Assembly: GCA_963805495.1 (NCBI GenBank) | Contig: CAWDUQ010000002.1 | Span: forward strand, 17,244-81,243 | Reading direction: 5' to 3' | DNA from: an uncultured Acidobacteriota bacterium | GTDB taxonomy: Bacteria; Acidobacteriota; Thermoanaerobaculia; UBA5066; Gp7-AA6 | DNA: 64,000 nt | Shown: positions 1-64,000 of the stretch, in pieces | Numbering within the stretch: the stretch's first letter is position 1 | Layout of the letters: the number at the start of each line of letters is the position of its first letter | Position numbers and translations under genes: made by a program | Notes under the pieces: model-generated | The model's input: only the letters and a program-made list of their open reading frames with translations | The model's database searches: none | What the model was told of the DNA's origin: nothing

Positions 1-1
1 G

Positions 2-94
2 GCGTTGCTGCTTGCGGTCGCCGTGTGCGCCTGCCTCATCCCGGCCATCCGCGGGACCCGCGTGCCGCCGGCCGCGTTGCTGCGGAACGAGTAG
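2..94 (+). CDS. 3' end of an FtsX-like (MacB/ADOP-type) ABC transporter permease; partial, starts upstream of the window
   Basis: Frame 2 reads ALLLAVAVCACLIPAIRGTRVPPAALLRNE followed by TAG at 92-94. The ending ..IPA.R..RV.P..ALR.E is the usual C-terminus of FtsX-domain permeases. Confidence 0.5.
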   Translation, partial: ALLLAVAVCACLIPAIRGTRVPPAALLRNE

Positions 95-186
95 GGACGC
101 ACAGTGACGGTAGCAGGTGTCCCCGCCGATTCTCCAGGGCTGAAAGCGCTAACGCCGGCGACGACCAGGAGCGGAGTCGCCCAGAG

Positions 187-570
187 TCACTTCTTCTTCC
201 GAGGGCCCGCGCGCCCCCCGGTTGCCTTCCTCTGCCTGGCCGGTGGGGCGAGGCCGAGCCGAACCAGCTTCTGGGCGAGGGCGTAGACGTCGTCGCGCGC
301 GCCCTCGCGGCGGATTCCGGCGGCAACGACATGCACGGTTTCGCCGACCGGGTCGATCGAATAGATGATGCGGTAGCGCTGGCCGATGCTGCGCAGGCTT
401 CGATAACCGAGCAGCTCTTCCCGAAGCGCCTTGCCTTGCTTGTCGGGGTCCACTTCCAGTCGCTTGGAAGTGTCGAACAGTTGCTGCTGAATCCGCCGGT
501 CCCCGAGCGCTTCGAGCATCCCGAGAGCCGTCTTCGTCCAGAAGACGTCGTGTCGCCGCGACGGACTCAA
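187..570 (-). CDS. RelE/ParE-family type II toxin
   Basis: 127-aa ORF with a RelE/ParE-like core (..GQRYRIIYSIDPVGETVHVVAAGIRREG..). It overlaps the upstream antitoxin ORF by 4 nt. The basic C-terminal tail (about 25 aa) is atypical. Confidence 0.8.
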   Translation of the reverse strand: MSPSRRHDVFWTKTALGMLEALGDRRIQQQLFDTSKRLEVDPDKQGKALREELLGYRSLRSIGQRYRIIYSIDPVGETVHVVAAGIRREGARDDVYALAQKLVRLGLAPPARQRKATGGRAGPRKKK

Positions 571-842
571 CGCGTCAGCCCGAGCCGGGCCGCGACCTCA
601 TCCAGCGAGTGAACGCTTCCGGACTCAATGTCTCGGAGGCTTTTCCGCAGGGCGTCGAGCGTTGCTGGATCGGACACTGCATCCAGGGTCTCGAGGAGAG
701 TGTCGTAGAGCTCGGCCGACATGAGCGTCATCGCGGGCTTGCCGCGATTTGTGATTCGAACGACGGTCTTCGGATTCTTACGAAGCTCGCGGCTCAAGCC
801 CGTAAGTGTCTCCCGGGCTTTCATCAGGGCGATCTCGGTCAT
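567..842 (-). CDS. Phd/YefM-family antitoxin
   Basis: 91 aa; MTEIALMKARETL..VVRITNRGKPAMTLMSAELYDTLLETLD is typical of Phd/YefM. It sits immediately upstream of the RelE-like ORF and overlaps it. Confidence 0.8.
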   Translation of the reverse strand: MTEIALMKARETLTGLSRELRKNPKTVVRITNRGKPAMTLMSAELYDTLLETLDAVSDPATLDALRKSLRDIESGSVHSLDEVAARLGLTR

Positions 843-948
843 CGGGCGCCTCTCCTAGTAGTACGCATAACCGTACGCAGGATAGTACGGATGATGCAGC
901 GGGTCAAACCCGCGTCGTCCTGGCAGAATATCTGATAATCTGACACTT

Positions 949-1242
949 ATGAGCGAGCCTACACGGGTCGGCAAGCGCGGAACCATCGTCCTCCCGGCGA
1001 AGATGCGAAAGAGGTACGGGTTCGAGGAAGGGACGATGGTCGTGGCGGAGGAGGGGGAGTACGGAGTGCTGCTTCGCCCGGCGGCGGTCATTCCCGTCGA
1101 GATCTACTCGCCGGAGCGGAGAGCGGAGTTTCTTTTGGCAAACGCCGTCGGCCCGGCCGACCGAAAGAGGGCCGAAGCCGAGGTACGGAAGCTCGGGCTG
1201 GATCCTCGCAAGGTCCGCGGGCGAAAAGCGCTGAAGCGCTGA
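949..1242 (+). CDS. AbrB/SpoVT (VapB/MazE-like) antitoxin
   Basis: 97 aa. The N-terminal VGKRGTIVLPAKMRKRYGFEEGTMVVAEE matches a SpoVT/AbrB swapped-hairpin domain. A PIN gene follows 17 nt downstream. Confidence 0.75.
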   Translation: MSEPTRVGKRGTIVLPAKMRKRYGFEEGTMVVAEEGEYGVLLRPAAVIPVEIYSPERRAEFLLANAVGPADRKRAEAEVRKLGLDPRKVRGRKALKR

Positions 1243-1259
1243 AGCACTGATCGGCGCCG

Positions 1260-1663
1260 ATGCTTCGCGTCTTCCTCGACGCCAACGTCCTTTTCTCGGC
1301 GGCGTACCGCGAAGGGGCCGGCCTCGTTGCGCTGTGGGAGCGGCCGGACGTCCAGCTGCTCACCTCCGGGTACGCCGCGGAGGAGGCGAGGCGCAACCTC
1401 GACACGACGGATCGGCGATCGCGGCTGGAGCATCTGCTGGAGGCCGTCGTCATCGAACCGGAGGCCCCGAATGAGCCTCTCCCGCCCGAGGCCGCCTGCC
1501 CCGCAACGATGAGCCCATTCTTCGCGCCGCGTTGGCGGCACGCGCTACGCATCTGCTGACGGGTGACCTCCGCCACTTCGGCCACCTCATGGGTCGCCGG
1601 GTCGCGGGCCTGAAGGTTCAGACGCCCGGGGAATTCCTGCGGTCGTCCAGGGGAGCGAGATGA
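1260..1663 (+). pseudogene. PIN-domain (VapC-like) toxin with an apparent frameshift
   Basis: The ORF 1260-1559 starts MLRVFLDANVLFSAAY.. (PIN acidic motif) and then becomes nonsense. The conserved C-terminal half RNDEPILRAALAARATHLLTGDLRHFGHLMG..GEFL continues in another frame from about 1502 to TGA at 1661-1663. The shift lies within about 1475-1502. Confidence 0.65.
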
Positions 1664-1869
1664 GAGCGCCCGCCAGCTCGTGACGGGGATGACGACGTCG
1701 CCAGGCGGGCTCCTGGACCCGAGGAACGCCCAGTCTCCTGGCGCGATGTCTTCGCGGCCTGGCGCTGCGGGTACTACGGCGCCTCGGCGGAAGTTTTATC
1801 GGCGAGGCGGCCCCGGGGTCGCCAGGACGAAACCAAAGCTGCGAGGTAGGATGCCTCGACGGAGGTCAC

Positions 1870-2649
1870 ATGAGACAAATGAACGTGGTGCGCGGGGTCT
1901 CGGCGGCGATTCTTGCGTTGGCGTGTGGCGGAATCGCGCTGGGCCAGCGCAACTGGCTCGATCTCCAGAACGGGCCACGGGTCCCGGCGCGTCCGGCGGT
2001 CAATTTCGGGACGACGCAGGAGAGCTTCGTGACCGTCGGCGCGTGGGACTTCGACCCGCTCACCTCGAGCCAGACCTATCACTACCCCGATGCCTTGAGC
2101 GCTGCGCGATACAGCACCTCGGGCGGAGACGGCTTCATAGCGGGGCCCCAGCTACCGGACGGGGCGGTGCTGATGAGCGTGACGTTCAATCTGTGCGATT
2201 CCAGCGTGGCCGATGAGCATTGGCTGGCCACGGCGGTCAGCTGCAACAGCCTCGACGGGGCCTGCGCTTTCCTTGCCGCCCCTCTGGCATCCGTGTCCAA
2301 TGTCGGCACGCCCTGCGCCGCGTACACGCAGGATCTCAGCGGGCTCAACTACGTCGTGAACAACCAGGATCAGCGGGTGGCCCTCGTCGCGGTTCCGGGC
2401 GCGAACGACACGACCAACATCCTCTCCGGCGGTCTCGTCGCCTACAAGCTCCAGGTTTCGCCGGCTCCGGTGGTGGCTACTTTCGGCGACGTCCCGACGT
2501 CGAATCCGTACTTCCAGTTCGTGGAGGCCCTCGTACGGTCGGGCATCACGGCCGGTTGCGGCGGCGGGAACTTCTGCCCGGACAACCCGCTGACGCGGGG
2601 TCAGATGGCGGTGTTTCTCGCGAAGGGGCTCGGCCTTCAGTTCCCGTAG
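1870..2649 (+). CDS. Secreted protein of unknown function with a C-terminal SLH-like module (paralog of 12096-12818)
   Basis: GGAGG lies upstream of the ATG and there is an N-terminal signal-like segment AAILALACGGIALG. The C-terminus reads LQVSPAPVVATFGDVPTSNPYFQFVEALVRSGITAGCGGGNFCPDNPLTRGQMAVFLAKGLGL, an SLH-type pattern. Confidence 0.7.
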   Translation: MRQMNVVRGVSAAILALACGGIALGQRNWLDLQNGPRVPARPAVNFGTTQESFVTVGAWDFDPLTSSQTYHYPDALSAARYSTSGGDGFIAGPQLPDGAVLMSVTFNLCDSSVADEHWLATAVSCNSLDGACAFLAAPLASVSNVGTPCAAYTQDLSGLNYVVNNQDQRVALVAVPGANDTTNILSGGLVAYKLQVSPAPVVATFGDVPTSNPYFQFVEALVRSGITAGCGGGNFCPDNPLTRGQMAVFLAKGLGLQFP

Positions 2650-2755
2650 CCATCGATTTCCGGGAGGGGCGCCCGGACCGACGTCCCGTCGCCGAGTACC
2701 GAGATGAGGAGGCGCGCCGACGCTGCCAGGGCGGCGTCTGCGACAGAATAGACCC

Positions 2756-4435
2756 ATGCCGTCGAATGTGCCGCCCGCCTTCGCCTCCCTCGCGCTCGAC
2801 CCGCGCCTCCTCGCCGCGCTGACCGCCCTCGGCTACGAGGAGCCGACGCCCATCCAGCAGGAGGCGATCCCGCCGCTTCTCGAAGGCCGCGACGTGCTGG
2901 CGCAGGCGGCCACGGGGACGGGGAAGACGGCGGCGTTCGCGCTGCCGATCCTGCAGGCGATCGCGGCGGAACCGACGAAGGGCTCCGGCCCCGTCGCGCT
3001 GATCCTGGTTCCGACGCGGGAGCTGGCGATGCAGCTGGCGGAGGCGGTGCATCGGTACGGGAAGACGATCGGGGTGCGAGTCCTCCCGGTATACGGCGGC
3101 GCCTCGATGGACTCGCAGCTTCGGGCGCTGCACCGGGGGGTGGACGTGGTGGTGGCGACTCCCGGGCGGGCGCTCGATCACGTGAACCGGAAGTCGCTGA
3201 AGCTCGAGGGGGTCCGCACGCTCGTGCTCGACGAGGCGGACGAGATGCTGGACATGGGGTTCGCGGAGGACCTGGAGGCGATCCTGGCGGCGACGCCGTC
3301 GGAGCGGCAGACGGCGCTCTTCTCGGCGACGCTGCCGCCGCGGATCGTGTCGATCGCGGGCAAGCACATGAGGAATCCGCTGCGGATCGCGATCGCGCGG
3401 GAGGCGACGGCGGCGGGGAAGATGCCGAAGGTGCGGCAGACGGCCTACGTCGTCGCGCGGGGGCACAAGCGGGCGGCGCTGGGAAGGGTGCTCGACATCG
3501 AGTCGCCGACGGCGGCGCTGGTGTTCTGCCGGACGCGGCTGGAGGTGGACGATCTGACGGAGGCGATGAAGAGCCGGGGGCTGCGGGTCGAGTCGCTTCA
3601 CGGGGGGATCTCGCAGGCGGAGCGGGACCGGGTGATGAAGAAGCTCCGCGCCGGGACACTCGAGCTCGTCGTGGCGACGGACGTGGCGGCGCGGGGGCTC
3701 GACATCGGGCACCTGTCGCACGTCGTGAACTACGACGTCCCGTCGTCGCCGGACGTCTACGTCCACCGGATCGGCCGGACGGGGCGGGCGGGGCGCGAGG
3801 GGGTCGCGATCACGCTCGCCGAGCCGCGCGAGCACTGGATGTTGAAGAACATCGAGCGGGCGACGAAGCAGAAGATCGAGATCGGGAGCGTCCCGACGGT
3901 CGCGGACCTGCGGGCGAAACGGCTGGAGCTGACGAAGGCGTCGCTGCGGGAGGCGCTGCTCGCGGGCAAGTTCGACGGCTACCGCGTGGTCGTCGAGTCG
4001 CTGGCGGAGGAGTTCGATCCGCTCGATATCGCGGCCGCGGCGGTGAAGATGTCCGATGGGGGAGCGGGGGCGGTGCCGGACGACGAGCACGAGATCCCGG
4101 CCGTTGCCGCGCCGCCGGCGCCGAGAGGGCCGAGCGGGCCGCGAGGCGACGTGAAGGGCAAGAAGTGGTCGCCGCGGAAGGCGGCCGAGGGGAACACGCG
4201 CATCTTCATCGGCGCGGGACGGGGCGAGGGCGTGAAGCCGGCGGACCTCGTGGGCGCGATCGTGAAGGTCGCGAAGCTGTCGCCGCGGGACGTGGGCTCG
4301 ATCCAGATCTCGGAACGGTTCTCGCTCGTCGAGGTGCCGGAGGAGACGGCGGAGAAGGTCATCGGCGCGCTGCGGGCGACGGGGATCCGCGGGAACAAGG
4401 TGACGGTGCGGCGGGACAAGGAGCTGGGGCGCTGA
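2756..4435 (+). CDS. deaD: DEAD-box ATP-dependent RNA helicase (DeaD/CsdA-like) with a C-terminal DbpA-type RNA-binding domain
   Basis: Q motif PTPIQ, Walker A AQAATGTGKT, DEAD, SAT and HRIGRTGRAG are all present. The C-terminal ..RIFIGAGRGEGVKPADLVGAI.. resembles a DbpA/DeaD RBD. Confidence 0.95.
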   Translation: MPSNVPPAFASLALDPRLLAALTALGYEEPTPIQQEAIPPLLEGRDVLAQAATGTGKTAAFALPILQAIAAEPTKGSGPVALILVPTRELAMQLAEAVHRYGKTIGVRVLPVYGGASMDSQLRALHRGVDVVVATPGRALDHVNRKSLKLEGVRTLVLDEADEMLDMGFAEDLEAILAATPSERQTALFSATLPPRIVSIAGKHMRNPLRIAIAREATAAGKMPKVRQTAYVVARGHKRAALGRVLDIESPTAALVFCRTRLEVDDLTEAMKSRGLRVESLHGGISQAERDRVMKKLRAGTLELVVATDVAARGLDIGHLSHVVNYDVPSSPDVYVHRIGRTGRAGREGVAITLAEPREHWMLKNIERATKQKIEIGSVPTVADLRAKRLELTKASLREALLAGKFDGYRVVVESLAEEFDPLDIAAAAVKMSDGGAGAVPDDEHEIPAVAAPPAPRGPSGPRGDVKGKKWSPRKAAEGNTRIFIGAGRGEGVKPADLVGAIVKVAKLSPRDVGSIQISERFSLVEVPEETAEKVIGALRATGIRGNKVTVRRDKELGR

Positions 4436-4438
4436 GGC

Positions 4439-4463
4439 GGGCGGCCGCAAGGGCCGCCCCTAC
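4439..4463 (-). repeat. Family-2 REP unit (GTAG + 8-bp stem + 5-nt loop)
   Basis: The reverse complement reads GTAG GGGCGGCC CTTGC GGCCGCCC. It starts 4 nt after the deaD stop. Confidence 0.75.
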
Positions 4464-4483
4464 GACCCGGGGCCCCGGAGGCC

Positions 4484-4516
4484 GGAATCAGCGAAATCAG
4501 CAAACCAGGACTGACT
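4484..4516 (-). repeat. Degenerate family-1 element (GTCAG terminus plus tandem 8-9-nt words)
   Basis: GGAATCAGCGAAATCAGCAAACCAGGACTGAC. The reverse complement GTCAGTCCTGG.. resembles GGGGTCAGTCCTGACTTTCTGAC at 35669-35699, and the AATCAGC word is tandemly repeated. Confidence 0.4.
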
Positions 4517-4522
4517 GGTGAT

Positions 4523-4538
4523 ACAATGTATATATTGT
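4523..4538. promoter_or_regulatory. AT-rich palindrome ACAAT-N6-ATTGT with -10-like hexamers; candidate operator/promoter of the NTase-HTH pair
   Basis: ACAATGTATATATTGT stands out against the GC-rich background. It contains TACAAT/TATATT and overlaps the GTG start at 4537, so the transcript may be leaderless. Confidence 0.4.
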
Positions 4539-5133
4539 GGACCGTGACTTTACCAGGGCGGCCGGACTTCCCGAGGGACCGAAGAGAACGGCGGCGGTCG
4601 CCGCCTGGGTTCAGAGCCTCTACGCGTCGAGGCCGCCGGTGCTGGGCGGTGGTGCGGCCGTCGAGCTGTACACGGCGGGGGCCTACACCACCGGCGATCT
4701 CGACTTCATCGGCGGCGTGACGGATGAGGTCGCGGCCGCTCTGAAAGGGGCCGGATTCCGCCGCGAGGGGCGGCACTGGATTCAGCCGGATGCGCAGCTG
4801 TTCATCGAGTTTCCCGGAAGCGCGGTACAGGATCACGAGAGAACGGCGGTGCTCGAACTCGAGGGGTTCGCGGTCCTCGTGTTGAGCCCCGAGGACATGA
4901 TCGTCGATCGCCTGGCCGCCTGGCAGTTCTGGAGCTCGACGACCGATGGAGCAAGCGCCTTTCTGATCTGGAAGGCTCAGGAGAAGGCCATTGACGCGAA
5001 GAGACTTGCCGCGCTGGCCCGGAAGCGGGGTGTCGTGAAGGGGCTCGGTCGGCTGCGCGAGTTCCTCGAAGAACTCGGGGGGCGAGCGCCCTCCCCGGAG
5101 GATCTGGAGAAATGGGCAAGCCGAGTACCCTGA
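4537..5133 (+). CDS. Putative Pol-beta-fold nucleotidyltransferase-domain protein (possible TA/defence-type NTase)
   Basis: 198 aa with a GTG start. VLGGGAAVELYTAGAYTTGDLDFIG fits the hG[GS]-x(9-13)-Dh[DE] NTase signature. It overlaps the downstream HTH gene by 22 nt. Confidence 0.5.
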   Translation: MDRDFTRAAGLPEGPKRTAAVAAWVQSLYASRPPVLGGGAAVELYTAGAYTTGDLDFIGGVTDEVAAALKGAGFRREGRHWIQPDAQLFIEFPGSAVQDHERTAVLELEGFAVLVLSPEDMIVDRLAAWQFWSSTTDGASAFLIWKAQEKAIDAKRLAALARKRGVVKGLGRLREFLEELGGRAPSPEDLEKWASRVP

Positions 5134-5450
5134 AACGCTACGCTTCGCCCCGGCAGGCGATTCTGCCTCTTCCGGGAGGTCTGGTTCGCCGCCGCCCGCG
5201 CCGGTTCGCCGAGTGGAAGGCGCTTCGCGGCTGGGGAAGGCTCCCGGCCTGGGAGACGGACCCGGTCGGCTACCGCCTTCGCCTGGCTCGAGAGGAGGCG
5301 GATCTGACGCAGAGCGAGCTCGCGCGGCGGCTCGGTTGCTCACAGCAGGCGATCGCGCAAGCGGAGCGCTGGGAGAGCAATCCCACGGTGGAGTTCATCC
5401 GGCGGTGGGCCGAGGCGTGCGGAGTGAAAGCGACGATCGAGCTGGGGTGA
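5112..5450 (+). CDS. XRE-family helix-turn-helix transcriptional regulator
   Basis: LRLAREEADLTQSELARRLGCSQQAIAQAERWESNPTVEFIRRWAEACG is a canonical Cro/C1-type HTH. Confidence 0.7.
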   Translation: MGKPSTLKRYASPRQAILPLPGGLVRRRPRRFAEWKALRGWGRLPAWETDPVGYRLRLAREEADLTQSELARRLGCSQQAIAQAERWESNPTVEFIRRWAEACGVKATIELG

Positions 5451-5457
5451 AGCAGGT

Positions 5458-5518
5458 GGGGTCCCTCCTGAAGATCTGATCTCGAGCGATGTCGAAAATA
5501 CCAAATCAGGACAGACCC
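5458..5518. repeat. Degenerate family-1 element pair
   Basis: Left unit: GGGGTCCCTCCTGAAGATCTGATCTCGAG. Right unit, reverse complement: GGGTCTGTCCTGATTTGGTATTTTCG. It is intergenic between the HTH gene and the ydjM-like gene. Confidence 0.4.
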
Positions 5519-5558
5519 GTCATCGGTAAAGTCGGCTCGATCCGGATCGCCGAACGGT

Positions 5559-7130
5559 GTGCTGAAATGCGGCTCCCAGGAGGCCGACCCGCTGGATAAC
5601 CTCTGCCACACGCTCGCGGGCGCGGCCATCGCGCAGGCCGGGCCGTTTCGGAAGACGCCGCTCGCCGTGGCGACGGTCATGATCGGCGCGAATCTGCCGG
5701 ACGTCGATGCGTTCGCCTACGTCTTCGGCGACGGCGTCGATGCGCTGGCGTTCCGGCGCGGCTGGACGCACGGGATCCTCGCGATGGCGGTGCTGCCGGT
5801 GGTCCTGGCCGGGGCGATGCTCGCGTTCGACCGCCTCGTGCGCCGCCGGCTCCGGCCCGAACGGCCGGCCGCGCGCTGGGGACCGCTGCTCGCCCTGTCC
5901 GCGCTCGGAGTGCTGTCGCACCCGCTGCTCGACTTTCTCAACACGTACGGCGTGCGGTTCCTGGCGCCGTTCTCGTGGAAGTGGTTCTACGGGGACGCGC
6001 TCTTCATCGTGGACCCGTGGGTCTGGATCGCGCTTTCCGTCGGAGTGTTCCTCTCGCTCCGCCGGGCGCGCCGGGCTTCTCCCAATCCGGAGCGGCCGGC
6101 GCGGGTCGCGCTGCTTCTGACGGCCGCGTATGTCGTGACGATGATGCTGTCCGGCGTCGTCGGACGGGTGGCCGCGGCCCGCTCCGTCGCGGGCTCGGAG
6201 CGCCGCATGGTGGGGCCGGTGCCCCTCAATCCCTTCCGGCGCCAGCTCGTCCTCGACTTCGGCGACGCGTACCGCTACGGCTCCGTCGAGTTCCTGCCCC
6301 GGCCGGCGATCGAGGTCTCGGGCGAGGTCGATCCGAAGGGCGCGAACGATCCGCTCGCGCGCGCGGCGGCGGCGACGGAGCGGGGGAGGAAGTTTCTGTC
6401 GTGGTCGCGCTTTCCGATCTTCCGCGTGGAGCGCGAGGCGGACGGCGGCGCCAGCGTCGAGCTGGCCGATGCCCGCTACCCGCCGTTCCACGGGAGCTGG
6501 GCCTCGACCGTCATCCGGCTGCCCGCGCCGCGGGTCGGTGAGGGAGCGGGCGGCACGCCAGGAATCGGCGGGGCGAAGATAACCCGGGCGCCCGCCTCAG
6601 CCGAGACCGAGAAACAGCAGGAGGCCCTCGTCGATCGCGGCGATTTCGCCGGGCGCGAGCCGGCCGAAGATCCGCGTGACCCGGCGCTTGTCGATCGAGC
6701 GGACCTGGTCAACGAGCGCGTAGGAGGTTTGTCGCAGGCCGCTCGAGCCCGCCGCCAGAGGCGGATAGAGCACTCCTTCGCCGGCGGTGGAGCTGATCGG
6801 TACGACCGCGAGGAGGGGAAAGCGTTGGTCTTCGGTGATGGCGGGGTCGCTGACGATCACACAGGGGCGGGTCCCGCGTTGCTCGCGACCTCGCGTCGGA
6901 TCGAGCTCGGCGAGGACGACGGTCCCTCGTGGGAGCTTCACTTCCGGGAGTCCGTCCAGCCGCGGCCTTCGACCCAGCGGATCGACTTGCCGGCGGTGCG
7001 ATCGAGCAGCTCCGAGTCGGCTTCGTTCGCGCGCACGCCCCATTCGGTCAGGCCGGCGTCGGCGAGCTGCCCGGATTCGGAATGGGGACGCTCGAGCGAG
7101 CGGCGGAGCTCGTCGCGCCGCCGGCGCTGA
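5559..7130 (+). CDS. YdjM-like (DUF457) membrane-bound metal-dependent hydrolase; the 3' end is doubtful
   Basis: The N-terminal 320 aa or so look genuine: DNLCHTLAGAAIAQAG.., GANLPDVD, RGWTHG, SHPLLDFLNTYGV and several TM segments. There is no in-frame stop until 7130. The last 190 codons or so are low-complexity and antisense to the mazEF module. Confidence 0.6.
   Translation: MLKCGSQEADPLDNLCHTLAGAAIAQAGPFRKTPLAVATVMIGANLPDVDAFAYVFGDGVDALAFRRGWTHGILAMAVLPVVLAGAMLAFDRLVRRRLRPERPAARWGPLLALSALGVLSHPLLDFLNTYGVRFLAPFSWKWFYGDALFIVDPWVWIALSVGVFLSLRRARRASPNPERPARVALLLTAAYVVTMMLSGVVGRVAAARSVAGSERRMVGPVPLNPFRRQLVLDFGDAYRYGSVEFLPRPAIEVSGEVDPKGANDPLARAAAATERGRKFLSWSRFPIFRVEREADGGASVELADARYPPFHGSWASTVIRLPAPRVGEGAGGTPGIGGAKITRAPASAETEKQQEALVDRGDFAGREPAEDPRDPALVDRADLVNERVGGLSQAARARRQRRIEHSFAGGGADRYDREEGKALVFGDGGVADDHTGAGPALLATSRRIELGEDDGPSWELHFRESVQPRPSTQRIDLPAVRSSSSESASFARTPHSVRPASASCPDSEWGRSSERRSSSRRRR
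6597..6941 (-). CDS. mazF: MazF/PemK-family toxin (endoribonuclease)
   Basis: VKLPRGTVVLAELDPTRGREQRGTRPCVIVSD...LLAVVPISS...SYALVDQVRSIDKRR matches the PemK/MazF pattern. The GTG start at 6941 overlaps the antitoxin stop (GTGA). Confidence 0.8.
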   Translation of the reverse strand: MKLPRGTVVLAELDPTRGREQRGTRPCVIVSDPAITEDQRFPLLAVVPISSTAGEGVLYPPLAAGSSGLRQTSYALVDQVRSIDKRRVTRIFGRLAPGEIAAIDEGLLLFLGLG

Positions 7131-7252
7131 ACTTCCCGGCGCACGGCATCGAGCACGAAGCGGCTGCGGTTTCGCTCCCGCCGGTCGATCTCGGCGACGA
7201 GTTCGGGCGGCAGGGTGACGGTAATCCGGGCGGCCGGCATGAGTATGATCAT
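6938..7252 (-). CDS. Ribbon-helix-helix (CopG/MetJ-type) antitoxin
   Basis: ..MPAARITVTLPPELVAEIDRRERNRSRFVLDAVRREV.. is an RHH motif. The start is either ATG 7252 (GGTGAG upstream) or ATG 7240 (MPAARITV). Confidence 0.7.
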   Translation of the reverse strand: MIILMPAARITVTLPPELVAEIDRRERNRSRFVLDAVRREVQRRRRDELRRSLERPHSESGQLADAGLTEWGVRANEADSELLDRTAGKSIRWVEGRGWTDSRK

Positions 7253-7255
7253 ACT
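7242..7255. promoter_or_regulatory. Perfect 14-nt palindrome AGTATGATCATACT at the 5' end of the minus-strand RHH gene; candidate operator
   Basis: The sequence is self-complementary and AT-rich, and it overlaps the alternative start codons of the antitoxin. Confidence 0.35.
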
Positions 7256-7325
7256 ATTGATCTCACCGATCCTTGCTGGTTCCGCGCGGGGTGAAAGCCC
7301 GCGGTGACAGGGCGGCTCGTTCGGA

Positions 7326-7361
7326 TTGACTGTCGATTGCACTGTGGAGTAGATTCGACAG
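7326..7361 (+). promoter_or_regulatory. Candidate sigma70-type promoter plus inverted-repeat operator for the plus-strand RHH-MazF module
   Basis: TTGACT lies at 7326-7331 and TAGATT at 7350-7355. The inverted repeat is CTGTCGA (7330-7336) / TCGACAG (7355-7361). The GTG start at 7363 is only about 7 nt after the -10, which suggests a leaderless mRNA. Confidence 0.4.
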
Positions 7362-7362
7362 C

Positions 7363-7596
7363 GTGGAAACGATCCAGGTCGTCCTCGAAGAGGACCTCCT
7401 CAAGGCCGCCGACCGAGCCGTGCGCAAGCTCAAGATCAACCGGTCGGCTCTCTTTCGCGACGCGTTGCGGGCGCACCTGAAGCGGATCGACGCATCCGAG
7501 CGCGAGAAGCGGGACCGGGAGGGCTACGAGCGCTACCCGGACCTCCTCGACCGGCCGGCCGTCTGGGATCAGGTCGCGGATTGGCCGGACGAGTAG
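7363..7596 (+). CDS. CopG/RHH-family antitoxin
   Basis: 77 aa with a GTG start. IQVVLEEDLLKAADRAVRKLKINRSALFRDALRAHL is an RHH fold pattern. It overlaps the downstream toxin by 16 nt. Confidence 0.75.
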   Translation: METIQVVLEEDLLKAADRAVRKLKINRSALFRDALRAHLKRIDASEREKRDREGYERYPDLLDRPAVWDQVADWPDE

Positions 7597-7910
7597 AGCG
7601 GGGCGAAATCCGCCTGCACCGGTTTCCGGCGCCCGACAAGGAGCGGCCGGTGCTGGTGCTGACGCGGTCGAGCGCGATTCCGTATCTCTCGCGCGCGACG
7701 GTGGCGCCGATCACGTCGACGATCCGAGGGGTGCCGTCGGAGGTCGTGCTGGGGCCCGGGGACGGGATGAAGCAGCCCTGTGCGGTCAACCTCCACAACG
7801 TGATGACGGTCAGCCAGGAGAACCTCGGCCGGCGCGTGGCGCAACTCGAGCCTCGCCGGATGCGTGAAGTCTGCGCCGCGCTCGCGTTCGCGCTGGGTTG
7901 CGACGGCTGA
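7581..7910 (+). CDS. MazF/PemK-family toxin
   Basis: RGEIRLHRFPAPDKERPVLVLT...VAPITSTIRGVPSEVVLG...CAVNLHNVMTVSQENL matches the PemK/MazF pattern. The start is TTG. Confidence 0.8.
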   Translation: MAGRVERGEIRLHRFPAPDKERPVLVLTRSSAIPYLSRATVAPITSTIRGVPSEVVLGPGDGMKQPCAVNLHNVMTVSQENLGRRVAQLEPRRMREVCAALAFALGCDG

Positions 7911-7956
7911 CGTCTCGCCTCCGCCAGCGAGGGCGCGCTCGAGTGTATTTGAGAGA

Positions 7957-7981
7957 GGGCGGGGGCCAGCCCCGCCCCTAC
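7957..7981 (-). repeat. Family-2 REP unit
   Basis: The reverse complement reads GTAG GGGCGGGG CTGGC CCCCGCCC. It lies between two convergent gene ends. Confidence 0.75.
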
Positions 7982-8015
7982 GAACCGGAGCGTCGATGGG
8001 GGATTGGCGCAACGA

Positions 8016-9719
8016 TCACGGGGTTTTCGTGGTTCTCGGCACGCCGCTCGAGATGAGCAGGATCCTTCCCGAGTGGTTTCCCTTGATCCCGCTCCAGGCC
8101 GACGTGATGAGGAGGTCGACGGTGCCGTCGCCGTCGGTGTCCCCCATGCCGACCGCGTCGAACCCGAACGTGTCGCCGGGGACGCGGCAGGTGTAGGTCT
8201 TCAGCAGCCTGCCGTCCCTGCCGGAATAGAGATACGTCCGTCCGCCCGATACGGCGGCGCCCGCGTACTGCCAGGCGCCGATGACGAGGTCGGGCCGGCC
8301 GTCGCCGTCGACGTCGCCCGCCGGGCCGGGGCCGATGCCGAAGCCTTCGCCGGCCGTTTCGCCGGTCAGAGTGAGGAGGCTCTTGCCGGTCTTGCCGGAG
8401 AACGCGTAGGCGCGGCCGGTGGAACGGCCTCTGGCCGAATTGGCGAAGTCGGTGGCGTAGAGGTCGGGGACGCCGTCGCCGTCGAGATCGCCCGGGACCG
8501 ACATGAACATGTAGCCGAAGGCGGCACCGGTCGCGTCGGACTCGAGGACGTAGCGGGGCTTTTCCGAGAGGCCGTCGTAGACGTAGACGCGGCCGGTCTT
8601 CTTCGGTCCCGCGGCCGGGGCGCCGACCATGAGGAAGGTGACTTTGCCGCGGGTGTAGCCGGCGACGGTCGAGCCGAAGCTGTCGCCTTCGCGTTCGCCC
8701 GTCCAGGTTGCAAGCTTGCGGCCGTCCTTGCCCGAGTAGAGATACGCGCGGCCGGCGTCCTTCCCGCCGGCGGCGTTGGTCGGTGCGCCGACGAGGACGT
8801 CGTCGTAGCCGTCGTGGTTCACGTCGCCGGCGTAGGTGACGTGGCGGCCGAAGGTGTCGGTCTTCGCCTCGGCGGTCAGCGTGACGAGGACGCGGCCGTC
8901 CTTGCCCGAGTAGACGTAGGCCTTGCCGCCGCCCGGCGCGCCGGCGACGACGTCCGGAACGCCGTCCTTGTTCGTGTCGCCGGCGAGCTCGACTCCCGTG
9001 CCGAGCTCCTCGCCGGGGGCGCCGTCGACTTTCCAGAGGAGCTTGCCCGTCTTCGTCGAGTAGACGTAGACGCGGCCGGCGTCCTTGCCGGTGCCGGCCC
9101 ACGAGGGCGCCGAGGTGACGAAGTCGGCGACACCGTCGCCGTCGACGTCGCCGAGGCTCCGCGCGATCCAGCCGAACTGGTCCCCCTGCGCCTCGCCGTC
9201 CCACTCGCGCAGGAGCTTCACGTTCTCGTCGGCGACGAAGGGGTTGGCGAAGTCCTCGGGCTTCGGAAGGAGGGCCGCGAAGCGCGGGTCGGACGAGATC
9301 GGCTTGAGGTCGTCGTCGACCTGGATCTGGGTCATGTCGATCTTCCCGGTCGCCTTCGCCTTGCCGAGCCACTCGAAGGCGGCGTCCTTGTTTCCCTCGA
9401 GGGCCCAGGCGACGCCGGTGTTGTAGAGGGCCTGCGGAGAGTCGGGGACGAGGGCGAGGAGCTTCGCGTAGGCGGCGCGCGCCTGCGTGTACTTCTTCTG
9501 CTTGAGGTAGGTGAAGCCGAGGTAGCGCCAGGCGACCTTGTTGCCCGGGTCGGCCGCGACCACGTTCTCGAGGATCGCGGATGCGCCGGCGAAGTCGCCC
9601 TGGCCGATCTTGCCGGCGGCGGCGGCGACGTCCTGGTCGGCGCCCGGCGGCGTCTGCGCGGCCGCGAAGGTCAGTGCAGCGGCGAGGGCGAGGACGGCGG
9701 CTATCAGCTTCTTGCTCAT
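8016..9719 (-). CDS. Secreted TPR + FG-GAP (integrin-alpha-like beta-propeller) repeat protein
   Basis: A signal peptide is followed by an N-terminal TPR region. After that come repeated FG..GD.DGDG..D..(V/I)GAP...G..Y(V/L)YSG..G units, the FG-GAP/VCBS-like pattern. Confidence 0.85.
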   Translation of the reverse strand: MSKKLIAAVLALAAALTFAAAQTPPGADQDVAAAAGKIGQGDFAGASAILENVVAADPGNKVAWRYLGFTYLKQKKYTQARAAYAKLLALVPDSPQALYNTGVAWALEGNKDAAFEWLGKAKATGKIDMTQIQVDDDLKPISSDPRFAALLPKPEDFANPFVADENVKLLREWDGEAQGDQFGWIARSLGDVDGDGVADFVTSAPSWAGTGKDAGRVYVYSTKTGKLLWKVDGAPGEELGTGVELAGDTNKDGVPDVVAGAPGGGKAYVYSGKDGRVLVTLTAEAKTDTFGRHVTYAGDVNHDGYDDVLVGAPTNAAGGKDAGRAYLYSGKDGRKLATWTGEREGDSFGSTVAGYTRGKVTFLMVGAPAAGPKKTGRVYVYDGLSEKPRYVLESDATGAAFGYMFMSVPGDLDGDGVPDLYATDFANSARGRSTGRAYAFSGKTGKSLLTLTGETAGEGFGIGPGPAGDVDGDGRPDLVIGAWQYAGAAVSGGRTYLYSGRDGRLLKTYTCRVPGDTFGFDAVGMGDTDGDGTVDLLITSAWSGIKGNHSGRILLISSGVPRTTKTP

Positions 9720-9814
9720 TTTGTCCCTCCGAAGTCGTCCGTCTTACGGGGTTCCGGCGCCGTGGTTTTGCCGAGGATCCGGACGGGACGCGTGAGGTCG
9801 ATTCCGTCGACTCC

Positions 9815-9921
9815 GGGAGGGGGCAAGCCCCTCCCCTACGAATACCGGCTGCTCGAACCCGTTTCGCCTTCCGTCAGAATTTTCGGGCCCTCGTACGTAG
9901 GGGCGGCCCTTGTGGCCGCCC
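9815..9921. repeat. Inverted pair of family-2 REP units (REPIN/BIME-like)
   Basis: 9815-9839 reverse complement: GTAG GGGAGGGG CTTGC CCCCTCCC. 9897-9921: GTAG GGGCGGCC CTTGT GGCCGCCC. The spacer is 57 nt, in a divergent intergenic region. Confidence 0.8.
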
Positions 9922-9957
9922 GCTCCGCCCGTCGGCTACCATGTCGCGGTGGAAGCG

Positions 9958-10853
9958 ATGGCGACCGGGCCTTCTCTCGGACCGTACGAGCGGATCCTCT
10001 GGAGCAATCCGTCGATGACGCTCGGCACCTTCGACGCCTCTCCCGAGAACGAAGACTTCGAGACGGCGGGGGCCGTCGGCGACCGGCCGGCGATCGCGTT
10101 CTCCCGCTCTTCGGTCGGGATCCTGCAGGCCAAGCGCGACGCGTTCGTCTCGGACGGGACGGTCGCGGTCCTGCACAACCCGCGGCATCCGTACCGGCGG
10201 TTTCGTGTGGATCGGCGGGGCGATCACTGCGAGTGGGTGTCGGTCGAGCCGGAGCTGCTGCTCTCCGCGAACCCGCGGCTGGGGCACGATCCGGGACGAC
10301 CCTTCGCGGTTCCGTACGTTCCTCTGGAGCGTCGCGCCGCGGCGCTCGTTCGCCTCGTCGCGCGCCACCTTCGCGAGTGGGCGCCGCCGGACGAGCTGTG
10401 GGTGGAAGAGACGTTGCTCGAGGTGCTGGGCCTGCTCGCGCCCTCGCCGCGAGCGCTCGCAGGACGGGCGCGACTCCGCGGCACGACCGGGTCGTCCGGA
10501 GCGTGCGGGAGCTTCTCTCGAGCCGGCCGGAGCAGCCGTGGACGGTCGCGTCGATCGCCAAGGTCGTGGGCGTGTCGCCGTTCCACATGTGCCGGGTCTT
10601 CCGGCGGCGCGCGGGCTACACGCTCCACGGGTATCTGACCGAGCAGAGGCTGCGCCGGGCGCTGGTGCTGCTCGAAGACGGGCAAACGGACCTGCGCGCG
10701 ATCGCGGCGTCGCTCGGGTTCTCGAGCCACAGCCAGTTCACGGCGCGTTTCCATGCGGCGTTCGGGGCGACGCCGTCGCGGTTTCGCCGCGGCGCCGCGC
10801 CGGCGGTCGTGCGGGGGATGGCGGAGAAGCTGCGCATGAACGCCGCGGGGTAG
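9958..10853 (+). pseudogene. AraC/XylS-family transcriptional regulator with an apparent frameshift
   Basis: The N-terminal sensor-like part (..MTLGTFDASPENEDFE..FSRSSVGILQ..YRRFRVDRRGDHCEWV..) is in the frame of ORF 9910-10638. The HTH part (RHDRVVRSVRELL..WTVASIAKVVGVSPFHMCRVFRR..GFSSHSQFTARF) is in the frame that ends at 10853. The switch lies near 10450-10480. Confidence 0.7.
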
Positions 10854-10863
10854 ATGGCCTCGA

Positions 10864-10931
10864 GGGCGGCCACGACGGCCGCCCCTGCGAGAGCGCGTCC
10901 CCGGTCGTAGGGGCGGGGTTTATCCCCGCCC
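10864..10931. repeat. Inverted pair of family-2 REP units
   Basis: 10864-10888 reverse complement: GCAG GGGCGGCC GTCGT GGCCGCCC. 10907-10931: GTAG GGGCGGGG TTTAT CCCCGCCC. The pair lies between convergent stops. Confidence 0.8.
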
Positions 10932-10950
10932 GATTTCGGGCTCGGCGGGG

Positions 10951-11967
10951 CTACATCGTCAGCACCACCCGGAACCGCGCCTTGCCGCTCATCATCCGGT
11001 CGTACGCCTCGGCGGCGCGGTCGAGGGGGAAGATCTCGTTTCTCGATCGGACTCCCGTCTGCGCGGCGAATTTCAGCGTGTCCTGCGAGTCGATCGATCG
11101 GCCGGAGGGCCAGCCGGCGACGGAGCGGCGGTCGAAGATCAGGGCGAGGGCGGGCACCGGCAGGGGATCCGGCGGGGCGCCGACGACGATGAGCTTGCCG
11201 TCGGGGCTGAGGCCTCCGATGACGGCGGCCATGGCCGCGCCGTTGGTGACGGTCGCGAGGATGGCGCGCGCCCCGCCGAGCTTCGCGAGCTCCGCGGCCG
11301 GGTCCTGCGCCCGGGTGTCGATGTAGACGCGCGCGCCGAGCTCCTTCGCGAGGGGCGCCTTGTCGGCGCCGCGGGCGATCGCGACGGTGTCGAAGCCCAT
11401 CTTCGCGGCGAACTGGACGCCGAGGTGGCCGAGGCCGCCGATGCCGAGGATCGCGACGACATCGCCCGGGCGCGCGCCGGAGTTGCGGAGCGGATTGAAC
11501 GTCGTGACGCCGGCGCACATGAGCGGGGCGGCCTCCGCCGCCGTGAGACCGTCCGGGATCCGGGCCAGGACGGACCAGGGCGCGACGACGTAGTCGGCGT
11601 AGCCGCCGTCGAAGGCGATCCCGGTCACCTTCAGGCCGTTGCGGCAGGTCAGGAAATCGCCGCGCCGGCACGAGTCGCAGTACCCGCAGTGCCCGCCGTG
11701 CCAACCGATGCCGACGCGATCGCCGGCCTTCCAGAGGGGAGCGTCCGGGCCCACGGCGTCGACGACACCCGCGATCTCGTGGCCGGGCACGCGCGGGTAC
11801 GCGATCCCCGGAAACAGGCCCTCCTTCGTGAGCACGTCGCTGTGGCAGACGCCGCAGGCTTCGACCCGCACGCGGACTTGACCGGGGCCGGGCGCCGGGA
11901 TCTCGCGCTCCACTGTCTGAAAGGGCTGGTTGGCTCCGGGGACCTGGACGGCACGCATCTTGGGCAA
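10951..11967 (-). CDS. Zinc-dependent alcohol dehydrogenase (MDR family)
   Basis: CGVCHSD, GHEIAGVV, the structural-zinc Cys cluster CGYCDSCRRG and the GIGGLGHLG dinucleotide motif are all present. Confidence 0.9.
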   Translation of the reverse strand: MPKMRAVQVPGANQPFQTVEREIPAPGPGQVRVRVEACGVCHSDVLTKEGLFPGIAYPRVPGHEIAGVVDAVGPDAPLWKAGDRVGIGWHGGHCGYCDSCRRGDFLTCRNGLKVTGIAFDGGYADYVVAPWSVLARIPDGLTAAEAAPLMCAGVTTFNPLRNSGARPGDVVAILGIGGLGHLGVQFAAKMGFDTVAIARGADKAPLAKELGARVYIDTRAQDPAAELAKLGGARAILATVTNGAAMAAVIGGLSPDGKLIVVGAPPDPLPVPALALIFDRRSVAGWPSGRSIDSQDTLKFAAQTGVRSRNEIFPLDRAAEAYDRMMSGKARFRVVLTM

Positions 11968-12095
11968 GGGATCCTCCTTGTATCGAGAGGGGCGCGTCGT
12001 GCGCCCGCGGGCTCATGGTCAATTAGTCCGGCGGGGCAGCGGCGGATTCAGGATCGGAGACCCGCACCTACAATGTCCGTCAAGGGGGTTCCAGC

Positions 12096-12818
12096 ATGCG
12101 CCATCTGTCCGGGTCGATCTGCGTCCTGTCGATCGCCCTTGTCCCGGCCCTTTCGTCCACCCTGGCCGCGGCGCCGGCTCCGTCCTACGGCGTCGACCAG
12201 GTGTCGACGGCCGTCGTGACCGCCTGGGACGTCGAGCCGACCCTTCCCGGGATGTCCTGGAGCGCCACGAACCTCTATCGGTACCAGGTGAACGCGGGAG
12301 CGTTTCTGGCCGCCCTTCATCTGCCACAGGGGGCCCTGCTCATCTCGATCGAGCTCGAGGCCTGCGACACATCGGCGGCGGGAGAAGTTATCGGCGCGCT
12401 CTACCGGGGCACACTCGGCGCGGCCACGGGGGTCGTGAACGTCTCCACCGGAAACGCGGCCACGCCAGGATGCGTCACCCTCGCGGCCGACCTGCCGAGC
12501 CCCGAGACGGTCGAGAACAACGCCAATCGATACATCGTCGGCATGTCGAACTCGACGTTCGACGGCCTGACCTCGTTCGCCGCCATTCGCGTTCGCTACA
12601 GGCTCCAGGTCAGCCCGGCGCCGGCGAACGCGACCTTCAACGACGTGCCGACCTCGGACCCCGCGTACCAGTTCATCGAGGCGCTCGTCGCCTCGGGGGT
12701 CACGGCCGGATGCGGCGGAGGCAACTACTGCCCGAATGCTCCCTTGACGCGGCGGCAGATGGCGGTTTTTCTCTCCAAGGCGCTGGGCCTGCACTGGCCC
12801 GACGGGCCCGCATTCTGA
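12096..12818 (+). CDS. Secreted protein of unknown function with a C-terminal SLH-like module (paralog of 1870-2649)
   Basis: It has a signal peptide. Blocks shared with 1870-2649 are V.AWD, LP.GA.L.S....CD.S and Y(K/R)LQVSPAP..ATF.DVPTS.P.(F/Y)QF(V/I)EALV.SG(I/V)TAGCGGGN(F/Y)CP..PLTR.QMAVFL.K.LGL. Confidence 0.7.
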   Translation: MRHLSGSICVLSIALVPALSSTLAAAPAPSYGVDQVSTAVVTAWDVEPTLPGMSWSATNLYRYQVNAGAFLAALHLPQGALLISIELEACDTSAAGEVIGALYRGTLGAATGVVNVSTGNAATPGCVTLAADLPSPETVENNANRYIVGMSNSTFDGLTSFAAIRVRYRLQVSPAPANATFNDVPTSDPAYQFIEALVASGVTAGCGGGNYCPNAPLTRRQMAVFLSKALGLHWPDGPAF

Positions 12819-13038
12819 GATCGAACGGACCGACCGCAATGCCGGGATCGTGGCGAAGGTAAAGAAGAAGTACCTGCCGGACCGGGCCGCCGCGAGTGCC
12901 TCGCCGGCGAAGTGAGGCTGGCGGGCCCGCCGTGCGGGATCCTTGGGGGATTCTGGGAATCGCCCGCCCCCCAAACATGCCCGCGGCGTATTCGTAGTCA
13001 CTTCTGACGATTCCATTCGGGTCGTCGAGGAGAGAACG

Positions 13039-14550
13039 ATGCGCACGAACCGATCCCTCGCCGCCCTGCTATCGCTCGTGGCCGCCGCCCTCCTGACGCT
13101 CGCCGGCTGCCAGAAAAAGGAAGCCCCGGCCCCGGCCGCGGTCGAAGCCGCGCCGACGCCTCCGGGCGGCGGGAAGGTCCCGATCACGACCTCCTCGGCA
13201 GAGGCCCGGGCGGCCTACCTGCAGGGCCGCGACGAGTTCGAGAAGCTCCTCGTCACGGACTCGATCGCCCAGTTCCAGAAGGCCATCGCGCTCGACGCCG
13301 ACTTCGCGATGGCGGAGCTCGCCATGGCGAACGCGTCGCCGACGGGTGGGGAGTTCTTCAACCACCTGAACCGGGCGGTGATCCTCTCGGAAAAGGCCTC
13401 CGACGGCGAGAAGCTCCTCATCATGGCGGCGCGCTCGGGGGCGAACAACGACGCGACCAAGCAGAAGGACTACCTCGACGAGCTCGCCCGGACGTTTCCG
13501 AACGACGAGCGGGCGCAGGCCGCCCTGGGGGCGTGGTACTTCGGCCAGCAGGACTTCCCGCAGGCGATCGCGCAGTACGAGAAAGCGACGGCAATCAACC
13601 CGGGCCTGACGACCGCCTGGAACCTCCTGGGCTACGCCTACCGCCAGAACGGCGACTTCGCGAACGCGGAGAAGGCCTTTCAGAAGTACGTCGAGCTGAT
13701 TCCGAAGGACCCGAACCCCTACGACTCGTACGCGGAGCTGCTCCTGAAGATGGGCCGCTTCGACGAGTCGGCCGCGCAGTACCGCAAGGCCCTCGGGATC
13801 GACCCCAACTTCATCAACGCCCACCAGGGGATCGCGATGGACCTCCTGTACGCGGGCAAGCCCGCCGACGCGATCGCGGAGCTCGCCGAGATCGATAAGA
13901 AGGCGCGGACGGACGGCGAGCGGCGGACGGGCCTCTTCGCCTTGACGGTCGTCTACCTCGACGGAGGCGAGTTCGCGAAGGCGCTCGCGACGGTCGACCG
14001 GATGGACGCGATCGCCCGGAAGAACAAGGACGTCCCGGCGATCGCCTTCGACCACGGGTTGAAAGGCAACATCCTGCTCGAGATGGGCAAGCCCGATCCG
14101 GCGAAGGCCGAGTTCGAAAAAGGGGTCGCGATCGTCGAGGGCTCCAACCTCTCGCAGGAGATCAAGGACAACGCGAAGCTCTTCCTGCACTACAACCTGG
14201 CGCGCGTTGCGGTCGCGAAGAAAAACTTCACCCTGGCGAAGACCGAGGCCGACGAGTTCCGCAAGGGCGCCATGGCCTCGAAGAACCCGTTCCAGCCGAA
14301 ACTCTCCCACGAGCTCGACGGCATCGTCGCGCTCGCCGGGAAGAACTACGACGAGTCGATCGCCGAGCTCCGGCAGGCGAACCAGCAGAATCCGCAGAAC
14401 CTCTTCCGGCTCTGCGAGGCCTACCAGGGCAGGGGCGACGCGGCGAAGGCGAGCGAGTCGTGCAAGCAGGCCGCCGGCTTCAACAGCCTGCCGAACCAGA
14501 ACTATGCGTTCGTGCGGGCGAAGGCGAAGGCGGGGGCCGCGGGCGGATAA
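13039..14550 (+). CDS. TPR-repeat lipoprotein
   Basis: GAGGAG lies upstream of the ATG. The lipobox is LTLAGC, and multiple TPR-like units follow (..AWNLLGYAYRQNGDFANAEKAFQKYVELIPKDPN..). Confidence 0.8.
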   Translation: MRTNRSLAALLSLVAAALLTLAGCQKKEAPAPAAVEAAPTPPGGGKVPITTSSAEARAAYLQGRDEFEKLLVTDSIAQFQKAIALDADFAMAELAMANASPTGGEFFNHLNRAVILSEKASDGEKLLIMAARSGANNDATKQKDYLDELARTFPNDERAQAALGAWYFGQQDFPQAIAQYEKATAINPGLTTAWNLLGYAYRQNGDFANAEKAFQKYVELIPKDPNPYDSYAELLLKMGRFDESAAQYRKALGIDPNFINAHQGIAMDLLYAGKPADAIAELAEIDKKARTDGERRTGLFALTVVYLDGGEFAKALATVDRMDAIARKNKDVPAIAFDHGLKGNILLEMGKPDPAKAEFEKGVAIVEGSNLSQEIKDNAKLFLHYNLARVAVAKKNFTLAKTEADEFRKGAMASKNPFQPKLSHELDGIVALAGKNYDESIAELRQANQQNPQNLFRLCEAYQGRGDAAKASESCKQAAGFNSLPNQNYAFVRAKAKAGAAGG

Positions 14551-14563
14551 ACTCGACTGTGTG

Positions 14564-15523
14564 ATGCACGTGCGCGACACGCTCTCCCGCCGTGCGTTCC
14601 TGACCTCCGTCGCCGCGGCCGGGGCGGCGGCGGTGCTTCGACCGCGGTCGGCCGCCGCGTACCCGGGGCCGGCCTCCGCCTCCCCGCGTCCCGGCCCGAT
14701 CCTGACCCATGCCGTTCCGTCGTCCGGGCAGGCATTGCCGCTCGTCGGGCTCGGAAGCTGGATGACCTTCAACGTCGGCGAGGACACGGCCGCGCGGGAT
14801 TCCTGCGCCGAGGTCATGCGCGCGTTCTTCGCAGAGGGCGGAAGGTTGATCGACTCCTCGCCCATGTACGGCTCCTCGCAGGAGGTCATCGGGTACGGCC
14901 TCGCGAAGCTCGGGCATCCGAAGGAGGTCTTCCCGGCCGACAAGGTCTGGACCTCGTCGGGCTCGAAGGGGCCCGAGCAGATCCGCGAGTCGGAGCGGCG
15001 CTGGGGCATCGCGCGGTTCGACCTGCTGCAGGTGCACAACCTGATGGCCTGGGAGGAGCACCTCGAGACCCTCTTCGCGATGAAGGCGGCGGGCAGGCTC
15101 GGCTACGTCGGGGTGACGACATCGCACGGGCGGCGCCACGACGAGCTCGAGAAGATCATGCGCGCGAAGCCGCTCGACTTCGTCCAGATGACCTACAACG
15201 CGGCCGACCGCGAGGTGGAGGAGCGGCTGCTGCCGCTCGCCCGGGAGCGGAAGATGGCGGTCATCTGCAACCGGCCGTTCCAGGGAGGCGACCTGATCCA
15301 CCGCGTCGAGCGCGCGCCGCTGCCCTCGTGGTCGGCCGAGATCGACTGCGCGAACTGGCCGCAGGTGCTGCTGAAGTTCATCGTTTCGCACCCCGCGGTC
15401 ACCTGCGCCATCCCCGCGACGTCGCGCGTCGACCACGTGCGGCAGAACGTGGGCGCCTCCTACGGCCGGATGCCCGACGCGGCGATGCGGCGGCGAATCG
15501 CGGACGAGGTCGGGAAGCTCTGA
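14564..15523 (+). CDS. Aldo/keto reductase with a Tat-type signal
   Basis: The N-terminus has SRRAFLTSVAAAGAAA (twin-arginine). AKR blocks are LGSWMTF, IDSSPMYGSSQEVIG and LQVHNL. Confidence 0.85.
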   Translation: MHVRDTLSRRAFLTSVAAAGAAAVLRPRSAAAYPGPASASPRPGPILTHAVPSSGQALPLVGLGSWMTFNVGEDTAARDSCAEVMRAFFAEGGRLIDSSPMYGSSQEVIGYGLAKLGHPKEVFPADKVWTSSGSKGPEQIRESERRWGIARFDLLQVHNLMAWEEHLETLFAMKAAGRLGYVGVTTSHGRRHDELEKIMRAKPLDFVQMTYNAADREVEERLLPLARERKMAVICNRPFQGGDLIHRVERAPLPSWSAEIDCANWPQVLLKFIVSHPAVTCAIPATSRVDHVRQNVGASYGRMPDAAMRRRIADEVGKL

Positions 15524-16199
15524 TGTCGGAGTGGTGGACCTACCACCTCCAGGACTTCCTCCTCTTCACGCCCCGCACGTACTACCGGCTTTTCGAGCTC
15601 TACAACGCCGCGATCTGGCCGGCGCAGCTCGTCGCGATGGCCCTGGGCGTTGCGCTCATCGTTCTCGCGCGCCGCGGGTCGGCCGCGTCGGGGAGGATCG
15701 CCGCGGCGATCCTCGCTGCGTGCTGGCTCTTCGTCGCGATCGCATTCCACGCGGCGCGCTACGCGACGATCAACACGGCGCGGCCTACTTCGCCTGGCTG
15801 TTCGGGCTGGAGGCGGCGCTCCTGCCGGGGCGGCGGGCGCGGGAAGCCTGGCCTTCGGCGGCCCGGGAGTTGCCGGGGGCCGCATCGGGCTCGGCGATCT
15901 TTCTCTTCGCGCTCGTGATCATGCCACTCGCGGCGCCGCTTCTCGGGCGGGGCTGGCGGTCGGTCGAGATCTTCGGCGTCGCACCCGACCCGACGGCGGT
16001 CGGGACCCTCGGCATCCTGCTGCTGTCGCGAAAGGCGAAGCGGCGCTGGCCCGTCATGATCCTGCCGGCGCTCTGGTGCGCGATCACGGGCGCGACGCTC
16101 TCCACGATGCACGCGCCGGACTTCTGGGCCGCTCCGGCCGCCGCGGCGCTCGCCGTGACGGTCGCGGCGTGGCAGGGAAGGTCGATTCGGGCCGCCTGA
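15523..16199 (+). pseudogene. DUF6064-like integral membrane protein with an apparent frameshift
   Basis: MSEWWTYHLQDFLLFTPRTYYRLFELYNAAIWP... (frame of ORF 15328-15918) stops making sense after ..ARYATIN. The hydrophobic continuation ..AAYFAWLFGLEAALL...ILPALWCAITGATL.. is in the frame that ends at 16199. The shift lies near 15772-15785. The ATG overlaps the upstream stop (TGATG). Confidence 0.55.
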
Positions 16200-16341
16200 G
16201 TCGCGATTGTGTGCACGGCCGGTGCGATTCCGGCGCGTTCCCGCCGATTCTTCGTTTTCGACCCTCGAACTCCTGTAACGTGAGTGGTCCGTCCCCAGGT
16301 TGGAACATCTCCGTTCCCACTCGAAGGCAAGAGGAGTCTCT

Positions 16342-16824
16342 ATGTACCGCACCCGACTCATCGCCGGCATCGTTCTCGGACTCATCATGACTGTCGGCGC
16401 ACAGGCCGAAGAAAAGAAGATCAGGCAGTCGAAACTCCCCGAGGCTGTGCAGAAAACGGCCGGCGAGCAGAGCAACGGCGCGACCGTGACCGGCTACACG
16501 AGCGACGAGGTCGACGGCACGATGGTTTACCAGATGAACCTTGCGGTCGACGGCCGGGCCCGCGGCGTCGTGATGGACCCGGACGGCAACGTCGTCTCGG
16601 TCGAGCAGGAGGTCCCGTGGACCGAGCTCCCGGAATCGGTCCAGAAGGACTTCAACGGCGTGAAGGGCAAGGGCAAGTTCGAGTCGGTGAGCACGATCTC
16701 GAAGGACGGCCAGATCGTGGCGTACGCGGGGATCCTCCTCAGGAACGGCGAGCGCAATCACGTGAGCGTCAAGCCCAACGCTCCGGCGCCGGAAGCGGTT
16801 CCGGTACCGGCCGCCTCGAAGTAG
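16342..16824 (+). CDS. PepSY-like periplasmic protein
   Basis: AGAGGAG lies upstream of the ATG and there is a signal peptide. Two KLPE.VQK../..LPESVQKDF.. half-repeats each have a G..V.(Y/F)......DG pattern, as in PepSY-like beta-lactamase-inhibitor-like proteins. Confidence 0.6.
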   Translation: MYRTRLIAGIVLGLIMTVGAQAEEKKIRQSKLPEAVQKTAGEQSNGATVTGYTSDEVDGTMVYQMNLAVDGRARGVVMDPDGNVVSVEQEVPWTELPESVQKDFNGVKGKGKFESVSTISKDGQIVAYAGILLRNGERNHVSVKPNAPAPEAVPVPAASK

Positions 16825-16843
16825 ACGACCCGGATTCGACTCG

Positions 16844-16878
16844 AAAGGGCGGCTCGCGTGAGCCGCCCTTTCTCTTTT
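16844..16878 (+). terminator. Rho-independent terminator
   Basis: AAAGGGCGGCTC-GCGT-GAGCCGCCCTTT followed by CTCTTTT. Confidence 0.7.
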
Positions 16879-17089
16879 GCGGCGTGCTCGCTTTGGGCGC
16901 GTTGCCATCGTTCGGGCCGGCGAGTTGTCGCGCCTCGGATCTTCGGTGAGCACGCGGCCGCCCGGTGTGATACGGTGGAGATCCTTCAAAGAACGAGTCG
17001 GCCTCGGAACCTTGTCGTCGCCGTCCTTCCTTTCGAAGTCGGGAAACGCCCGATGGAGGTCAACCATCCAAGGACCCAGGAGTACTGCC

Positions 17090-17386
17090 ATGAGATTCGC
17101 ACGCAATGTCCAGTTCCGCATCAAGACCGGCAAAGAGCAGGAGTTCAACGGCCTGTTTGAGAAGGAAGTTCTTCCGATGCTGCGCAAGCAGGACGGCTTT
17201 CAGGAGGAACTGACGATGGTCAGCCCGACGGGCGCCCACGCCATCAGCCTCTGGAACGACCGCAAGAGCGCCGAGAACTACAAGACCTCGACCTATCCGC
17301 AGGTCCTCGCCAAGCTCACCACGGTCATCGAGGGAACCCCGACGGTCGAGACCTACGAGACCGCCTCTTCCTACGCTCGCGCGTAA
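17090..17386 (+). CDS. Small ABM/dimeric alpha-beta-barrel-like protein
   Basis: 98 aa. MRFARNVQFRIKTGKEQEFNGLFEKEVLPMLRKQDGFQEEL..ISLWNDRKSAENY resembles an antibiotic-biosynthesis-monooxygenase-like fold. Confidence 0.55.
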   Translation: MRFARNVQFRIKTGKEQEFNGLFEKEVLPMLRKQDGFQEELTMVSPTGAHAISLWNDRKSAENYKTSTYPQVLAKLTTVIEGTPTVETYETASSYARA

Positions 17387-17423
17387 GAGAGTTTCTGGAG
17401 CGGGCGTTCGCGCCCGTTCATCC

Positions 17424-17451
17424 GAGGCCCCGACGGGGGCCTCTTTTTTTT
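17424..17451. terminator. Rho-independent terminator between convergent genes
   Basis: GAGGCCCC-GACG-GGGGCCTC followed by T8. Confidence 0.8.
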
Positions 17452-17513
17452 GCCCTCGCGCGCGTTGGCGCGGACGGCCGCCATCGCGCCGGGAAGGGAA
17501 GCCCGCCGGCGCG

Positions 17514-19094
17514 TCAGGTCGACGCGGAAGAGACCGTATTCTTCACGCCCCACGCTGCGCAGCCCGACCCGGAGAGCGCGAGGGCGCCGCAGATCCAGCA
17601 AATGAGACGAAAGGACGAATCGAGCGCGTCTTTCACGGCGACCTCGATGGCCTGTTTCTCCGCGGGCGCGGCCCCGGGCGGCGGCTCCATCGCGCCGAGC
17701 TTTCGGCGTTCGGGCTCGAGGAGCCGGCGGGTGGACGCGGATACGCCCGCGTTGTCGAGGCGTCGATCGAGCGCGCGGTCGAACGCCGCCTCGGCGACGA
17801 TCCCGAAGGCCGCGATCGCGAGCAGTCCCGCGACACGCGCGACCGCGTTGTTGATGCCGGAGGCGGTTCCGGCGGCCTCGCGCGGCACGGAGTCGAGGAC
17901 GGTCGTCGTCAGCGGCGCGACCGTCGCGGCCATTCCGAGGCCGAGGGTCGCCATGGCCGGCAGCAGGGACGCTGCGTAGGAGTGGGCGCTCGGCAGCGCC
18001 GCCAGGAGGCCGAATCCGGCGGCGGCGACGACGGGCCCGGCGACGAGGAGAGGTCGGGCACCGATGCGGTCGGCGAGCCTGCCGGCGGTACGGGACAGAA
18101 GCGACACGAGGACGACGAGCGGGAGGATCGCCGCGCCCGCGGCCAGCGGAGTGTAGCCGCGGGCCTGGATGAGGTCGAAGGGGAGGAAGAAGAACATCGC
18201 GCCGAGGGCGGCATAGAGAAAGAGCGTCAGGAGGTTGACCGACGTGAACGTCCGCAATCGGAAGAGCGCGGGTGGAACCATCGGCGTCGGCGAGTGCCGC
18301 TCGACGACGACGAAGGCGAAGAGCGCGGCGAGGCCTCCGGCCAGGGGTAACCACGCCCCGCGACCCTGCCAGCCGGCGGCCGGAGCCTCGATCAGGCCGT
18401 AGATCAGGGCCCCGAGCCCGACCGTCGCGAGGACCGCGCCCGGCAGATCGAGCCCGGCGGCCGAGGGGTTTCGGCTCTCCGGGACCTTCGAGCGCGTGAT
18501 CAGGAGGACCGCCGCGGCGATGGGGAGGTTGACCAGGAAGATCGCTCGCCAGGAGACGGCCTCGACGAGCCAGCCGCCGAGGGCCGGAGCGATGATCGTG
18601 GCGACGGCGGTCAGGGACGACCAGGTGCCGATCGCGCGTCCGCGTTGCGCCGGCGGAAACGAGGCCCCGAGGATCGCGAGGCTCGACGGGACGAGCAGGG
18701 CCGCGCCGATGCCCTGCACGGCGCGGGCGGCCACGAGCATGGGAAGACCGTTGGCGAGGCCGCAGGCGAGGGAAGCCGCGCCGAAGACGGCCGTTCCGAG
18801 CGTGAAGATGCGGCGCCGCCCGTAGATGTCGGCGAGCGACCCGCCGACGAGCACGAGGGAGGAGAGCAGAAGGAGGTAGGCCTCCACGATCCACTGCGCT
18901 CCCGAGACGGACGCCCCGAGGCGGGACTGGAGCACGGGAAGCGCGACGCTGACGACGGTCCCGTCGATGAACGCCATGCTCGACCCGAGAATCGTCGCGG
19001 CGAGAACCCACGCGCCGTCGCGCGGATCGCACGGCGCCGTTCCCGACTGTCGGATGACCCCCTCGTCGCAGGGTCCCGGACGCACCGACGACAT
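17514..19094 (-). CDS. MFS transporter, DHA2 (EmrB/QacA, 14-TMS) family
   Basis: ..FIDGTVVSVALPVLQ..WIVEAYLLLLSSLVLVGGSLADIYGRRRIF.. is the DHA2 signature. The protein is 526 aa with many TM segments. Confidence 0.9.
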   Translation of the reverse strand: MSSVRPGPCDEGVIRQSGTAPCDPRDGAWVLAATILGSSMAFIDGTVVSVALPVLQSRLGASVSGAQWIVEAYLLLLSSLVLVGGSLADIYGRRRIFTLGTAVFGAASLACGLANGLPMLVAARAVQGIGAALLVPSSLAILGASFPPAQRGRAIGTWSSLTAVATIIAPALGGWLVEAVSWRAIFLVNLPIAAAVLLITRSKVPESRNPSAAGLDLPGAVLATVGLGALIYGLIEAPAAGWQGRGAWLPLAGGLAALFAFVVVERHSPTPMVPPALFRLRTFTSVNLLTLFLYAALGAMFFFLPFDLIQARGYTPLAAGAAILPLVVLVSLLSRTAGRLADRIGARPLLVAGPVVAAAGFGLLAALPSAHSYAASLLPAMATLGLGMAATVAPLTTTVLDSVPREAAGTASGINNAVARVAGLLAIAAFGIVAEAAFDRALDRRLDNAGVSASTRRLLEPERRKLGAMEPPPGAAPAEKQAIEVAVKDALDSSFRLICWICGALALSGSGCAAWGVKNTVSSAST

Positions 19095-19240
19095 GGCCGG
19101 ACTATTTCACGAGGCCCGGCGCCCGCCGACAGCACCCGACAGTAACGCTCAACCCGTGTCGTCCCCGCGCGATTTCCGGTTTGCAGAAACTTTACGTAAC
19201 GGCGGGAGGGCGCGGCTCGTATTCGAATAGAGGAGGATCA

Positions 19241-20269
19241 ATGGATACCGAAAGTCTGCAAGCGACGAGATCTCCCGCAGTCGTCACGCGCGCGAGAGAA
19301 CGAACGGACAAGGGGAGAGGATCCACGCACGTCGTCATCCTCGCTGGCGGCGACGGCACGAGGCTGCGCTCGCTGACGCGCGCGCTGACCGGCGACGACC
19401 GACCCAAGCAGTTCTGCGCGCTCACGGGACGCGAACCGATGGTGGTGCAGACGATCCGGCGCGCGGCCCTCGTCGCGGCGTCCGACCGGATCCTCATCGT
19501 CCTCAATCGGCGACACGAGGAGTGGTATCGGGGGATTCTCGACGGCACGCCCGGCTCCTCGCTCCTGGTGCAGCCCGAGAACCGCGGGACGGCGACGGCC
19601 GTGCTCTACGCGCTGCTCCGCATCGCGGCCGAGAATCCGAACGCTCCGGTCGTGATCCTTCCGGCGGACCACTGGGTTTCGAGCGATTCGGCTTTCATGC
19701 TCTACGCGCAGGCGGCGGTCGGCGTCGTCGAGGCGCATACCAACCTCGTGGCGCTGCTCGGGGTCGAGCCGACTCGCGCGGAGGGGCAATACGGCTGGAT
19801 CGAGCCGGGCGACGCGATGCTCGGCGACTGGCGCGGCCTGTCGCGCGTCGCCCGCTTCGTCGAGAAGCCGTCGCCCGAGCTCGCGGAGGCGCTCCTGCGC
19901 CGCGGCACGAGCCTCTGGAACACCTCGGTCGTGGTGGGGCAGGTCGAGCAGCTCATGCTCCTCTTCGCGATGGCGAACCCGGCGCTCGTCGACTCCTTCC
20001 TGGAGATCTGGACGCTGCTGGGCTCGCCGGCGGAGACGGGGGCCGTCGAGCGGATGTACGCGCGGCTGCCGGTCGCGGACCTGTCCCGGCACGTTCTGGC
20101 GAGTCAGCCCCACGCCCTCTCCGTCCTCGCGGTGCGCGGGACGGCCTGGGAGGACCTCGGGCACCCGCGGGGTCTCGTCGAGGCGCGCCGCCTCTCGACC
20201 CTGCAGCCGGCGCCGCGCGGACGGATCCGCGTGCGGGGACGTTCGGGCGAGCGCCGCGGCTACGCGTAG
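19241..20269 (+). CDS. Sugar-phosphate nucleotidyltransferase (mannose-1-phosphate guanylyltransferase-like)
   Basis: AGGAGGA lies upstream of the ATG. ILAGGDGTRLRSLT...RPKQF and ILPADHW motifs are present. Confidence 0.75.
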   Translation: MDTESLQATRSPAVVTRARERTDKGRGSTHVVILAGGDGTRLRSLTRALTGDDRPKQFCALTGREPMVVQTIRRAALVAASDRILIVLNRRHEEWYRGILDGTPGSSLLVQPENRGTATAVLYALLRIAAENPNAPVVILPADHWVSSDSAFMLYAQAAVGVVEAHTNLVALLGVEPTRAEGQYGWIEPGDAMLGDWRGLSRVARFVEKPSPELAEALLRRGTSLWNTSVVVGQVEQLMLLFAMANPALVDSFLEIWTLLGSPAETGAVERMYARLPVADLSRHVLASQPHALSVLAVRGTAWEDLGHPRGLVEARRLSTLQPAPRGRIRVRGRSGERRGYA

Positions 20270-20304
20270 ACGCTCCGGCGAAGCGGCCGCGGCCCGGTCA
20301 CAAA

Positions 20305-20334
20305 GAAAACGGCGCCCCGAAGGGCGCCGTTTTC
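20305..20334. terminator. Bidirectional rho-independent terminator
   Basis: GAAAACGGCGCCC-CGAA-GGGCGCCGTTTTC, between convergent genes. Confidence 0.8.
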
Positions 20335-20351
20335 TTGCCGCCCCGGAAGGA

Positions 20352-20720
20352 TCAGTTCCAGTAGGGCCGGGTCTCGTAGTAGGAGTAGACCTTCGTCCCG
20401 AACGTCCGATCGGTCATGTCCGGCCAGTGGTCCTTGTCGAAGCCGGGCGCGTTCTTGAGCTTCTCCTTGTCCACGTCGAGGACGAACTTCTTGTCCTCGC
20501 GCGAGAGCTTCAGCGCCTGCATCGGGACGGCGAAGAGCTTGTCGCCCACCCCGAGGAACCCGCCGAAGGAGAGGACGGCGTAGCCGACCCGTCCCTGCTC
20601 CGGATCGATCATCAGGTCTTCGATCTTGCCGAGATCTTCGCCCTTGCGGTTGACGACCGCGTCGCCGATCAGCGTGGACGCCGAAAGCGTGCTGCGGTCG
20701 TTGATGGTGGTTGTGTTCAT
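20352..20720 (-). CDS. PRC-barrel domain protein
   Basis: AGGAGG lies 4 nt upstream of the ATG. LIGDAVVNRKGEDLGKIEDLMIDPEQGRVGYAVLSFGGFLGVGDKLFAVP is a PRC-barrel pattern. Confidence 0.8.
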   Translation of the reverse strand: MNTTTINDRSTLSASTLIGDAVVNRKGEDLGKIEDLMIDPEQGRVGYAVLSFGGFLGVGDKLFAVPMQALKLSREDKKFVLDVDKEKLKNAPGFDKDHWPDMTDRTFGTKVYSYYETRPYWN

Positions 20721-20859
20721 GAAACCTCCTGAAACGGAAAAGGACCCAAAACCCTGGTTCCCGGGAGACGGTTGGAGCCCCACCGGAACCACTTCCACGG
20801 GGCGAGCGCCCTGGCGGACACTCGAGCCGTTTTCACCCTACCGCCCGAAAAAGCGGATG

Positions 20860-22773
20860 TCAACCCGGGGGTTCCGGCGTCCTCGGCGGGGAATGTTTCA
20901 GATATTTCTCGAACCAGCGGGTCACGGCGACCGCCGAGCGGATGCGGTTGGCGGTCCTCCGCCAGCCGTGTCCTTCGTCGGGAAAGAGGACGTATTCGAC
21001 GGGGACTCCCCGCTTCTTGAGGCTTTCGACGACCTGTTCCGCTTCGACGACGGGAACGTTCGTGTCGTTGGCGCCGTGGAGGACGATCGTCGGCGCGGTC
21101 ACGCGGTCGACCTTGTGGATCGGGGAAAGGCTCCGCAGGAGCTCGGCCTGCGTGTCGGGGTCGCCGTACTCGGTCTTCGAGATCGCCGCCATCCACGGCT
21201 CGGTCTGCTTGAAGAAGGTCTCGAAGTTGACGACGCCGAAGAGGTCGGCGCCGGCGGCGAAGAGCTCCGGGTACTCGGTCAGGCCGGCCATGACCATGTA
21301 TCCGCCGTAGGAGCCGCCCATGATTCCGATGCGCGCCGGATCGGCCACGCCCGTCTTCTCGATCGCGGCGACGCAGTCCCGGATGTCGCGCACACCCTCG
21401 ACCCGCAGCGCCCCGTTGTCGAGGTTGACGAAGCGTTTCCCGAAGCCGGCCGAGCCCCGCACGTTGGGCGCGAAGACCGCGATGCCACGCGAGAGGAGCG
21501 CCTGGTAGAGGCTGTTGAAATTGGGCCGCTCCTGGCCCTCGGGCCCGCCGTGGAACGACAGCACGGCGGGGTAGGGCGCCTTACCGGTCGTCGGCGCGTA
21601 GAGCCAGCCGGACAGATCGAGCCCGTCATGGGCCTTGAAGCGGACGAGCTCGGGGCGGACGAGCTTTCCGAGGTCGACGCCGGCGTGCGGGCTCTTCGTC
21701 ACCTGGCGGAAAACGCCCGTGCCGACGTCCATGACCCAGACGTCCGCGGGCGTCGCCGCGCCCGAGACGACGAGCGCGAGCGCCCGGCCGTCCGGCGAAA
21801 ACTCGAGGCCGTTCGCGAGCTCCGCGGGCAGCCTGGGTCGCAGGATCGACCGGCGGGTCTCGAGGTCGAAGAGCTCGAGGTCGCTGCGGCCCGAGACGTT
21901 CCAGAGAATCGCGGCGGTCGTCCCGGCGTCGTCGATGACGAAGGATGCGATCTCGGCGTCGGCCCGCTCGGCGAGGACGTTGGTCCGGCCGGGACGTCCG
22001 GACGGGGAAAGCTCGAGGCGCGCGAAGGCCGTGCGGTCGCGGCCGGCGTCGGTCTCGAGGTACACGGCGCGGCCGTCCCGGGCGAAGGCCCCCGAGAAAT
22101 TGCCGGGGCCCTCGTGCGGCGTCAGGAGGGTTTCCCGGCCGCTCGCGAGGTCGACGAGGTAGAGATCGTTGTCGCCGCGTTGGACGAGGCGGTACAGAAG
22201 CGCGAATCTCTTGTCGCGCGAGACGTCCTCGTACGCTCCGATGCCGCGGTTCTCGGTCACGAGGCGCGAGGAGCCCGTGGCCACGTCGTAGACGTACGAG
22301 TCGATCGCCGCCCCGCTTCTTCGGTTCGATCCGAGCACGAGGAGGCTTCCGTCGTACGACCACGGGCCCAGTCGATTCGTCTCCTTGCCGCCCTCGGTCA
22401 GGCGTTTCATGTCCGTGCCGTCGGGGCGTATCAGGTAAACCTGCTCGTTCATGCCGCCGCCCGGCGCCACGGTGAAAGCGAGCCACGCGCCGTCGGGCGA
22501 CCATGCGACGAAGCCGACCGGGTCGTCCAGGGCCGTGACGAGCTGCGGATATCCGCCCGCGGCGTCGACCGTCCACACCTGCGGCAGGCCTCCGAGGTTC
22601 GTGACGAATGCGAGCGTCCGGCCGTCGGGCGAGAAGGAGGGGGAACTCGCGCTCCCGATCTTCGCCATGAGCGCGACGGAGCGCTCGAGATCGTCGGCCT
22701 GCGCGAGCGCGGAGGCGGCGGCCGCGAGGGCCCCGACCGCCGAAACGAGGATCGTTCTGAGCCTGGAGCGCAT
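20860..22773 (-). CDS. S9-family serine peptidase (prolyl oligopeptidase / acylaminoacyl-peptidase type) with an N-terminal TolB-like propeller
   Basis: It has a signal peptide, propeller repeats (SPDG..LAF) and the catalytic GGSYGGYM motif. The C-terminal ..HGANDTNVP.. and ..DEGHG.. complete the triad pattern. Confidence 0.9.
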   Translation of the reverse strand: MRSRLRTILVSAVGALAAAASALAQADDLERSVALMAKIGSASSPSFSPDGRTLAFVTNLGGLPQVWTVDAAGGYPQLVTALDDPVGFVAWSPDGAWLAFTVAPGGGMNEQVYLIRPDGTDMKRLTEGGKETNRLGPWSYDGSLLVLGSNRRSGAAIDSYVYDVATGSSRLVTENRGIGAYEDVSRDKRFALLYRLVQRGDNDLYLVDLASGRETLLTPHEGPGNFSGAFARDGRAVYLETDAGRDRTAFARLELSPSGRPGRTNVLAERADAEIASFVIDDAGTTAAILWNVSGRSDLELFDLETRRSILRPRLPAELANGLEFSPDGRALALVVSGAATPADVWVMDVGTGVFRQVTKSPHAGVDLGKLVRPELVRFKAHDGLDLSGWLYAPTTGKAPYPAVLSFHGGPEGQERPNFNSLYQALLSRGIAVFAPNVRGSAGFGKRFVNLDNGALRVEGVRDIRDCVAAIEKTGVADPARIGIMGGSYGGYMVMAGLTEYPELFAAGADLFGVVNFETFFKQTEPWMAAISKTEYGDPDTQAELLRSLSPIHKVDRVTAPTIVLHGANDTNVPVVEAEQVVESLKKRGVPVEYVLFPDEGHGWRRTANRIRSAVAVTRWFEKYLKHSPPRTPEPPG

Positions 22774-22885
22774 GTCGTCCTCCCCGGCCGCCTAGCCTAG
22801 CTGTGAGTTCTCGAGACGCTGTTTACCACGCCGGCTATCCCCTTCCCTTCCTGAAACGACTCCAGAAATGGCCGCGCCCCGGCAC

Positions 22886-22983
22886 GTAGGGGCGCCCCTT
22901 GCGGGCGCCCTCTCCTGTGCCGTTCGAGCGGCGGCACGCGAATCGTCAGCGCGTCGTCGGGCGGCCACGAGGGCCGCCCCTAC
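22886..22983. repeat. Convergent pair of family-2 REP units
   Basis: 22886-22910: GTAG GGGCGCCC CTTGC GGGCGCCC. 22959-22983 reverse complement: GTAG GGGCGGCC CTCGT GGCCGCCC. The pair lies inside a 427-nt divergent intergenic region. Confidence 0.8.
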
Positions 22984-23200
22984 AGCCAGGGTCCCACCGC
23001 GCCACGGTGCGTGAATAACCTGTTGAGAAACGACACCTCGCGCGGCGGGGAGGGCGGCCGGACGTGAACCTGCATTCGAAGGCGTCGGCGGTCGAGTTCC
23101 GTGGGAGCACGTCTCCGCGCGTTCCGCCGTCTGGACTCCCGCGCCGCGCGTGTGGTGTGATCGTCCCCTTCGATCCCTCGACACGACAACGGAGGTCCCG

Positions 23201-24463
23201 ATGAAGGCGATCCGCGTGCTCGTTTCGACCCTCGGACTGCTCGCGGCCGGGGCGCTGCCCGCCCAGGTCACGGCGATCCGCGCCGGGCAGCTCGTCGACC
23301 CGGCGACGGGTGCGACGTCCCGCGACCAGATCATCCTCGTCGAGGGAGGCCGGATCACGGCGGTCGGACCCTCGGTCGCGATTCCGAAGAACGCGGCGGT
23401 CGTCGACCTCTCGATGCGGACCGTGATGCCGGGCTTCTTCGACGTCCACACGCACCTCTGCCTGAACCTCGACACGCAGGGGGGCGCGGGGCTGCCGGCG
23501 CTGCTGCGGTCGCTCCTGGCGGCGACCGCGATCGAAACGACGGCCTATCGCTCGATCGAGGGGGTCCAGAACGCCCTCGAGATGCTCCGCTCGGGATTCA
23601 CGACCGTGCGCGACGTCGGCAACGCCGGCAACTATGCCGACACGGCTTTGCGGCGCGCGATCGAGAACGGCCTCGTGCCCGGGCCGACCGTCGTCAACGC
23701 CGGCCGGATCATCGGCCCCTTCGGCGGCCAGTACCACGACCTGCCTCCCGAGCGGGCCGACATCGCGTTTCCGGAGTACCTGTACGCCGACACGCCGGAC
23801 GAGATGGTCCGGGCGGTGCGGCAGAACGTGGCGTTCGGCGCGCAGCTCATCAAGATCGCCGTAGACGACCAGCCGTACCTCTACTCGGTCGAGGACGTGA
23901 AGACGATCGTGCGCGAGGCCTCGAACTCGGGAGTCAAGGTGGCGGCGCACTGCGCCACGGACGCCGGCTCACGGATCGCCGCGGAGGGCGGGGTGGCGTC
24001 GGTCGAGCACGGGTACCGGGCGTCGGACCCGACGCTCGAGCTCATGAAGGCGAGGGGCGTCTATCTCGTCGGCACCGACTTCACGACGCAGGCCGCGCAC
24101 GCGATGGGCATGGACGACTACCATCCTCTGGTCGTCGACCGCCTCCGGCGCGCCTACCGGATCGGCACCCCGGTCGCGTTCGGCACCGACGTGTGCTTCA
24201 TCAAGCCGGGGGAGACGCGCGGCACCCTCTCGATCGAGTTCATCACGAGCTTCGTCGAGGCCGGCGTGACGCCGAGGCAGATCCTCCAGGCGATGACCGT
24301 CAACGCGGCGCGGCTGATGGGAATGGAGAAGGAGCGCGGCGCGATCGCTCCCGGCTACCGGGCCGACCTCGTCGGGACGCCCGACAACCCGCTCGAAAAG
24401 ATCGACACCCTGCGCCGGGTCCGGTTCGTCATGAAAGACGGCAAGGTCGTTCGGAACGACTGA
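23201..24463 (+). CDS. Secreted amidohydrolase-family metallo-hydrolase
   Basis: GGAGG lies upstream of the ATG and there is a signal peptide. ..VMPGFFDVHTHL.. (HxH) and ..KVAAHC.. / ..SVEHG.. motifs fit the amidohydrolase superfamily. Confidence 0.85.
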   Translation: MKAIRVLVSTLGLLAAGALPAQVTAIRAGQLVDPATGATSRDQIILVEGGRITAVGPSVAIPKNAAVVDLSMRTVMPGFFDVHTHLCLNLDTQGGAGLPALLRSLLAATAIETTAYRSIEGVQNALEMLRSGFTTVRDVGNAGNYADTALRRAIENGLVPGPTVVNAGRIIGPFGGQYHDLPPERADIAFPEYLYADTPDEMVRAVRQNVAFGAQLIKIAVDDQPYLYSVEDVKTIVREASNSGVKVAAHCATDAGSRIAAEGGVASVEHGYRASDPTLELMKARGVYLVGTDFTTQAAHAMGMDDYHPLVVDRLRRAYRIGTPVAFGTDVCFIKPGETRGTLSIEFITSFVEAGVTPRQILQAMTVNAARLMGMEKERGAIAPGYRADLVGTPDNPLEKIDTLRRVRFVMKDGKVVRND

Positions 24464-24522
24464 CAGGGGGGAGTGCGCGCGGACGTTTAGGGCATAGGAT
24501 GGGCCGCAGACGAGAGGGGTCC

Positions 24523-26085
24523 ATGAAGCGTCCCGTGCCCGGCGTCCGCTCTCGGAGCGGCGCCCGTCCGATGAGCGCCCTTGCGCGGATTCGCGCGGCG
24601 TCCGCCATTGGCGCGCTGATCTTCGCCGGCGCCTGCAGCTCCCAGCCGGGCAAGCCTGCGGCCGCCCCGCCGGCGCCGGCCGCTCCCTGCACCGGGACCC
24701 TCGGGATCGAGGCGGTCCCGGCGTCGGAGGAGATGCGGCGCACGCTCGGCCTGCCGGCGGACTTTCACGGCGCGATCGTCGGCGGCGTTCTCGCGGGAGG
24801 ACCGGGGGCGGAGGCCGGCCTGCAGATCGGCGACATCGTCGAAAAGGTCGGCGACCAGGATATCGAGAACGACTGCGACTTCAGCGACGTGGCCCACAAC
24901 CGCTCCTGCGACCCGGTGCGTGTCGAATTGAAGCGGGGGGGGAAGGCCGTCGAAGCGACGTTGAAGCCCGTCGACCAGACCACGTTCTACGGCAAGGCCT
25001 GCGCCGAGGGGGTCGCCGCCGCCTGCTTCCGCGAGGGCTGGCTGCAGTGGAAGCGCAGCGGGGGGGGCGCCGAGAGCCAGGGGCGGGCGCTCGCCCTCTT
25101 CACGACCGCCTGCCACGCCGGCTCCGCCGAGGGCTGCGCCTACCAGGCCCTCGCGGCGACCGACTCGCCGGATCACGCCGGGGAGGCGCTCGCGGCGGCG
25201 ACCCGCGCGTGCGACCTCGGCAGCGGCGCCGGCTGCGCGAACCTCGGCTTTCTCTACGCGACCGGAAAGCTCGTCGCGAAGGACGACGCGCGCGCGGCGA
25301 AGTTCTACGTCCGGTCGTGCGAGCTGGGCGACGCGCAGGGCTGCTACAACGCCGGACTGATGTCGGACGACGGGCGGGGGACGCACGCGGACCCGGCCGC
25401 CGCGGCCGCCCGGTACACCGAGGCGTGCGACCTGGGCAGCTCGACGGCGTGCACGAACCTCGGCTTCCTCTACGAACGCGGCCGCGGAGTGAAGGCGGAC
25501 CGGTCGCGCGCCTTCGCCCTGTACGAGCAGGGGTGCCGCGGGTCGAGCTGCCAGCCGTCGAACCTCGGCGGATGCGTCAACGTGGGCCGGGCGTACCGGG
25601 ACGGCATCGGCGTGGCGAAGAACGAGGCCAAGGCGGCGGAGGTCTTTCGCGAGGCCTGCGACCGCAAGCCCGTGTCCGCCGACATCCACGCCGCCGAGAA
25701 CGGATCGCGCGCCTGTTCGTTGCTCGGCGCGCTCTACCTCGCGGGGGACGGCATCGAGAAGGACCTCGACAGCGGGCGCAAGCTCTCCGAGCTCGGCTGC
25801 GAGCGCGGCGATTCCTTCGGCTGCTTCAACGCGGCCGCGGTCTACGCGAGCGGCTCGGGGGTGGCGGCCGACCCGGCGACCGCCGCGTCGTTTCTCGAGA
25901 AGGCGTGCGCGGGAGGAGACGGCGAAGGCTGCCACGATCTCGCGGTCGCGTACGAAAAGGGCAACGGGGTCAAGCGCGACACGGCCCGTGCCGCGGAGCT
26001 CGACAAGAAGTCGTGCGAGCTCGGCTTCGAGAAGGCCTGCCCGAAGAAGCCGAAGCCGAAGTCGAAGAGGAAGCCCAAGAACTGA
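24523..26085 (+). CDS. Lipoprotein with a PDZ domain and Sel1-like (SLR, Cys-rich) repeats
   Basis: The lipobox-like segment is IFAGAC. The PDZ-like segment is GAIVGGVLAGGPGAEAGLQIGDIVEKVGD. It is followed by repeated A..(F/Y)...C..G...GC.NLG.(L/M)Y..G.GV..D units and a Lys/Pro-rich tail. Confidence 0.8.
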   Translation: MKRPVPGVRSRSGARPMSALARIRAASAIGALIFAGACSSQPGKPAAAPPAPAAPCTGTLGIEAVPASEEMRRTLGLPADFHGAIVGGVLAGGPGAEAGLQIGDIVEKVGDQDIENDCDFSDVAHNRSCDPVRVELKRGGKAVEATLKPVDQTTFYGKACAEGVAAACFREGWLQWKRSGGGAESQGRALALFTTACHAGSAEGCAYQALAATDSPDHAGEALAAATRACDLGSGAGCANLGFLYATGKLVAKDDARAAKFYVRSCELGDAQGCYNAGLMSDDGRGTHADPAAAAARYTEACDLGSSTACTNLGFLYERGRGVKADRSRAFALYEQGCRGSSCQPSNLGGCVNVGRAYRDGIGVAKNEAKAAEVFREACDRKPVSADIHAAENGSRACSLLGALYLAGDGIEKDLDSGRKLSELGCERGDSFGCFNAAAVYASGSGVAADPATAASFLEKACAGGDGEGCHDLAVAYEKGNGVKRDTARAAELDKKSCELGFEKACPKKPKPKSKRKPKN

Positions 26086-26204
26086 GTGGTCGACGGGGGC
26101 TGCCCGTCGCGGGAGTCCCCCGTGGGGCTGCGTTCGAGCGTGCGTGCCGGCGCGTCGGGAGCGGTCCGAGGGCTGAAAAGCGCCCGTCCGACACGGAGCA
26201 CGTC

Positions 26205-27860
26205 ATGAGAAAGCTTCTCGTCGCGATCGGAATGTGGGCGGCGATCGTACTTTCGCCGGCGCGCGCACAGGACCAGCATGCGCACGTCCACGACGTCGGG
26301 GAGAACTTCGGAAAGGTCCGGTTTGCCGCGTCCTGCCGCGCCGAGGCCATGCCGGTCTTCACGCGAGCCGTCGCGCAGCTTCACTCCTTCGGGTACGAGG
26401 AGTCGCGCCGCTCCTTCGAGGAGGCGGCGCGCCTCGACCCGCGGTGCGGGATCATCTTCTGGGGCGTCGCGATGACCTGGTACCACCCGCTCTGGTCGCC
26501 GCCCTCCGCGGAGGACCTCGCCGCGGGTCGCGCGGCCGCGGCCCGCGCCGCCGAGCTCGGCGGCGGCACCGAGCGCGAGGCCGCGTTCATCGCGGCGATC
26601 GGGACCTTCTACCGCGATCCGGACAAGACGCCCCAGGGCGTCCGCGCGCAAGCCTATGCACGGGCCATGGAGAGCGTGTCCGCCCGCTTTCCCGACGACC
26701 ACGAGGCCGCGATCTTCTACGCGCTCGCGCTTCTGGGCTCGGCGCCGCCGGTGGATCCCACGTACGCCAATCAGAAGAAGGCGGCCGCGATCCTGAACGG
26801 CATCCTGTCGCTCGAGCCGGAGCACCCCGGCGTCGCGCACTACATGATCCACGCCTTCGACTATCCGGCCCTGGCGCGGGACGCGCTTCCGGCCGCGCGC
26901 GCGTACTCGAAGATCGCACCGTCGTCGCCGCACGCGCTCCACATGCCGTCGCACATCTTCACGCGGCTGGGCCTCTGGCAGGAATCCATCGACTCCAACC
27001 TGGCGTCGGCGGAGGCCGGGCGCCAGCTCGTCGCGAAGCGTCATCCGGGGGCGATGCACTTCGACACCCTCCATGCGCTCGACTATCTCGAGTACGCATA
27101 CCAGCAGATCGGCGACGAGGCGCACGCCCGGGCAGTCCTCGAGGAGACGGCCGGGGCGCGCGAATTCGACGAGGCGACCTTTTCCGCCGGTTACGCGCTC
27201 GTCGCCGTCCCGGCCCGCTGGACCCTCGAGCGGCGCGACTGGAAAGCGGCGGCGGAGCTCGAGCCGTCGTCCCTGCACCTGCCGTGGGACCGCTTCGTCT
27301 ACGCGCCCGCGATCACGCAGTTCGCGAAGGCCCTCGGCGCGGCGCGGTCCGGTCAGAAGGAGAAGGCGCGGGAAGCCATCGATCGGATCTCGCAGATCCA
27401 TGCGAAGCTCGTGGAGAAGCCGGTGGCCGGCCCGTACGACTGGGCCATGCAGGTCGAGTCGATGCGGCTTGCCGCGGCCGCCTGGCTCGCCTTCGCCGAG
27501 GGCCGCAAGGAGGAGGCGCTCACGACGGCGCGTGCCGCGGCGGGGCTCGACGAGAAGTCGGGCAAGCATCCCGTGACGCCGGGCGCGATCCTGCCGCCGC
27601 GGGAGCTCCTCGCCGACATGCTCCTCGAGATGGGAAAGCCGGCGGAAGCGCTGGAGGAGTATCGCGCTTCGCTGCGCCTCGCACCGGCGCGATTCAACAG
27701 CTTCGTCGGCGCCGCCCGCGCGGCCGAGGCCGCGGGAGACATGGCGGCGGCGGCTGCGTATTATCGAGCGCTCGTCGCACAGTGCTTGCCGGATTCGCCG
27801 CGACCTGAGCTCGCGCAGGCGCGCGCCTTCCTCGCGCTTCCCGCCGTCGCGGGGGAGTGA
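26205..27860 (+). CDS. Secreted hypothetical protein with a TPR-like C-terminal region and conserved His blocks
   Basis: It has a signal peptide. The blocks HYMIHAFDYP and SSPHALHMPSHIFTRLGLW are present and the C-terminus is helical and repeat-like. I could not name a family. Confidence 0.6.
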   Translation: MRKLLVAIGMWAAIVLSPARAQDQHAHVHDVGENFGKVRFAASCRAEAMPVFTRAVAQLHSFGYEESRRSFEEAARLDPRCGIIFWGVAMTWYHPLWSPPSAEDLAAGRAAAARAAELGGGTEREAAFIAAIGTFYRDPDKTPQGVRAQAYARAMESVSARFPDDHEAAIFYALALLGSAPPVDPTYANQKKAAAILNGILSLEPEHPGVAHYMIHAFDYPALARDALPAARAYSKIAPSSPHALHMPSHIFTRLGLWQESIDSNLASAEAGRQLVAKRHPGAMHFDTLHALDYLEYAYQQIGDEAHARAVLEETAGAREFDEATFSAGYALVAVPARWTLERRDWKAAAELEPSSLHLPWDRFVYAPAITQFAKALGAARSGQKEKAREAIDRISQIHAKLVEKPVAGPYDWAMQVESMRLAAAAWLAFAEGRKEEALTTARAAAGLDEKSGKHPVTPGAILPPRELLADMLLEMGKPAEALEEYRASLRLAPARFNSFVGAARAAEAAGDMAAAAAYYRALVAQCLPDSPRPELAQARAFLALPAVAGE

Positions 27861-27971
27861 CGCCAGGCGGAGGCGGACGGCCGCGTTCTCGCAGCTCCGG
27901 GAGTCGCCGGCGCCTTCGGCGCTGCGACGACGAGGCCGTGCCCGCCGAGCGTCGTTTGGCGCGCCCCGGCG

Positions 27972-28244
27972 CTATCGCGGGCGCGGGGTCTTCGTGGGAA
28001 CGACGGTGGCGACGGGGTAGACCGGCCTGATCGGACCGGGAGTCGGCGTCGGGGGTTCGTGCACGCCCTCCCGGTCGACGCTGACGGGGGGAGCGGCGGG
28101 CCCGGAGACGAACGCCTCCGTTCCGTCCTCGCCGGACTGGATCGTCACGTCGGTTCCGCTGCATCGGGCGGCCGCGGCGGCCGCCACCGCGGCGGAGAGG
28201 GTCAGGGCGGCGCGCCAGGAGCCGGAAAGGCGGGGGAGACTCAT
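27972..28244 (-). CDS. Small secreted hypothetical protein
   Basis: GAGGTG lies 5-6 nt upstream of the ATG. The N-terminus is hydrophobic and the C-terminus is Pro-rich. No homology was recognised. Confidence 0.4.
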   Translation of the reverse strand: MSLPRLSGSWRAALTLSAAVAAAAAARCSGTDVTIQSGEDGTEAFVSGPAAPPVSVDREGVHEPPTPTPGPIRPVYPVATVVPTKTPRPR

Positions 28245-28304
28245 CGCTTCACCTCGGTGTTGAGAGAAGTAAACACCATCCGAGGTGACAGCGGACCCCG
28301 GCTA

Positions 28305-29270
28305 TCAGTAGCGCCCGCCGACCGGCGCCGGGATCGCGTCGAGCGCGGCGAGGTCCTCGGACGTCAGCGCGATGTCCGCCGCGGCCACGTTCTGCTCGAG
28401 GTACTTGCGGCGCTGCGTGCCGGGGATCGCGAGCACCCGCGGTCCCTGGGCGAGGACCCAGGCGAGGGCGATCTGCGCGGCGGTGACGCCGCGGCGCTCG
28501 GCAGCCGCGCGCACGGCGTCGACGATGCGCTGGTTGGCGGCGACGGCCTCGGCGGAGAAGCGGGGAAGCCGCGAGCGAAAGTCCTCCGGGCCGAAGCGCG
28601 CGTCGGCGGCGATCGCTCCCGTGAGGAAGCCGCGCCCGAGCGGCGAGAAGGCGACGAACGACGCGCCGCGGGAGTGGCACCACGGAACGATCGAGGCGAC
28701 GTAGTCGCGCGTCCAGAGCGAGAGCTCCGACTGCACGGCGGCGACGGGGTGAATCGCCGAGACCTTGTCGAGTTCCTCGACGGTCGGCTCCGAGATCCCC
28801 AGCCAGCGCACCTTCCCCGCCGCGACGAGTTGGGCCATGGCCGCCCAGGTGTCCTCGACCGGCACCTTCGGGTCGACGCGGTGCAGGTAGTAGAGATCGA
28901 TCGTGTCGACGCCGAGGCGGGCGAGCGAGGCGTCGGCGGCCTCGCGGACGTGCTCGGGCCGGCCGTCGCGGCCGTACTTGTAGGTCGCGGGGTCCTCGAC
29001 CACCAGGCCGACCTTCGTCGCGAGCGTCACCCGGTCGCGGCGGCCCTCGAGGGCACGCCCGACGAGGCGCTCGTTGGTGAAGGGACCGTAGGCGTCGGAG
29101 GTGTCGAAGTGGTTGACGCCGAGATCGACGGCCTGGTGAATCAGGTCGATCCCGGCGGCTTCGTCGACGGCCGCGTCGCGGTAGGCCCAGGACAGGCCCA
29201 TGCAGCCCAAACCGACTGGGTGGACGAAACGGCCGGTCGAACCGAGTTGACGCTCGTTCATGGGATCCAT
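28305..29270 (-). CDS. Aldo/keto reductase
   Basis: LGSTGRFVHPVGLGCMGLS, NHFDTSDAYGPFTNERLVG and IDLYYLHRVDP are AKR blocks. The start at 29270 is preferred because GAGGTGG lies upstream; the alternatives are 29261 and 29282. Confidence 0.9.
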   Translation of the reverse strand: MDPMNERQLGSTGRFVHPVGLGCMGLSWAYRDAAVDEAAGIDLIHQAVDLGVNHFDTSDAYGPFTNERLVGRALEGRRDRVTLATKVGLVVEDPATYKYGRDGRPEHVREAADASLARLGVDTIDLYYLHRVDPKVPVEDTWAAMAQLVAAGKVRWLGISEPTVEELDKVSAIHPVAAVQSELSLWTRDYVASIVPWCHSRGASFVAFSPLGRGFLTGAIAADARFGPEDFRSRLPRFSAEAVAANQRIVDAVRAAAERRGVTAAQIALAWVLAQGPRVLAIPGTQRRKYLEQNVAAADIALTSEDLAALDAIPAPVGGRY

Positions 29271-29418
29271 GCTATAGTCCACCTCGTTCTCGGTTCGCTC
29301 GCCTTTTGCCAGACCCGTTCTGTCGAACTCCGAACGAAATACTCACGAGAATGCGGAGCGCCGCGCCGGCGGCGCCGCCGCCACAGAACTAATTCCGGCG
29401 GACTCAAGGATGGACCCG

Positions 29419-29706
29419 ATGAAGCTCTACGTAGGTAACCTCCCGTACAACATCTCCGATGATCAGCTCGAGGCAATGTTCACCAAGTTCGGCCAGCCCG
29501 ACTCGGCCCGCGTCATCACGGACCGTGATACCGGCCAGTCCAAGGGATTCGGCTTCGTCGAGTTCTCGAACGACGAGCAGGCCAAGCAGGCTCTGACGAT
29601 GAACGGCACCGATCTCGGCGGCCGGTCGCTCAAGGTCAACGAGGCGCGGCCGAAGCCCGAGGGCGGCGGCGGCGGTGGTTACGGCGGCGGGCGTCCCCGC
29701 TACTGA
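29419..29706 (+). CDS. RRM-type RNA-binding protein with a Gly-rich tail
   Basis: RNP2 LYVGNL and RNP1 KGFGFVEF are present, and the C-terminus reads GGGGGGYGGG. The ATG at 29419 has AGGA 8 nt upstream; the alternative ATG is at 29410. Confidence 0.9.
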   Translation: MKLYVGNLPYNISDDQLEAMFTKFGQPDSARVITDRDTGQSKGFGFVEFSNDEQAKQALTMNGTDLGGRSLKVNEARPKPEGGGGGGYGGGRPRY

Positions 29707-29731
29707 ACCAGGCAACGATTCGGTGATTTCC

Positions 29732-29761
29732 GAGGCGGGGGCAACCCCGCCTCTTTCTTTT
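29732..29761 (+). terminator. Rho-independent terminator
   Basis: GAGGCGGGG-GCAA-CCCCGCCTC followed by TTTCTTTT. Confidence 0.8.
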
Positions 29762-29910
29762 GGGGTCAGCCCTGAAAGTCTGAAAGTTGAGCGCCTCTCC
29801 ACGACCGGCGTTGCCGAACTCCCTGGCCGCGTGGCTCGATGCGGCCGATGACCCCTCAGTGTCAGACTTTCAGGTCCGGCCCCAAGTGTCATTCTTTCAG
29901 GGCTGACCCC
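29762..29910. repeat. Composite family-1 element (three units)
   Basis: 29762-29790: GGGGTCAGCCCTGAAAGTCTGAAAGTTGA. 29856-29883 reverse complement: GGGGCCGGACCTGAAAGTCTGACACTGA. 29884-29910 reverse complement: GGGGTCAGCCCTGAAAGAATGACACTT. An extra TGACCCC lies at 29849-29855. Confidence 0.8.
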
Positions 29911-29928
29911 ATTGGGTAGGATGAACGG

Positions 29929-30642
29929 ATGACACATTCGAGGGTGGCCCTGGTGACGGGAGGGACGCGGGGGATCGGGGAGGCGATCGCGCGGCGGCTG
30001 GCGAAGGACGGGTTCACGGTCTTCGTGTCGGGCCGGACGGACGGCTCGGTCGAAGAGGCCACGGCCCGGTTTGCGAAGGACGGGCTCGCGATCCGCGGGT
30101 TCGCGTCGGACGCGCGGCGCGAGGAGGACCAGAAGAGCCTCGTCGAGTCCGTCGCGCGCGAAGGCGGGCGGCTCGACGTGCTCGTCAACAACGCCGGGAT
30201 CGGGCGGTTCGACCCGGTCGACCGCCTCGAGCCCGAACAGTTCCGCGAAGTCCTCGAAACGAACCTCTTCGGCCCGTTCTACGCGATCCACTTCGCGGCT
30301 CCGCTCATGAAGAAGTGCGGAGGCGGCTTCATCGTCAACATCGCGTCGCTCGCCGGCGTCAACGCGTTTACCGGCGGCAGCGCCTACAACGCTTCGAAGT
30401 TCGGTCTCCTCGGCTTCTCGGAGGCCGCGATGCTCGATCTGCGCCACCAGGGCATTCGCATCGCGGCCGTCCTCCCCGGTTCCGTCGCGACGGACTGGAT
30501 GCACTCCCATGGGAACCAGGACACGTCCTGGATGCTCCAGCCCGACGACGTGGCCGAGGCCGTGGCGGACCTCGTGCGTTTCCCGGACCGGGCAATCCCC
30601 TCGCGGATCGACCTGCGGCCCTCGCGGCCGCCCAGGAAGTAG
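29929..30642 (+). CDS. SDR-family oxidoreductase
   Basis: TGGTRGIG, NNAG and the YNASK catalytic motif are present. Confidence 0.9.
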   Translation: MTHSRVALVTGGTRGIGEAIARRLAKDGFTVFVSGRTDGSVEEATARFAKDGLAIRGFASDARREEDQKSLVESVAREGGRLDVLVNNAGIGRFDPVDRLEPEQFREVLETNLFGPFYAIHFAAPLMKKCGGGFIVNIASLAGVNAFTGGSAYNASKFGLLGFSEAAMLDLRHQGIRIAAVLPGSVATDWMHSHGNQDTSWMLQPDDVAEAVADLVRFPDRAIPSRIDLRPSRPPRK

Positions 30643-30885
30643 CTAGCTCTCGTCCTTCTCGGCGTCTTCGCGCGTCCGCTCGGTGATCACCCCGGCCTTC
30701 AAGAGTCCGGAGCCCCCCGTCGGGCCGGTCGCGCCGACCCCGGCGAATCCGCTCCCGAAGTGGATGTTCCCACCCGCGCTCGGATTGTTCGGGTAGCCGC
30801 GGTAGCCGTGTTTGCGCCGTTTGCGCGAGGGCGGCGGCTCGGGAGGGGGAGTCTGGGGGTTCCTGGGGTTCTGAGGATCGGACAT
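30643..30885 (-). CDS. Small low-complexity hypothetical protein
   Basis: AAGGAG lies 6 nt upstream of the ATG at 30885. The 80-aa product is rich in Pro, Gly and basic residues (MSDPQNPRNPQTPPPEPPPSRKRRKHGYRGY..). No family was recognised. Confidence 0.45.
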   Translation of the reverse strand: MSDPQNPRNPQTPPPEPPPSRKRRKHGYRGYPNNPSAGGNIHFGSGFAGVGATGPTGGSGLLKAGVITERTREDAEKDES

Positions 30886-30972
30886 AGAGGCTCCTTTCCG
30901 GAGGGGTACCTCCTCCAAACCCAGAACCTCCAGGAAGCCGGATCTATTCGCGGCGCGGGCCGGTGCGTGTTC

Positions 30973-32721
30973 TCAGTAGCGCCAGCTCTTCAAATCCGCT
31001 CCCGGCGGCGCGCTCTTTTCGATCCGTTCCACGATCCTCGGCGCGTACATCTGGTCGTAGCGCAGGCGCGAGATGTGGTTCGGTTGCGTGTGGTCCCCGT
31101 TCCAGCAGTGCTCGGCGCGCGCGCCGTAGTCGATCTCGCCGGCGTAGTACGGGTCGGAGGTCCGGAGAAAATCCTCGGCGAGGTAGACGGCGTTGTTCAG
31201 GTAGTAGTTGTCGGCCTCGCCCACGTAGATGTGGATCTTTCCGACGAGCTTCTGGCCGAGCCCCTTCGACCAGTTGCGCTTGAGAATGTCGACGAGGTCG
31301 TAGTTCTCCTTCCAGTACGCCGCGACGGACTTGTCGATGACGCCCGTGCGTCGGTCCCAGATGCGCTTCGGATATCCGTCGGGCCCGACGGGGGAGTAGA
31401 CGGCTTCCCAGATGTCGAGCTGCCCGCCCGAGCGTGTCTTTTCGCCGACCACGATCTCGAAGCGGCTTTGCTGTTCGATGGTCCCCTGCAGGTGGCCGAG
31501 GTAGTCGCGGTGCGCGGGTGTCGCGATCTTCGTCCACGGACTCGACCAGAAGAACGCGTTGGGCTGGTCGTAGATGTTGACCGTCATGTAGGCGTGGAAG
31601 TCGATCGGGTCCGGGCAGGCGGCCCAGCAGCCGTTGAACTCGTCGGGATAGAGGATCTGAGCGGCGAGCGCCTCCCAGCCTCCCGTCGAGCCGCCGTACA
31701 TGAAGCGCGCCCAGCCGGCGCCGAGCGCGCGGTACTTCTTCTCCAGGTAGGGGATCAGCTCGTAGGTGATCGCGTCGCCCCAGGGGCCGAGGTTCTGCGA
31801 GTTGACGGCGTAGGAGTCGTCGTAGAAGGGGTTGGCGTGCTGGATTTCGATCAGCAGGTACCGGGGATAGCCCGGTCCCGTCCAGTCCTCGTAGAACTGG
31901 TGCGCGAGTTCCTGCTCGATCCGGTTGTAGCCCTCGACGTGAAATCTCTCCGAGTACTTGGGCGGCAGGTTCGGGTCCGGCGGTTCCGGCCGGAACCCCT
32001 CGAGCGTGTAGGGGAAGTGGCCGTGGTTGATGACGAGCGGGTAACGCGCCTCCGGGTGCGCGTCGTAGCCCTCGGGAAGCAGGACGTGGGCGCCGAGGTA
32101 CATCGGCCGCCCCCAGAACTTCGTCAGGCGCTCCGAAAGGATCTTCTCGTGCTTGATGTACTTCGTCGTCGGCGGATCGGGGATCGGCGGGATGACCTGG
32201 TCGAGCTCGATGCGGATGGTCTCGGCCCGGGCCGGATCGATCGTGATCGCGCGCGGCGTCGAGTAGAGATTGCCGGGCGCTTTGCTCCACTGCTGACCCT
32301 CGCCCCGGTCCATCGGGAGCTTCACGGTGTGGCCGTCGGCGCGGCGGAAGGTCTCGTAGCGGTGGAGGAGCGCCTGGACCTGGTAGGTGCCCGGAGGAAT
32401 CTCGGCGAGGCTCACCGTGGGGAAGCCCAGGACGCCGCCCTCGAAGACGGCGTCCGTTCCGGCCTTCCAGCCGTCGACGGCGATCCCGAAGACTTGCTGG
32501 CTGCGGAGCGCGTTGTCGGAGATCTGTGCCCGGGGCTCGTCGCTCGGATCGGTCGACAGGAGGAGCAGCAGCCGCCCGTCGAGCGGCGCGGCGCTCCGGC
32601 TCGCCGGGTACGTGATCGCGAAGCGCACCTTCGCGTCCTCAGCGCGCGGCGCCAGCGCCAGGGTGGCCGCGAGGGCCGTCGAAGCCAGAACGACGCACAC
32701 GGAGCGGCGCATCGACATCAT
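30973..32721 (-). CDS. Secreted putative esterase (alpha/beta-hydrolase, esterase-D-like)
   Basis: It has a signal peptide. The GGSTGGW nucleophile elbow (GxSxG) sits in the context ..RFMYGGSTGGWEALAAQ... The N-terminus is a beta-rich domain. Confidence 0.65.
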   Translation of the reverse strand: MMSMRRSVCVVLASTALAATLALAPRAEDAKVRFAITYPASRSAAPLDGRLLLLLSTDPSDEPRAQISDNALRSQQVFGIAVDGWKAGTDAVFEGGVLGFPTVSLAEIPPGTYQVQALLHRYETFRRADGHTVKLPMDRGEGQQWSKAPGNLYSTPRAITIDPARAETIRIELDQVIPPIPDPPTTKYIKHEKILSERLTKFWGRPMYLGAHVLLPEGYDAHPEARYPLVINHGHFPYTLEGFRPEPPDPNLPPKYSERFHVEGYNRIEQELAHQFYEDWTGPGYPRYLLIEIQHANPFYDDSYAVNSQNLGPWGDAITYELIPYLEKKYRALGAGWARFMYGGSTGGWEALAAQILYPDEFNGCWAACPDPIDFHAYMTVNIYDQPNAFFWSSPWTKIATPAHRDYLGHLQGTIEQQSRFEIVVGEKTRSGGQLDIWEAVYSPVGPDGYPKRIWDRRTGVIDKSVAAYWKENYDLVDILKRNWSKGLGQKLVGKIHIYVGEADNYYLNNAVYLAEDFLRTSDPYYAGEIDYGARAEHCWNGDHTQPNHISRLRYDQMYAPRIVERIEKSAPPGADLKSWRY

Positions 32722-32790
32722 TCATTCCTCCCGTCATCGGGTCGGAAGCATAACGTGCGGGGCCGCACGCCTCGCGGGTCGCCCCGGAGG

Positions 32791-34950
32791 CTACGGGCCG
32801 TACAGCCTGAGCCGGAACGTCTTGGCCAGAAATGGGGCCATCTGGCCGCGGGTGGTCGCGTTTCCGGGGCAGTAGTTCCCGCCGCCGCAGCCGGCGGCGA
32901 CGCCCCGGTTGGCCAGTTGCTCGATCCAGTCGGCGAAGAGGCTCGGACACGGAACGTCCGCGAAGGATCCGACGCACCCCGGAGGAACGTAGCCCGGGTC
33001 TTCGACCGTGCGCAGGAGGAAGACCGCCATCTGCTGCCGGAGGACCGGATCGTTCGGGCAGTAGTTCGGGCCGCCCGGGGCCGAGCAGCCGGCGACGATG
33101 CCGCGGTGGAACAGCTCCTCGATCCACGGCGCGAACGGGTCGGCCGCCGCGACGTCGTTGAACACCCCGGTGGCGGGCGGCGGAACGTAGGAGGGTCCGT
33201 TGCTCGCCTTGAGGACGAAGACGGCCATCTGCTTGCGCAGCGTGGAGGCGCCGGGGCAATACCCCCCGCATGCGCCGCCCGCGGTGATTCCGTTGTGGAA
33301 GATGTTTTCGACGAACGGATAGAAGATGTGGGACGTCGGCACGTCCGCGAAGCTCTCGCCGACGTGCAGGGTCCACGTCTTGGTGACTCCCGTGCCGAGC
33401 GCCTCGTCGAACGTCGCGTCCCAGTGCGGGGACGGGCGGGCGCCGGCAATCGAGAACTCGTAGCAGTTGGGACCGGCGTCGACGCAGCTCGCGTCCGACG
33501 CCGGAGGAATCGTTCCGTAGCCGGCGGCCGTGTCGCCGAGCGTGTACACCGGACCCACCGGCCCCTTGAAGTTGCCGGCGGTGCCCGACAACGGGAGACC
33601 GGATCCCGAGGAGTTCCTCCACGCCGGATCGACGGCCACGGTCTCGCCCGCTTCGAATATGCCGTTGACGTTGGAGGCGCCGCTCGAAGCGCGGCCGTCC
33701 ACGTTCATCGGCAGGGCTTCGGGGAAGCCGGCGCGACGGGCGAAGACCCCGAAGCTCGTCGGGCTGTCCTGCGCGATGCTCTGCCAGGCGGCCACGAACT
33801 GGCCGCTCGGGTCGACGGCGACCGCGGGCCGGCCCTGGTTGGCGTGGGACTCGACGTTCAAGCGAAACTCCGGCGCCGGGAGCGCGTCGGACGACGGGAA
33901 ACGCCGCGCCCACACCTCCGGGGCATCGGCGCTCGCTGGCGGCTCGGGACCCTGCCAGACCACGATCACGTCGCCCGCGGCGGAGACGACGGCCCTCGGC
34001 GAATCCTGGGACCCGGTCGTGTAGGTGTTGAGCGGAATCTCGTCGATGATCGGCGTCGAGCCGTCGAACCCGCGGCCGAAGACGCCGTTTCCGTCGCCGT
34101 CCTGCGGGCTCTGCCACGCGACGGCAAACGAGGTGGAGCTGAGCACGGCCACGCTCGGCGCCAGCTGCGCGCCGGTCGTGTAGGCATTGACCGGGATCTC
34201 GGACGACAGGGGGTTCCCGCCGGCGTCGAATCGCCTGGCGAAGATTCCCTCCATGTCGCCGTCCTGGCCGGGGCTTTCCCAGGCCACGACGAACTCGCCG
34301 GAGGAAGCCATCGCGACGTCGGGGTGCGTCTGATTTCCGGTCGTGTACGTGTTGACCACGAAGTCGTTGCCCTGCGGCGTCCCGGCGGAGTCGAAGCGCC
34401 GGGCGACGATCGCGAACCCGTTCGCATCCTGCGAGAAGCTCTGCCAGACGACGACGAAGTTGCCCGAGCCGTCCATCGCGACCCGGGGCGAGTCCTGGTT
34501 GCTCGTCGTGAACGAGTTGACCGGGAACTCGCCTCCCGCGGGCGCCCCGGCCGCGTCGAATCGCCGGCCGAAGACCCCGGTCCCGGAACCGTCCTCGCCG
34601 GTCTCCTGCTGCCAGACGACGACGAAGCCGCCGGCCGGAGCGCAGGCGACCGAGGCCGCGCTCTTCGTCCCGGACGTGTAGGTGTTGACCGGGAGCTCGG
34701 CCGTCAGCGCAGCGCCGGCCGGGTCGAAGAGGCGGGCGAAAACGCCGCGCGTCCCGTTGTCCTGCCCGACGCTGTCCCAGGCGACGACGAAGTTTCCGGA
34801 ATCCGCGGAGGAGACCGACGGATACGCCTGGTGGCCGGTCGTGTAGGTGTTGACCTGGAACTCCGGGCCGAGCGCCGGCACCTGGCCGAGGAGCGCGGAG
34901 CCGAGGAGGGCCTGTGTCAGCGCCAGGAGCGCGGAATACCGAAAACGCAT
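32791..34950 (-). CDS. Secreted protein with seven propeller-like repeats of 47-57 aa, a middle domain and three SLH-like modules
   Basis: The start MRFRYSALLAL.. at 34950 is preferred; the ORF opens at 35016. There are 7 units of (F/I/L)(P/Q/V/R)(V/L)N(T/S/A)(Y/F)T(T/S).Q..P.VA....G.FVV.W.S..QDG...G(V/I)F.RRFD..G.P...E spanning nt 33727-34860. There are 3 modules of F.DVP...F..(I/V)E.(L/I)...G(I/V).AGC.....(N/Y)(Y)CP......R.QMA.F(L/V) spanning nt 32794-33351. Confidence 0.8.
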   Translation of the reverse strand: MRFRYSALLALTQALLGSALLGQVPALGPEFQVNTYTTGHQAYPSVSSADSGNFVVAWDSVGQDNGTRGVFARLFDPAGAALTAELPVNTYTSGTKSAASVACAPAGGFVVVWQQETGEDGSGTGVFGRRFDAAGAPAGGEFPVNSFTTSNQDSPRVAMDGSGNFVVVWQSFSQDANGFAIVARRFDSAGTPQGNDFVVNTYTTGNQTHPDVAMASSGEFVVAWESPGQDGDMEGIFARRFDAGGNPLSSEIPVNAYTTGAQLAPSVAVLSSTSFAVAWQSPQDGDGNGVFGRGFDGSTPIIDEIPLNTYTTGSQDSPRAVVSAAGDVIVVWQGPEPPASADAPEVWARRFPSSDALPAPEFRLNVESHANQGRPAVAVDPSGQFVAAWQSIAQDSPTSFGVFARRAGFPEALPMNVDGRASSGASNVNGIFEAGETVAVDPAWRNSSGSGLPLSGTAGNFKGPVGPVYTLGDTAAGYGTIPPASDASCVDAGPNCYEFSIAGARPSPHWDATFDEALGTGVTKTWTLHVGESFADVPTSHIFYPFVENIFHNGITAGGACGGYCPGASTLRKQMAVFVLKASNGPSYVPPPATGVFNDVAAADPFAPWIEELFHRGIVAGCSAPGGPNYCPNDPVLRQQMAVFLLRTVEDPGYVPPGCVGSFADVPCPSLFADWIEQLANRGVAAGCGGGNYCPGNATTRGQMAPFLAKTFRLRLYGP

Positions 34951-35125
34951 GGCCGGACGAGTGTATCGTCGATCGACGGAGTCGTCCACGCAGAGATTCC
35001 GGCGGGCTTCGAGCACGCCGCACGGTGGCCCCGGCCGGAGGAGGAGCGTACCTGGACAGGTCTTCCGCCCGAGGGGGGGAGCGCGGCATGGTTAGTCCGG
35101 GGAGGCATCGCTGCAAATCGGTCGC

Positions 35126-35668
35126 GTGATCTCGGTTCTGCTGGCATCGGCGCTCGCAGCCTCGGCGGCGGGCAGCGGCGTGGCGGAGCCGACGACGGTC
35201 GCCAGGGTCGACCTCGACCGGTACGCCGGCCGGTGGTACGAGATCGCGCGCTATCCAAACCGGTTCCAGAAGCGCTGCACCGGCGACGTCGTCGCGCGCT
35301 ACACGCTCGAGGCCGACGGGACGATCGGCGTCGACAACGGCTGCCGTGACGGGCGCGGCGGCGAGAGACGCGCCCACGGTGTCGCCCGAAACGTCTCGAC
35401 GGACGGCTCGAACTCGAAACTGAAGGTGCGTTTCGCGCCCCGGGTGCTGGCCTGGCTCCCCTTCGTGTGGGCGAACTACTGGATCCTGGCGCTCGCCGAC
35501 GACTACAGCTACGCGGTCGTCGGGACGCCGGACCGCGAATACCTGTGGATCCTGTCGCGCAGCCCGGCGCTGCCGGAGGCGGTCTTCGAGGATCTCGAGC
35601 GGCGCGTCGCCGCGCAGGGCTACGACCCCGCGCGGCTCGTGCGCACGCCCCAGTCCGGCGCGCGATAA
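35126..35668 (+). CDS. blc: Bacterial lipocalin (Blc-like)
   Basis: VDLDRYAGRWYEIARYPNRFQKRC.. and ..NYWILALADDYSYAVVGTPDREYLWILSR.. are Blc signatures. Confidence 0.9.
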   Translation: MISVLLASALAASAAGSGVAEPTTVARVDLDRYAGRWYEIARYPNRFQKRCTGDVVARYTLEADGTIGVDNGCRDGRGGERRAHGVARNVSTDGSNSKLKVRFAPRVLAWLPFVWANYWILALADDYSYAVVGTPDREYLWILSRSPALPEAVFEDLERRVAAQGYDPARLVRTPQSGAR

Positions 35669-35699
35669 CTCAGAAAGTCAGAAAGTCAGGACTGACCCC
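35669..35699 (-). repeat. Family-1 single unit
   Basis: The reverse complement reads GGGGTCAG TC CTGACTTT CTGACTTT CTGAG. It lies between the blc stop and the response-regulator 3' end and contains the regulator's actual stop codon. Confidence 0.8.
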
Positions 35700-36391
35700 G
35701 CTAGCCGGTGAAGCGGTAGCCGAGTGCGGTGGACCGTGCGGATGTGCTCGGGGTGCGAGGGATTCGTCTCGATCTTCTGCCGGAGCGAGGCGATGTGGAC
35801 GTCGACGGTCCGGGTCGTGGGCGTCGAGTCGTAGCCCCAGACTTTGTCGAGGAGCTCGTCGCGCGAGAGCAGGGCCCCGCGGTTCTGCACGAAATGTTTC
35901 AGGAGCTTGTACTCCAGGGCCGAGAGCTCGATCGGCTCGCCCGAGCGGAAGACCTGGGCCGCGCGGAAGTCGATGCGGACGTCGCCGAAGGAGTAGCCGT
36001 CACCCGTGATCCCGGGGGCCGGGCGTCGGCGCCGGAGCAGCGCCTCGATGCGGGCGAGAAGCTCGATCATCTCGAACGGCTTGGCGAGGTAGTCGTCGGC
36101 GCCGAGCTTCAAGCCCACGACGCGATCGGTGACGTCGCCGCGCGCGGTGAGCATGAGAACCGGCACGTCGCTGCCTCCCTGGCGCAGCTCCCGGCACACG
36201 TCGAAACCGTTCTTTCCGGGCAGCGCGACGTCGAGCAGCAGCACGTCGAACGCCCGGGCCCTTGCGGTCGCGAGCGCCGACACGCCGTCTCCGGCGGTCG
36301 TCACGTCGTAGCCTTCGGCCGCGAGGCGATCGGTGAGCGTGACGACGAGGCTCGGCTCGTCCTCGACCAGCAGAACGCGCGGCAGCTTCAT
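35678..36391 (-). CDS. OmpR/PhoB-family response regulator; the last 10 codons or so look frameshifted
   Basis: Receiver motifs are LLVEDE, LLLDVALPG and DDYLAKPF. The winged-helix part is ..LSALEYKLLKHF..TRTVDVHIASLRQKI... The expected end ..IRTVH..LGYRFTG* is in another frame (TAG at 35701-35703). The encoded tail RTRLPLHRLAGSVLTF runs into the repeat. Confidence 0.9.
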   Translation of the reverse strand: MKLPRVLLVEDEPSLVVTLTDRLAAEGYDVTTAGDGVSALATARARAFDVLLLDVALPGKNGFDVCRELRQGGSDVPVLMLTARGDVTDRVVGLKLGADDYLAKPFEMIELLARIEALLRRRRPAPGITGDGYSFGDVRIDFRAAQVFRSGEPIELSALEYKLLKHFVQNRGALLSRDELLDKVWGYDSTPTTRTVDVHIASLRQKIETNPSHPEHIRTVHRTRLPLHRLAGSVLTF

Positions 36392-38121
36392 GCCGGTCCG
36401 GCCTCGCCGGCGGGTTCCGGGGCGCGCGGGAGCGTGACGATGAAGGTCGTGCCCTCCCGCAGCCGGCTCTCGACGGCGATCGAGCCGCCGAGCGCGTCCA
36501 CGATCCGCCGGACGAGGGAGAGACCGAGGCCCATGCCCCCCACGTTCCCGTGGGCCCGGCTGCCGCGGTAGAAGGGCTCGAAGATCCGCGGCAGCTCCGC
36601 TTCCGGGATGCCGGGGCCGCGGTCCCGGATGGCGACGCGGATGCCGCGTTCGTCGGCCGCCGCGGAGACCGTGACGCGGCCGTCCTCGCCGCCGTACTTG
36701 ATCGCGTTGGAGAGGAGGTTCTCCATCAACGTGCGCACGGCCGGCTCGTCGCCCGCGACCGGCGGCAGCCCCGGCGGGATGTCCGCGTCGACCCGCGCGC
36801 CATTCTGTTCGGCGAGGTGGCGGCAGGCGTCGATGGCCTGGCCGACCGCCTCCTGAAGCGACGCGGAGCCCGAGTGCACGCTCTCGCCGCGGGCCTCGAT
36901 TCCGGCCTGGGCCAGCGCCGACTCGATCAGGCTCGAGAGCCGCCGGCCCTCCCTCTGGATCAGGTCGCCGTACTTCCGGACACGCGGCGCGTCAGCGATG
37001 AGGCCGTCCGAGAGATTCTGCCCCGCCGACCGGATCGCCGCGAGGGGCGTGCGAAGCTCGTGCGTCAGGCTGGCGACGAACTCAACCTGCTGTCGGGCAA
37101 GAAGCGCGGAGCGGTGCGCCGACGTGACGAGCACCGCCACCGCCGCCGCCAGCAGCAGCAGGATGCCGCCGCTGACCGCGAGATTGCGGGTGCGCGTGGC
37201 GTCGACGACGTCGTCGAGCGAGCCCGCGCGGTGCGTGGCCACGAGGAGCCAGGCCGCGTGCGGCATCCGTCCGGGTCCGGGGCCCGCGCCGGGAGGAGGA
37301 GGCCCCTCCGGGGTGCCCCCGTCGCGCCGCGCGAGCGTCCCGGGCTCGGCGACGGGACGCGGTCCGAAGAGCGGGACCTCGGCGTCGGGGACCCGGCCGG
37401 CGGAGGGCGCGAAGTCCGGGCGGCTGCGGTAGAGGATCGGCCGCGGGTCGCCGGCCCCGAGAACGGCGATGTCGTAGTCGCCGCGGACGCCGAAGTGGCG
37501 CGCGACGAGCTGCGGAAGTATCCGGCTCGAGATCGCGGCGCCGTCGAGGCGCACCAGCAGCCCTTCGCCGGACTCGAGGACGCCGAGGACAAGAACCGGC
37601 GGATCGTCGAGCAGGCGGATGAAGGACATGCGGGGCGGGCCGGGTCGGTCGCCGCTCCCGGTCGGCGGCTCGGGCGGCCGGTCGCTCCCGGCCGCGAGGA
37701 CCTGTCTCACGCCGGCGAGCTCGGCCGGCCAGGGTGTCGACGAAAGTCGGCCGGAGGAATCCATCTGCTCGAAGGACCAGTTCCCGCGCCCGTCCCGGCG
37801 GACCACGTCGACGCCCGCAACGAGCGATGGGAAGCGGGCGTCGGCCGCCCACCTTGCGCGGGCGGCCGCAAGACCGGCGGCGAGGTCGGCGTCGCCGCGG
37901 GGCCGGAGCGCCTCGCCGAAGGTCCGCATGGCGCGCCCCACCTCGCGGTCGAACTCGATCGCAACCGCGTCGGCCGCCGCGCGGGCCGAGGCCTGGAGGC
38001 GCTCGCGCTCGGCGTCGCGAACCTCTCCGATCCAGCGGAACTGGAGGGTGGCGAGGACCGCGAGGAGCGCGAAGAGGAGGCCCGCGGCGAAGAGCGAGTT
38101 GCGAATCGCGCTGCGCGCCAT
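36388..38121 (-). CDS. Sensor histidine kinase
   Basis: H-box SLTHELRTPL, N-box NLLSNAIKY, and DRGPGI / GGMGLGLS are present. There are two TM segments around a periplasmic domain. An ATGA overlap links it to the regulator gene. Confidence 0.9.
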   Translation of the reverse strand: MARSAIRNSLFAAGLLFALLAVLATLQFRWIGEVRDAERERLQASARAAADAVAIEFDREVGRAMRTFGEALRPRGDADLAAGLAAARARWAADARFPSLVAGVDVVRRDGRGNWSFEQMDSSGRLSSTPWPAELAGVRQVLAAGSDRPPEPPTGSGDRPGPPRMSFIRLLDDPPVLVLGVLESGEGLLVRLDGAAISSRILPQLVARHFGVRGDYDIAVLGAGDPRPILYRSRPDFAPSAGRVPDAEVPLFGPRPVAEPGTLARRDGGTPEGPPPPGAGPGPGRMPHAAWLLVATHRAGSLDDVVDATRTRNLAVSGGILLLLAAAVAVLVTSAHRSALLARQQVEFVASLTHELRTPLAAIRSAGQNLSDGLIADAPRVRKYGDLIQREGRRLSSLIESALAQAGIEARGESVHSGSASLQEAVGQAIDACRHLAEQNGARVDADIPPGLPPVAGDEPAVRTLMENLLSNAIKYGGEDGRVTVSAAADERGIRVAIRDRGPGIPEAELPRIFEPFYRGSRAHGNVGGMGLGLSLVRRIVDALGGSIAVESRLREGTTFIVTLPRAPEPAGEAGPA

Positions 38122-38274
38122 GCGGGCAATCTAGCATCGGGTCCGGCCGGGCCGGGGCGATCCCGGACGGATTTACATCTCTTACCGAAGCCTTGCCGCG
38201 CCGTGATGACCCGGGGGCGCGCGACGCGAGATCCTTCCCGTCGTTCGCGGCGAGACCGCGGAAAGGAGCCGGAC

Positions 38275-38781
38275 ATGACGAGGGTGGGGAAGACCGGGCT
38301 CGGCATCGCGGGCGGTTTGGTCCTGGCGGGGTCCCTGGCCTTTGCGCAGGATGCGGGGCGGCGGCCGCTCCTGCCTGGCGGCGGTGCGGGACACGGGCGC
38401 TGCGGCGAGAAGCTCGTCCAGTCGCTCGGCCTGTCGGCGGACCAGCAGGCCGCGCTCGAGACGCTGCGGAACGAAACCGCGGACGCGATCCGCCCGCTCG
38501 CCGAGCAGCTGCATGCGCTCCACGGGCAGATCGAGACCGCGGCCGACGGCGCGAGCCCGGACGCGTGCGCGATCGGCGGCCTGGTGATCCAGGGCAAGGC
38601 GATCCGTTCTCAGATGGACGAGGTACGGAAGACCGCCGAAGCGACGTTCGTCGCGGGGTTGTCGGCCGACCAGAAGGCGACGTACGATGGCTACGTTTCG
38701 ATCAATCCGGAATGCACGGCGGTCGGAGCCGGCTTCATGCGGCCGTTCCCGATGGAGCCTCCCCGGGCGCAGCACTTCTGA
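38275..38781 (+). CDS. Periplasmic CpxP/Spy-like (LTxxQ-motif) protein
   Basis: AAAGGAG lies upstream of the ATG and there is a signal peptide. Two LSADQ(Q/K) motifs sit in helical context. The gene is divergent from the two-component operon. Confidence 0.6.
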   Translation: MTRVGKTGLGIAGGLVLAGSLAFAQDAGRRPLLPGGGAGHGRCGEKLVQSLGLSADQQAALETLRNETADAIRPLAEQLHALHGQIETAADGASPDACAIGGLVIQGKAIRSQMDEVRKTAEATFVAGLSADQKATYDGYVSINPECTAVGAGFMRPFPMEPPRAQHF

Positions 38782-38835
38782 AGCGCGGGCCGCACGGCGG
38801 CCACGGCTGGCGCGAGTCTTGCTCGTTCGGAGGGA

Positions 38836-39591
38836 ATGGAACCAGAAGTCGGCATCTTCGAATCGCGGGAGAGCGCGCTCGCGGCGGCTCGTGAGTTGCG
38901 CGATCGCGGGATTCCGCACGACCGCATCGAGCTTCTTCTTCCGGGCCACCAGGGCGAGGCGGAATCCGCCGTTCCGACCGACGAGGCGGAGCAGCCCGGC
39001 GTCGGCCGCGCGCTCGGAGGCGTGACGGGCGGGGCGATCGGGGCCTCGGCCGGCCTCGGCATCGGCGCCGCGGTGGCGAGCCTGATGCTCCCGGGCGTCG
39101 GCGCCGTGACGGCGATCGGCCTCGCGGCGGCGGCGCTCTTCGGGGCGGGCGGCGCGGCGGCCGGGATCGCGGCCGGCGGCGCGCTCGAGGACCGGAGCTA
39201 CCGCGGGCTCCCGAAGGACGAGCTCTATCTTTACGAGGATGCCCTGGCGCACGGGCGCGCGGTGCTCTTCGCGACGCCGGACTCGCAAGGGCAGGCGGAA
39301 GCGGTCAAGGCGGTCATCCTTGCGGCCGGCGCGGAGAGCCTCGATGCCGCGCGCGATGCGTTCTGGGTCGGCATCCGCGACGCGGAGAAGGCGCACTACG
39401 AGTCTTCGCCGTCCCGCGAGCCCTTTCGCTCCGTGGAGGGCGCCTATCGACGCGGATATCTCGCGGGCCTGACCGGCAGGGCCGCCCCCGAGGGCGAGCT
39501 GCGGTCGAACGCCGAGAAGGACGCGTACCGCACAGGTTTCGAGCGGGCGCGTTCGCGCCAGCGCGCCGAGACGACGGCCTCGGTCCACTGA
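38836..39591 (+). CDS. Membrane protein with a glycine-zipper segment (general-stress-protein-like)
   Basis: The central segment GGVTGGAIGASAGLGIGAAVASLMLPGVGAVTAIGLAAAALFGAGGAAAGIAAGG is flanked by soluble domains. Confidence 0.5.
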   Translation: MEPEVGIFESRESALAAARELRDRGIPHDRIELLLPGHQGEAESAVPTDEAEQPGVGRALGGVTGGAIGASAGLGIGAAVASLMLPGVGAVTAIGLAAAALFGAGGAAAGIAAGGALEDRSYRGLPKDELYLYEDALAHGRAVLFATPDSQGQAEAVKAVILAAGAESLDAARDAFWVGIRDAEKAHYESSPSREPFRSVEGAYRRGYLAGLTGRAAPEGELRSNAEKDAYRTGFERARSRQRAETTASVH

Positions 39592-39686
39592 TTCTGGCCG
39601 TGGCGGGCGATCGCGTGACTCCCCGCGCGCGAGTCACTCAGGGCCTCTGGCACCGTGATTGCTCCTCCGAGACTTCGGAGGTGAAC

Positions 39687-40889
39687 ATGCAGAAGAAGAC
39701 TGTGCTGTTCGCGGCGATTTTTGCGGGCGTCCTCGCCGTCGCCGCACCCTCGGCTCCGGCGCGCGCAGATGTCGCCGTGAGCTTCTCGTTTTTTCACCGG
39801 AACCTCTCGCCGTACGGCCGGTGGGTTTCCGTGGGGTCCTACGGCCAGTGCTGGGCTCCCGCCGGCGTCCTGGCCGGCTGGCAGCCGTACACGGTGGGCC
39901 ACTGGATTTACACCGACTACGGCTGGACCTGGGTGTCCTCGGATCCCTGGGGCGACGTCACGTACCGCTACGGAACCTGGACCCTCGCGCCGCCTTATGG
40001 CTGGGTGTGGGTCCCGGGGTTCGTCTGGGCGCCGTCCTGGGTGACGTGGTCGTACACGGATGACTACGTGGGATGGGCTCCGATTCCGCCCACGTTCTCG
40101 CTGTCGGTCTCGGGCTACGTCGGGGCCCCGGTCATCGTCAGCCGGACGGCCTACGTCTTCGTCCCGACCAACCGATTCGTCAACGCGGACGTGACTCGTG
40201 TGCGGGTCCCCGTCCAGGACAACTCCGTCATTCTCGCGCGCAGCCGGAAGGTGACGCGCTTCCCGGTCTCGGGTGGCATCGTCCGGAACCAGGGACCCGA
40301 GCCCGCCCGGATCGAGCGGGTGGCGAAGGTCTCCATCCCGCGAGCGGGAGCCGGCGAAGTCGGGATCGCGCCGGTCCGTGTCGACGCCCATCGGAGCGGG
40401 AACCGGATCTCCGTGGTCGCTCCGGCCTCCGCCAAGAAGACGGAAGGCCGGGCGGTCTCGGCGACCGGGAAGTCCTCGTCCGGCAAGCGGAGCACGCACA
40501 ATGAAGGCGCTCGGCCGCCCGCGTCGCGCGAATCGCAACCCAGGGCCACCCACGAAACGCATCCTTCGCACGACAAGGATCGCTCCGTCAAGGTCGAGGA
40601 GAAGCCGAGCCACGGAACGGCGGCGCGGCCGCCGGAAACCCGGGAATCGGTGCCCTCGCGCCAGAAGGCCCGGCCCGAGACTCACGAGTCGACGGCGACG
40701 CACCAGGCCCGCGCGGAGGAACACGTGCGCCCCGGCGAGAAGCCGGCTCCGAAGGAGTCTGCGCATTCCGAATCGGCCCGGCCGAGCGAGCCTCACGGAG
40801 CGCCGCAGAATGAGAAGCGCGCGCACGCGAAAAAGCCCCCGGCCAGGCCCCGGCCCGAGAAGGCGGACAAGGGCGAGAAGCCTTCCTGA
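39687..40889 (+). CDS. Secreted protein with Y/W-x-W-G-x-W-type repeats and a long basic low-complexity tail
   Basis: GGAGGTG lies upstream of the ATG and there is a signal peptide. The repeats are YGRWVSVGSYGQCWAP, GHWIYTDYGWTWVS and YGTWTLAPPYGWVWVPG. The last 160 aa or so are rich in His, Lys, Pro, Glu and Ser. Confidence 0.6.
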   Translation: MQKKTVLFAAIFAGVLAVAAPSAPARADVAVSFSFFHRNLSPYGRWVSVGSYGQCWAPAGVLAGWQPYTVGHWIYTDYGWTWVSSDPWGDVTYRYGTWTLAPPYGWVWVPGFVWAPSWVTWSYTDDYVGWAPIPPTFSLSVSGYVGAPVIVSRTAYVFVPTNRFVNADVTRVRVPVQDNSVILARSRKVTRFPVSGGIVRNQGPEPARIERVAKVSIPRAGAGEVGIAPVRVDAHRSGNRISVVAPASAKKTEGRAVSATGKSSSGKRSTHNEGARPPASRESQPRATHETHPSHDKDRSVKVEEKPSHGTAARPPETRESVPSRQKARPETHESTATHQARAEEHVRPGEKPAPKESAHSESARPSEPHGAPQNEKRAHAKKPPARPRPEKADKGEKPS

Positions 40890-40899
40890 AGCAGGTCGC

Positions 40900-41601
40900 A
40901 TGGACGACATCGAGAAGGGCGGACGCCGAGTCCGCCCTTCGATGTATTCGGGCGGGCCGGCCCGGACGCGCTCCGGCGGTATAGTCACCGCCGTGCGGGC
41001 GGAGCGGTCGGGCCCCCTGACCGGCGTCGTTCTCGCGGCGGGCGCTTCCACGCGCATGGGCGAGAACAAGCTGTTCCTGCGCGTCGGCGGCGAGACGATG
41101 CTCCGGCGGGTGGTCCGGCGGGCGCTCGGGGCCGGGCTCGATCCGGTGATCGTGGTTCTCGGCCACGAGGCGGACCGGGCGCAGTGGGAGCTCGCGGACA
41201 TCGGAGCCGTTTCGGTCCGCAATCCGGACTTCGCGGCCGGCCAGCACACTTCGTTCCGGGCCGGGATCGCGGCGGTGCCTCCCGGCGCGTCCGGCGCCGT
41301 CGTCCTGCTCGCCGACATGCCCCACGTGGACGAGGCCATGATCGCCGCGCTCGTCGACCGTTACCGCGAATCCGGGAGTCCCCTCGTGATCTCCGAGTAC
41401 GGGGGCGTCCATGCGCCGCCGACCCTCTACGACCGGGCGCTCTTCGAAGAGATCGCGGCGATGACCGGAGGCGGCTGCGGACGCCAGGTGGTCGAGCGCC
41501 ACCGCGCCGAGGCGGGCGTCGTCGCCTGGCCCGCCGAGAAGCTCGCGGACCTCGACTCGCCGGCGGACGTCGAGAATCTCCGCGCGTCCGGGGCCGCGTA
41601 G
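40900..41601 (+). CDS. mocA: MobA/MocA-like molybdenum cofactor cytidylyltransferase
   Basis: GVVLAAGASTRMGENKL is the NTP-transferase P-loop-like motif, and ..LLADMP.. is present. The start is uncertain: ATG 40900, ATG 40942 or GTG 40993. Confidence 0.8.
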   Translation: MDDIEKGGRRVRPSMYSGGPARTRSGGIVTAVRAERSGPLTGVVLAAGASTRMGENKLFLRVGGETMLRRVVRRALGAGLDPVIVVLGHEADRAQWELADIGAVSVRNPDFAAGQHTSFRAGIAAVPPGASGAVVLLADMPHVDEAMIAALVDRYRESGSPLVISEYGGVHAPPTLYDRALFEEIAAMTGGGCGRQVVERHRAEAGVVAWPAEKLADLDSPADVENLRASGAA

Positions 41602-41605
41602 CCGC

Positions 41606-42589
41606 ATGCGCGCCGACCTCCTCGCCCTCGCGGGCCGGCTCGCCGAAAAGGAGGAGGCCTTCGCCCTGGCGACGGTCGTGCGCCGGCAGGCCGCTTCGAG
41701 CGCCCAGGCCGGCGACGGGGCGCTCATCACGGCGGACGGCGCCTTCCACGGCTGGCTCGGGGGAAGCTGCACGCAGCCGACCGTGATCCGCGAGGCGCTC
41801 AAGGCGATCACCGACGGCGCGCCGCGTCTGATCGCGCTCGCGCCGGACCCGCAATCCGAAAAACGCCCCGGGATCCTGGTGTTTCCGATGACCTGCCACA
41901 GTGGAGGCAGCGTGGACATATACATCGAACCGGTCCTGCCGCCGGCGCGGCTACTCGTCTTCGGAGTCTCGCCCGTCGCGCAGGCGCTCGCGCGGCTGGG
42001 TCGCGCGATGGGCTACGCGGTCCACGTGGCCGACCCGGCGGCGGAGCCGGGCGCGTTTCCGGGCGCCGAGCGGCTCTGGACCGGTCCCGACGAGGTGCTG
42101 GCGCTGCCGGGCGGCCGCCCCTGGGCGGTCGTCGCGACGATGGGCGAGCGCGACGAGGCCGCGGTCCGGGCCGCGCTCTCGGCCGATCCGGCCTACCTCG
42201 GCGTCGTCGCGAGCTCGAAGCGTTTCGGAGAGATCCGCGAGTCGCTCCTCTCCGGCGGCGTCGACGCGCAGGCCCTCGCCCGGATCCAGAGCCCCGCGGG
42301 CCTCGACATCGGCGCGCGCGCCCCGGAGGAGATCGCGGTCTCGATCCTCGCCGAGATCGTGCGCGTGCGCCGGTCCGGTGCGGAGCCGGCCCGCGCGCCG
42401 GCGGGTCTTCCCGTCGTGGAGGCGCGCGAGGAGCGCGACCCGGTCTGCGGAATGACGGTCGAGGTCTCCGGCGCGCGCCACCGGGCGGAGGTCGGAGGCC
42501 GCACCTGGTATTTCTGCTGCGGGGGGTGCCGCGAGAAGTTCCTCGCGGCCCCGGCGCGCTTCGCGCCGGCAGCGGGAGCGGGCGCGTGA
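41606..42589 (+). CDS. XdhC/CoxF-type molybdoenzyme maturation factor fused to a C-terminal YHS/TRASH metal-binding domain
   Basis: The XdhC_CoxI N-domain is ..FALATVVRRQAASSAQAGDGALI... A Rossmann-like domain LLVFGVSPVAQALARL follows. The C-terminus DPVCGMTVEVSGARHRAEVGGRTWYFCCGGCREKFLAAPARF fits the YHS pattern. Confidence 0.85.
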   Translation: MRADLLALAGRLAEKEEAFALATVVRRQAASSAQAGDGALITADGAFHGWLGGSCTQPTVIREALKAITDGAPRLIALAPDPQSEKRPGILVFPMTCHSGGSVDIYIEPVLPPARLLVFGVSPVAQALARLGRAMGYAVHVADPAAEPGAFPGAERLWTGPDEVLALPGGRPWAVVATMGERDEAAVRAALSADPAYLGVVASSKRFGEIRESLLSGGVDAQALARIQSPAGLDIGARAPEEIAVSILAEIVRVRRSGAEPARAPAGLPVVEAREERDPVCGMTVEVSGARHRAEVGGRTWYFCCGGCREKFLAAPARFAPAAGAGA

Positions 42590-43485
42590 GGCAGGAGATC
42601 CGGGCGATCCAGGAAGGGATGGAGCGCCAGGGGTACATCGCCGAGCCGGCGATCGCGACCTCTCTTTTCCTCTCGACCGAGATGGGCAAGCCCCTCCTCG
42701 TCGAGGGCGACGCCGGCGTCGGAAAGACCGAAATCGCGAAGGTCCTGGCGCGCCTGCTCGGCCGGCCGCTGATCCGCCTGCAGTGCTACGAGGGGCTCGA
42801 CGTCCAGACCGCGCTCTACGAGTGGGACTACCCGAGGCAGATGCTCCGCCTGCGGATGGCGGGGGAGAGCGGCATGGACCCCGAAGCCGCCGAGCACGTC
42901 ATCTTCTCGCGCAAGTACCTCCTGGAGAGGCCGATCCTGCAGGCCATCACCCTGAAAGACGGGCCGGCCGTGCTCCTCATCGACGAGATCGACCGGGCCG
43001 ACGACGGGTTCGAGGCGTTCCTCCTCGAAGTGCTCTCGGACTTCCAGGTCACGATCCCGGAGCTCGGGACGATCCGCGCCGAGCACCGGCCCCACGTCGT
43101 CCTGACGTCCAATCGGACGCGCGAGATCGGGGACGCGCTGCGCCGCCGCTGTCTCTACCTCTATGTCGAGCACCCGAGCTTCGAAAAGGAGGTCCGCATC
43201 ATCCGGGCGCGCGTGCCCGGGGCGAGCGAGAAGTTGTCGGCCGAGATCGGACGCTTCCTGCAGGCGCTGCGCGGGCGGCGCCTGCTCAAGGCGCCGGGCG
43301 TGGCCGAGACGATCGACTGGGCGCAGGCCCTCGTGCGCCTCCACCGCGACGGCCTCGACGCCGAGACCGTCCAGCAGACGCTGGGTTGCCTGCTCAAGGA
43401 TCACAACGACATCGTCGACCTGGCCGCCCCCGAGCTTTCGACCCTCGTCGACGGGGCGCGCGCCGAGGCGGCTTCGATAGGATGA
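42586..43485 (+). CDS. coxD: MoxR-like AAA+ ATPase (CoxD-type)
   Basis: Walker A GDAGVGKT and Walker B LLIDEIDRA are present. The GTG start overlaps the upstream stop (GTGA). Confidence 0.9.
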   Translation: MRQEIRAIQEGMERQGYIAEPAIATSLFLSTEMGKPLLVEGDAGVGKTEIAKVLARLLGRPLIRLQCYEGLDVQTALYEWDYPRQMLRLRMAGESGMDPEAAEHVIFSRKYLLERPILQAITLKDGPAVLLIDEIDRADDGFEAFLLEVLSDFQVTIPELGTIRAEHRPHVVLTSNRTREIGDALRRRCLYLYVEHPSFEKEVRIIRARVPGASEKLSAEIGRFLQALRGRRLLKAPGVAETIDWAQALVRLHRDGLDAETVQQTLGCLLKDHNDIVDLAAPELSTLVDGARAEAASIG

Positions 43486-44732
43486 CCGCGGTGGACCTCG
43501 TGGCGCACGTGGCGGCTTTCGCTGGCGCTCTTCGGGAGCGCGGGGTCCGCGCGGGCCTCTCGGACGAGGCTGACGCCGTGGCCGCCCTGACGCTCGTCGA
43601 CCTCGCGGACCGCGAGGAGGTGCGCCTGGCGCTGCGGACGGCGCTGAAAATCCGCGCGCGCGACGCCGGGGTCTTCGAGGAGCTCTTCGCGCGCCTCTGG
43701 AGCAGCGCGGGCCGGCCGGCGCGCGAGCGCGCGGCCCGGGCCCGGTCGAGTCGGCGGGATGCGCCGCAGAAAAACTTCGGCGGCCTGCCGGCGTCGGCGG
43801 CCCGGGAAGTCGACCGGGAGGTGCGCGACGGGTCGGACCGAACGCCCGGCTACAGCCCCGAAGCGATGCTTCGCCGCAAGCCTTTCGACGAATGCTCCGA
43901 GCGGGACCTCGCCGCGATGGAGCGGCTGATGTCGCGCCTCGCCCTCTCGCTTGCGACGCGCCGCAGCCGGCGGCTCGTCCCGACCCGGGGCCGCGGCCGC
44001 GTCGATCCGCGCCGCAGCTTCCGGAAGGCCGTCGGGACGGCCGGCGAGCCGCTGCGCTTGGCGCGGCGGGAGCGGGCGATCGAGGAGCCGCGCCTGGTCG
44101 TCCTCTGCGACACCAGCGGCTCGATGGACCGCCACGTGCGGTTCCTGCTTTCCTTCCTGCTGTCGCTCAAGAAAGCCGCGCGCCGCACCGAGCTCTTCGC
44201 GTTCAACACCTCCCTCGTGAGGCTGACGCCCTGGATCTCGCCGGCGAAGATCGCGGCCACACTCGAGCGCCTCGCCGCCGGCGTTCCGGGCTGGTCCGGC
44301 GGCACCCAGATCGGCCGCAGCCTCGGCGCCTTCGTCGAGCGATACCTGGACGAGCTCGTCGATGCGAGGACGGTGGTCGTGATCGTCAGCGACGGTCTCG
44401 ACCGCGGGGACACGGCGGAGCTCGCGGCGGCGATGCGGGCGATCCGAGCCCGGGCGCGCAGGATCGTCTGGCTCAATCCGCTGCTCGGCGACGCGCGGTA
44501 CGAGCCGACCGCGCGGGGAATGGCGGCCGCCCTGCCGCACGTCGACGTCTTCGCGTCGGCGCACAACCTGGAAGCGCTCGAGAGGCTCGTTCCGCGGCTG
44601 TCGGCCGCCAGGGGTCAGCGTCTCGGATTTTTCGGATCCGAACCGGCTAGATCATTGGACGAGTCAGCCCTCGGATCCGAAAAATCGAGACCTGACCCCG
44701 TCGTTTTTCGCCTTCGAAAGGAGAGGTCATGA
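43482..44732 (+). CDS. coxE: VWA-domain protein (CoxE-type) with a repeat-encoded C-terminal extension
   Basis: [14 protein letters not shown] and ..[16 protein letters not shown].. are present. The homology-like sequence ends near ..[11 protein letters not shown]. The final 40 codons or so are read through the family-1 hairpin at 44611-44699. ATGA overlaps occur at both ends. Confidence 0.85.
44611..44699. repeat. Family-1 variant inverted pair (89-nt hairpin)
   Basis: Left arm: GGGGTCAGCGTCTCGGATTTTTCGGATCCGAA. Right arm, reverse complement: GGGGTCAGGTCTCGATTTTTCGGATCCGAGGG. It lies between the CoxE-like body and the coxM start. Confidence 0.8.
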
Positions 44733-45598
44733 TCCCGGCTGCGTTCGACTACCACTCTCCCGGCTCGCTCGCCGAGGCGCTCGAGCTCCTCGGCCGCTAC
44801 GACGACGCGAAGGTGCTGTCGGGAGGCCAGAGCCTCCTGCCGCTTCTGAAGCTTCGCCTCGGCTCGGCCGGGCACCTGATCGACATCAACCGCCTGCCCG
44901 GTCTCGAGTACATCAAGGAGGAGGGCGGGTTTCTGAAGATCGGCGGCCGGACGCGCGAGACGGCCCTCGAGCGGTCCGACATCGTTCGCGCGAAGTACCC
45001 GATCCTGGCCGACACCGCGGCCGTGATCGCGGACCCGATCGTGCGCAACCTCGCGACCGTCGGCGGCAACCTCGCGCACGGGGACCCGGCCAACGACCAC
45101 CCGGCGACGATGCTCGCCCTGGGGGCGGTCGTCGTCGCGACCGGACCGAAGGGCGAGCGAATGATTCCGATCGACGAGTTTTTCACGGGCCTCTTCGAGA
45201 CGGCGCTCGGGAAGAACGAGATCCTGACCGAGATCCGGGTTCCGCGTCCCGAGGGCAAGAGCCGCGGCGCCTACGTCAAGCTCGAGCGCAAGGTCGGGGA
45301 TTTCGCGACGGCGGGCGTGGCCGCGCAGGTCACTCTCGGTGCGGGCGGCGAGATCGCGAAGGCCGGCATCGGCCTGACCAATGCGGGCCTCACCCCCGTG
45401 CGGGCCGCGGAGGCCGAGAAGTTCCTCCAGGGCAAGAAGCCCGACGCCGCGACGATCGCGGAGGCGGGCAGGCTCGCGGCGGGGGCCTCGGATCCCTCGC
45501 CGGACCGGCGGGGCACGGTCGAGTACAAGAAGGAGATGGCCCGCGTGCTCACGATGCGGGCGTTGAAGAAGGCCGTCGAACGGGCCCAGGGAGCGTAG
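44729..45598 (+). CDS. coxM: CO dehydrogenase medium (FAD-binding) subunit
   Basis: AAGGAGAGG lies upstream of the ATG. The FAD-binding pattern ..[14 protein letters not shown].. is present and the size (289 aa) and position before coxS-coxL fit. Confidence 0.9.
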
Positions 45599-45600
45599 CC

Positions 45601-46089
45601 ATGGCGAAACACCACATCAAGATCACGGTCAACGGTGCCGCGCGCGAGGGGGACGTCGAGTCGCGCACCCTCCTCGTCCATTTCCTCCGCGAGACGCTTC
45701 GACTGACGGGGACGCACATCGGCTGCGACACGTCGCACTGCGGCGCGTGCACCGTGCTCCTCGACGGGACTCCGGTCAAGTCGTGCACCGTCCTTGCCGT
45801 GCAGGCCGACGGCCGGCAGGTCATGACGGTCGAGGGGCTCGAGCAGGGGGGCAAGCTCGACCCGATCCAGGAGGGCTTCTATCAGGAGCACGGCCTGCAG
45901 TGCGGCTACTGCACGCCCGGCATGATGATGACGAGCTACGCTCTGCTGAAGATCAACGCGAGCCCGAGCGAGGGGGAGATCCGGCAGGCCATCTCCGGCA
46001 ACCTCTGCCGGTGCACCGGCTACGTCAACATCGTCAAGTCCGTCCAGCACGCGGCGGCGGCCATGGGCGCGGCCGCGCCCGCGAAGTAG
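45601..46089 (+). CDS. coxS: CO dehydrogenase small ([2Fe-2S]) subunit
   Basis: The two cluster motifs are [11 protein letters not shown] and CGYCTPG...CRCTGY. Confidence 0.95.
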
Positions 46090-46097
46090 GGGGATCC

Positions 46098-48464
46098 ATG
46101 GAACCCAAGACGACCGCCGCCGTCGGAGGCATGGGCCACTCGATCAAGCGCAAGGAAGACCCGCGCTTCCTCCGCGGCCAGGGCAACTACGTCGACGACA
46201 TCCAGCTTCCGGGCATGCTCCACATGGACATCGTCCGCAGCCCCTATGCCCACGCGAAGATCAAGAAGATCGACTCCTCGAAGGCCCTCCAGGTGCCGGG
46301 CGTGCTCGCCGTCATCACCGGCGAGACGCTCGCGCAGTACAAGCTCCACTGGATGCCGACGCTGATGTCGGACACCCAGATGGTGCTCCCGACCGACCGC
46401 GTCATGTACCAGGCCCAGGAGGTCGCGGCGGTCATTGCGACCGACCGCTACACGGCGGCCGACGGGGTCGCGGCCGTCGAGGTCGAGTACGAGCCGCTGC
46501 CCGTCGTCCTCGACCCGTTCGAGGCGATGAAGCCGGGCGCGCCGGTGCTGCGGACCGACAAGGAAGGAAAGAAGGACAACCACATCTGGCACTGGGAGGC
46601 CGGGGACCGGGCGAAGACCGACGCCGCGTCGAAGGCCTCGGACGTCGTCGTCCGCGAGAAGATCTACATCCCGCGCATCCACGTCGCCTCGATCGAGACC
46701 TGCGGCTGCGTCGCGGACTTCCATCCCGCGACCGGCAAGCTCATCGTCTACATGACGACGCAGGCGCCGCACGCGATCCGCACGGTCTTCGCGCTCGTCG
46801 CCGGCCACGTGGGCCTCTCGGAGGAAAAGATCCGGATCGTGTCGCCCGACATCGGCGGCGGCTTCGGCGGGAAGGTGCCCGTGTACCCGGGGTACGTCAT
46901 CGCGGTCGCGGCCTCGGTCGTCATCGGCAAGCCCATCAAGTGGGTCGAGGACCGGATGGAAAACCTGCAGGCGGATTCCTTCGCCCGCGACTACCACATG
47001 GAGGCCGAGCTTTCGGCGAAGAAGGACGGCACCATGACGGCCCTGAAGATCAAGACCGTCGCCGACCACGGCTACGCCGACGCCGCGGCGAACCCGTCCA
47101 AGTTCCCGGCCGGGCTCTTCTCGATCTGCACCGGCTCCTACGACATCAAGACCGCGTTCTGCGAGGTCGACGGCGTCTACACGAACAAGCCGCCGGGAGG
47201 CGTCGCGTACCGCTGCTCGTTCCGCGTCACCGAGGCCGTGCACGCCATCGAGCGGATGGTCGACCGGCTCGCGCAGGAGCTGAAGATGGACCCGGCCGAG
47301 CTGCGGATGAAGAACTTCATCCCGCCCGACAAGTTCCCGTACCACTCGGCGCTCGGCTGGGAGTACGACAGCGGCAACTACCCCGCGGCCCTGAAGAAGG
47401 CCATGGAGATGATCGACTACGCGGGCCTGCGCAGGGAGCAGGCCGAGAAGCGGAAGAAGGGCGAGTTGATGGGCATCGGCATCTCGAGCTTCACCGAGAT
47501 CGTCGGCGCCGGGCCCTCCAAGCACTTCGACATCCTCGGCATCAAGATGTTCGACTCCTGCGAGCTCCGGATCCACCCCACGGGCAAGGCGATGGCGCGC
47601 TTCGGCACGAAGTCCCAGGGCCAGGGCCACGAGACGACCTACGCCCAGATCATCGCCGAGGAGCTCGGCATCCCCGCCGCCCACGTCGAGGTCGAAGAGG
47701 GCGACACGGACACGGCGCCCTACGGCCTGGGCACCTATGCCAGCCGCTCCACGCCGACGGCCGGCGCGGCCGGGGCGATGGCGGCCCGCAAGGTCCGCGA
47801 CAAGGCCCGCAAGATCGCGGCGTACCTGCTCGAGGTGGCCGAGGAGGACCTCGTCTGGGAGCCGGGCAAGTTCTCGGTCAAGGGCGCGCCGCAGAAATCC
47901 AAGACGATCCAGGACATCGCGTTCGCGGCCTACACGAACCACCCGCAGGGGATGGAGGCGGGGCTCGAGGCCGTCGACTACTACGATCCGCCAAACCTGA
48001 CGTTTCCGTTCGGCAGCTACATCTGCGTCGTCGACATCGATCGCGGCACGGGCGAGGTCAAGATCCGCCGGTTCGTCGCGGTCGACGACTGCGGCAACAT
48101 CATCAATCCCATGATCGTCGACGGCCAGATCCACGGCGGCCTTTCGATGGGCATGGCCCCGGCCCTGATGGAGGAGATCACCTACGACGCCAACGGCAAC
48201 AACCAGGCCGGCAGCTTCATGGACTACCTCGTTCCGACGTCGATGGAGACGCCGAAGTGGGAAACCGGCAAGACCGTGACGCCTTCGCCGCACCATCCGT
48301 TCGGCGCGAAGGGCGTGGGGGAGTCGGCCACGGTCGGCGCGCCGCCGGCGATCGTGAACGCCGTCGTCGACGCCCTGTCGCACCTGGGCGTGAAGCACAT
48401 CGACATCCCGATGACCCCCGAGAAGGTCTGGAACATCCTCCACGCCAAAGGGGTCGCCGAGTAG
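46098..48464 (+). CDS. coxL: Form I aerobic CO dehydrogenase large (Mo-Cu) subunit
   Basis: 788 aa of the molybdopterin hydroxylase family. The active-site loop GGVAYRCSFRVTEA carries the form I AYxCSFR signature. The gene order is M-S-L. Confidence 0.92.
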   Translation: MEPKTTAAVGGMGHSIKRKEDPRFLRGQGNYVDDIQLPGMLHMDIVRSPYAHAKIKKIDSSKALQVPGVLAVITGETLAQYKLHWMPTLMSDTQMVLPTDRVMYQAQEVAAVIATDRYTAADGVAAVEVEYEPLPVVLDPFEAMKPGAPVLRTDKEGKKDNHIWHWEAGDRAKTDAASKASDVVVREKIYIPRIHVASIETCGCVADFHPATGKLIVYMTTQAPHAIRTVFALVAGHVGLSEEKIRIVSPDIGGGFGGKVPVYPGYVIAVAASVVIGKPIKWVEDRMENLQADSFARDYHMEAELSAKKDGTMTALKIKTVADHGYADAAANPSKFPAGLFSICTGSYDIKTAFCEVDGVYTNKPPGGVAYRCSFRVTEAVHAIERMVDRLAQELKMDPAELRMKNFIPPDKFPYHSALGWEYDSGNYPAALKKAMEMIDYAGLRREQAEKRKKGELMGIGISSFTEIVGAGPSKHFDILGIKMFDSCELRIHPTGKAMARFGTKSQGQGHETTYAQIIAEELGIPAAHVEVEEGDTDTAPYGLGTYASRSTPTAGAAGAMAARKVRDKARKIAAYLLEVAEEDLVWEPGKFSVKGAPQKSKTIQDIAFAAYTNHPQGMEAGLEAVDYYDPPNLTFPFGSYICVVDIDRGTGEVKIRRFVAVDDCGNIINPMIVDGQIHGGLSMGMAPALMEEITYDANGNNQAGSFMDYLVPTSMETPKWETGKTVTPSPHHPFGAKGVGESATVGAPPAIVNAVVDALSHLGVKHIDIPMTPEKVWNILHAKGVAE

Positions 48465-48466
48465 GT

Positions 48467-48519
48467 GGGGTCAGCCCTGAAAGAATGACACTTGGGGCCT
48501 GACCTGAACATCTGACGTT
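48467..48519 (+). repeat. Family-1 tandem doublet
   Basis: GGGGTCAGCCCTGAAAGAATGACACTT followed by GGGGCCTGACCTGAACATCTGACGTT. The first 27 nt are identical to the reverse complement of 29884-29910. The doublet starts 3 nt after the coxL TAG. Confidence 0.85.
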
Positions 48520-48533
48520 TATGGAGGGCCGGC

Positions 48534-49472
48534 TCAGGCGGCGCCGACCCGCAGGCGCCGCCGCGACGAGGCCTGGATCGCGCGGACGAAATCCTCGATG
48601 AAGGGGAGTGGCCGGCGCCGCTTGAGCGTCGCGGCGCTCCAGTGCCGCCGGAGTCCCTTGCGCGTGATGCGCTTCGCCGCGAGCGTGCCCGCGCGAACCT
48701 GGGGCGCGACGGCCCAGCGCGCGAGAACTCCGACGCCGAGGCCGGCGCGGGCCATCTCGATCAGGGCCTCCGTCAGCTCGATCGGCGACCAGCGGCGCGG
48801 CTCGACGCCCGCGGGCCGCAGCACGTAGCGATAGACGTCGAGGTCCTCGCGCGGGACCGACAGCGTCAGGAGCGTCTCGCCCGCGAAATCGGCGGCTTCG
48901 AGGTGCGGCCGCTTCGCCAGGGGATGGCGCGTGCTCATGACGGCGACGAGCTCGTCGTCGAACAGGGGATGGACCGCGATCCGGCGGCTCTTGACGGGAT
49001 CGCTGACGATCCCGACGTCGAGGTCGCCCGAGAGGAGCGCCGGAATCGGGCGCCGCGTGGCTTCGAGCACGATGCGGACGTCGACGGACGGATGGTTCGT
49101 CTGGAAGGCCCGGAGCGGCTCCGGGAGCCAGTGGTAGCAGGTGTAGCACTCGGTGGCGAGGCGGAGCACCCCGGCCGGGTCCGCCGACGTCGCAGCGATG
49201 TCCCGGGCGGCCGAGGCCATCTCCTCGCCAACCTTCCGCGCCGCCTCGATCAGGCGCACCCCCGCGGGCGTCGGTGTCATCCGCTTGTGGCCTCGCTGGA
49301 AGAGGGAGGTATCGAGGGCGCGCTCGGCGTCCGCGAGCTGGTGGGAGAGTGCAGATTGGGAGAGGTGAAGTCGCCGCGCGGCGGCGGTCAGCGTGCCCTC
49401 TTCGGAAACGGCGAGAACGAGCTGCAGGTGCCGGAGGTCGAGGCCGGCGGACGGTCGCTCCACGATGTTCAT
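48534..49472 (-). CDS. LysR-family transcriptional regulator
   Basis: The N-terminal HTH is [34 protein letters not shown], followed by a LysR substrate-binding domain. Confidence 0.9.
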
Positions 49473-49476
49473 GAGG

Positions 49477-49490
49477 ATATCGCATGATAT
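49477..49490. promoter_or_regulatory. AT-rich inverted repeat ATATC-N4-GATAT in the 11-nt gap between divergent start codons; candidate LysR box
   Basis: ATATCGCATGATAT is flanked by two TCATGA hexamers and overlaps the ATG at 49484. Confidence 0.35.
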
Positions 49491-50344
49491 TCATGAGAAC
49501 AATTCGCTTTCAGGATGACCGTGGGGCGCGTAATCTGGCGGCCGTGGGGGAGCGGCTGAAGACCGAGACGATCGACCGGGACGCCGTTCTCTTCCGCGGG
49601 GAGAAATACGACTCGGGGGCGCTGGCGCTCCTCGACGGAGGCCGGGCGCTTCTCGTGGACGGGCTCGGCTCGGCCGAAGACGCCGCACAGCTGAAGTCCG
49701 TCCTCGTCGGCGAGATGGGCCGGCGCGTGGAGCTTCTGGTCAGCACCCACTACTTCAGCGACCACATGGCCGCCTGGAGGACGTTTCCGGAGGCGCCGGT
49801 CGTCGCCCATGAAAACTCCGTCGCCACGTTCTGGACGGAGAAGTTCCGCTCGCCGGAAGAGGCGGCCCACTTCCGTTCTCCGACGTACCGGCTCGCCGGG
49901 CGGCTCGGCCTGACCTGGGGACGGTTCAACCTCGAGCTCTTCGAGAACCCCGGCCACACGGCGGGCACGCTCAACGTCGACATTCCCGAGCTCGACCTGC
50001 TGCACGTCGGGGACACGGCCGTGGGACGGATGGCGTACATCCACTATTCGGCGCCGGAGGCGGTCGACCGGGCGCTCGCGCGGGCGCTCGGCCGGGGCCG
50101 GGGGCGCGTCCTGCGCTCGCACGGCCCGCTCACGGATGACGGGGCGCTCCGCTCGGCGCGCGGATATCTCGCGAACCTGCGGGCCCGTGTGCTCGAAGCG
50201 CGCGCGGCGGGGCGGCCGGTCGAAGAGATCCGGATCGAGGAGTGCCTGCCGGCCGGTCCGCCGGCCACGGACTTCGAGACGCTCTTCCACCGGCGCAACC
50301 TCGCTTCGATCGAGGTGCGCGGGCTCTACGCGGTGGCCGCGTGA
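49484..50344 (+). CDS. MBL-fold metallo-hydrolase
   Basis: STHYFSDH (an HxHxDH variant) and NPGHTAGT are present. The start is uncertain (49484, 49493 or further downstream) because it lies only 11 nt from the divergent LysR start. Confidence 0.7.
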
Positions 50345-50688
50345 TCGTCGTCCTGTTCCGGTCGCGGCTGACCGACGAGGCCGGTGAAGAATACGCGGCG
50401 ATGGACCAGATGCTCGCCGAGAAGGCGCGGAACGCCCCCGGTTTCGTCGACGTCAAGAGCTTCACCGCGTCCGACGGCGAGCGCCTGACGATCGTCTGGT
50501 GGAAGGATCTCGAGACGCTCCGTCAGTGGCGGGAGGATCCCGCCCACCGCGTCGCGCAGGAGAAAGGCCGGCGGCTCTGGTATCGGTACTACGACATGGA
50601 GGTGGCCGAGGTCGTCCGCGAGAGTCACTTCGCGCGGCAAAGTTCAGACTTTCAGGTCAGGCCCCAGGTTACAGACTTGCAGGGCTGA
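50341..50688 (+). CDS. ABM (antibiotic biosynthesis monooxygenase)-domain protein with a repeat-encoded tail
   Basis: The GTG start overlaps the upstream stop (GTGA). [10 protein letters not shown]...FVDVKSF..DGERLTIVWWKDLETLRQWREDPAH is an ABM pattern. The last 16 codons or so and the TGA (50686-50688) lie inside the family-1 doublet. Confidence 0.75.
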   Translation: MIVVLFRSRLTDEAGEEYAAMDQMLAEKARNAPGFVDVKSFTASDGERLTIVWWKDLETLRQWREDPAHRVAQEKGRRLWYRYYDMEVAEVVRESHFARQSSDFQVRPQVTDLQG

Positions 50689-50692
50689 CCCC
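50639..50692 (-). repeat. Family-1 tandem doublet (reverse orientation)
   Basis: The reverse complement reads GGGGTCAGCCCTGCAAGTCTGTAACCT followed by GGGGCCTGACCTGAAAGTCTGAACTT. Confidence 0.85.
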
Positions 50693-50703
50693 CGGGAGGA
50701 GCG

Positions 50704-51211
50704 ATGGCGGAGACGTTCGAGGAGTACACGGGGAGGATCGAGTCGTACGCGAAGGGGCGGGACCGGGTGGCGATCCTCGGGCCGGACGCCGCGCGCGCTC
50801 GCGCGGCGGGTCGCGGGGGCGTCGAAGGCGCGCCTGACGCGGCGGCCGCGGCCCGGCAAGTGGTCGGTCGGAGAGATCCTCGCGCACCTGTCGGAGGTCG
50901 AGCTGCTCTGGGGCTATCGCCTCCGCGTGCTGCTCGAGAAGAGCGGCGTCCCGCTCCTCGGCATGGACCAGGAGACCTGGGCGAAGAACTCCCGGTACCG
51001 CGAGATTCCCCCGCGCGAGGCCCTGGAGGCCTTCGTGGCCCAGCGGCGCGCGAACCTGAGGCTGATCCGCCGCATGCGGGGCAAGACGCTCTCCCGCTGG
51101 GGAGCGCACTCGCAGTTCGGACGCCTGACGATCGACCGGATCGTCACGCTCATGGCCGGCCACGATCTCAACCACTCCCGCCAGGTCGAGGCGATCCTGT
51201 CGGGACGCTGA
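50704..51211 (+). pseudogene. DinB-family (DinB_2) protein with an apparent frameshift
   Basis: MAETFEEYTGRIESYAKGRDRVAILG is in the frame of ORF 50704. The rest, ..PRALARRVAGASKARLTRRPRPGKWSVGEILAHLSEVELLWGYR...MAGHDLNHSRQ, is in the frame that ends at 51211. The shift lies near 50780-50795. Confidence 0.65.
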
Positions 51212-51471
51212 GCGAGTTCCGGTTTCGTCGGCCGCTTCGGGGAGTGGCCCCGCCGCGAGGAGGCCCGCCGGCCGGGCATTTTCGCCGGTCGCGGGCCGGG
51301 AGCCGCCTGGCGAGCGGTGCCCCGAGTCCCGGCTCCGGAGGGCGGTCGGACGCAACGAGAGGGACGCGGGCCCCGGTTCCGCTGTAAATTGAGGGTCTCG
51401 GTGCCTGGACGACCTCACTTTTGTGGAACGCGCCGATGCGCGTCCCGGTTGGACTCCTGGAGGTGAAAGGG

Positions 51472-52725
51472 ATGAGCTCGCGGAAGCCGGAGCAGGAGCC
51501 TCTGGTGCACGCTCCGGGGGAGGACGCGGTCGGAGCGGGCGTCGGGCCGTCGACCGACCGCCCGCGCCGGCGGGGTCTCTGGTTCGTCGCCGGGGCCCTG
51601 GTCGTCGTCGCGGCGGCGCTCGTCCTCTGGCGCTCGGGTCGGCCCGGCGAAGGCGGCAAGGGCGCCGGCAAAGGCAAGACCCCCCCGCCCGTCCCGGTCG
51701 TCGTGGACGAAGCGACGACCGGCGCGTTCCCCGTCTACCTGACCGGTCTCGGGACCGTCACGCCCCTCTCGACCGTCACGGTGCGGCCCCGCGTCGACGG
51801 GCAGCTCCTGAGCGTCGCGTTCCGCGAGGGCCAGCTCGTGAAGGCCGGCGACCTCCTCGCCCAGATCGATCCGCGGCCCTTCGAGGTGGAGCTCATCCAG
51901 GCCCAGGGTCAGCTCGCCAAGGACGAGGCCGTGCTGAAGAACGCGAAGCTCGACGAAGAGCGCCTCAAGAGCCTCGTGACGCAGGGCCTGGTGCCGCAGC
52001 AACAGGTCGATGCCCAGGCGGCGCAGGTCTCGCAGTCCGAAGCGGCGGTCGAGAGCGACCGGGGCGCGATCGAGGGGGCGAAGCTCCACCTGACGTACGC
52101 GCGCATCACCGCTCCGGTTTCGGGCCGCACGGGTCTGCGACTGGTCGACCCCGGCAACATGGTGCACGCCTCCGACGCCGGCGGCATCGTCGTCCTGACG
52201 CAGCTCGACCCGGTCGGGGTCCTCTTCACGCTTCCGGAGGACAACCTCCAGGCGCTCCTGCCGAAGATTCGCGCCGGCGCGGCGCTGCCGGTCGAAGCCT
52301 GGGACCGGGATCTCAAGAACCGCCTCGAGACCGGCAAGCTCCTGACCGTCGACAACCAGATCGATCCCTCGACCGGCACGGTCCGGTTGAAGGCGGTCTT
52401 CGACAATCATCGCGCGGCGCTCTTCCCGAACCAGTTCGTCAACGTGCGGCTTCTGGTCGAAACCCTCCGCGGCGTCGTGACCGTGCCGACGGCCGCGATC
52501 CAGCGGACGACGACCGGGGCCATGGTCTACGTCGTCGGCGCGGGCGACACGGTCGCGATGCGGCCGGTCGAGGTCGGGCCGTCCAACGGCCGCACCGCGG
52601 TCGTGACCCGGGGTGTCGCGGCCGGAGACGTGGTCGTCGTCGACGGCGTCGACAAGCTGCAGGACGGGTCGAAGGTCCTCGCCCGGAAGGCGGGAGAGCG
52701 GAGCGCTTCGTCGAGGCCTTCTTGA
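51472..52725 (+). CDS. mdtA: RND efflux periplasmic adaptor (MdtA-like)
   Basis: This is an HlyD/MFP pattern: ..[35 protein letters not shown].. plus ..[13 protein letters not shown]... A TM anchor is present. Confidence 0.9.
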
Positions 52726-55700
52726 GCCCGTCTCGTCCCTTCATCCTCCGGCCGGTCGCCACGTCTCTCCTGATGGCCGGCCTGCTGCTCGCGGGGGTCG
52801 TGGCCTACCGCCAGCTTCCCGTCTCGGCGCTCCCGCAGGTCGACTACCCGACGATCCAGGTCGTGACCTTCTATCCGGGCGCGGGCCCCGAGGTCATGGC
52901 CTCCTCCGTCACGGCCCCGCTCGAACGCCAGTTCGGCCAGGTCCCGGGCCTGAACCAGATGACGTCGACCTCCGCCGACGGCGCCTCGGTCATCACGCTG
53001 CAGTTCGCGCTCGACCTCGACATCGACATCGCCGAGCAGCAGGTGCAGGCCGCGATCAACTCGGCCGGGTCCTTCCTGCCGCGGGACCTTCCCAATCCTC
53101 CCGTTTACAGCAAGGTCAACCCGGCCGATGCCCCGATCCTGACGCTCGCGCTGACCTCCGAGACGCTGCCGCTGTCGAGGGTCCACGACCTCGCCGATAC
53201 GCGCCTGGCGCAGAAGATGGCGCAGCTGCCGGGGGTGGGCCTCGTGTCGCTCTCGGGCGGCCAGAAGCCCGCCGTGCGCATCCGCGCCAATCCCACGGCG
53301 CTCTCCTCCTACGGCCTCACGCTCGAGGACGTGCGGACCGTGATCGCCGCTTCCAACGTCAACCAGGCCAAGGGCAGTTTCGACGGCCCGAACCACGCGT
53401 ACACGATCGGCGCCAACGACCAGCTTCTTTCGAGCTCCGACTACCGGCCCCTCGTCATCGCGTACCGCAACGGCGCGCCGGTGCGGCTCGAGGACGTCGC
53501 CGACGTCGTCGACGCGACGGAGAACATCCGCCAGGCCGCCTGGATGGACCGCGTCCCGGCGGTCATCCTGAACATCCAGCGGCAGCCGGGGGCGAACATC
53601 ATCTCGGTCGCCGACCGCGTCAAGGCCCTCCTCCCGCAGCTTCAGGCGTCGCTGCCCTCGGCCGTGAAGGTCACGATGCTGACCGACCGGACGACGACGA
53701 TCCGCGCCTCGGTGCGCGACGTGCAGCTCGAGCTGATGCTCACGATCGCGCTCGTCGTCATGGTCATCTTCCTCTTCCTGCGCAACCTCGCCGCGACCCT
53801 GATCCCGAGCGTGGCCGTGCCCCTTTCCCTCGTCGGCACGTTCGCCGCGATGTACCTGCTGGGCTACAGCCTCAACAACCTGACGCTGATGGCGCTGACG
53901 ATCGCGACCGGCTTCGTCGTCGACGACGCGATCGTCATGATCGAGAACATCGTGCGCTACGTCGAGGACGGCATGAAACCGCTGGAGGCCGCGCTCAAGG
54001 GCGCCGAGCAGATCGGTTTCACGATCATGTCGTTGACGGTCTCGCTGATCGCCGTGCTGATCCCGCTCCTCTTCATGGGCGACGTCGTGGGCCGCCTCTT
54101 CCGCGAGTTCGCGGTGACGCTCTCGGTGACGATCCTCGTTTCGGCGGCGGTCTCGCTGACGTTGACGCCGATGATGTGCGCGAAGATCCTGCGCCACCGG
54201 CCGGCGTCGCAACAGTCGCGCTTCGAGCGGTCGGCCGAGCGGGCCTTCGTCCGCGTGCAGGGGTTCTACCGGCGGACCCTCGAGAAGGTCCTCGAGCACC
54301 AGCCGGCGACCCTGGCCGTGGCCGTCGGCACGCTCGTCCTGACGGTCGCCCTCTACGTCTTCATCCCCAAGGGCTTCTTCCCGGTCCAGGACACGGGCGT
54401 CATCCTCGGGATTTCGGAAGCCGAGCAGTCGGTGTCCTTCGCGACGATGGCCGAGCGCCAGCAGGCCCTGGCGCGCGTGATCCTGGCCGACCCGGCCGTC
54501 GCGAGCCTGTCGTCGTTCATCGGGATCGACGGCACGAACGCGACGTTGAACAGCGGGCGGATCCAGATCAATCTCAAGCCGCTCGCCGACCGTGAATTGC
54601 GGGCGAGCGCGCTCATCCGCCGCCTCCAGCCGAAGCTGGCGTCGGTGCCGGGGATCACCCTCTACATGCAGCCGGCCCAGGAGCTGACGGTCGAGGACCG
54701 CGTCAGCCGGACGCAATACCAGTACAGTCTCGAGCACCCGGACGCGGCGGTCCTCGACGAGTGGGTTCCGAAGCTGATGGAGCGGCTGAGGAAGCTGCCG
54801 CAGCTGGCCGACGTCGCGAACGACCAGCAGAACCGGGGCCTTCGGGTGACGCTCGCTCTCGACCGGGCGACGATGTCGCGCCTGGGGCTGACGCCGCTGT
54901 CGGTCGACGACGCGCTCTACAACGCTTTCGGCCAGCGCCAGATCTCGACCATGTTCACCCAGCTCAATCAGTACCGGGTGGTCCTCGAGGCCGATCCCGT
55001 CTTCCAGCGGACCCCCGAGGACCTCGCCCACGTCTACGTCCGCAGCTCATCCGGGGCGGTCGTGCCGCTCTCGGCGTTCAGCCGCATCGAGTCGTCGCGC
55101 GCACCCCTCGCGATCAACCACCAGGGTCAGTTCCCGGTCGTGACGATCTCCTTCAACCTCGCGCCCGGAGTCTCGCTCGGGGAGGCGGTGCGGGCGATCG
55201 AGCGGGCGAAGGCGGAGCTCGGCCTGCCTCCCGGCGTCCAGGCCGGGTTTCAGGGCACGGCGCGTGCCTTCCGCGCCTCGCTCGTCAACACGCCCCTCCT
55301 GATCCTCGCGGCGATCGTGACGGTCTACATCCTGCTCGGCGTCCTCTACGAGAGCTACATCCACCCGGTGACGATCCTCTCGACGCTGCCCTCGGCGGGA
55401 GTCGGCGCGCTCCTGTCCCTGATGATCTGCCGGATGGACTTCAACGTGATCGCGTTGATCGGGATCATCCTGCTGATCGGCATCGTCGAGAAGAACGCGA
55501 TCATGATGATCGACTTCGCCCTCGACGCCGAGCGCAAGGAAGGCAAACCCCCGCGCGAAGCGATCTTCCAGGCGTGCCTTCTGCGGCTGCGGCCGATCCT
55601 CATGACGACGTTTGCGGCGCTTCTCGCGGGCGTGCCCCTGGCGGTCGGGGGCGGAACGGGCGCCGAACTGCGGCGGCCGCTCGGCGTCGCGATCGTCGGC

Positions 55701-55844
55701 GGTCTCATCTTTTCGCAGGTCCTGACGCTCTACACGACCCCCGTCATCTACCTCGCGTTCGACCGGCTCGCGCGCCGCGTGGCGCGCCGGGGCGCTCGCG
55801 GCCGGGTCCGTGCGCCGGCGCCGGCGGCGACGGAGGGCCGGTGA
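52722..55844 (+). CDS. mdtB: RND multidrug efflux permease (MdtB-like)
   Basis: The TTG start overlaps the mdtA stop. [24 protein letters not shown].. is followed by AcrB-type architecture over 1040 aa. Confidence 0.93.
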
Positions 55845-58800
55845 GCGTTTCGGAGGCCTTCATCCGGCGCCCCGTCGGCACGACGCTCCTGACGATCGCC
55901 GTGGCGCTCGCCGGCGGCGTGGCGTACTTCTTCCTCCCGGTCGCGCCCCTTCCGCAGGTCGAGTTCCCGACGATCCACGTCTCGGCGAGCCTGCCGGGGG
56001 CGAGCCCGGAGACGATGGCCTCGTCGGTCGCGACACCGCTCGAGCGCCAGTTCGGGCGGATCGCCGGGATCAACGAGATGACGTCCTCGAGCTCGCTCGG
56101 CGAGACGGACGTCTCGCTCCAGTTCGACCTCGGCCGAAACGTCGACGCCGCGGCGCGCGACGTGCAGGCCGCCATCAACGCCGCGCGCGGGCAGTTGCCC
56201 GCAAGTCTTCCGTCGAACCCCCGCTTTCACAAGGTCAATCCGGCGGACGCGCCCATCCTGCTCCTCGCGCTCGCCTCGGACGTCGTGGAGAAGGGCGTCA
56301 TCTACGACGTCGCCTCCTCGATCCTGCAGCAGAAGATCTCGCAGGTCGAGGGCGTGGGCCGCGTGTTCGTGGGCGGTGGGGCCCTGCCCGCGGTCCGCGT
56401 CGACGTCAATCCCACGGCCCTGAACAGCGCCGGGCTCTCGCTCGAGGACGTGCGCGGCTTCCTGGGCTCCGCCAACGCCAACCGGCCCAAGGGCCAGCTC
56501 GGGGCCGGAGCGCGCGCGTGGGCGATCGGCGCGACCGACCAGCTCCGCTCGGCCGCCGATTACCGGCCGCTCGTCCTGTCCTACCGCGACGGCGGCGCGC
56601 TTCGCCTTTCGGACGTCGCGACGGTCCTCGACTCGGTCGAGGACGTGCGGACGAGCGGCGTCGCCAACGGAAAGCCGGCCGTCATCATCATCATCTTCCG
56701 TCAGCCCGGAGCGAACATCATCGCGACGGTCGACCGGATCAAGGCGCTCCTGCCGCAGCTGCAGCAGGACCTTCCGCCGACGATCCAGCTCGCCGGGGTG
56801 ATCGACCGCTCGACCACCATCCGCGCCTCCGTGCGGGACGTCCAGGTGACGCTCGGGATCTCGATCGCCCTCGTCATCCTGGTCGTCTTCGTCTTCCTGC
56901 GGAGCCTCCGCGCGACGCTCATCCCGAGCGTCGTCGTGCCCGTGTCGCTCGTCGGGACCTTCGGGGCGATGTACTTCCTGGGCTACAGCATCGACAACCT
57001 GTCGCTGATGGCCCTGACGATCGCCACCGGCTTCGTGGTCGACGACGCCATCGTCGTGATCGAGAACATCACGCGGCACCTCGAATCGGGGGCGTCGCCG
57101 TTGGAGGCCGCGCGCCGGGGCGCCCGCGAGATCGCCTTCACGGTCTTCACGATCAGCATCTCCCTCGTGGCGGTCTTCATCCCGATCCTCCTGATGGGAG
57201 GCATCGTCGGGAGGTTGTTCCGGGAGTTCGCCGTAACCCTCTCGGTCGCGATCCTCATCTCCATGGTCATCTCCCTGACGACGACGCCGATGATGTGCGC
57301 GATGCTGCTCCGCCGGCCGGCCGAGGAAAAGGCGGGCCGGTTCTTCCGGGCGAGCGAGCGGACCGTGGAATGGCTGCGCTCGCTGTACCGGCGGTCCCTC
57401 GCGTCGGTCCTGCGGCACCAGCCCCTGACCCTCGCGGTCACGCTCGCGACGATGGCGGCGACGGTCTTCCTGTACGTCCTCATCCCCAAGGGCTTCTTTC
57501 CGCAGCAGGACACGGGCCGGCTGGCGGGGTCGATCCAGGCCGACCAGAACTCCTCCTTCCAGGCGATGGACCGCCGGGTCGCGCGGTTCGTCGACATCGT
57601 CATGCAGGACCCCGGCGTCGACTACGTGCAGGCCTATGCCGGCGGCGATTCGCCCAACACCGGCCGGATGTTCGTGAACCTCAAGCCCGTCGGCGCGCGC
57701 GACGCTTCGGCCGACGAGATCATCGCAAGGCTGCGGCCGAAGCTCGCGCAGGTGCCGGGGGCTTCGCTCTATCTCCAGTCGGTCCAGGACCTGCGCATCG
57801 GCGGCCGGGCGAGCGCCTCGCAGTTTCAGTACACCCTGCGCAGCGACGACGTCCGGGACCTGCAGGAATGGGCGCCCCGCGTTCTCGCGCGCCTGCGCCG
57901 GATCCCGAGCATCGCCGACGTCAACAGCGACCAGCAGGTCCGGGGCCTCGAGGCCTCCCTGACCGTCGACCGTGCGACGGCCTCCCGTCTCGGCATCACG
58001 CCCCGGGCGATCGACAACACGCTCTACGACGCCTTCGGGCAGCGTCCGGTCTCGACGATCTACACCGCGCTCAACCAGTACCACGTGATCCTGGGGCTCG
58101 AGCCGAGGTACCAGCAGGGCCCCGAGGCCCTCGAGGCCGTGCGCGTGCGATCCAACGACGGCTCGCTCGTTCCGCTGGCGGCGTTCGCGCGCTACGAGCC
58201 GTCCACGGCGCCGCTGGAGGTCAACCACCAGGGGCTCTTCCCCGCGGTCACGATCTCGTTCGCCCTCGCGCCGGGCCGGGCGCTCGGCGACGCGGTCGAG
58301 GACATCCAGCGGGCCACGGCCGAGGCCGGCCTGCCGGCCTCGATCCGAGGCAGTTTCCAGGGCACGGCACAGGCGTTCCAGGCCTCGCTCGCCAACCAGC
58401 CGTGGCTGATCCTCTTCGCGCTTCTGACGGTCTACATCGTGCTCGGGATCCTCTACGAGAGCTTCATCCACCCGATCACGATCCTTTCGACGCTCCCCTC
58501 GGCCGGAGTCGGCGCCCTGCTCGCCCTTCTCCTTTTCCGGACCGAGCTCTCGGTCATCGCGCTGATCGGGATCATTCTCCTGATCGGCATCGTCAAGAAG
58601 AACGCCATCCTCATGATCGACTTCGCCATCGAGGCCGAGCGGCGGGAGGGCAAGAGCCCGGACGAGGCGATCTTCGAGGCCTGCATGCTCCGCTTCCGTC
58701 CGATCACGATGACGACGATGGCGGCGTTGCTCGGCGGGCTTCCCCTGGCGATCGGACTCGGCACCGGGGGAGAGCTGCGGCGGCCGCTCGGCATCGCGAT

Positions 58801-58945
58801 CGTCGGCGGCCTCATCTTTTCGCAGATGCTGACGCTCTACACCACTCCGGTCGTCTACCTGTATCTCGACCGCCTCCGGATCCGGTGGGCGGACCTGCGG
58901 CGCCGGCGCTTCCGCCGGCCCGTGCTCGTGAGGAGCGGACCATGA
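55841..58945 (+). CDS. mdtC: RND multidrug efflux permease (MdtC-like)
   Basis: The GTG start overlaps the mdtB stop (GTGA). [22 protein letters not shown].. opens a 1034-aa product that is paralogous to the upstream pump. Confidence 0.93.
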
Positions 58946-60036
58946 AGCGTCGTTTCCGGATCCCGGCCGTGTTTCTCGGCGCGGCCCTCGCGGCCGCGGC
59001 GTCGGCCCAGACGATGTCGATCGAGGAGTACGAGCCGAAGTCGACGCTCGTCGTTCCCGAGCACCACCCGTCGAAGGCGAAGTATCCGTTCATCGACGTT
59101 CACAACCACCAGGACCGGGACATCTCGGCCGAGGAGGCCCGCCAGCTCGTCGCCGACATGGACCGGATCGGCATGCGGGTCATGGTGAATCTCTCGGGAT
59201 CGCAGGGGGCCGAGCTCGTGAAGGGGCTCGCGAATCTCGCCGGTCGGTATCCCGGGCGGTTCGTGGTCTTCGCCAACCTCGACTTCAAGGGCATCTCGGA
59301 GCCGGGCTGGGGAGAGCGGGCGGCCGCGCAGCTCGCGCGCGACTACGCCGCCGGGGCCCGGGGCCTCAAGATCTTCAAGAACCTCGGGATGACGGTGATG
59401 GACGGCTCGGGCAAGCGCGTCCCGGTCGACGACCCGCGCATCGACCCGGTGTGGGACAAAGCGGGGGAGCTCGGCATCCCCGTCCTCATCCACACCGCCG
59501 AGCCGCACTCCTTCTTCGAGCCCCAGGACAAGTACAACGAGCGCTGGCTGGAGCTCAAGCAGTTCCCGCAGCGCGCGCGACCGCCGGAGAAGTTTCCGCC
59601 GTTCGAGCAGCTCATGACCGAGCAGCATCACATGTTCGAGAAACATCCGAAGACGAAGTACATCGACGCGCACCTCGGCTGGCTCGGCGGGGATCTCGGG
59701 CGGCTCGGCAAGCTCTTCGACCGCCTGCCGAACGTCTACACCGAGATCGGCGCCGTGCTGGCCGAGCTCGGCCGCCAGCCCCGCTTCGCGCACGACTGGT
59801 TCGTGAAGTACCAGGACCGCGTGCTCTTCGGGAAGGACTCCTGGGCGGCCGACGAGTACCTCGTCTACTTCCGCGTGCTCGAGACCGACGACGAGTACTT
59901 CGACTACTACCGGAAACGGCACGCCTTCTGGAAGATGTACGGCCTCGCGCTGCCGGACGAAGTCCTGAAGAAGATCTACTACAAAAACGCGCTCAGGATC
60001 GTGCCGGGGATCGACCCGTCGGGGTTTCCCCCGTAG
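58942..60036 (+). CDS. Secreted amidohydrolase-2 (TIM-barrel metal-dependent hydrolase) family protein
   Basis: An ATGA overlap links it to the mdtC stop. It has a signal peptide, and ..FIDVHNHQ.. and ..VLIHTAEP.. motifs are present. Confidence 0.75.
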   Translation: MKRRFRIPAVFLGAALAAAASAQTMSIEEYEPKSTLVVPEHHPSKAKYPFIDVHNHQDRDISAEEARQLVADMDRIGMRVMVNLSGSQGAELVKGLANLAGRYPGRFVVFANLDFKGISEPGWGERAAAQLARDYAAGARGLKIFKNLGMTVMDGSGKRVPVDDPRIDPVWDKAGELGIPVLIHTAEPHSFFEPQDKYNERWLELKQFPQRARPPEKFPPFEQLMTEQHHMFEKHPKTKYIDAHLGWLGGDLGRLGKLFDRLPNVYTEIGAVLAELGRQPRFAHDWFVKYQDRVLFGKDSWAADEYLVYFRVLETDDEYFDYYRKRHAFWKMYGLALPDEVLKKIYYKNALRIVPGIDPSGFPP

Positions 60037-61092
60037 GGGTCAATCGTGTATTCCTGTATTCGCAGAGCCGAGCAATGCGGAGATCTCGGCAACTCGCGCA
60101 CGCAGGCCGGGATCCCGGGCCATCACATCCTCGAGCCGCCGTACGCCACGGTTGAACGTCGACTCTTCCCGGCCAAAGCACCTCGCCATGGCCGCGATCG
60201 AGAACCCCGCGTCCCGCCAGCCAAGGTAGGCAGCCATTAGCCGCACGCGCGATTCCCTCAGACACTTACCCGGCTTTTCCAGATGACTCAATGATAGGCC
60301 CTCGGACCGTGCCACTGCGTCGGCCAGACTCTCCGGCGTCCACCGGCTCGGCATCCGTCGACCCTCGCCGACGGCAGCCAGCGCGCGCTCGGCGAACCCA
60401 CGCTCCCCTTTGACGGCGAACCCGTACGCGGGGACATCGTCGTAGGTCTGCTCCTCGCGTCTCGACATCAGCCGCCGGTAGACCGACACCGCCCGGGCCC
60501 GATCCGGCGCCAGAAGCGTGAGCACGCCGTCCATGTCCAACCAAGCCGGTCCCGTCCCGGATCGATAGTACGAATCGCTCGACCAGCGAAACGCCTCGGG
60601 TCGAGCGACGACGCCCGCCGCCACGGGATTCAGATGGATGTACCGCAGCAGGGCGAGGAGATAACGCTCCTCCTGGACGAGAAAGCTCTTGTAGCGGCCC
60701 TGAAACAGGTGGCCGACCCGACGGTGCCGGGAATTGAACTTCTGCGCGTAGAAGGATTGGAGCGTCAGCATGAACCGGGAGAGTGGGTCCGGGCCTCTTC
60801 CGAGGGCGAGGTGGACGTGGTTGTCCATCAGGCAATAGGCGAGGACGCGGAACCTCAGCCGGTTCCGACACTCTCCCAGCCTCTCGAGGTAGATCGTGCG
60901 GTCAATGTCGTCGCGGAAGATTTCCCTGCGTTCGTTGCCGCGCGCGATCACATGGTAGACACCCCCGGTGACCTCGACTCGCAGCGGCCGCGGCACGAAC
61001 ACCTCCAGGCAAGGCGACTTCGCCTACTTAGAGTTGTCGCGAGCGGGATCCCCGGGCACCAGGAATACAGGAATACACGGTTGACCCCTTAC
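60033..61092 (-). mobile_element. RAYT-like Y1-transposase unit bounded by inverted repeats of about 29-30 nt
   Basis: IR-L at 60033-60061: GTAGGGGTCAATCGTGTATTCCTGTATTC. IR-R at 61063-61092, reverse complement: GTAAGGGGTCAACCGTGTATTCCTGTATTC. A single gene lies between them. Confidence 0.75.
60040..61002 (-). CDS. IS200/IS605-type Y1 (HUH) transposase-like protein, REP-associated (RAYT-like), with a C-terminal DnaA-domain-IV-like HTH
   Basis: HUH DNHVHLAL and the catalytic-Tyr region LLRYIHLNP are present. The C-terminal ..RVRLMAAYLGWRDAGFSIAAMARCFGREESTFNRGVRRLE.. resembles the DnaA C-terminal DNA-binding domain. The last 6 codons and the TGA are encoded by IR-L. Confidence 0.85.
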   Translation of the reverse strand: MFVPRPLRVEVTGGVYHVIARGNERREIFRDDIDRTIYLERLGECRNRLRFRVLAYCLMDNHVHLALGRGPDPLSRFMLTLQSFYAQKFNSRHRRVGHLFQGRYKSFLVQEERYLLALLRYIHLNPVAAGVVARPEAFRWSSDSYYRSGTGPAWLDMDGVLTLLAPDRARAVSVYRRLMSRREEQTYDDVPAYGFAVKGERGFAERALAAVGEGRRMPSRWTPESLADAVARSEGLSLSHLEKPGKCLRESRVRLMAAYLGWRDAGFSIAAMARCFGREESTFNRGVRRLEDVMARDPGLRARVAEISALLGSANTGIHD

Positions 61093-61664
61093 ACGACGGC
61101 TTCCTCCGCCACCGGCGCTGGCGTCGCGGCGATCTCGAGCGCCACGGCGGCCGCGTGGATGGTCGCCGCGATCCGGATGGCGTCGTGGACCTGGTCCTCG
61201 GAGAGGTGCCCGTCGACGACGACCTTCTCGTGGGCGCGGACGCAGGCCTCGCAGCCGTTGATCGCGGAGGCCGCGAGCGAGAAGAGCTCGAAGTCGACCT
61301 TGCTCGTCGCGGGCTTGCCGAGGCGGTTCATGCGCAGGCGCGCCGGCTTCTCCGAGTACACGGGCTTGCCGACGACGTGCCGGAACCGGTAGTAGACGTT
61401 GTTCATCCCCATCAGGGCCGCCGCCGCGAGGGCGTCCTCGACCGCCGGCTCGCCGACGGCGCGCCGGGCGTCCGAGAGGACGGCCTCGAGCAGGCCGGGG
61501 TGCCGCGCCGCGGCCGCCGAAGCGACCGCGACGCCCCAGCGCTGCTCGGGGGAGAGGCTCCCCTCGGCGAGCACGGTCTGGAGGTTCAGCTTGACGTCCC
61601 GGGCGAGGTCCGGGAGGGCCTCCCGGACCGCCTCGAGGCCGTCGTAGGAACGCGCGGCCGTCAT
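61089..61664 (-). CDS. ahpD: Alkyl hydroperoxide reductase AhpD (carboxymuconolactone decarboxylase family)
   Basis: ..LFSLAASAINGCEACVRAHE.. is the CxxC motif. An ATGA overlap links it to the ahpC stop. Confidence 0.9.
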   Translation of the reverse strand: MTAARSYDGLEAVREALPDLARDVKLNLQTVLAEGSLSPEQRWGVAVASAAAARHPGLLEAVLSDARRAVGEPAVEDALAAAALMGMNNVYYRFRHVVGKPVYSEKPARLRMNRLGKPATSKVDFELFSLAASAINGCEACVRAHEKVVVDGHLSEDQVHDAIRIAATIHAAAVALEIAATPAPVAEEAVV

Positions 61665-62200
61665 GCGACCTCCAGCGTGGCCTCGCCCTTCTTCCAGTTG
61701 CACGGGCAGAGCTCGTCGGTCTGGAGGGCGTCCAGGACCCGCAGGACTTCGTCGACGTTGCGGCCGACCGAGAGGTCGTTGACGCTGACGTGGCGGATGA
61801 TCCCCTCCGGGTCCACGATGAAGGTGGCGCGCAGGGCGACCCCCTCGGTCTTGTGCAGGACGCCGAGCGCCTCGGAGAGCTCGCGCTTCGTGTCGGCGAG
61901 CATCGGGTAGGGCAGCGCCTTCAGGTCGGGGTGGTTGTTCCTCCAGGCGAGGTGGACGAAGTGCGTGTCGGTCGAGGCGCCGAGGAGCCGGGCGTCGCGG
62001 TCGCGGAAGTCCGCGTTGCGCCGGCCGAACTCGGCGATCTCGGTCGGGCAGACGAAGGTGAAGTCCATCGGCCAGAGGAAGACGACCTTCCACTGTCCGG
62101 GGTGGCTCGCGTGGGTGATCTCCTGGAACTCCTTGCCCTTCTCCAGGCCCACGACGGCCTGCAGGCGAAACTCGGGAAAACGGTCTCCAACGGTCAACAT
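61661..62200 (-). CDS. ahpC: Peroxiredoxin AhpC
   Basis: The peroxidatic Cys motif DFTFVCPTEI is present, and the C-terminal ..DELCPCNW.. carries the resolving Cys. Confidence 0.95.
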   Translation of the reverse strand: MLTVGDRFPEFRLQAVVGLEKGKEFQEITHASHPGQWKVVFLWPMDFTFVCPTEIAEFGRRNADFRDRDARLLGASTDTHFVHLAWRNNHPDLKALPYPMLADTKRELSEALGVLHKTEGVALRATFIVDPEGIIRHVSVNDLSVGRNVDEVLRVLDALQTDELCPCNWKKGEATLEVA

Positions 62201-62281
62201 GGTGTGAGAACTCCTTGGGATCCAAACGGGCGCGGCGCCTACCGCCGCCCCGGAATTGAAGGATGCCCCGGGGACGCACTC

Positions 62282-62326
62282 ATAGTCCAAGACTTTGTTT
62301 TTATCTGTGTGATAGGCTATAGCTAT
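62282..62326. promoter_or_regulatory. Candidate OxyR operator in the ahpC-oxyR divergent region
   Basis: This is an AT-rich patch. TTAT-N7-ATAG-N7-CTAT lies at 62301-62326 and ATAG-N7-CTTT at 62282-62296, partly matching the ATAG-N7-CTAT periodic OxyR motif. Confidence 0.4.
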
Positions 62327-62327
62327 C

Positions 62328-63272
62328 ATGAGAGGAGGCCCTCATCCCTTCACGCTCCGGCAGCTCCAGTACGCCGTGGCGGTCGCCGACACGCTCTCCT
62401 TCCGGAAGGCGGCCGAGATCTGCCGCGTCGCCCAGCCCTCGCTCTCGGCCCAGGTCGCGGCCCTCGAAAAAGGCCTGGGCGTCACGCTCTTCGAACGCGA
62501 CCGGCGGCGCGTCCTCGTCACCGCGACGGGGCGGGACCTCGTCGATCGCGCGCGGCGGATCCTCGTTGGCTCGGACGACCTGCTCGACGCCTCCCGGCGG
62601 CTCTCGGACCCGCTCGCCGGAATGGTCCGCGTCGGCGTGATTCCGACGATCTCTCCGTACCTTCTGCCGGGCGTGACTCCCGTGCTCCACGCGAAGTTCC
62701 CGCTCCTGACGATCGTCTGGGTCGAGGAGAAGACGGCAGTCCTGACGGAGCAGCTTTCCTCGGGGGCCCTCGACGGGGCGCTTCTCGCGCTCGAGGCCGA
62801 AATCGGGGACTTCGAGTACGCCGTGGTGGCGACCGACCCCTTCGTCCTCGCGGCGGCTCCGGGGGACCCCCTCGTGTCGGGGAAGGGGCCGGCGCGGCTC
62901 GCGGACCTCAAGGGGCGCCGCGTGCTGCTTCTCGACGACGGCCACTGCTTCCGCGCGCAGGCCCTCGAGGTCTGCTCCCGCGCCCGGGCGAGGGAGCTCG
63001 AGGTGCGGGCGACGAGCCTGCCGACGCTCTCGCAGATGGTGGCGCGGGGGCTCGGCGTCACGCTTCTGCCGCGACTGGCCGTCGCGACCGAGGCCGGCCG
63101 CGCGGGGCTCGAGATCCGGCCCTTCGAGGACCCGGCGCCGCATCGAACGATCGCTCTCGTCTGGCGGCGGGGCTCGCCGTGGGACGCGACGCTGCGGAAG
63201 GTCGCCGAGACGCTCGCCGCGGCGTACCCGCGAGGCGGGGCGGGGCCGCGACGCCGTTTACGTTCGAGGTGA
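62328..63272 (+). CDS. oxyR: LysR-type peroxide-sensing regulator OxyR
   Basis: The HTH is LRQLQYAVAVADTLSFRKAAEICRVAQPSLSAQV. LLLDDGHCFRAQALEVC has two Cys 9 residues apart, as for E. coli OxyR C199/C208. The gene is divergent from ahpCD. Confidence 0.85.
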   Translation: MRGGPHPFTLRQLQYAVAVADTLSFRKAAEICRVAQPSLSAQVAALEKGLGVTLFERDRRRVLVTATGRDLVDRARRILVGSDDLLDASRRLSDPLAGMVRVGVIPTISPYLLPGVTPVLHAKFPLLTIVWVEEKTAVLTEQLSSGALDGALLALEAEIGDFEYAVVATDPFVLAAAPGDPLVSGKGPARLADLKGRRVLLLDDGHCFRAQALEVCSRARARELEVRATSLPTLSQMVARGLGVTLLPRLAVATEAGRAGLEIRPFEDPAPHRTIALVWRRGSPWDATLRKVAETLAAAYPRGGAGPRRRLRSR

Positions 63273-63278
63273 AAGAAA

Positions 63279-63376
63279 GGGCGGCCACAAGGGCCGCCCC
63301 TACGCTGTGGCCCGGAATTGGCCGTCCCCCCGGGAGGAACGGGCTCGGGTCGTAGGGGCGGGGCTTGTCCCCGCCC
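63279..63376. repeat. Inverted pair of family-2 REP units
   Basis: 63279-63303 reverse complement: GTAG GGGCGGCC CTTGT GGCCGCCC. 63352-63376: GTAG GGGCGGGG CTTGT CCCCGCCC. The pair lies between convergent gene ends. Confidence 0.8.
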
Positions 63377-63406
63377 TCCGCGAACTCGGCTTCGAGGCTA
63401 GTTCCC

Positions 63407-64000
63407 TCAGTCGAGCGAGTGCTCGTTCGAGCGCGCGATCTCGATCGCCTTGCGGTAGCGGGGATCGCCGCGCAGGTTGTCGAGGTCGTCGTCGTGGCGG
63501 AGCGTCCCCGACGCGTCGAAGCCGGCGTCGAGGGCCTTGTAGAGCCATTCGAACGCCGGGTCCTTCTGGTCGAGACGCGCGTAGCCGCAGGCCAGGTTGT
63601 ACATGGTCTCGGGTTTCCGGTAGCCGAGGCCGAGGGCCTTCTGGAAGGGCTCGATCGCGGCCTCGGGCCGGTCGCCGGCGAGCTCCGAGAATCCCCAGTT
63701 GTAGTAGGCGCGTCCACTCCCGGGGTTCGCCTCGGCGTACGTCTGGAAGCGCCTGGCGGCTTCGCGCCACTTCGTGCGCTCGCCGCGGGAGCCCGCGTTC
63801 CACCATCCGCGGTTGTAGCTCGGCAGCTCGAGAGCGCGCGCCTGCTTCTTGAGCTCCGCAAAGCGCGCGTCGCCGTGGAGGCCGTCGAGATCGTCGTCGT
63901 GGGCGAGCGTGTCGGGCTGATCGAACCCGGCGTCGAGGGCCTTCCGGAGCGAGTCGAAGGCGCGGTCCTTCTGGCCGGCGAGCGCCAGGGCGCAGGCCTG
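63407..64000 (-). CDS. TPR-like protein, 3' part (partial; continues beyond the window end)
   Basis: The frame is open from 64000 to TGA at 63407-63409. It reads ..CALALAGQKDRAFDSLRKALDAGFDQPDTLAHDDDLDGLHGDARF.. and then ..YNLACGYARLDQKDPAFEWLYKALDAGFDASGTLRHDDDLDNLRGDPRY... This is an internal duplication of a TPR end-cap-like module, which is also seen in the N-terminus of 8016-9719. Confidence 0.6.
   Translation of the reverse strand, partial: QACALALAGQKDRAFDSLRKALDAGFDQPDTLAHDDDLDGLHGDARFAELKKQARALELPSYNRGWWNAGSRGERTKWREAARRFQTYAEANPGSGRAYYNWGFSELAGDRPEAAIEPFQKALGLGYRKPETMYNLACGYARLDQKDPAFEWLYKALDAGFDASGTLRHDDDLDNLRGDPRYRKAIEIARSNEHSLD

Follow-up and report, generated by a model that had tools for sequence, protein, structure and literature searches.

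Results

The window, by which we mean the whole 64-kb stretch of DNA analysed, has a G+C content of about 70%, and the named relatives of its genes are Acidobacteriota/Thermoanaerobaculia MAGs. On its minus strand, at 60040–61002, lies a TIRYT gene, predicted to encode a Y1/HUH tyrosine transposase with a DnaA-domain-IV-like C-terminus. Its product carries the HUH histidines H60 and H62 and a catalytic-type tyrosine, Y119, within the motif RYIHLNP, and in a 16-member family alignment the HUH histidines and the tyrosine of RYIHLNP are invariant. The protein matches Pfam Y1_Tnp at 3e-13, and it scores 75.9 bits on the NCBIfam model REP_Tyr_transpos (NF047646), under the curated cut-off of 80, and 21.6 bits on the NCBIfam IS200 model NF033573, for which the cut-off is 55. 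Taken alone, the window protein matches the DnaA C-terminus weakly (TIGR00362, E 0.0028); nine of the 16 family members match Bac_DnaA_C (PF08299), and positions 210–313 of the family profile match DnaA domain IV structures, 3pvp at 4.7e-10. Homologues of the window transposase number in the thousands, many of them annotated with PF01797 plus PF08299, and some databases give them the name RayT; a search for the exact sequence of the window protein returned no record. Judged from its sequence, the 60040–61002 product is a Y1 transposase of RAYT-like type.

On either side of the gene, in inverted orientation, stands GGGGTCAA(T/C)CGTGTATTCCTGTATTC, and the body of its terminal inverted repeats (TIRs) reads GGGGTCAA-yCGT-GTATTCCT-GTATTC. 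The 3' TIR (60036–60061, plus strand; GGGGTCAATCGTGTATTCCTGTATTC) encodes the ...NTGIHD* tail of the protein, with the stop codon lying in the TIR head, and its first G is shared with the TAG stop codon of an amidohydrolase gene. The 5' TIR (61063–61088, minus strand; GGGGTCAACCGTGTATTCCTGTATTC) is inverted, is identical to the 3' TIR at 25 of 26 positions, and adjoins the stop codon (61089–61091) of an AhpD/CMD-domain gene. The cassette as a whole (60036–61088, 1053 bp) exactly occupies the space that separates two convergent genes at their stop codons. It has a G+C content of 64.9%, versus 69.8% for the window, and a GC3 of 0.79; three host genes nearby have a GC3 of 0.90–0.93, and the CMD-side ORF at 61089–62279 is lower, at 0.70. 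The interval from the 5' TIR to the start codon contains a TCGCGACAA box (61030–61045, minus strand) that is conserved upstream of acidobacterial TIRYT genes, having been seen in the window and at L001, L002, L010, L053, L028, L057, L097, L059 and L123–L126, and that may be a promoter or operator. At L059, a 5' TIR and the box are present with no gene following. In low-GC relatives, a TTGACA box lies within the 5' TIR or abuts it.

Dispersed copies of the repeat unit

The original prediction placed repeat units sharing a terminus with the transposase inverted repeats at a series of loci across the window, and on re-inspection all of its repeat coordinates hold. A family-1 unit is about 27 nt long; its head, GGGG(T/C)C(A/N)G, is followed by NCCT and by a short tandem motif of period 8 nt, whose variants are GAAAGTCT/GAAAGT, GACTTTCT/GACTTTCT and, at the transposase ends, GTATTCCT/GTATTC. 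In most units the head is followed by a tandem sub-repeat of 7–9 nt, and the units occur as singles, tandem doublets and inverted pairs.

The degenerate octamer GGGGYCNG, which had been offered as the signal of the family, is not enriched in the window (45 observed versus 59.7 expected), so the octamer alone was dropped as evidence and the extended unit was used in its place. Enrichment of GGGGTCAG alone is weak (8 observed in the window versus 3.1 expected). Similarity does extend beyond the octamer: the 17-mer GGGGTCAGCCCTGAAAG, allowing up to three mismatches, has 6 matches in the window versus 0.11 expected, a number reached by no shuffle, and an nhmmer profile of 161 units, all from other genomes, finds seven full-length window units at 11.2–23.3 bits, the top score among the 20 shuffles that set the noise level being 9.9. 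Unit counts here and below include copies sharing one genome, which are not independent observations. Three loci, namely the 50692 unit and the degenerate loci at 4484–4518 and 5458–5518, fall in the noise range of the profile.

One locus is a 149-nt inverted-pair element at 29762–29910, which comes after an intrinsic terminator (29732–29753 plus a T-run) and whose end lies 18 nt ahead of the start of a short-chain dehydrogenase gene; the predicted stack of three units and an orphan TGACCCC after a terminator is confirmed. Its left arm (29762–29788, plus strand; GGGGTCAGCCCTGAAAGTCTGAAAGTT; profile 21.2 bits, E 1.5e-05) is composed of the GGGGTCAG head followed by tandem GAAAGTCT and GAAAGT, and its first 24 nt are 100% and 96% identical to the TIRs of the TIRYT cassette at L125. 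Its right arm is a tandem doublet (29857–29910, minus strand; profile 19.8 and 11.2 bits) with an outer unit at 29884–29910 that reads GGGGTCAGCCCTGAAAGAATGACACTT and an inner unit at 29857–29883 that reads GGGGCCGGACCTGAAAGTCTGACACTG. The 69-nt spacer ends in the orphan head TGACCCC (29849–29855; GGGGTCA on the minus strand; GATGACCCC), which adjoins the doublet and is too short for a test of its own. Six-frame translation of this spacer and a blastn-short comparison with four TIRtrons gave matches to TIR parts alone and no transposase remnant. The sequence GGGGTCAGCCCTGAAAGAATGACACTT is shared by the units at 29910(−) and 48467(+), and both match the inner 5' TIR unit of the L125 cassette at 27 of 27 positions.

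The right-arm family-1 doublet recurs at two further loci. That at 48467–48520 (plus strand), detected by both the 17-mer and the profile, begins 2 nt past the stop codon of a xanthine-dehydrogenase-like gene in its convergent gap with a LysR gene, and corresponds to one complete solo TIR of a P0062-type cassette. That at 50639–50692 (minus strand) lies at the 3' end of an ABM monooxygenase ORF (50242–50688), which reads through both units and takes as its stop codon the TGA in a head (50686–50688). The units at 29883(−), 48494(+) and 50665(−) have heads of the form GGGGCC(G/T)GACCTGAA..., and the unit at 50692(−) begins GGGGTCAGCCCTGCAAG....

A solo T-type unit at 35669–35699 (minus strand; GGGGTCAGTCCTGACTTTCTGACTTTCTGAG), made up in order of GGGGTCAGTCCT, two copies of GACTTTCT and GAG, has the best profile score, 23.3 bits. 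It sits between convergent genes for a lipocalin and an OmpR-type response regulator, the latter of which (35678–36391) takes its final 7 codons and stop codon from the unit. An 89-nt MITE/REPIN-like inverted pair, running from 44611(+) to 44699(−) and located 30 nt upstream of a CO-dehydrogenase flavoprotein gene, represents a third subfamily (GGGGTCAG-GTCTCGAnnnTTCGGATC), which is also present in L208 and L125 at other loci.

The two degenerate copies of the original prediction fared differently. A T-type unit at 4484–4518 (minus strand; head CCAGTCAG, body GTCCTGGTTTGCTGATTTCG) scores 5.2 bits on the profile, below noise, and is supported by a match at 23 of 24 positions to the T-type TIR bodies of L035 and L059. 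At 5458–5518, between HTH_3 and YdjM genes, the arms score 8.1 and 6.6 bits, within shuffle noise; this is a probable degenerate inverted pair of the family, sub-threshold in score and fitting in architecture and position.

All of the listed loci are intergenic or at the 3' end of a gene, as had been proposed, with the nuance that three ORFs (the response regulator, the ABM protein and the transposase) obtain their stop codon from an element. Several heads directly abut a stop codon.

Folding and sub-repeats

When folded as single-stranded DNA and compared with shuffles, single units show no excess structure (z −0.5 to 0.15), and neither do the TIRs of the window transposase (z = 0.08 and 2.1). 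Doublets fold weakly (z −1.3 to −2.6), and strong hairpins form in the inverted pairs only, with z = −5.9 for the 149-nt 29762–29910 element and −7.2 for 44611–44699. The statement that the units are not classical hairpins is therefore borne out, and because single units and transposase TIRs fold no better than shuffles, we reject the hairpin-REP model for them. A scan of the window at Rfam gathering thresholds gave no match.

Tandem sub-repeats are a frequent, not a universal, feature of the TIRs: among 127 TIRs beside transposase genes, an exact direct run of at least 5 at period 6–9 is present in 38%, versus 8% of shuffles and 8.7% of random genomic 36-mers, and a run of at least 6 in 20%, versus 2.3% of controls. 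The two sub-repeats of a unit also co-vary: in 27 of 122 distinct units from other genomes, both TGA motifs are followed by the same bases at the three free positions, against a partner-shuffle null of 4.1 ± 1.9.

Neither the bases preceding the head, inspected in about 170 copies, nor the window junctions showed a conserved target motif or duplication. The flanks of 29762–29910 and 44611–44699 have no visible direct duplication, and an empty orthologous site, in L207, is too diverged to fix the junctions.

The unit flanks related transposase genes in other genomes

In many genomes the unit is found on the flanks of genes homologous to that of the window transposase. Two homologues, 82% and 69% identical, have GTATTCCT-type repeats at both ends, and the 3' copy encodes the conserved ...NTGIHD* tail. 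A relative at L001 has a detached GTATTCCT-type inverted pair 7 kb from its cassette. Starting from the protein, we collected 70 usable metagenomic TIRYT loci (31–62% identity) and sought the head within 250 nt of the gene; it is present on the 5' side in 67, on the 3' side in 60 and on both sides in 57 of the 70, the background being 0.17 per 250 nt.

Starting from the DNA, a scan with the motif GGGGTCAGNCCTGANNNNNTGA, one genome per species, returned at least 117 stretches, the counts being lower bounds since the pattern required TGA in the second repeat. The matches listed are mostly Acidobacteriota/Thermoanaerobaculia MAGs, and among them the motif is multi-copy also in MAGs of Chlamydiae, Gammaproteobacteria, Rokubacteria and Verrucomicrobia, where its copies often form perfect inverted pairs; such pairs in compact form, 60–90 nt long, occur in several phyla. 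In about 11 of the at least 117 stretches, all found by DNA motif alone, a TIRYT homologue lies directly beside or between the motif hits.

Counterparts of the window doublets belong to a sister clade of transposases, P0052/P0062/P0068, whose proteins are 54–56% identical to that of the window. Family-1 doublets flank these genes on both sides, and the C-terminal tails of the proteins (...SDFQVRPQSSDLQG*) are the translation of the doublet. By this sequence correspondence, the family-1 doublets are TIRs of the P0052/P0062/P0068 clade. The proposed sharing of a terminus with the window transposase holds, the TIR design being the same, with the refinement that the body of the window TIR differs (GTATTCCT) and that the doublets belong to the sister clade. 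For the 1.76-Mb source contig, to which the search was confined, the protein database records no TIRYT of the P0062 clade.

Turnover at orthologous sites

Three genomes (L207, L208 and L209) are syntenic with 44–51 kb of the window, their LysR proteins being 89, 87 and 79% identical to that of the window. The convergent gap between the LysR and xanthine-dehydrogenase-like genes, which in the window holds a family-1 doublet, is 8 nt long and empty in L207, contains a small terminator only in L209, and in L208 is occupied by an inverted pair of the GTCTCG type, with an orphan CTGACCCC at the position of the window head. At the 3' site of the ABM gene there are two units in the window, three in L207, four in L208 and two in L209. 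The site upstream of the CO-dehydrogenase flavoprotein gene has different elements in each genome, including L208 and L209, and the L209 orthologue of the amidohydrolase gene (89% identical) has a GTAG-type REP pair after its stop codon, without a TIRtron. Empty sites, different occupants and arrays of two to four units at syntenic positions indicate turnover.

Discussion

RAYT-like genes with terminal inverted repeats were described by Di Nocera, De Gregorio & Rocco (2013, BMC Genomics 14:522; PMC3733652), who named them TIRYTs and the elements TIRtrons. According to that paper, a GGGGWSAS motif is common to the TIRs, Acidobacteria form a sharply defined group, TIR families are dispersed as singles, dimers and groups, genomes may have several TIRYTs with different TIRs and repeat families for some only, and a TIR family does not in every case match a resident gene. 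According to Quentin et al. (2018; PMC6006769), TnpA_REP subclass 2.1 is probably the same as the TIRYTs, carries a Bac_DnaA_C-like HTH (subgroup 2.1.2) and is a subclass in which no REPs were found; there the role of the Bac_DnaA_C-like domain was left open because the head is unlike a DnaA box. These two papers are the only ones in the searched literature that use the terms TIRYT or TIRtron, and in their available text neither gives a mechanism. A literature search for 14-mers of the unit returned no paper.

By the features of its sequence, the window system belongs to this TIRYT/TIRtron class, which is probably subclass 2.1 of Quentin et al. (2018). In a TIRtron, one gene, for a Y1/HUH transposase with a DnaA-domain-IV-like helix-turn-helix, lies between inverted TIRs; the TIR begins GGGGTCA(G/A), often followed by a tandem 7–9-nt sub-repeat, and the 3' TIR extends over the final codons and stop codon of the gene. 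The window likewise has a RAYT-like Y1 transposase, TIRs that are not hairpins, a 3' TIR lying over the end of the gene and a Bac_DnaA_C/HTH C-terminus, and it has dispersed TIR copies with heads that fit GGGGWSAS (GGGGTCAG in family-1 and most relatives). It differs in that the head of the window gene itself, GGGGTCAA, fits GGGGWSAS at 7 of 8 positions, with the last base outside the consensus. Four features are absent from the available text of the two TIRtron papers (PMC3733652 and PMC6006769): the co-variation of the tandem 7–9-nt sub-repeat inside one TIR, the construction of some TIRs as doublets of a 27-nt unit, the use of units by host ORFs as a source of C-terminus and stop codon, and empty or replaced orthologous sites. 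The system is a new example of a little-studied type of element described in 2013, not a new kind of system.

Other families of short mobile elements share some of these traits. As in MITEs, there are short non-coding inverted-repeat elements (29762–29910 and 44611–44699), but these are without a visible target-site duplication and their parent transposase is Y1/HUH, not DDE. The tandem arrays, with a unit number that varies among relatives at the ABM 3' site, are reminiscent of BIME-type REP mosaics. With the IS200/IS605 group (TnpA Y1, IS608, ISDra2), the system has in common the HUH/Y1 catalytic domain and the lack of an evident target-site duplication, whereas the ends of that group are asymmetric sub-terminal hairpins without TIRs and those in the window are TIRs without hairpins. 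Membership of IS200/IS605 was rejected on these ends and on the NF033573 score.

We suggest that the family-1 units, whether singles, tandem doublets or inverted pairs, are detached TIR copies of TIRYT-type cassettes (TIRtrons), a reading to which we assign a probability of about 85% on the sequence comparisons above. The detached copies would be non-autonomous MITE/REPIN-like elements that a cognate TIRYT spreads in trans, with the conserved head as the site of HUH-type strand cleavage, and the variable sub-repeats would set the specificity for each transposase clade. The sub-repeats are probably the binding sites of the C-terminal DnaA-like domain, plausibly as duplex. The window's own TIRYT, whose TIR is of the GTATTCCT type, probably does not mobilise the GAAAG-type doublets; given its different TIR body and the lack of a recorded P0062-clade gene on the source contig, the doublets may be orphaned, served from another contig, or cross-mobilised via the shared head.

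A more specific model, which we put forward tentatively and consider less likely than not, is that TIRYTs have swapped recognition of hairpins for recognition of duplex DNA. The DnaA-domain-IV-like C-terminus would bind the 7–9-bp sub-repeats much as DnaA binds arrays of boxes, and would thereby bring the Y1 domain to the invariant GGGGTCAG head, so that the repeat family which each paralogue can move would depend on the sub-repeat sequence. In this model, binding to the 5' TIR, taken to overlap the promoter region of the gene, would also autoregulate the gene.

The best-surviving alternative to detached, mobilised TIR copies is that the solo units are decay remnants of full autonomous TIRtrons from which the gene was deleted and one or both TIRs were left, with no short elements mobilised in trans. 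The orphan heads in the window (29849–29855) and in L208, the 5' TIR and TCGCGACAA box without a following gene at L059, and the cognate gene not being recorded on the 1.76-Mb source contig are all as such decay would leave them. We nevertheless consider it unlikely, as it has to accommodate compact perfect inverted pairs of 60–90 nt across several phyla, tandem arrays of two to four units that differ among close relatives and a spacer, in the element at 29.8 kb, without trace of a transposase, and as filling five to seven loci within 64 kb would take numerous separate insertions of the full element, with precise deletions after them.

Considerably less probable is a classical REP/RAYT system (REPtron/REPIN), in which hairpin REPs are read as single-stranded stem-loops by a group 2/3 RAYT. 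The resemblance to such systems (Nunvar 2010; Bertels & Rainey 2011, PMC3116915; E. coli TnpA_REP structure, PMC3479197) is real: a usually single-copy, domesticated-looking Y1 transposase lies between inverted short extragenic repeats, so that inverted copies of a dispersed repeat are found on both sides of the gene, and further copies sit at gene ends, singly, in inverted doublets or in clusters. The score of 75.9 bits on REP_Tyr_transpos and the name RayT given to homologues point the same way. That score, however, is below the curated cut-off of 80. Classical REPs, imperfect palindromes of 20–40 nt that bear a GTAG tag, are recognised in the form of ssDNA hairpins, whereas family-1 units are non-palindromic with direct sub-repeats, have neither a GTAG nor a CGTC tag and, like the transposase TIRs, fold no better than shuffles (z −0.5 to +2.1). 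The window protein has in addition a DnaA-like domain, which places it in subclass 2.1/TIRYT, where no REPs were found according to the available text of PMC6006769, and the window holds a separate GTAG-tagged hairpin family distinct from family-1. With no palindrome, no GTAG tag and a score below the RAYT model cut-off, and contradicted by folding, the classical system was ruled out. The original prediction of a REP/RAYT-type system was right in kind, there being a RAYT-like Y1 gene at 60040–61002, but the precise class is TIRYT/TIRtron and not a hairpin REPtron.

That the units are immobile host regulatory or structural sites (operator arrays, terminators or mRNA-stability elements), with their likeness to transposase ends secondary, would suit their position at gene ends, inverted-pair hairpins strong enough to terminate transcription or stabilise transcripts, tandem sub-repeats resembling protein-binding sites and the TTGACA box in or abutting the 5' TIR of low-GC relatives, but is scarcely credible for a unit that marks the ends of transposase genes from, among others, Acidobacteriota, Chlamydiae, Gammaproteobacteria, Rokubacteria and Verrucomicrobia, lies on the 5' and 3' sides of unrelated genes, lacks any Rfam match and at orthologous sites is missing or replaced by other subfamilies.

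Across the window and about 200 related loci, the GGGGTCAG head is near-universal for this transposase family in different phyla, and the TIRs often have a clade-specific tandem sub-repeat, some consisting of a doubled 27-nt unit. Turnover of detached copies is seen at orthologous sites, and such copies can give host genes C-terminal tails and stop codons. Palindrome-based REP/REPIN finders would be expected to overlook this class of repeat in Acidobacteriota and other soil lineages. The sub-repeats are a concrete candidate site for the DnaA-like domain whose role Quentin et al. (2018) left open. Together, these points provide a testable model of how an HUH transposase without hairpin substrates may locate its ends.

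Gene ends completed by repeat units

Repeat units provide the final codons and the stop codon for three open reading frames in the window. The OmpR-type response regulator takes its tail, AGSVLTF* (35678–35699), from a unit, the reading frame of the ABM monooxygenase crosses an entire doublet to end in ...SSDFQVRPQVTDLQG* (50639–50688), and the transposase has its own last codons and stop inside a repeat unit (60040–60061). As TCA/TGA is present in the unit head, insertion of a unit at the end of a gene can supply a stop in place of the original one.

Upstream box and variable ends of TIRYT cassettes

Within the cassette, a TCGCGACAA(Y)T box is conserved 25–45 nt upstream of the start codons of acidobacterial TIRYT genes, both in the window (61030–61045) and in the comparison loci L001, L002, L010, L028, L053, L057, L059, L097, and L123–L126. 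In low-GC relatives its place is taken by TTGACA, in or beside the 5′ TIR. The box may be a promoter or operator.

One TIRYT locus was found in four soil metagenome samples (L002–L005), where a tandem run of two or three additional, truncated TIR heads (CGGTTGGGGTCAATCGTGT...) stands upstream of the full 5′ TIR (L002, 9850–9945; L003, 6150–6215; L004; L005, 4860–4955). The number of these heads varies among the samples, and the differences represent length variation of the cassette end at the population level. At another comparison locus, L151, a near-perfect inverted duplication of 118 nt (117/118 identical; about 2000–2115 and 3060–3180) lies on both sides of the TIRYT gene and spans the TIR plus about 95 nt of outside sequence, making it far longer than at every other locus.

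Other repeats and paralogues in the window

The long reading frame at 32791–35091 on the minus strand contains seven tandem coding repeats at 33767–34863, each of about 165 nt (55 aa) and 61–70% identical; its product is a repeat-domain protein with no relation to the family-1 and TIRtron finding. Three coding regions (2423–2639, 12577–12793, and 32810–33075) share stretches of 73–75% similarity, direct and inverted, which probably code for a common protein domain. One of these stretches contains the GGGGTCAG at 2597, a chance match rather than a unit. Two neighbouring paralogous RND (ACR_tran-type) transporter genes at 52738–58458 are 70–75% identical across about 3.1 kb, and the tandem pair is also present in the syntenic locus L208.

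A second repeat family and the cassette junctions

The window also holds a second repeat family, unrelated to family-1 and of classical REP design, with a GTAG tag and a G+C-rich hairpin (GTAGGGGCGGCCCTTGYGGCCGCCC). Its copies (4439–4473, 7955–7992, 9885–9923, 22875–22921, 22959–22993, 63279–63313, and 63341–63379) lie at gene ends, singly or as inverted pairs, and that at 4439 adjoins a degenerate family-1 unit, the two together spanning 4439–4518. The window contains no cognate RAYT for this family.

The TIRtron takes up, to the last base, the space separating the stop codons of two convergent genes (60034–60039 and 61086–61091), its junctions reading TAG|GGGTCAA... at one end and ...TTGACCCC|TTA at the other. 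In L209, a syntenic locus without the TIRtron, a GTAG-REP pair (7090–7150) follows the amidohydrolase stop codon at the same place, the GGGG of the GTAG-REP standing directly after the orthologous TAG. Both repeat types thus begin at TAG|GGG, which may be coincidence or may reflect a target preference shared by the TIRtron and the GTAG-REPs.

Follow-up and report, generated by a model that had tools for sequence, protein, structure and literature searches.

A repeat unit between two convergent genes

The DNA analysed here, the window, is a stretch of 64,000 nt (C2:17244-81243) of a 4.44-Mb, 69% G+C genome in six contigs, whose closest matches are Thermoanaerobaculia and Acidobacteriota MAGs. 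Within it, the repeat unit at 35669-35699 occupies a 32-nt gap between a lipocalin gene and the convergent gene of an OmpR-type response regulator, bounded by the lipocalin stop codon at 35666-35668 and the expected stop codon of the response regulator at 35701-35703. Its minus strand reads GGGGTCAG-TC-CTGACTTT-CTGACTTT-CTGAG, in which the 8-nt tandem repeat is exact (Tandem Repeats Finder: 35670-35689, period 8, 2.5 copies, 100% matches). We call the outermost 8 nt the head and the repeated 8-nt blocks the words:

35669-35699, minus strand: orphan E-type TIR unit, with head, spacer, two full words and a partial third
35699-35692, minus strand: head, GGGGTCAG
35691-35690, minus strand: spacer, TC
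35689-35682, minus strand: word 1, CTGACTTT
35681-35674, minus strand: word 2, CTGACTTT
35673-35669, minus strand: partial word 3, CTGAG

The initial annotation held that units of this kind match no recognised repeat class. Sequence comparison and a modelled protein structure instead identify them as the GGGGWSAS-headed TIRs of TIRYT/TIRtron elements, a class named by Di Nocera, De Gregorio and Rocco (2013, BMC Genomics 14:522, PMC3733652) and treated again in PMC6006769; the searchable text of the 2013 paper characterises it by RAYT-like genes, long inverted repeats and the GGGGWSAS motif.

The unit is of a type, E, that has spacer TC and words of the form YTGAYTTK. None of the genome's five Y1_Tnp genes is cognate to it (the assembly is 98% complete), and most E-type units (15 by count) cluster where contig C5 begins, within a single degraded region of 8 kb. 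An intact E-type TIRtron is present in a genome of the same genus (G018, locus L017), where the left TIR, GGGGTCAGTCCTGACTTTTTGACTTTCTGACT, agrees with the unit at 30/32 positions. That repeat already has three words, so the three-word layout at 35669-35699 is not a local expansion. This comparison marks the unit as an orphan copy of the repeat, with its 2.6 words in the native E-type arrangement.

The orthologous site differs among related genomes. In G014 a decayed copy is found, shorter than the unit here by exactly one 8-nt word; G018 has an A-like unit, and G007 has B-like units whose head adjoins the stop codon of the regulator, as it does here. At this single locus the differences suggest repeated insertion or exchange at heads, and possibly a change in word number.

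Other units and a complete element in the window

The window holds further units, two of the gene-less inverted doublets described below, and one element complete with its gene:

4486-4516, minus strand: decayed E-like unit, head CCAGTCAG, spacer TC, words CTGGTTTG CTGATTTC GCTGATTC
29762-29910: A-type inverted doublet, MITE/REPIN-like, 149 nt, left unit GGGGTCAGCC CTGAAAGT CTGAAAGT, right end a double unit
44611-44699: B-type inverted doublet, 89 nt, arms GGGGTCAG(G/C)(T/G)TCTCG(G)ATTTTTCGGATCC
48467-48520, plus strand: A-type double unit, GGGGTCAGCC CTGAAAGA ATGACACT T, then GGGGCCTGAC CTGAACAT CTGACGTT T
50639-50692, minus strand: A-type double unit, inverted with respect to 48467-48520 and 81% complementary to it
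60036-60061, plus strand: left TIR of a C-type TIRtron, GGGGTCAA TC GTGTATTC CTGTATTC
60040-61002, minus strand: TIRYT gene, 320 aa, N-terminal Y1/HUH domain and C-terminal DnaA-domain-IV-like DNA-binding domain
61063-61088, minus strand: right TIR of the C-type TIRtron, GGGGTCAA CC GTGTATTC CTGTATTC

The pattern GGGGTCAGNCCTGA, with up to two mismatches, occurs 10 times in the window where 2.4 occurrences are expected, a count that none of 100 shuffles reaches. An Rfam scan of the window matched no family, so the units are not a known structured RNA. The tandem 8-nt words quoted in the initial annotation are all present where it placed them; its example at 4486-4502 exists too, but as part of the decayed minus-strand unit with head CCAGTCAG, which is only partly in phase and is comparable with units at C5:6870 and C5:7097. 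In the doublet at 44611-44699 an outer CGAAAAA motif lies directly past the right head.

The C-type element measures 1053 bp between its inverted ends (60036-60061 and 61063-61088) and has 60040-61002 as its sole gene. The left TIR overlaps the 3' end of this transposase gene, the TGA stop codon of which falls within the head.

Four transposases, each with its own repeats

Of the five Y1_Tnp genes in the genome, four are long paralogues, 34-55% identical to one another, and the fifth is a short classical RAYT at C1:195930, flanked by GTAG-type REP arrays (GGGCGGGG..CCCCGCCCCTAC). Each long gene is single-copy, and each (4/4) is flanked by TIRs, inverted repeats of 23-57 nt, made of units with a word pair of its own:

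Family A, C2:1350364-1351452: GGGGTCAG-CC-CTGAAAGT-CTGAAAGT/CTGACACT, doubled at each end
Family B, C1:432469-433501: GGGGTCAG-GT-C-T(C/G)GATTTT-TCGG(T/A)T(T/C)T
Family C, in the window: GGGGTCAA-TC/CC-GTGTATTC-CTGTATTC
Family D, C1:41162-42236: GGGGTCAA-CG-CTGAATTC-CTGAATCG

The head is GGGGTCAG in families A, B and E and GGGGTCAA in families C and D. In all four long paralogues the open reading frame traverses the right-hand words and ends at a TGA formed by the head, as it does in most related Acidobacteriota elements.

Words thus differ between loci because the repeat families differ, each of the four having its own transposase. The initial annotation had seen in the same variation a word swapped locus by locus; on the present evidence the variants are better described as distinct repeat families, orphans with a lost transposase included.

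A census in which head-like sites were clustered by the 19 nt following the head gave 48 units in the CTGA-type families (A/D/E) and 39 in family B; clustering on a looser head was dropped, as coding repeats and GTAG REPs swamped the results. The dispersed forms are solo units, tandem double units and gene-less inverted doublets with their heads outermost. The last number about 21 (57-149 nt), 13 of them B-type and about eight A/E-type; most copies take this symmetric doublet form, and no target-site duplications are evident by eye at their flanks. Family B alone carries an outer CCGAAA(A), 5-6 nt outside the head and complementary to the inner TTTTTCGG, which could loop out the head (-10.2 kcal/mol, z -1.9). 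No equivalent was seen in family A or most other lineages, and we therefore do not take this hairpin to be a general mechanism.

An 8-nt period in the units of this genome

Autocorrelation was computed over the 24 nt after the head. At lag 8 it is 0.49 in the A/D/E units against 0.24 in shuffled sequences (z 15.8), and no other lag comes near (lag 1 z 4.9, lag 7 z 2.6). Family B gives 0.46 against 0.28 at the same lag (z 10.4), with smaller shoulders at lag 7 (z 5.5), lag 9 (z 4.6) and lag 1 (z 6.6). The phase described in the initial annotation is therefore a property of some 87 units genome-wide (48 + 39) and is not confined to the window; the fixed terminus that it described is real as well, conservation being far higher in the head than in the words.

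The two words of a unit also resemble each other: word 1 and word 2 are 72.7% identical within units against 59.6% for permuted partners (z 6.7), with no signal at periods 7 and 9. CTGA stands at positions 11-14 and 19-22 in 42-47 of the 47 distinct A/D/E units. The complementarity between head and CTGA word start that was noted originally holds for families A, D and E, but not for B (TCGATTTT TCGGATTT), C (GTGTATTC CTGTATTC) or most lineages elsewhere. Copies of family A vary at four non-CTGA word positions, which indicates that recognition, if any, tolerates much variation.

Tandem words in other genomes

A scan of species-representative genomes confirmed 537 relatives. From these, 80 loci were retrieved and the best inverted repeat around each gene was sought without bias. 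The great majority of the retrieved loci have a repeat of about 24-30 nt headed by (G)GGGTCA(G/A). Head and tandem words were found together in about 60 TIRtrons from Acidobacteriota, Nitrospirota, Desulfobacterota, Omnitrophota and other groups, and headed repeats were also recovered from Planctomycetota. The words come in more than one period:

Period 8: CTGAACTC CTGAACTC; ATGCACTC ATGCACT; TTGTATTG TGGTATTT
Period 7: CTGATTT CTGATTT; TTGACAT TTGACAT; TACAGAA TACAGA; TCTTGAT TCTTGAG
Period 6: TTGACA TTGACA

Single-linkage clustering at a Hamming distance of at most 3 yielded 33 distinct word types (a threshold of 6 chained everything into 5 clusters and was replaced). Averaged over the 33 types, autocorrelation stands at 0.356 for lag 7 (z 5.1) and at 0.361 for lag 8 (z 5.2), values that 0/4000 shuffles reach, and other lags are not raised. 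The best lag is 7 or 8 in 24/33 types; the other nine have no clear 7-8-nt repeat.

Cross-correlation between different repeats at lags 7 and 8 is 0.30 against a level of about 0.24, so the periodicity is partly that of a shared YTGA-like consensus. Identity within a repeat nonetheless exceeds that between repeats (p 0.005 at lag 7, p 0.001 at lag 8), and this excess over the shared consensus indicates that the two words of a repeat co-vary. Words can also be strongly conserved: this genome and locus L003, with proteins 63% identical, share the 25 nt GGGGTCAATCGTGTATTCCTGTATT without a single difference, a finding that again runs against the swapping of words proposed in the initial annotation. 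At the level of sequence, these comparisons show that a head followed by tandem 7-8-nt words is the family-wide TIRtron architecture, and that the words are conserved, lineage-specific and co-varying.

The transposase and its relation to the words

The protein encoded at 60040-61002 matches Pfam Y1_Tnp (E 3e-13), scores just below the cutoff of 80 for NCBIfam REP_Tyr_transpos (75.9 bits) and gives a weak DnaA C-terminal signal by sequence (TIGR00362, E 0.003). Residues H62, H64 and Y121, the HUH motif and catalytic tyrosine, are invariant in 41 homologues. An AlphaFold2 model built with these homologues has a mean pLDDT of 89.6. In Foldseek comparisons with the PDB, its N-terminal domain matches the complex of TnpA_REP with a REP hairpin (TMt 0.76 to 4ER8), along with the IS608 and ISDra2 transposases (2VJV, 2XMA). 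Its C-terminal domain matches DnaA-box complexes of the DnaA DNA-binding domain, with TMt 0.92 and rmsd 1.3 A for 3PVP and TMt 0.86 for 1J1V (rmsd over the two 1.3-1.6 A). As modelled, then, the C-terminal tail is shown to have a DnaA-type fold of the kind that binds double-stranded DNA.

The two domains evolve at different rates, the mean pairwise distance being 0.44 for the catalytic domain and 0.75 for the C-terminal domain, and this pairing of a conserved catalytic domain with a variable tail parallels that of a conserved head with variable words. Word distance correlates with C-domain distance when the N-domain is controlled for (partial r 0.32, 0/5000 permutations). It correlates with N-domain distance as well when the tail is controlled for (partial r 0.29); words and both domains follow phylogeny, so the link between protein and words may be one of shared descent only. 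The segment aligned with the DnaA recognition helix varies with word type and is common within a word type. The motif GREESTFNRGVRRLE, aligned by eye, presumably corresponds to this recognition-helix region. Pairs of motif and words are as follows:

REES-TFNRG: words GTGTATTC
HET-TIVKD: words CTGAATTC
RDDS-xFxRP: words YTGAYTTG
ES-AVSQASRRF: words TACACA/TTGACA

Proposed roles of head and words

What, then, are the words for? In our preferred reading, to which we assign a probability of about 0.6, the units are TIRYT/TIRtron TIRs in which the words serve as tandem docking sites for the DnaA-like tail, one address per transposase paralogue. The element would consist of a gene for a RAYT-like Y1 (HUH) tyrosine transposase with a C-terminal DNA-binding domain of the DnaA-domain-IV type, placed between repeats of two modules. 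The first module, at the outer edge, is a near-universal 8-nt head, GGGGTCA(G/A), which is probably the site handled, and presumably cleaved, by the conserved catalytic domain. The second, 2-3 nt past the head, comprises two and sometimes three tandem words with a period of 8 nt in this Acidobacteriota clade and of 7, occasionally 6, nt elsewhere; these are most likely bound as double-stranded sites by the variable DnaA-like domain. Lineage-specific words would give each paralogue its own address, and the present genome would hold four transposase/repeat pairs together with one orphan repeat type, to which the unit at 35669-35699 belongs. Where the inner word at the left end serves as a -35 box, binding would also autoregulate the transposase.

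Several points weigh on the docking role. A period of 8 bp (or 7 bp) is tighter than a DnaA box of about 9 bp plus spacing, and two DnaA-type domains on adjacent words may clash. HUH enzymes act on single-stranded DNA, which a model of double-strand binding does not by itself explain. The searchable literature yielded no biochemical work on any TIRYT, and Quentin et al. (2018, PMC6006769) argue, in the part of their text that is searchable, that the tail perhaps targets the replication fork and not the repeat.

A more specific form of this reading is a two-part code, in which the HUH domain cuts the universal head while the DnaA-type domain reads a 7-8-nt word pair that co-evolves with its recognition helix, so that orthogonal systems coexist (four here) and end recognition is coupled to promoter autoregulation. 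This version we put forward tentatively, at somewhat below even odds.

Alternative explanations

An unlikely alternative is that words pair between two inverted repeats on the same strand, giving a REPIN-like hairpin or panhandle. As word 1 is close to word 2, the stem could slip by one word, and the heads would then be left single-stranded beside a duplex, the form of substrate cut by HUH/Y1 enzymes. Doublets of inverted units, 57-149 nt long, are common here (13 B-type, about eight A/E-type) and fold very strongly as single-stranded DNA: -38.8 kcal/mol (z -5.9) for the doublet at 29762-29910 and -24.3 kcal/mol (z -9.2) for another doublet. The Y1 transposases of IS608 and ISDra2, and TnpA_REP, moreover recognise hairpins and adjacent single-stranded DNA (2VJV, 2XMA, 4ER8). 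Such a stem requires only that the repeats be inverted, however, and not that they contain direct repeats; in many doublets the arms carry different words, so that internal loops arise even in register (C4:912329-912390), and the tracking of word type by the DNA-binding tail is left unexplained.

Rather less probable is a mainly regulatory role. The inner word would provide the -35 box for the transposase gene, its upstream neighbour would be a near-copy, either accidental or UP-like, and the symmetry of the repeats would account for the words at the right end and in dispersed copies. A scan of 13 TIRtrons whose words include one like TTGACA located a -10 hexamer 16-19 nt further downstream at 6/13 left ends by regular expression and at 0/13 right ends; inspection by eye, counting from the second TTGACA, adds three left ends to give 9/13. 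Examples are TTGACA-17-TAGAAT, TTGACA-16-TACAAT and TTGACA-17-TATAAT, and the cross-lineage word consensus YTGA(C) resembles TTGACA. In some lineages, therefore, the inner word can double as a predicted -35 box. Against a mainly regulatory role, no properly spaced -10 follows the words in the clade of the present genome, where the sole conserved element upstream of the start codon, at a distance of 20-30 nt, is TCGCGACAA; duplication extends to words unlike a -35 box, among them GTGTATTC, ATGCACTC and TCGATTTT; and the lineage-specific covariation of word 1 with word 2 goes unaccounted for.

The reading offered in the initial annotation, that the GTCAG of the head pairs with any downstream CTGAC to give register-shifted single-stranded hairpins, and that words arise by slippage or templated copying during mobilisation, now seems very improbable. 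A GTCAG:CTGAC stem of 5 bp, closing a loop of 10 nt, is indeed possible in the unit at 35669-35699, CTGA recurs in phase in nearly all distinct A/D/E units (42-47/47), and the orthologous copy in G014 is shorter by exactly one word, which may reflect slippage. The folding energy of the stem, however, is only -2.9 kcal/mol whichever strand is taken (z -0.4 to -0.7; 41-65 of 200 shuffles fold equally well, with 65 at z -0.4), and single units of families A (z -0.15) and C (z +0.13) do no better, so that over the E, A and C units tested (z -0.7 to +0.13) folding is no better than that of shuffled sequence; families B and C and most other lineages have no CTGA in their words. As for word exchange, every word type is tied to its own transposase paralogue, and a word pair that stays identical while proteins fall to 63% identity is the opposite of frequent swapping.

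We likewise give very little credence to the words being a neutral relic of an ancestral tandem duplication, their period inherited without a function of its own: all repeats are homologous and cross-correlation between lineages is raised at lags 7 and 8 (0.30 against about 0.24), but similarity is higher within than between repeats (p 0.001-0.005), so that the two words change together, words wholly different between lineages are still duplicated, and the protein diverges more than the word pairs do.

Comparison with known systems

The likeness to TIRYT/TIRtrons, as far as the searchable text of the papers describing them goes, extends to a Y1/HUH RAYT-like gene, TIRs of about 25-30 nt starting GGGGWSAS, a C-terminal tail of the Bac_DnaA_C/HTH type (weak by sequence, strong by fold), single-copy genes with moderately abundant dispersed repeats, and several paralogues with different repeats in one genome, as in Koribacter versatilis. 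TIR families are described as dispersed in singles, dimers and groups (Di Nocera 2013, PMC3733652, searchable text), as are the repeats here. Quentin, Siguier, Chandler and Fichant (2018, BMC Genomics 19:475, PMC6006769) assign most TIRYTs to TnpA_REP subclass 2.1, with Bac_DnaA_C/HTH tails, and remark in the same searchable text that the head is unlike a DnaA box. Two paralogues here differ in having GGGGTCAA, which misses the last S of GGGGWSAS. The TIRYT/TIRtron description permits orphan repeat copies such as the unit at 35669-35699 which, unlike gene-flanking TIRtron repeats, has lost its transposase from its own genome. For the head, the searchable text of these papers gives GGGGWSAS only, and tandem words, their covariation, a recognition-helix link and a -35 overlap are absent from the searchable text of PMC3733652 and PMC6006769; both the tandem words as an architecture and their link to the DnaA-like tail thus seem to be unreported in the searchable literature.

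REP/BIME sequences with their RAYTs, and REPINs (Nunvar 2010; Bertels and Rainey 2011, PMC3116915; Ton-Hoang 2012; Messing 2012, PDB 4ER8), likewise combine a single-copy Y1 gene with inverted short repeats dispersed between genes, have inverted doublets that form long hairpins, and include several orthogonal repeat/transposase pairs per genome. The units here differ in having neither a GTAG tetranucleotide nor a palindrome inside the single unit, and in that their internal repeats are direct, not inverted; the transposase is predicted to have an extra domain that binds double-stranded DNA. A classical REP/RAYT assignment was rejected on these grounds, the head being GGGGTCAG without GTAG and single E, A and C units having no significant hairpin. 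IS200/IS605 insertion sequences, which lack TIRs, carry subterminal hairpins and usually occur in several identical copies, were rejected as well, given the TIRs here, the single-copy state of each gene and the 34-55% identity of the paralogues.

A miniature element derived from Tn3, considered for the GGGGTC, was discarded because the flanked gene is Y1/HUH, not DDE, and the repeat is about 26 nt long. Tn3-type elements have a 38-nt inverted repeat and a DDE transposase, and we take the resemblance of the repeats to end after GGGGTC.

The multiple terminal repeats of IS21, the R1-R3/L1-L3 sites of Mu and the TnsB sites of Tn7 each combine a conserved terminal cleavage sequence with several direct repeats bound by the transposase, and such sites often overlap the transposase promoter at one end, which makes them autoregulating. 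Those systems use DDE transposases on double-stranded DNA and sites of 17-22 bp; the present elements have an HUH/Y1 nuclease and repeats of only 7-8 nt, for which binding is proposed.

With DnaA domain IV on DnaA boxes (1J1V, 3PVP) the modelled C-terminal domain superposes (TMt 0.86-0.92), but base-contacting positions differ and a DnaA box, at 9 bp, exceeds the 7-8-bp period of the words. The words are also unlike TTATCCACA, with partial exceptions at L063 (TTATCCAC, outside the 33 word types tested) and L068 (TAATCCAC).

Implications

The tandem words are thus explained by a known, poorly studied class of element and not by a new class of repeat or by shifting hairpins, and what is gained is a refinement of a known system. 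With 537 relatives confirmed in a single scan of species-representative genomes, TIRYT/TIRtrons form a widespread group, and what their DnaA-like tail does is a question raised by Quentin et al. (2018) in the searchable portion of their paper. The head with its lineage-specific words, the tracking of those words by the recognition helix and the overlap with a -35 box make that question testable: does the tail read the words? For annotation, the architecture accounts for odd intergenic repeats headed by GGGGTCAG in Thermoanaerobaculia and in other phyla. If true, a two-part code would make TIRYTs a natural set of re-addressable HUH nucleases, and the DNA-binding fold of a replication initiator would have been recruited to the recognition of transposon ends.

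Repeat families at one orthologous site

The E-type unit at window 35669-35699 (minus strand) lies between a lipocalin gene and a response regulator gene, and the orthologous lipocalin 3' site in congeners (lipocalin regions L089 in G007, L092 in G014 and L090 in G018) is occupied by units of other families: E-type in this genome, B-like in the same-genus genome G007 and A-like in a second, G018. A third congener, G014, carries a decayed copy at this site, shorter by one 8-nt word. This variation in family among congeners, together with the shortened copy, suggests that units are inserted or exchanged at pre-existing heads.

The neighbouring gene reads into the unit:

35678-36391, minus strand, OmpR-type response regulator (3' region of interest 35678-35730)

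The regulator ends ...IRTVHRTRLPLHRLAGSVLTF before its stop, its reading frame entering the E-type unit, whereas the G007 regulator ends ...TVHRLGYRFTG at a TAG stop adjoining the head. This genome has one additional base (CACCGCACTCGG versus CACCGACTCGG in G007), which shifts the frame over the regulator's last ~8 codons; the frameshift is either genuine or an assembly error.

Elsewhere in the genome, a degraded 8-kb region within C5:1-10000 (C5 being another contig) holds about 15 E-type units and SLH-like gene fragments, and may be the remnant of the neighbourhood of a lost E-type TIRtron. The same region includes an ORF that, by eye only, resembles an IS110-family transposase.

A possible composite arrangement and conserved motifs

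Two inverted A-type double units flank a 2.1-kb segment (window 48467-50692) that contains:

48534-49472, minus strand, LysR-family regulator gene
49469-50290, 273-aa ORF, no Pfam match

The double units could constitute a composite, cargo-carrying arrangement, or their placement could be coincidence.

In family B repeats an additional conserved motif, CCGAAA(A), lies outside the GGGG head, at positions -12 to -7:

C1:432469-433501 (contig C1) and 38 other units, family B units with the outer motif
44700-44712, example in the window

This motif is the reverse complement of the family B inner word TTTTTCGG. The two could pair as an 8-bp stem whose loop contains the head; alternatively, the outer motif could be a third, inverted binding site. 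In two lineages of other genomes the inner word is similar to a DnaA box (L063, TTATCCAC; L068, TAATCCAC; consensus TTATCCACA).

A second repeat family in the window consists of GTAG-type REP hairpins, GGGCGGCC-ACAA-GGGCCGCCC-CTAC:

4439-4473
7957-7991
9885-9923
22959-22993
63279-63379

These match arrays on either side of the classical RAYT at C1:195930. All five RAYT/TIRYT genes, this classical RAYT included, share the motif (T/C)(C/T)GCGACAA(C/T/A) some 20-30 nt upstream of the start codon:

window 61033-61045
C2:1350420
C1:42140
C1:432510
C1:195800

This motif may act as a promoter or operator element of these transposase genes.

Follow-up and report, generated by a model that had tools for sequence, protein, structure and literature searches.

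The form I CO dehydrogenase of Oligotropha (Afipia) carboxidovorans OM5 is encoded on pHCG3 by the cluster coxBCMSLDEFGHIK, in which the maturation genes D-E-F lie downstream of the structural genes. Its 280-residue CoxF, which lacks a YHS domain, is the proposed copper supplier (PMC4240915), and cells without CoxG show slower CO-dependent growth that is not abolished (PMC4240915). In Mycobacterium smegmatis, the Mo-CO dehydrogenase (PDB 8UEM) with CoxG provides the model of how atmospheric CO is oxidised and electrons reach menaquinone, and cells require membrane-anchored CoxG for CO oxidation (PMC12202499). A survey of 30 organisms found coxG within the cluster in 24, elsewhere in the genome in 4, and absent from 2. 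Thermomicrobium roseum, which encodes its enzyme on a megaplasmid (NC_011961), oxidises CO to sub-atmospheric levels, and the locus compared here may not be the one measured in that work (PMC6776052). Genome surveys have reported form I coxL from Acidobacteriota since 2019 (PMC6794299). The sole model of copper delivery to the Mo-Cu site comes from motif spotting in the CoxF of Oligotropha.

The window analysed here, a 64,000-nucleotide stretch of a Thermoanaerobaculia-type acidobacterial genome, carries at 40900-48464 on the + strand what is very probably a single operon, with all genes in one direction, that encodes an aerobic form I [MoCu] CO dehydrogenase and the machinery for its maturation. 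The features of the locus are as follows.

40900..41601, + strand, mocA-like gene, MobA-family nucleotidyltransferase (PF12804, 1.5e-38)
41606..42589, + strand, coxF ortholog, XdhC with YHS/TRASH (PF02625, PF13478, PF04945)
42586..43485, + strand, coxD, MoxR-type AAA+ ATPase (PF07728; Walker A GDAGVGKT, Walker B LLIDEID)
43482..44732, + strand, coxE, VWA protein (PF05762, 192.8 bits; MIDAS DTSGS)
44611..44699, no strand, REP-like 89-nt perfect hairpin at the coxE-coxM junction
44729..45598, + strand, coxM, FAD-binding medium subunit (PF00941, PF03450)
45601..46089, + strand, coxS, 2x[2Fe-2S] small subunit (PF01799, PF00111)
46098..48464, + strand, coxL, form I Mo-Cu large subunit (TIGR02416, VAYRC373SFR, Gln222, Glu742)
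48467..48519, no strand, dispersed repeat copy right after the coxL stop
48534..49472, - strand, LysR-family regulator, convergent (PF00126, PF03466)

An earlier note on this DNA had placed a mocA-like gene, an xdhC-like gene, coxD and coxE ahead of coxMSL, and all four are found there on the + strand; coxM, coxS and coxL follow in the order that it gave, with the FAD and 2x[2Fe-2S] subunits assigned by Pfam. The 4-nt overlaps that it reported hold for xdhC/coxD (GTGA), coxD/coxE (ATGA) and coxE/coxM (ATGA), whereas gaps separate mocA/xdhC (4 nt), coxM/coxS (2 nt) and coxS/coxL (8 nt). The operon genes all lie on one strand, no overlap or gap between them exceeding 8 nt, and all seven reading frames are intact, with catalytic and nucleotide-binding motifs kept. 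A promoter scan upstream of the operon found no promoter-like site.

In terms of architecture, the locus shares with Oligotropha the M-S-L order, the active-site loop and the second-sphere residues. It differs in having mocA-F-D-E upstream, the contrast with the downstream coxDEF of Oligotropha having been drawn correctly in the earlier note, in the C-terminal YHS domain of its CoxF, and in lacking coxG, coxH (MHYT), coxB/C and coxI. T. roseum, the closest cultured relative by CoxL in the collections searched (73% identity), likewise has an XdhC-type gene with a YHS fusion beside coxL and no adjacent coxG, but there the CoxF-YHS gene follows coxL, and coxD/coxE are not adjacent. A further match is a large clade of uncultured soil metagenome-assembled genomes (MAGs) from Thermoanaerobaculia, Vicinamibacterales, Gemmatimonadales, Myxococcota and Burkholderiales, with the arrangement (coxI)-mocA-coxF·YHS-coxD-coxE-(coxG)-coxMSL; gene order and YHS fusion are as here, and CoxL is 81-98% identical. 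Upstream maturation genes are the majority layout in this clade and not peculiar to the genome, and the gene order of the operon is kept in more than 30 related loci. Many loci of the clade have a coxI-like gene upstream of mocA, and in about 27 an anchored coxG immediately precedes coxM; coxG is missing from the window, from the loci nearest to it (L008-L012, L014) and from a subgroup that is largely Burkholderiales. The operon is real but ordinary, and its less usual traits are the YHS domain, a metal-binding domain of copper type, fused to CoxF and the absence of CoxG, the quinone carrier tethered to the membrane.

CoxL scores 1257.3 bits against TIGR02416, for which the curated equivalog cut-off is 991.15 bits; the form II paralog of the same genome scores 746 bits. 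The VAYRCSFR loop, on which the earlier assignment to form I had been based, occurs once in the 4.44-Mb genome, and VAYRC373SFR matches V384-R391 of Oligotropha residue by residue, including the Cu-ligating cysteine; Oligotropha Q240, C388 and E763 are conserved as Q222, C373 and E742. By phmmer, the protein scores 1086 bits against CutL (1FFU), 1076 bits against M. smegmatis form I CoxL (8UEM) and 1040 bits against 1N5W, and its identity to CoxL from cultured CO oxidisers is 59-73%, versus 45% to the form II paralog of its own genome. A phylogenetic check places it in a form I clade with 100/100 support that also holds Oligotropha, Thermomicrobium and Natronorubrum, apart from the genome's own form II paralog; the five AYRGAGR sequences make up a group of their own. 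CoxL is therefore form I by all sequence criteria, and the clustering with form II that the earlier note had named as counter-evidence was not what the tree gave. The AYRGAGR motif also has one occurrence in the genome, in another cluster, S-L-M, at a distance of 133 kb, where the gene order is G-S-L-M versus M-S-L at the form I locus.

A capacity for CO oxidation is predicted on this basis, and with it one further uncultured acidobacterial genus joins the many putative aerobic CO oxidisers. The oxidation of atmospheric or trace CO that the earlier note predicted exceeds what the sequence shows. Affinity is unreadable from sequence, and the genus also lacks the membrane-anchored CoxG required by M. 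smegmatis cells. Matches in soil metatranscriptomes are mostly short contigs, 90-95% identical over conserved parts of coxS, coxL and coxD, and hence point to relatives.

The earlier note had listed coxF among the genes to be sought elsewhere in the genome; however, the gene that it called xdhC-like is in fact the coxF ortholog, its product being 39% identical to Oligotropha CoxF versus 24% to CoxI, and coxDEF are therefore complete, in the order F-D-E. An XdhC-family part spans residues 1-258 of the protein; a disordered linker at 259-272 joins it to the C-terminal YHS/TRASH domain (275-320), which scores 41.8 bits against PF04945 (gathering threshold 30.3). The three cysteines of the domain, C281-X22-C304-X3-C308, fit C-X19-22-C-X3-C and are invariant in 52 homologs. 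In the AlphaFold2 model (mean pLDDT 84.6) the small domain is confident, the linker has a pLDDT of 33, and the fold agrees with the Rv0376c homologue 2WE8. The Oligotropha copper site MCPSHGTM is not kept, only the Cys and the neighbouring His persisting (MTC97H98SGGS), and the phytase motif RHGXRXP reads RRSGAEP here; both are proposed motifs and not established family signatures.

The YHS domain is fused in frame in 51 of the 56 form-I-linked CoxF genes. The fusion is also found in Thermomicrobium, whose XdhC-YHS protein is 46% identical to CoxF over its full length, and in the archaeon Natronorubrum. Across 151 Acidobacteriota genomes, the XdhC homologs that reach into YHS either neighbour a form I coxL or sit on contigs that are short or broken (G011, G084); the extension was never found among the weaker XdhC paralogs of these genomes. 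In the literature searched, no paper was found that names CoxF together with YHS. YHS domains have been put forward as copper sensors (PMC4626032); from that work and the domain family we infer that the YHS/TRASH domain of CoxF binds copper. This widespread, conserved, Cys-rich fusion offers a concrete domain for the study of copper insertion.

Of the remaining maturation genes, the mocA-like gene has TIGR03310 (MocA) as its best NCBIfam match at 135.6 bits, under the cut-off of 186, and its product presumably yields Moco in the molybdopterin cytosine dinucleotide form. Its alignments to relatives begin at residues ~30-40, which makes GTG 40993 the likelier start. The coxD gene starts at a GTG that overlaps the stop of coxF (GTGA); of 36 alignments to relatives, 27 begin at residue 1 of this start. 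CoxD and CoxE are 53% and 34% identical to their Oligotropha counterparts, and the Walker A/B motifs of CoxD and the MIDAS DxSxS motif (DTSGS) of CoxE can be read directly from the translations.

The absence of a visible coxG, as noted earlier, is correct for the window, and a gene search of the rest of the genome gave PF06240 elsewhere only, as a single match (C2:199928-200350) beside the form II locus. The encoded homolog has ~150 residues and lacks a linker or transmembrane helix; no membrane-anchored CoxG was found in this genome of 98% completeness. The search for coxI, also proposed earlier, returned a CoxI-like XdhC that stands alone at C2:173804-174809. Thirteen of the 25 species of the genus have form I CoxL.

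The sequence data establish which genes are present, which residues are conserved, the phylogeny and the synteny, whereas activity, affinity, copper binding and the electron route follow by inference. By analogy with the characterised Oligotropha and Mycobacterium systems, the MocA-like protein would convert Mo-molybdopterin to the cytosine dinucleotide cofactor, and CoxM, CoxS and CoxL would assemble into an (LMS)2 apoenzyme. CoxD, as a MoxR ATPase, would drive sulfuration of the Mo site, and CoxE (VWA) and CoxF (XdhC-type) would place Cu(I) on the Mo-S group and Cys373, with the flexibly tethered three-cysteine YHS/TRASH domain of CoxF as a putative copper-acquisition module. The mature enzyme would oxidise CO at its Mo-S-Cu site and pass electrons to the two [2Fe-2S] clusters of CoxS, next to the CoxM FAD and finally to a respiratory quinone. 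This last step is uncertain in the genus because the anchored quinone carrier CoxG is absent and the only candidate is the SRPBCC homolog next to the form II locus, which has no anchor.

Taken together, these observations allow a tentative reading, to which we give somewhat less than even weight: the tethered YHS/TRASH domain may be a dedicated Cu(I)-capture module that feeds the Mo-S-Cu site, and the YHS form may be the prevalent one in nature (soil "mixed" clade, Thermomicrobium, haloarchaea), with the biochemically studied Oligotropha CoxF as the exception that lacks it. Linked to this is the suggestion that the genus runs form I without membrane-anchored CoxG, in which case electrons would have to travel from FAD to the quinone pool by a different route.

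The assignment of the locus as a functional CO dehydrogenase operon has to be weighed against other readings. A form-I-like xanthine-oxidase-family enzyme acting on a substrate other than CO is conceivable in that no demonstration of function is known for an acidobacterial CoxL and Cordero 2019 lists phyla with coxL but without demonstrated activity; however, the Cu-ligating loop and second-sphere residues exactly match those of CO dehydrogenases with solved structures, CoxL nests in the clade of the characterised enzymes, and the Cu-insertion genes coxDEF accompany it, so that we regard this as highly improbable. A foreign locus, acquired by mis-binning or very recent transfer, merits an equally small probability. 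The CoxL phylogeny mixes Acidobacteriota, Myxococcota, Gemmatimonadota, Methylomirabilota and Pseudomonadota, an interleaving of phyla that points to frequent transfer, and no form I was found in the genomes of the order's other genera. Nevertheless, the locus is 46 kb inside a 1.76-Mb contig of uniform GC and contains members of repeat families that are scattered across this genome, and its distance to the form II/CoxG locus (105-135 kb) is conserved in at least eight species of the genus.

The hairpin at 44611..44699 bears on whether the operon is impaired. It has a free energy of -67.3 kcal/mol (z = -5.76), its 25-nt arms occur at 14 or more other sites in the genome, often as inverted pairs, and it occupies the coxE-coxM junction, which is the position of coxG in most relatives. 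It is missing from the same junction in the related loci L009, L012 and L014, consistent with a lineage-specific insertion that removed the ancestral coxE stop: the last 41 codons of CoxE are read-through of the hairpin, relatives stop right after ...LSAA, and the 4-nt coxE/coxM overlap exists because the coxE frame reads through the inserted 89 nt. Its very stable stem lies directly upstream of coxM, with a T5 run 4 nt after it, and expression could be attenuated or uncoupled as a result. Improper maturation or expression, through the altered CoxE C-terminus and the splitting of maturation from structural genes, is nonetheless improbable, as all seven frames retain their conserved motifs and the coxM ribosome-binding site GGAGAGG and ATG are kept downstream of the hairpin. 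REP elements within operons are common and mostly modulate mRNA stability, with function kept. We consider it unlikely, if a good deal less so than these readings, that CO is oxidised with a poor or different respiratory link in a genus that lacks membrane-tethered CoxG, the possible routes being the soluble form-II-linked SRPBCC protein, direct membrane contact or another acceptor. This qualifies only the last step and is compatible with the functional-operon reading, so that the two confidences overlap and are not additive. It is favoured by the identity of only 26-30% between the sole, unanchored PF06240 homolog and the anchored CoxG of relatives, by the same situation throughout the genus, where one 96%-complete form I genome has no CoxG whatever, and by the M. 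smegmatis requirement and the survey counts given above. The milder Oligotropha phenotype argues against it, as does an intact operon kept in half of the genus's species, which argues for a useful function, and a divergent SRPBCC or unrelated carrier might have escaped the searches. A genus with form I CO dehydrogenase and no anchored CoxG is a natural test of the generality of the M. smegmatis quinone-extraction model.

On the 3' side, the LysR gene converges on the operon as the earlier note described. A homolog flanks coxL in 0 of 80 related loci, and synteny is missing even in the closest relative, which leaves no evidence for a dedicated regulator; LysR is probably a neighbour outside the CO dehydrogenase system. 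Oligotropha has the sole locus with a nearby LysR gene, which is unrelated (24% identity). The repeat at 48467..48519 is not convincing as a terminator: a scan of it found none, and its fold is no better than that of shuffled sequences (z = -0.72). Partial copies of this repeat are present elsewhere in the genome.

The GC content of the window is 70%, which gives rise to many long spurious frames; positions 40900–48464 of the forward strand hold a single co-directional series of frames, every member of which has a family match. This series, its 3′ neighbors, and the form II cluster of the source genome are as follows.

mocA, from the annotated ATG at 40900, + strand: MobA-like nucleotidyltransferase; the top NCBIfam match, MocA, is under the cut-off
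xdhC-like gene (coxF), between mocA and coxD, + strand: XdhC-family protein with a C-terminal YHS domain
coxD, after coxF, + strand: MoxR-type AAA+ ATPase
coxE, after coxD, + strand: CoxE-type VWA protein
coxM, coxS, and coxL, up to 48464, + strand: FAD, [2Fe-2S], and large molybdopterin subunits of a xanthine-oxidase-family enzyme
dispersed repeat copy, 48467–48519: directly 3′ of the coxL stop, with partial copies on contigs C1, C2, and C4 of the source genome
LysR gene, 48534–49472, − strand: converges on the 3′ end of the operon
form II (AYRGAGR) cluster coxG-coxS-coxL-coxM, G000:C2:196160–200350 of the source genome (4162–8420 of locus L090), − strand

In terms of gene junctions, a 4-nt gap separates mocA from the xdhC-like gene, xdhC/coxD overlap by GTGA, coxD/coxE and coxE/coxM each overlap by ATGA, and gaps of 2 nt and 8 nt follow at coxM/coxS and coxS/coxL. 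The 4-nt overlaps reported previously are thus present at every junction from xdhC to coxM and absent at mocA/xdhC. For coxD, the GTG start is backed by alignments to relatives, 27 of 36 of which begin at the first residue of this frame. Alignments of mocA to its relatives start at approximately residue 30–40, favoring GTG 40993 as the putative start over ATG 40900. CoxD and CoxE are each encoded once in the genome.

By every sequence test applied, the predicted CoxL is of form I, the Mo-Cu CO dehydrogenase, as the earlier note had proposed from its active-site loop. Against the NCBIfam equivalog TIGR02416, which has a cut-off of 991 bits, the protein reaches 1257 bits, and the second-best match in the genome reaches 746 bits. 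Scanning all six frames of the 4.44-Mb genome for the loop motifs reveals one occurrence of AYRCSFR, in this CoxL, and one of the form II loop AYRGAGR, at C2:198292. In a global alignment, CoxL is 59.7% identical to Oligotropha CoxL and keeps the entire Oligotropha loop V384–R391, including the Cu-ligating Cys388, as well as Gln240 and Glu763. The top PDB matches are the structurally characterized Mo-Cu enzymes 1FFU, 8UEM, and 1N5W (1040–1086 bits), followed in rank by quinoline oxidoreductase (484 bits). A 32-sequence IQ-TREE phylogeny groups CoxL with the proteins of Oligotropha, Thermomicrobium, Natronorubrum, and Nonomuraea (clade support 100/100), and the five AYRGAGR sequences, the genome's own paralog among them, form a separate group. 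Loop, TIGR02416 score, active-site residues, PDB matches, and tree all agree, and therefore the clustering with form II that the earlier note had named as evidence against its assignment was not observed. At the sequence level, the locus is a true operon for a form I Mo-Cu CO dehydrogenase and its maturation genes; as a whole, the first observation stands and its interpretation is supported with corrections. Form I coxL has already been documented in Acidobacteriota and many other soil phyla (PMC6794299).

The Oligotropha cluster encodes two XdhC-family proteins, CoxF and CoxI. The xdhC-like gene of the window is the coxF ortholog because its product is 39% identical to Oligotropha CoxF (264 residues) versus 24% to CoxI; the family assigned previously was correct, the gene itself can be named more precisely, and with this assignment coxD, coxE, and coxF are all within the locus. 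A check for coxI elsewhere in the genome revealed a CoxI-like XdhC gene standing alone at C2:173804–174809 (− strand), with 35% identity to the C-terminal half of Oligotropha CoxI and no adjoining molybdoenzyme genes.

The C-terminal YHS domain of CoxF (YHS/TRASH, PF04945, a metal-binding domain) is fused in frame in 51 of the 56 CoxF-type genes found next to form I coxL. D278–P279, C281, M283, F303–C304, C308, and F312 are invariant in these fusions, and the cysteines fit the TRASH pattern C-X22-C-X3-C. The fusion is present in Thermomicrobium roseum and the haloarchaeon Natronorubrum, so that it spans domains of life, and is absent from Oligotropha and Nonomuraea. The haloarchaeal form I cluster (L092, on a Natronorubrum bangense plasmid) reads coxG-coxMSL-coxF·YHS-coxD-coxE-DUF364-coxI, with moeA and a mocA-like gene lying divergently upstream. 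In a sample of 151 Acidobacteriota genomes, a strong CoxF match adjoins CoxL in every form I genome, XdhC homologs reaching into the YHS domain lie next to form I coxL or else on contigs that are short or broken (genomes G011 and G084), and no weaker XdhC paralog among those listed runs beyond approximately residue 269. PF04945 is found in all of the best 120 of 6811 database homologs, which are named just "XdhC family" or "xanthine dehydrogenase accessory factor".

In an AlphaFold2 model of CoxF (mean pLDDT 84.6), the XdhC body and the small C-terminal domain are both modeled with confidence, and the linker between them (residues 259–272, pLDDT 33) is disordered. The XdhC body resembles the mycobacterial Rv0376c homologue, and the fold search with this model recovered nothing but XdhC-like structures; the YHS segment alone yielded no more than a marginal LIM-domain match among PDB sequences. 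Pelzmann et al. (PMC4240915) proposed CoxF as a copper supplier from two motifs, one for a Cu site and one of phytase type, the latter of which is not kept in the window protein (RRSGAEP), and a copper-sensor role has been proposed for YHS domains (PMC4626032). We infer that the YHS domain may act as a copper-acquisition arm of CoxF, and the fusion is a lead worth retaining as a handle on copper insertion. A literature search of incomplete coverage returned no paper in which "CoxF" appears together with "YHS" and none linking XdhC to YHS/TRASH.

Mapping the window's proteins on 80 related loci reveals that (coxI-like)-mocA-coxF·YHS-coxD-coxE-(coxG)-coxMSL is the rule where CoxL identity is at least approximately 81%. 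In relatives at a greater distance (Blastocatellia, Methylomirabilota, Thermomicrobium, Natronorubrum, and Oligotropha), the accessory genes lie downstream, in several orders. The upstream position of the maturation genes, which had been set against the downstream position in Oligotropha, is therefore real, but it is no peculiarity of this genome: the gene order of the window is the norm of its clade, a large one from soil.

The nearest CoxL matches, with identities of up to 98%, belong to MAGs of uncultured Acidobacteriota and Thermoanaerobaculia. Form I CoxL is present in 13 of 25 species genomes of the genus, counting one in which the gene is split across two contig ends and scores under the cut-off, and in none of 16 genomes from the order's other genera. 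Across the 151 evenly sampled Acidobacteriota genomes, eight exceed the CoxL cut-off, and one further hit, cut short, falls below it. The CoxL tree mixes Acidobacteriota, Myxococcota, Gemmatimonadota, Methylomirabilota, and Pseudomonadota, an interleaving that agrees with the horizontal spread known from the literature. The locus itself belongs to the source genome, as it sits on a 1.76-Mb contig of uniform GC, carries copies of genome-dispersed repeat families, and lies 105–135 kb from the form II locus, a distance kept across the genus.

The main caveat on the predicted respiratory CO oxidation is the absence of an anchored CoxG, the membrane-tethered quinone carrier (SRPBCC, PF06240). In approximately 27 loci of the clade, a gene sits immediately 5′ of coxM, and in the loci read its product is built as has been shown for M. 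smegmatis CoxG, with an SRPBCC domain, a linker rich in Pro and Ala, and a transmembrane helix at the C-terminus. No coxG lies upstream of coxM in the window, in its nearest relatives (loci L008–L012 and L014), or in a largely Burkholderiales subgroup. The rest of the genome (98% complete) holds a single PF06240 homolog (C2:199928–200350) of approximately 150 residues, without linker or anchor and 26–30% identical to the anchored type; its gene opens the form II cluster. That cluster has no coxD, coxE, or coxF nearby, and genes for pyruvate-dehydrogenase-type E1 alpha and beta lie immediately 5′ of it. The same unanchored-only situation is found genus-wide, and one form I genome of the genus (96% complete) has no CoxG homolog. 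CoxG was outside the cluster or absent in 6 of 30 surveyed organisms, two of them without any homolog (PMC12202499), and Oligotropha lacking CoxG was merely slowed in its growth on CO (PMC4240915). That anchored CoxG is missing throughout the genus is a second lead worth retaining.

The coxE–coxM junction contains an almost perfect 89-nt hairpin (44611–44699; −67.3 kcal/mol, z = −5.76), the 25-nt arms of which have at least 14 further occurrences in the genome, frequently as inverted pairs. In the related loci L009, L012, and L014, the coxE frame closes with a stop codon after ...LSAA, a short spacer comes next, and the hairpin element is absent. In the window, the ancestral stop is gone, and the coxE frame continues for 41 codons through the element to a TGA overlapping the coxM ATG. 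Because its arms are dispersed in the genome and CoxE is stop-ended in these three loci, the element is a lineage-specific REP-like insertion, at the place where most relatives carry coxG. It leaves the ribosome-binding site of coxM intact. A T5 run lies 4 nt downstream of the hairpin, which may either attenuate transcription or stabilize the mRNA upstream of it. In the closest relative, L008 (CAWCPN010000002.1; locus 8612–9992; CoxL 98% identical), the coxE frame has no stop before coxM and stays open deep into coxM and coxS, because its junction sequence differs or because the assembly has an indel error. In the Thermoanaerobaculia loci L010 and L011, coxE and coxM lie approximately 1.3 kb apart, and the stretch between them gave no coxG match. 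At the other end of the operon, the repeat at 48467–48519 was rejected as a terminator because it folds no better than shuffled sequence.

The convergent position of the LysR gene is as noted previously, and its reading as a cox regulator was rejected, since none of the related loci has it in synteny. The same lack of synteny with cox applies to the DUF6600 gene (39600–40889), whose product has a long His/Lys/Pro/Glu-rich tail and which stops 10 nt short of the ATG annotated for mocA. An Rfam scan of 38000–50500 (E ≤ 1), which would include a Moco riboswitch ahead of mocA, gave no match; no promoter-like site was found 5′ of mocA or coxM, and terminator matches were no higher than background. 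Thermomicrobium roseum, the nearest cultured organism by CoxL (73%, in a locus that may differ from the one measured in PMC6776052), consumes CO down to sub-atmospheric levels (PMC6776052). No sequencing run contained a near-identical copy of the locus; in four soil metatranscriptomes, short contigs from conserved parts of coxS, coxL, and coxD are abundant, most of them 90–95% identical, and we attribute these to relatives rather than to the source organism.
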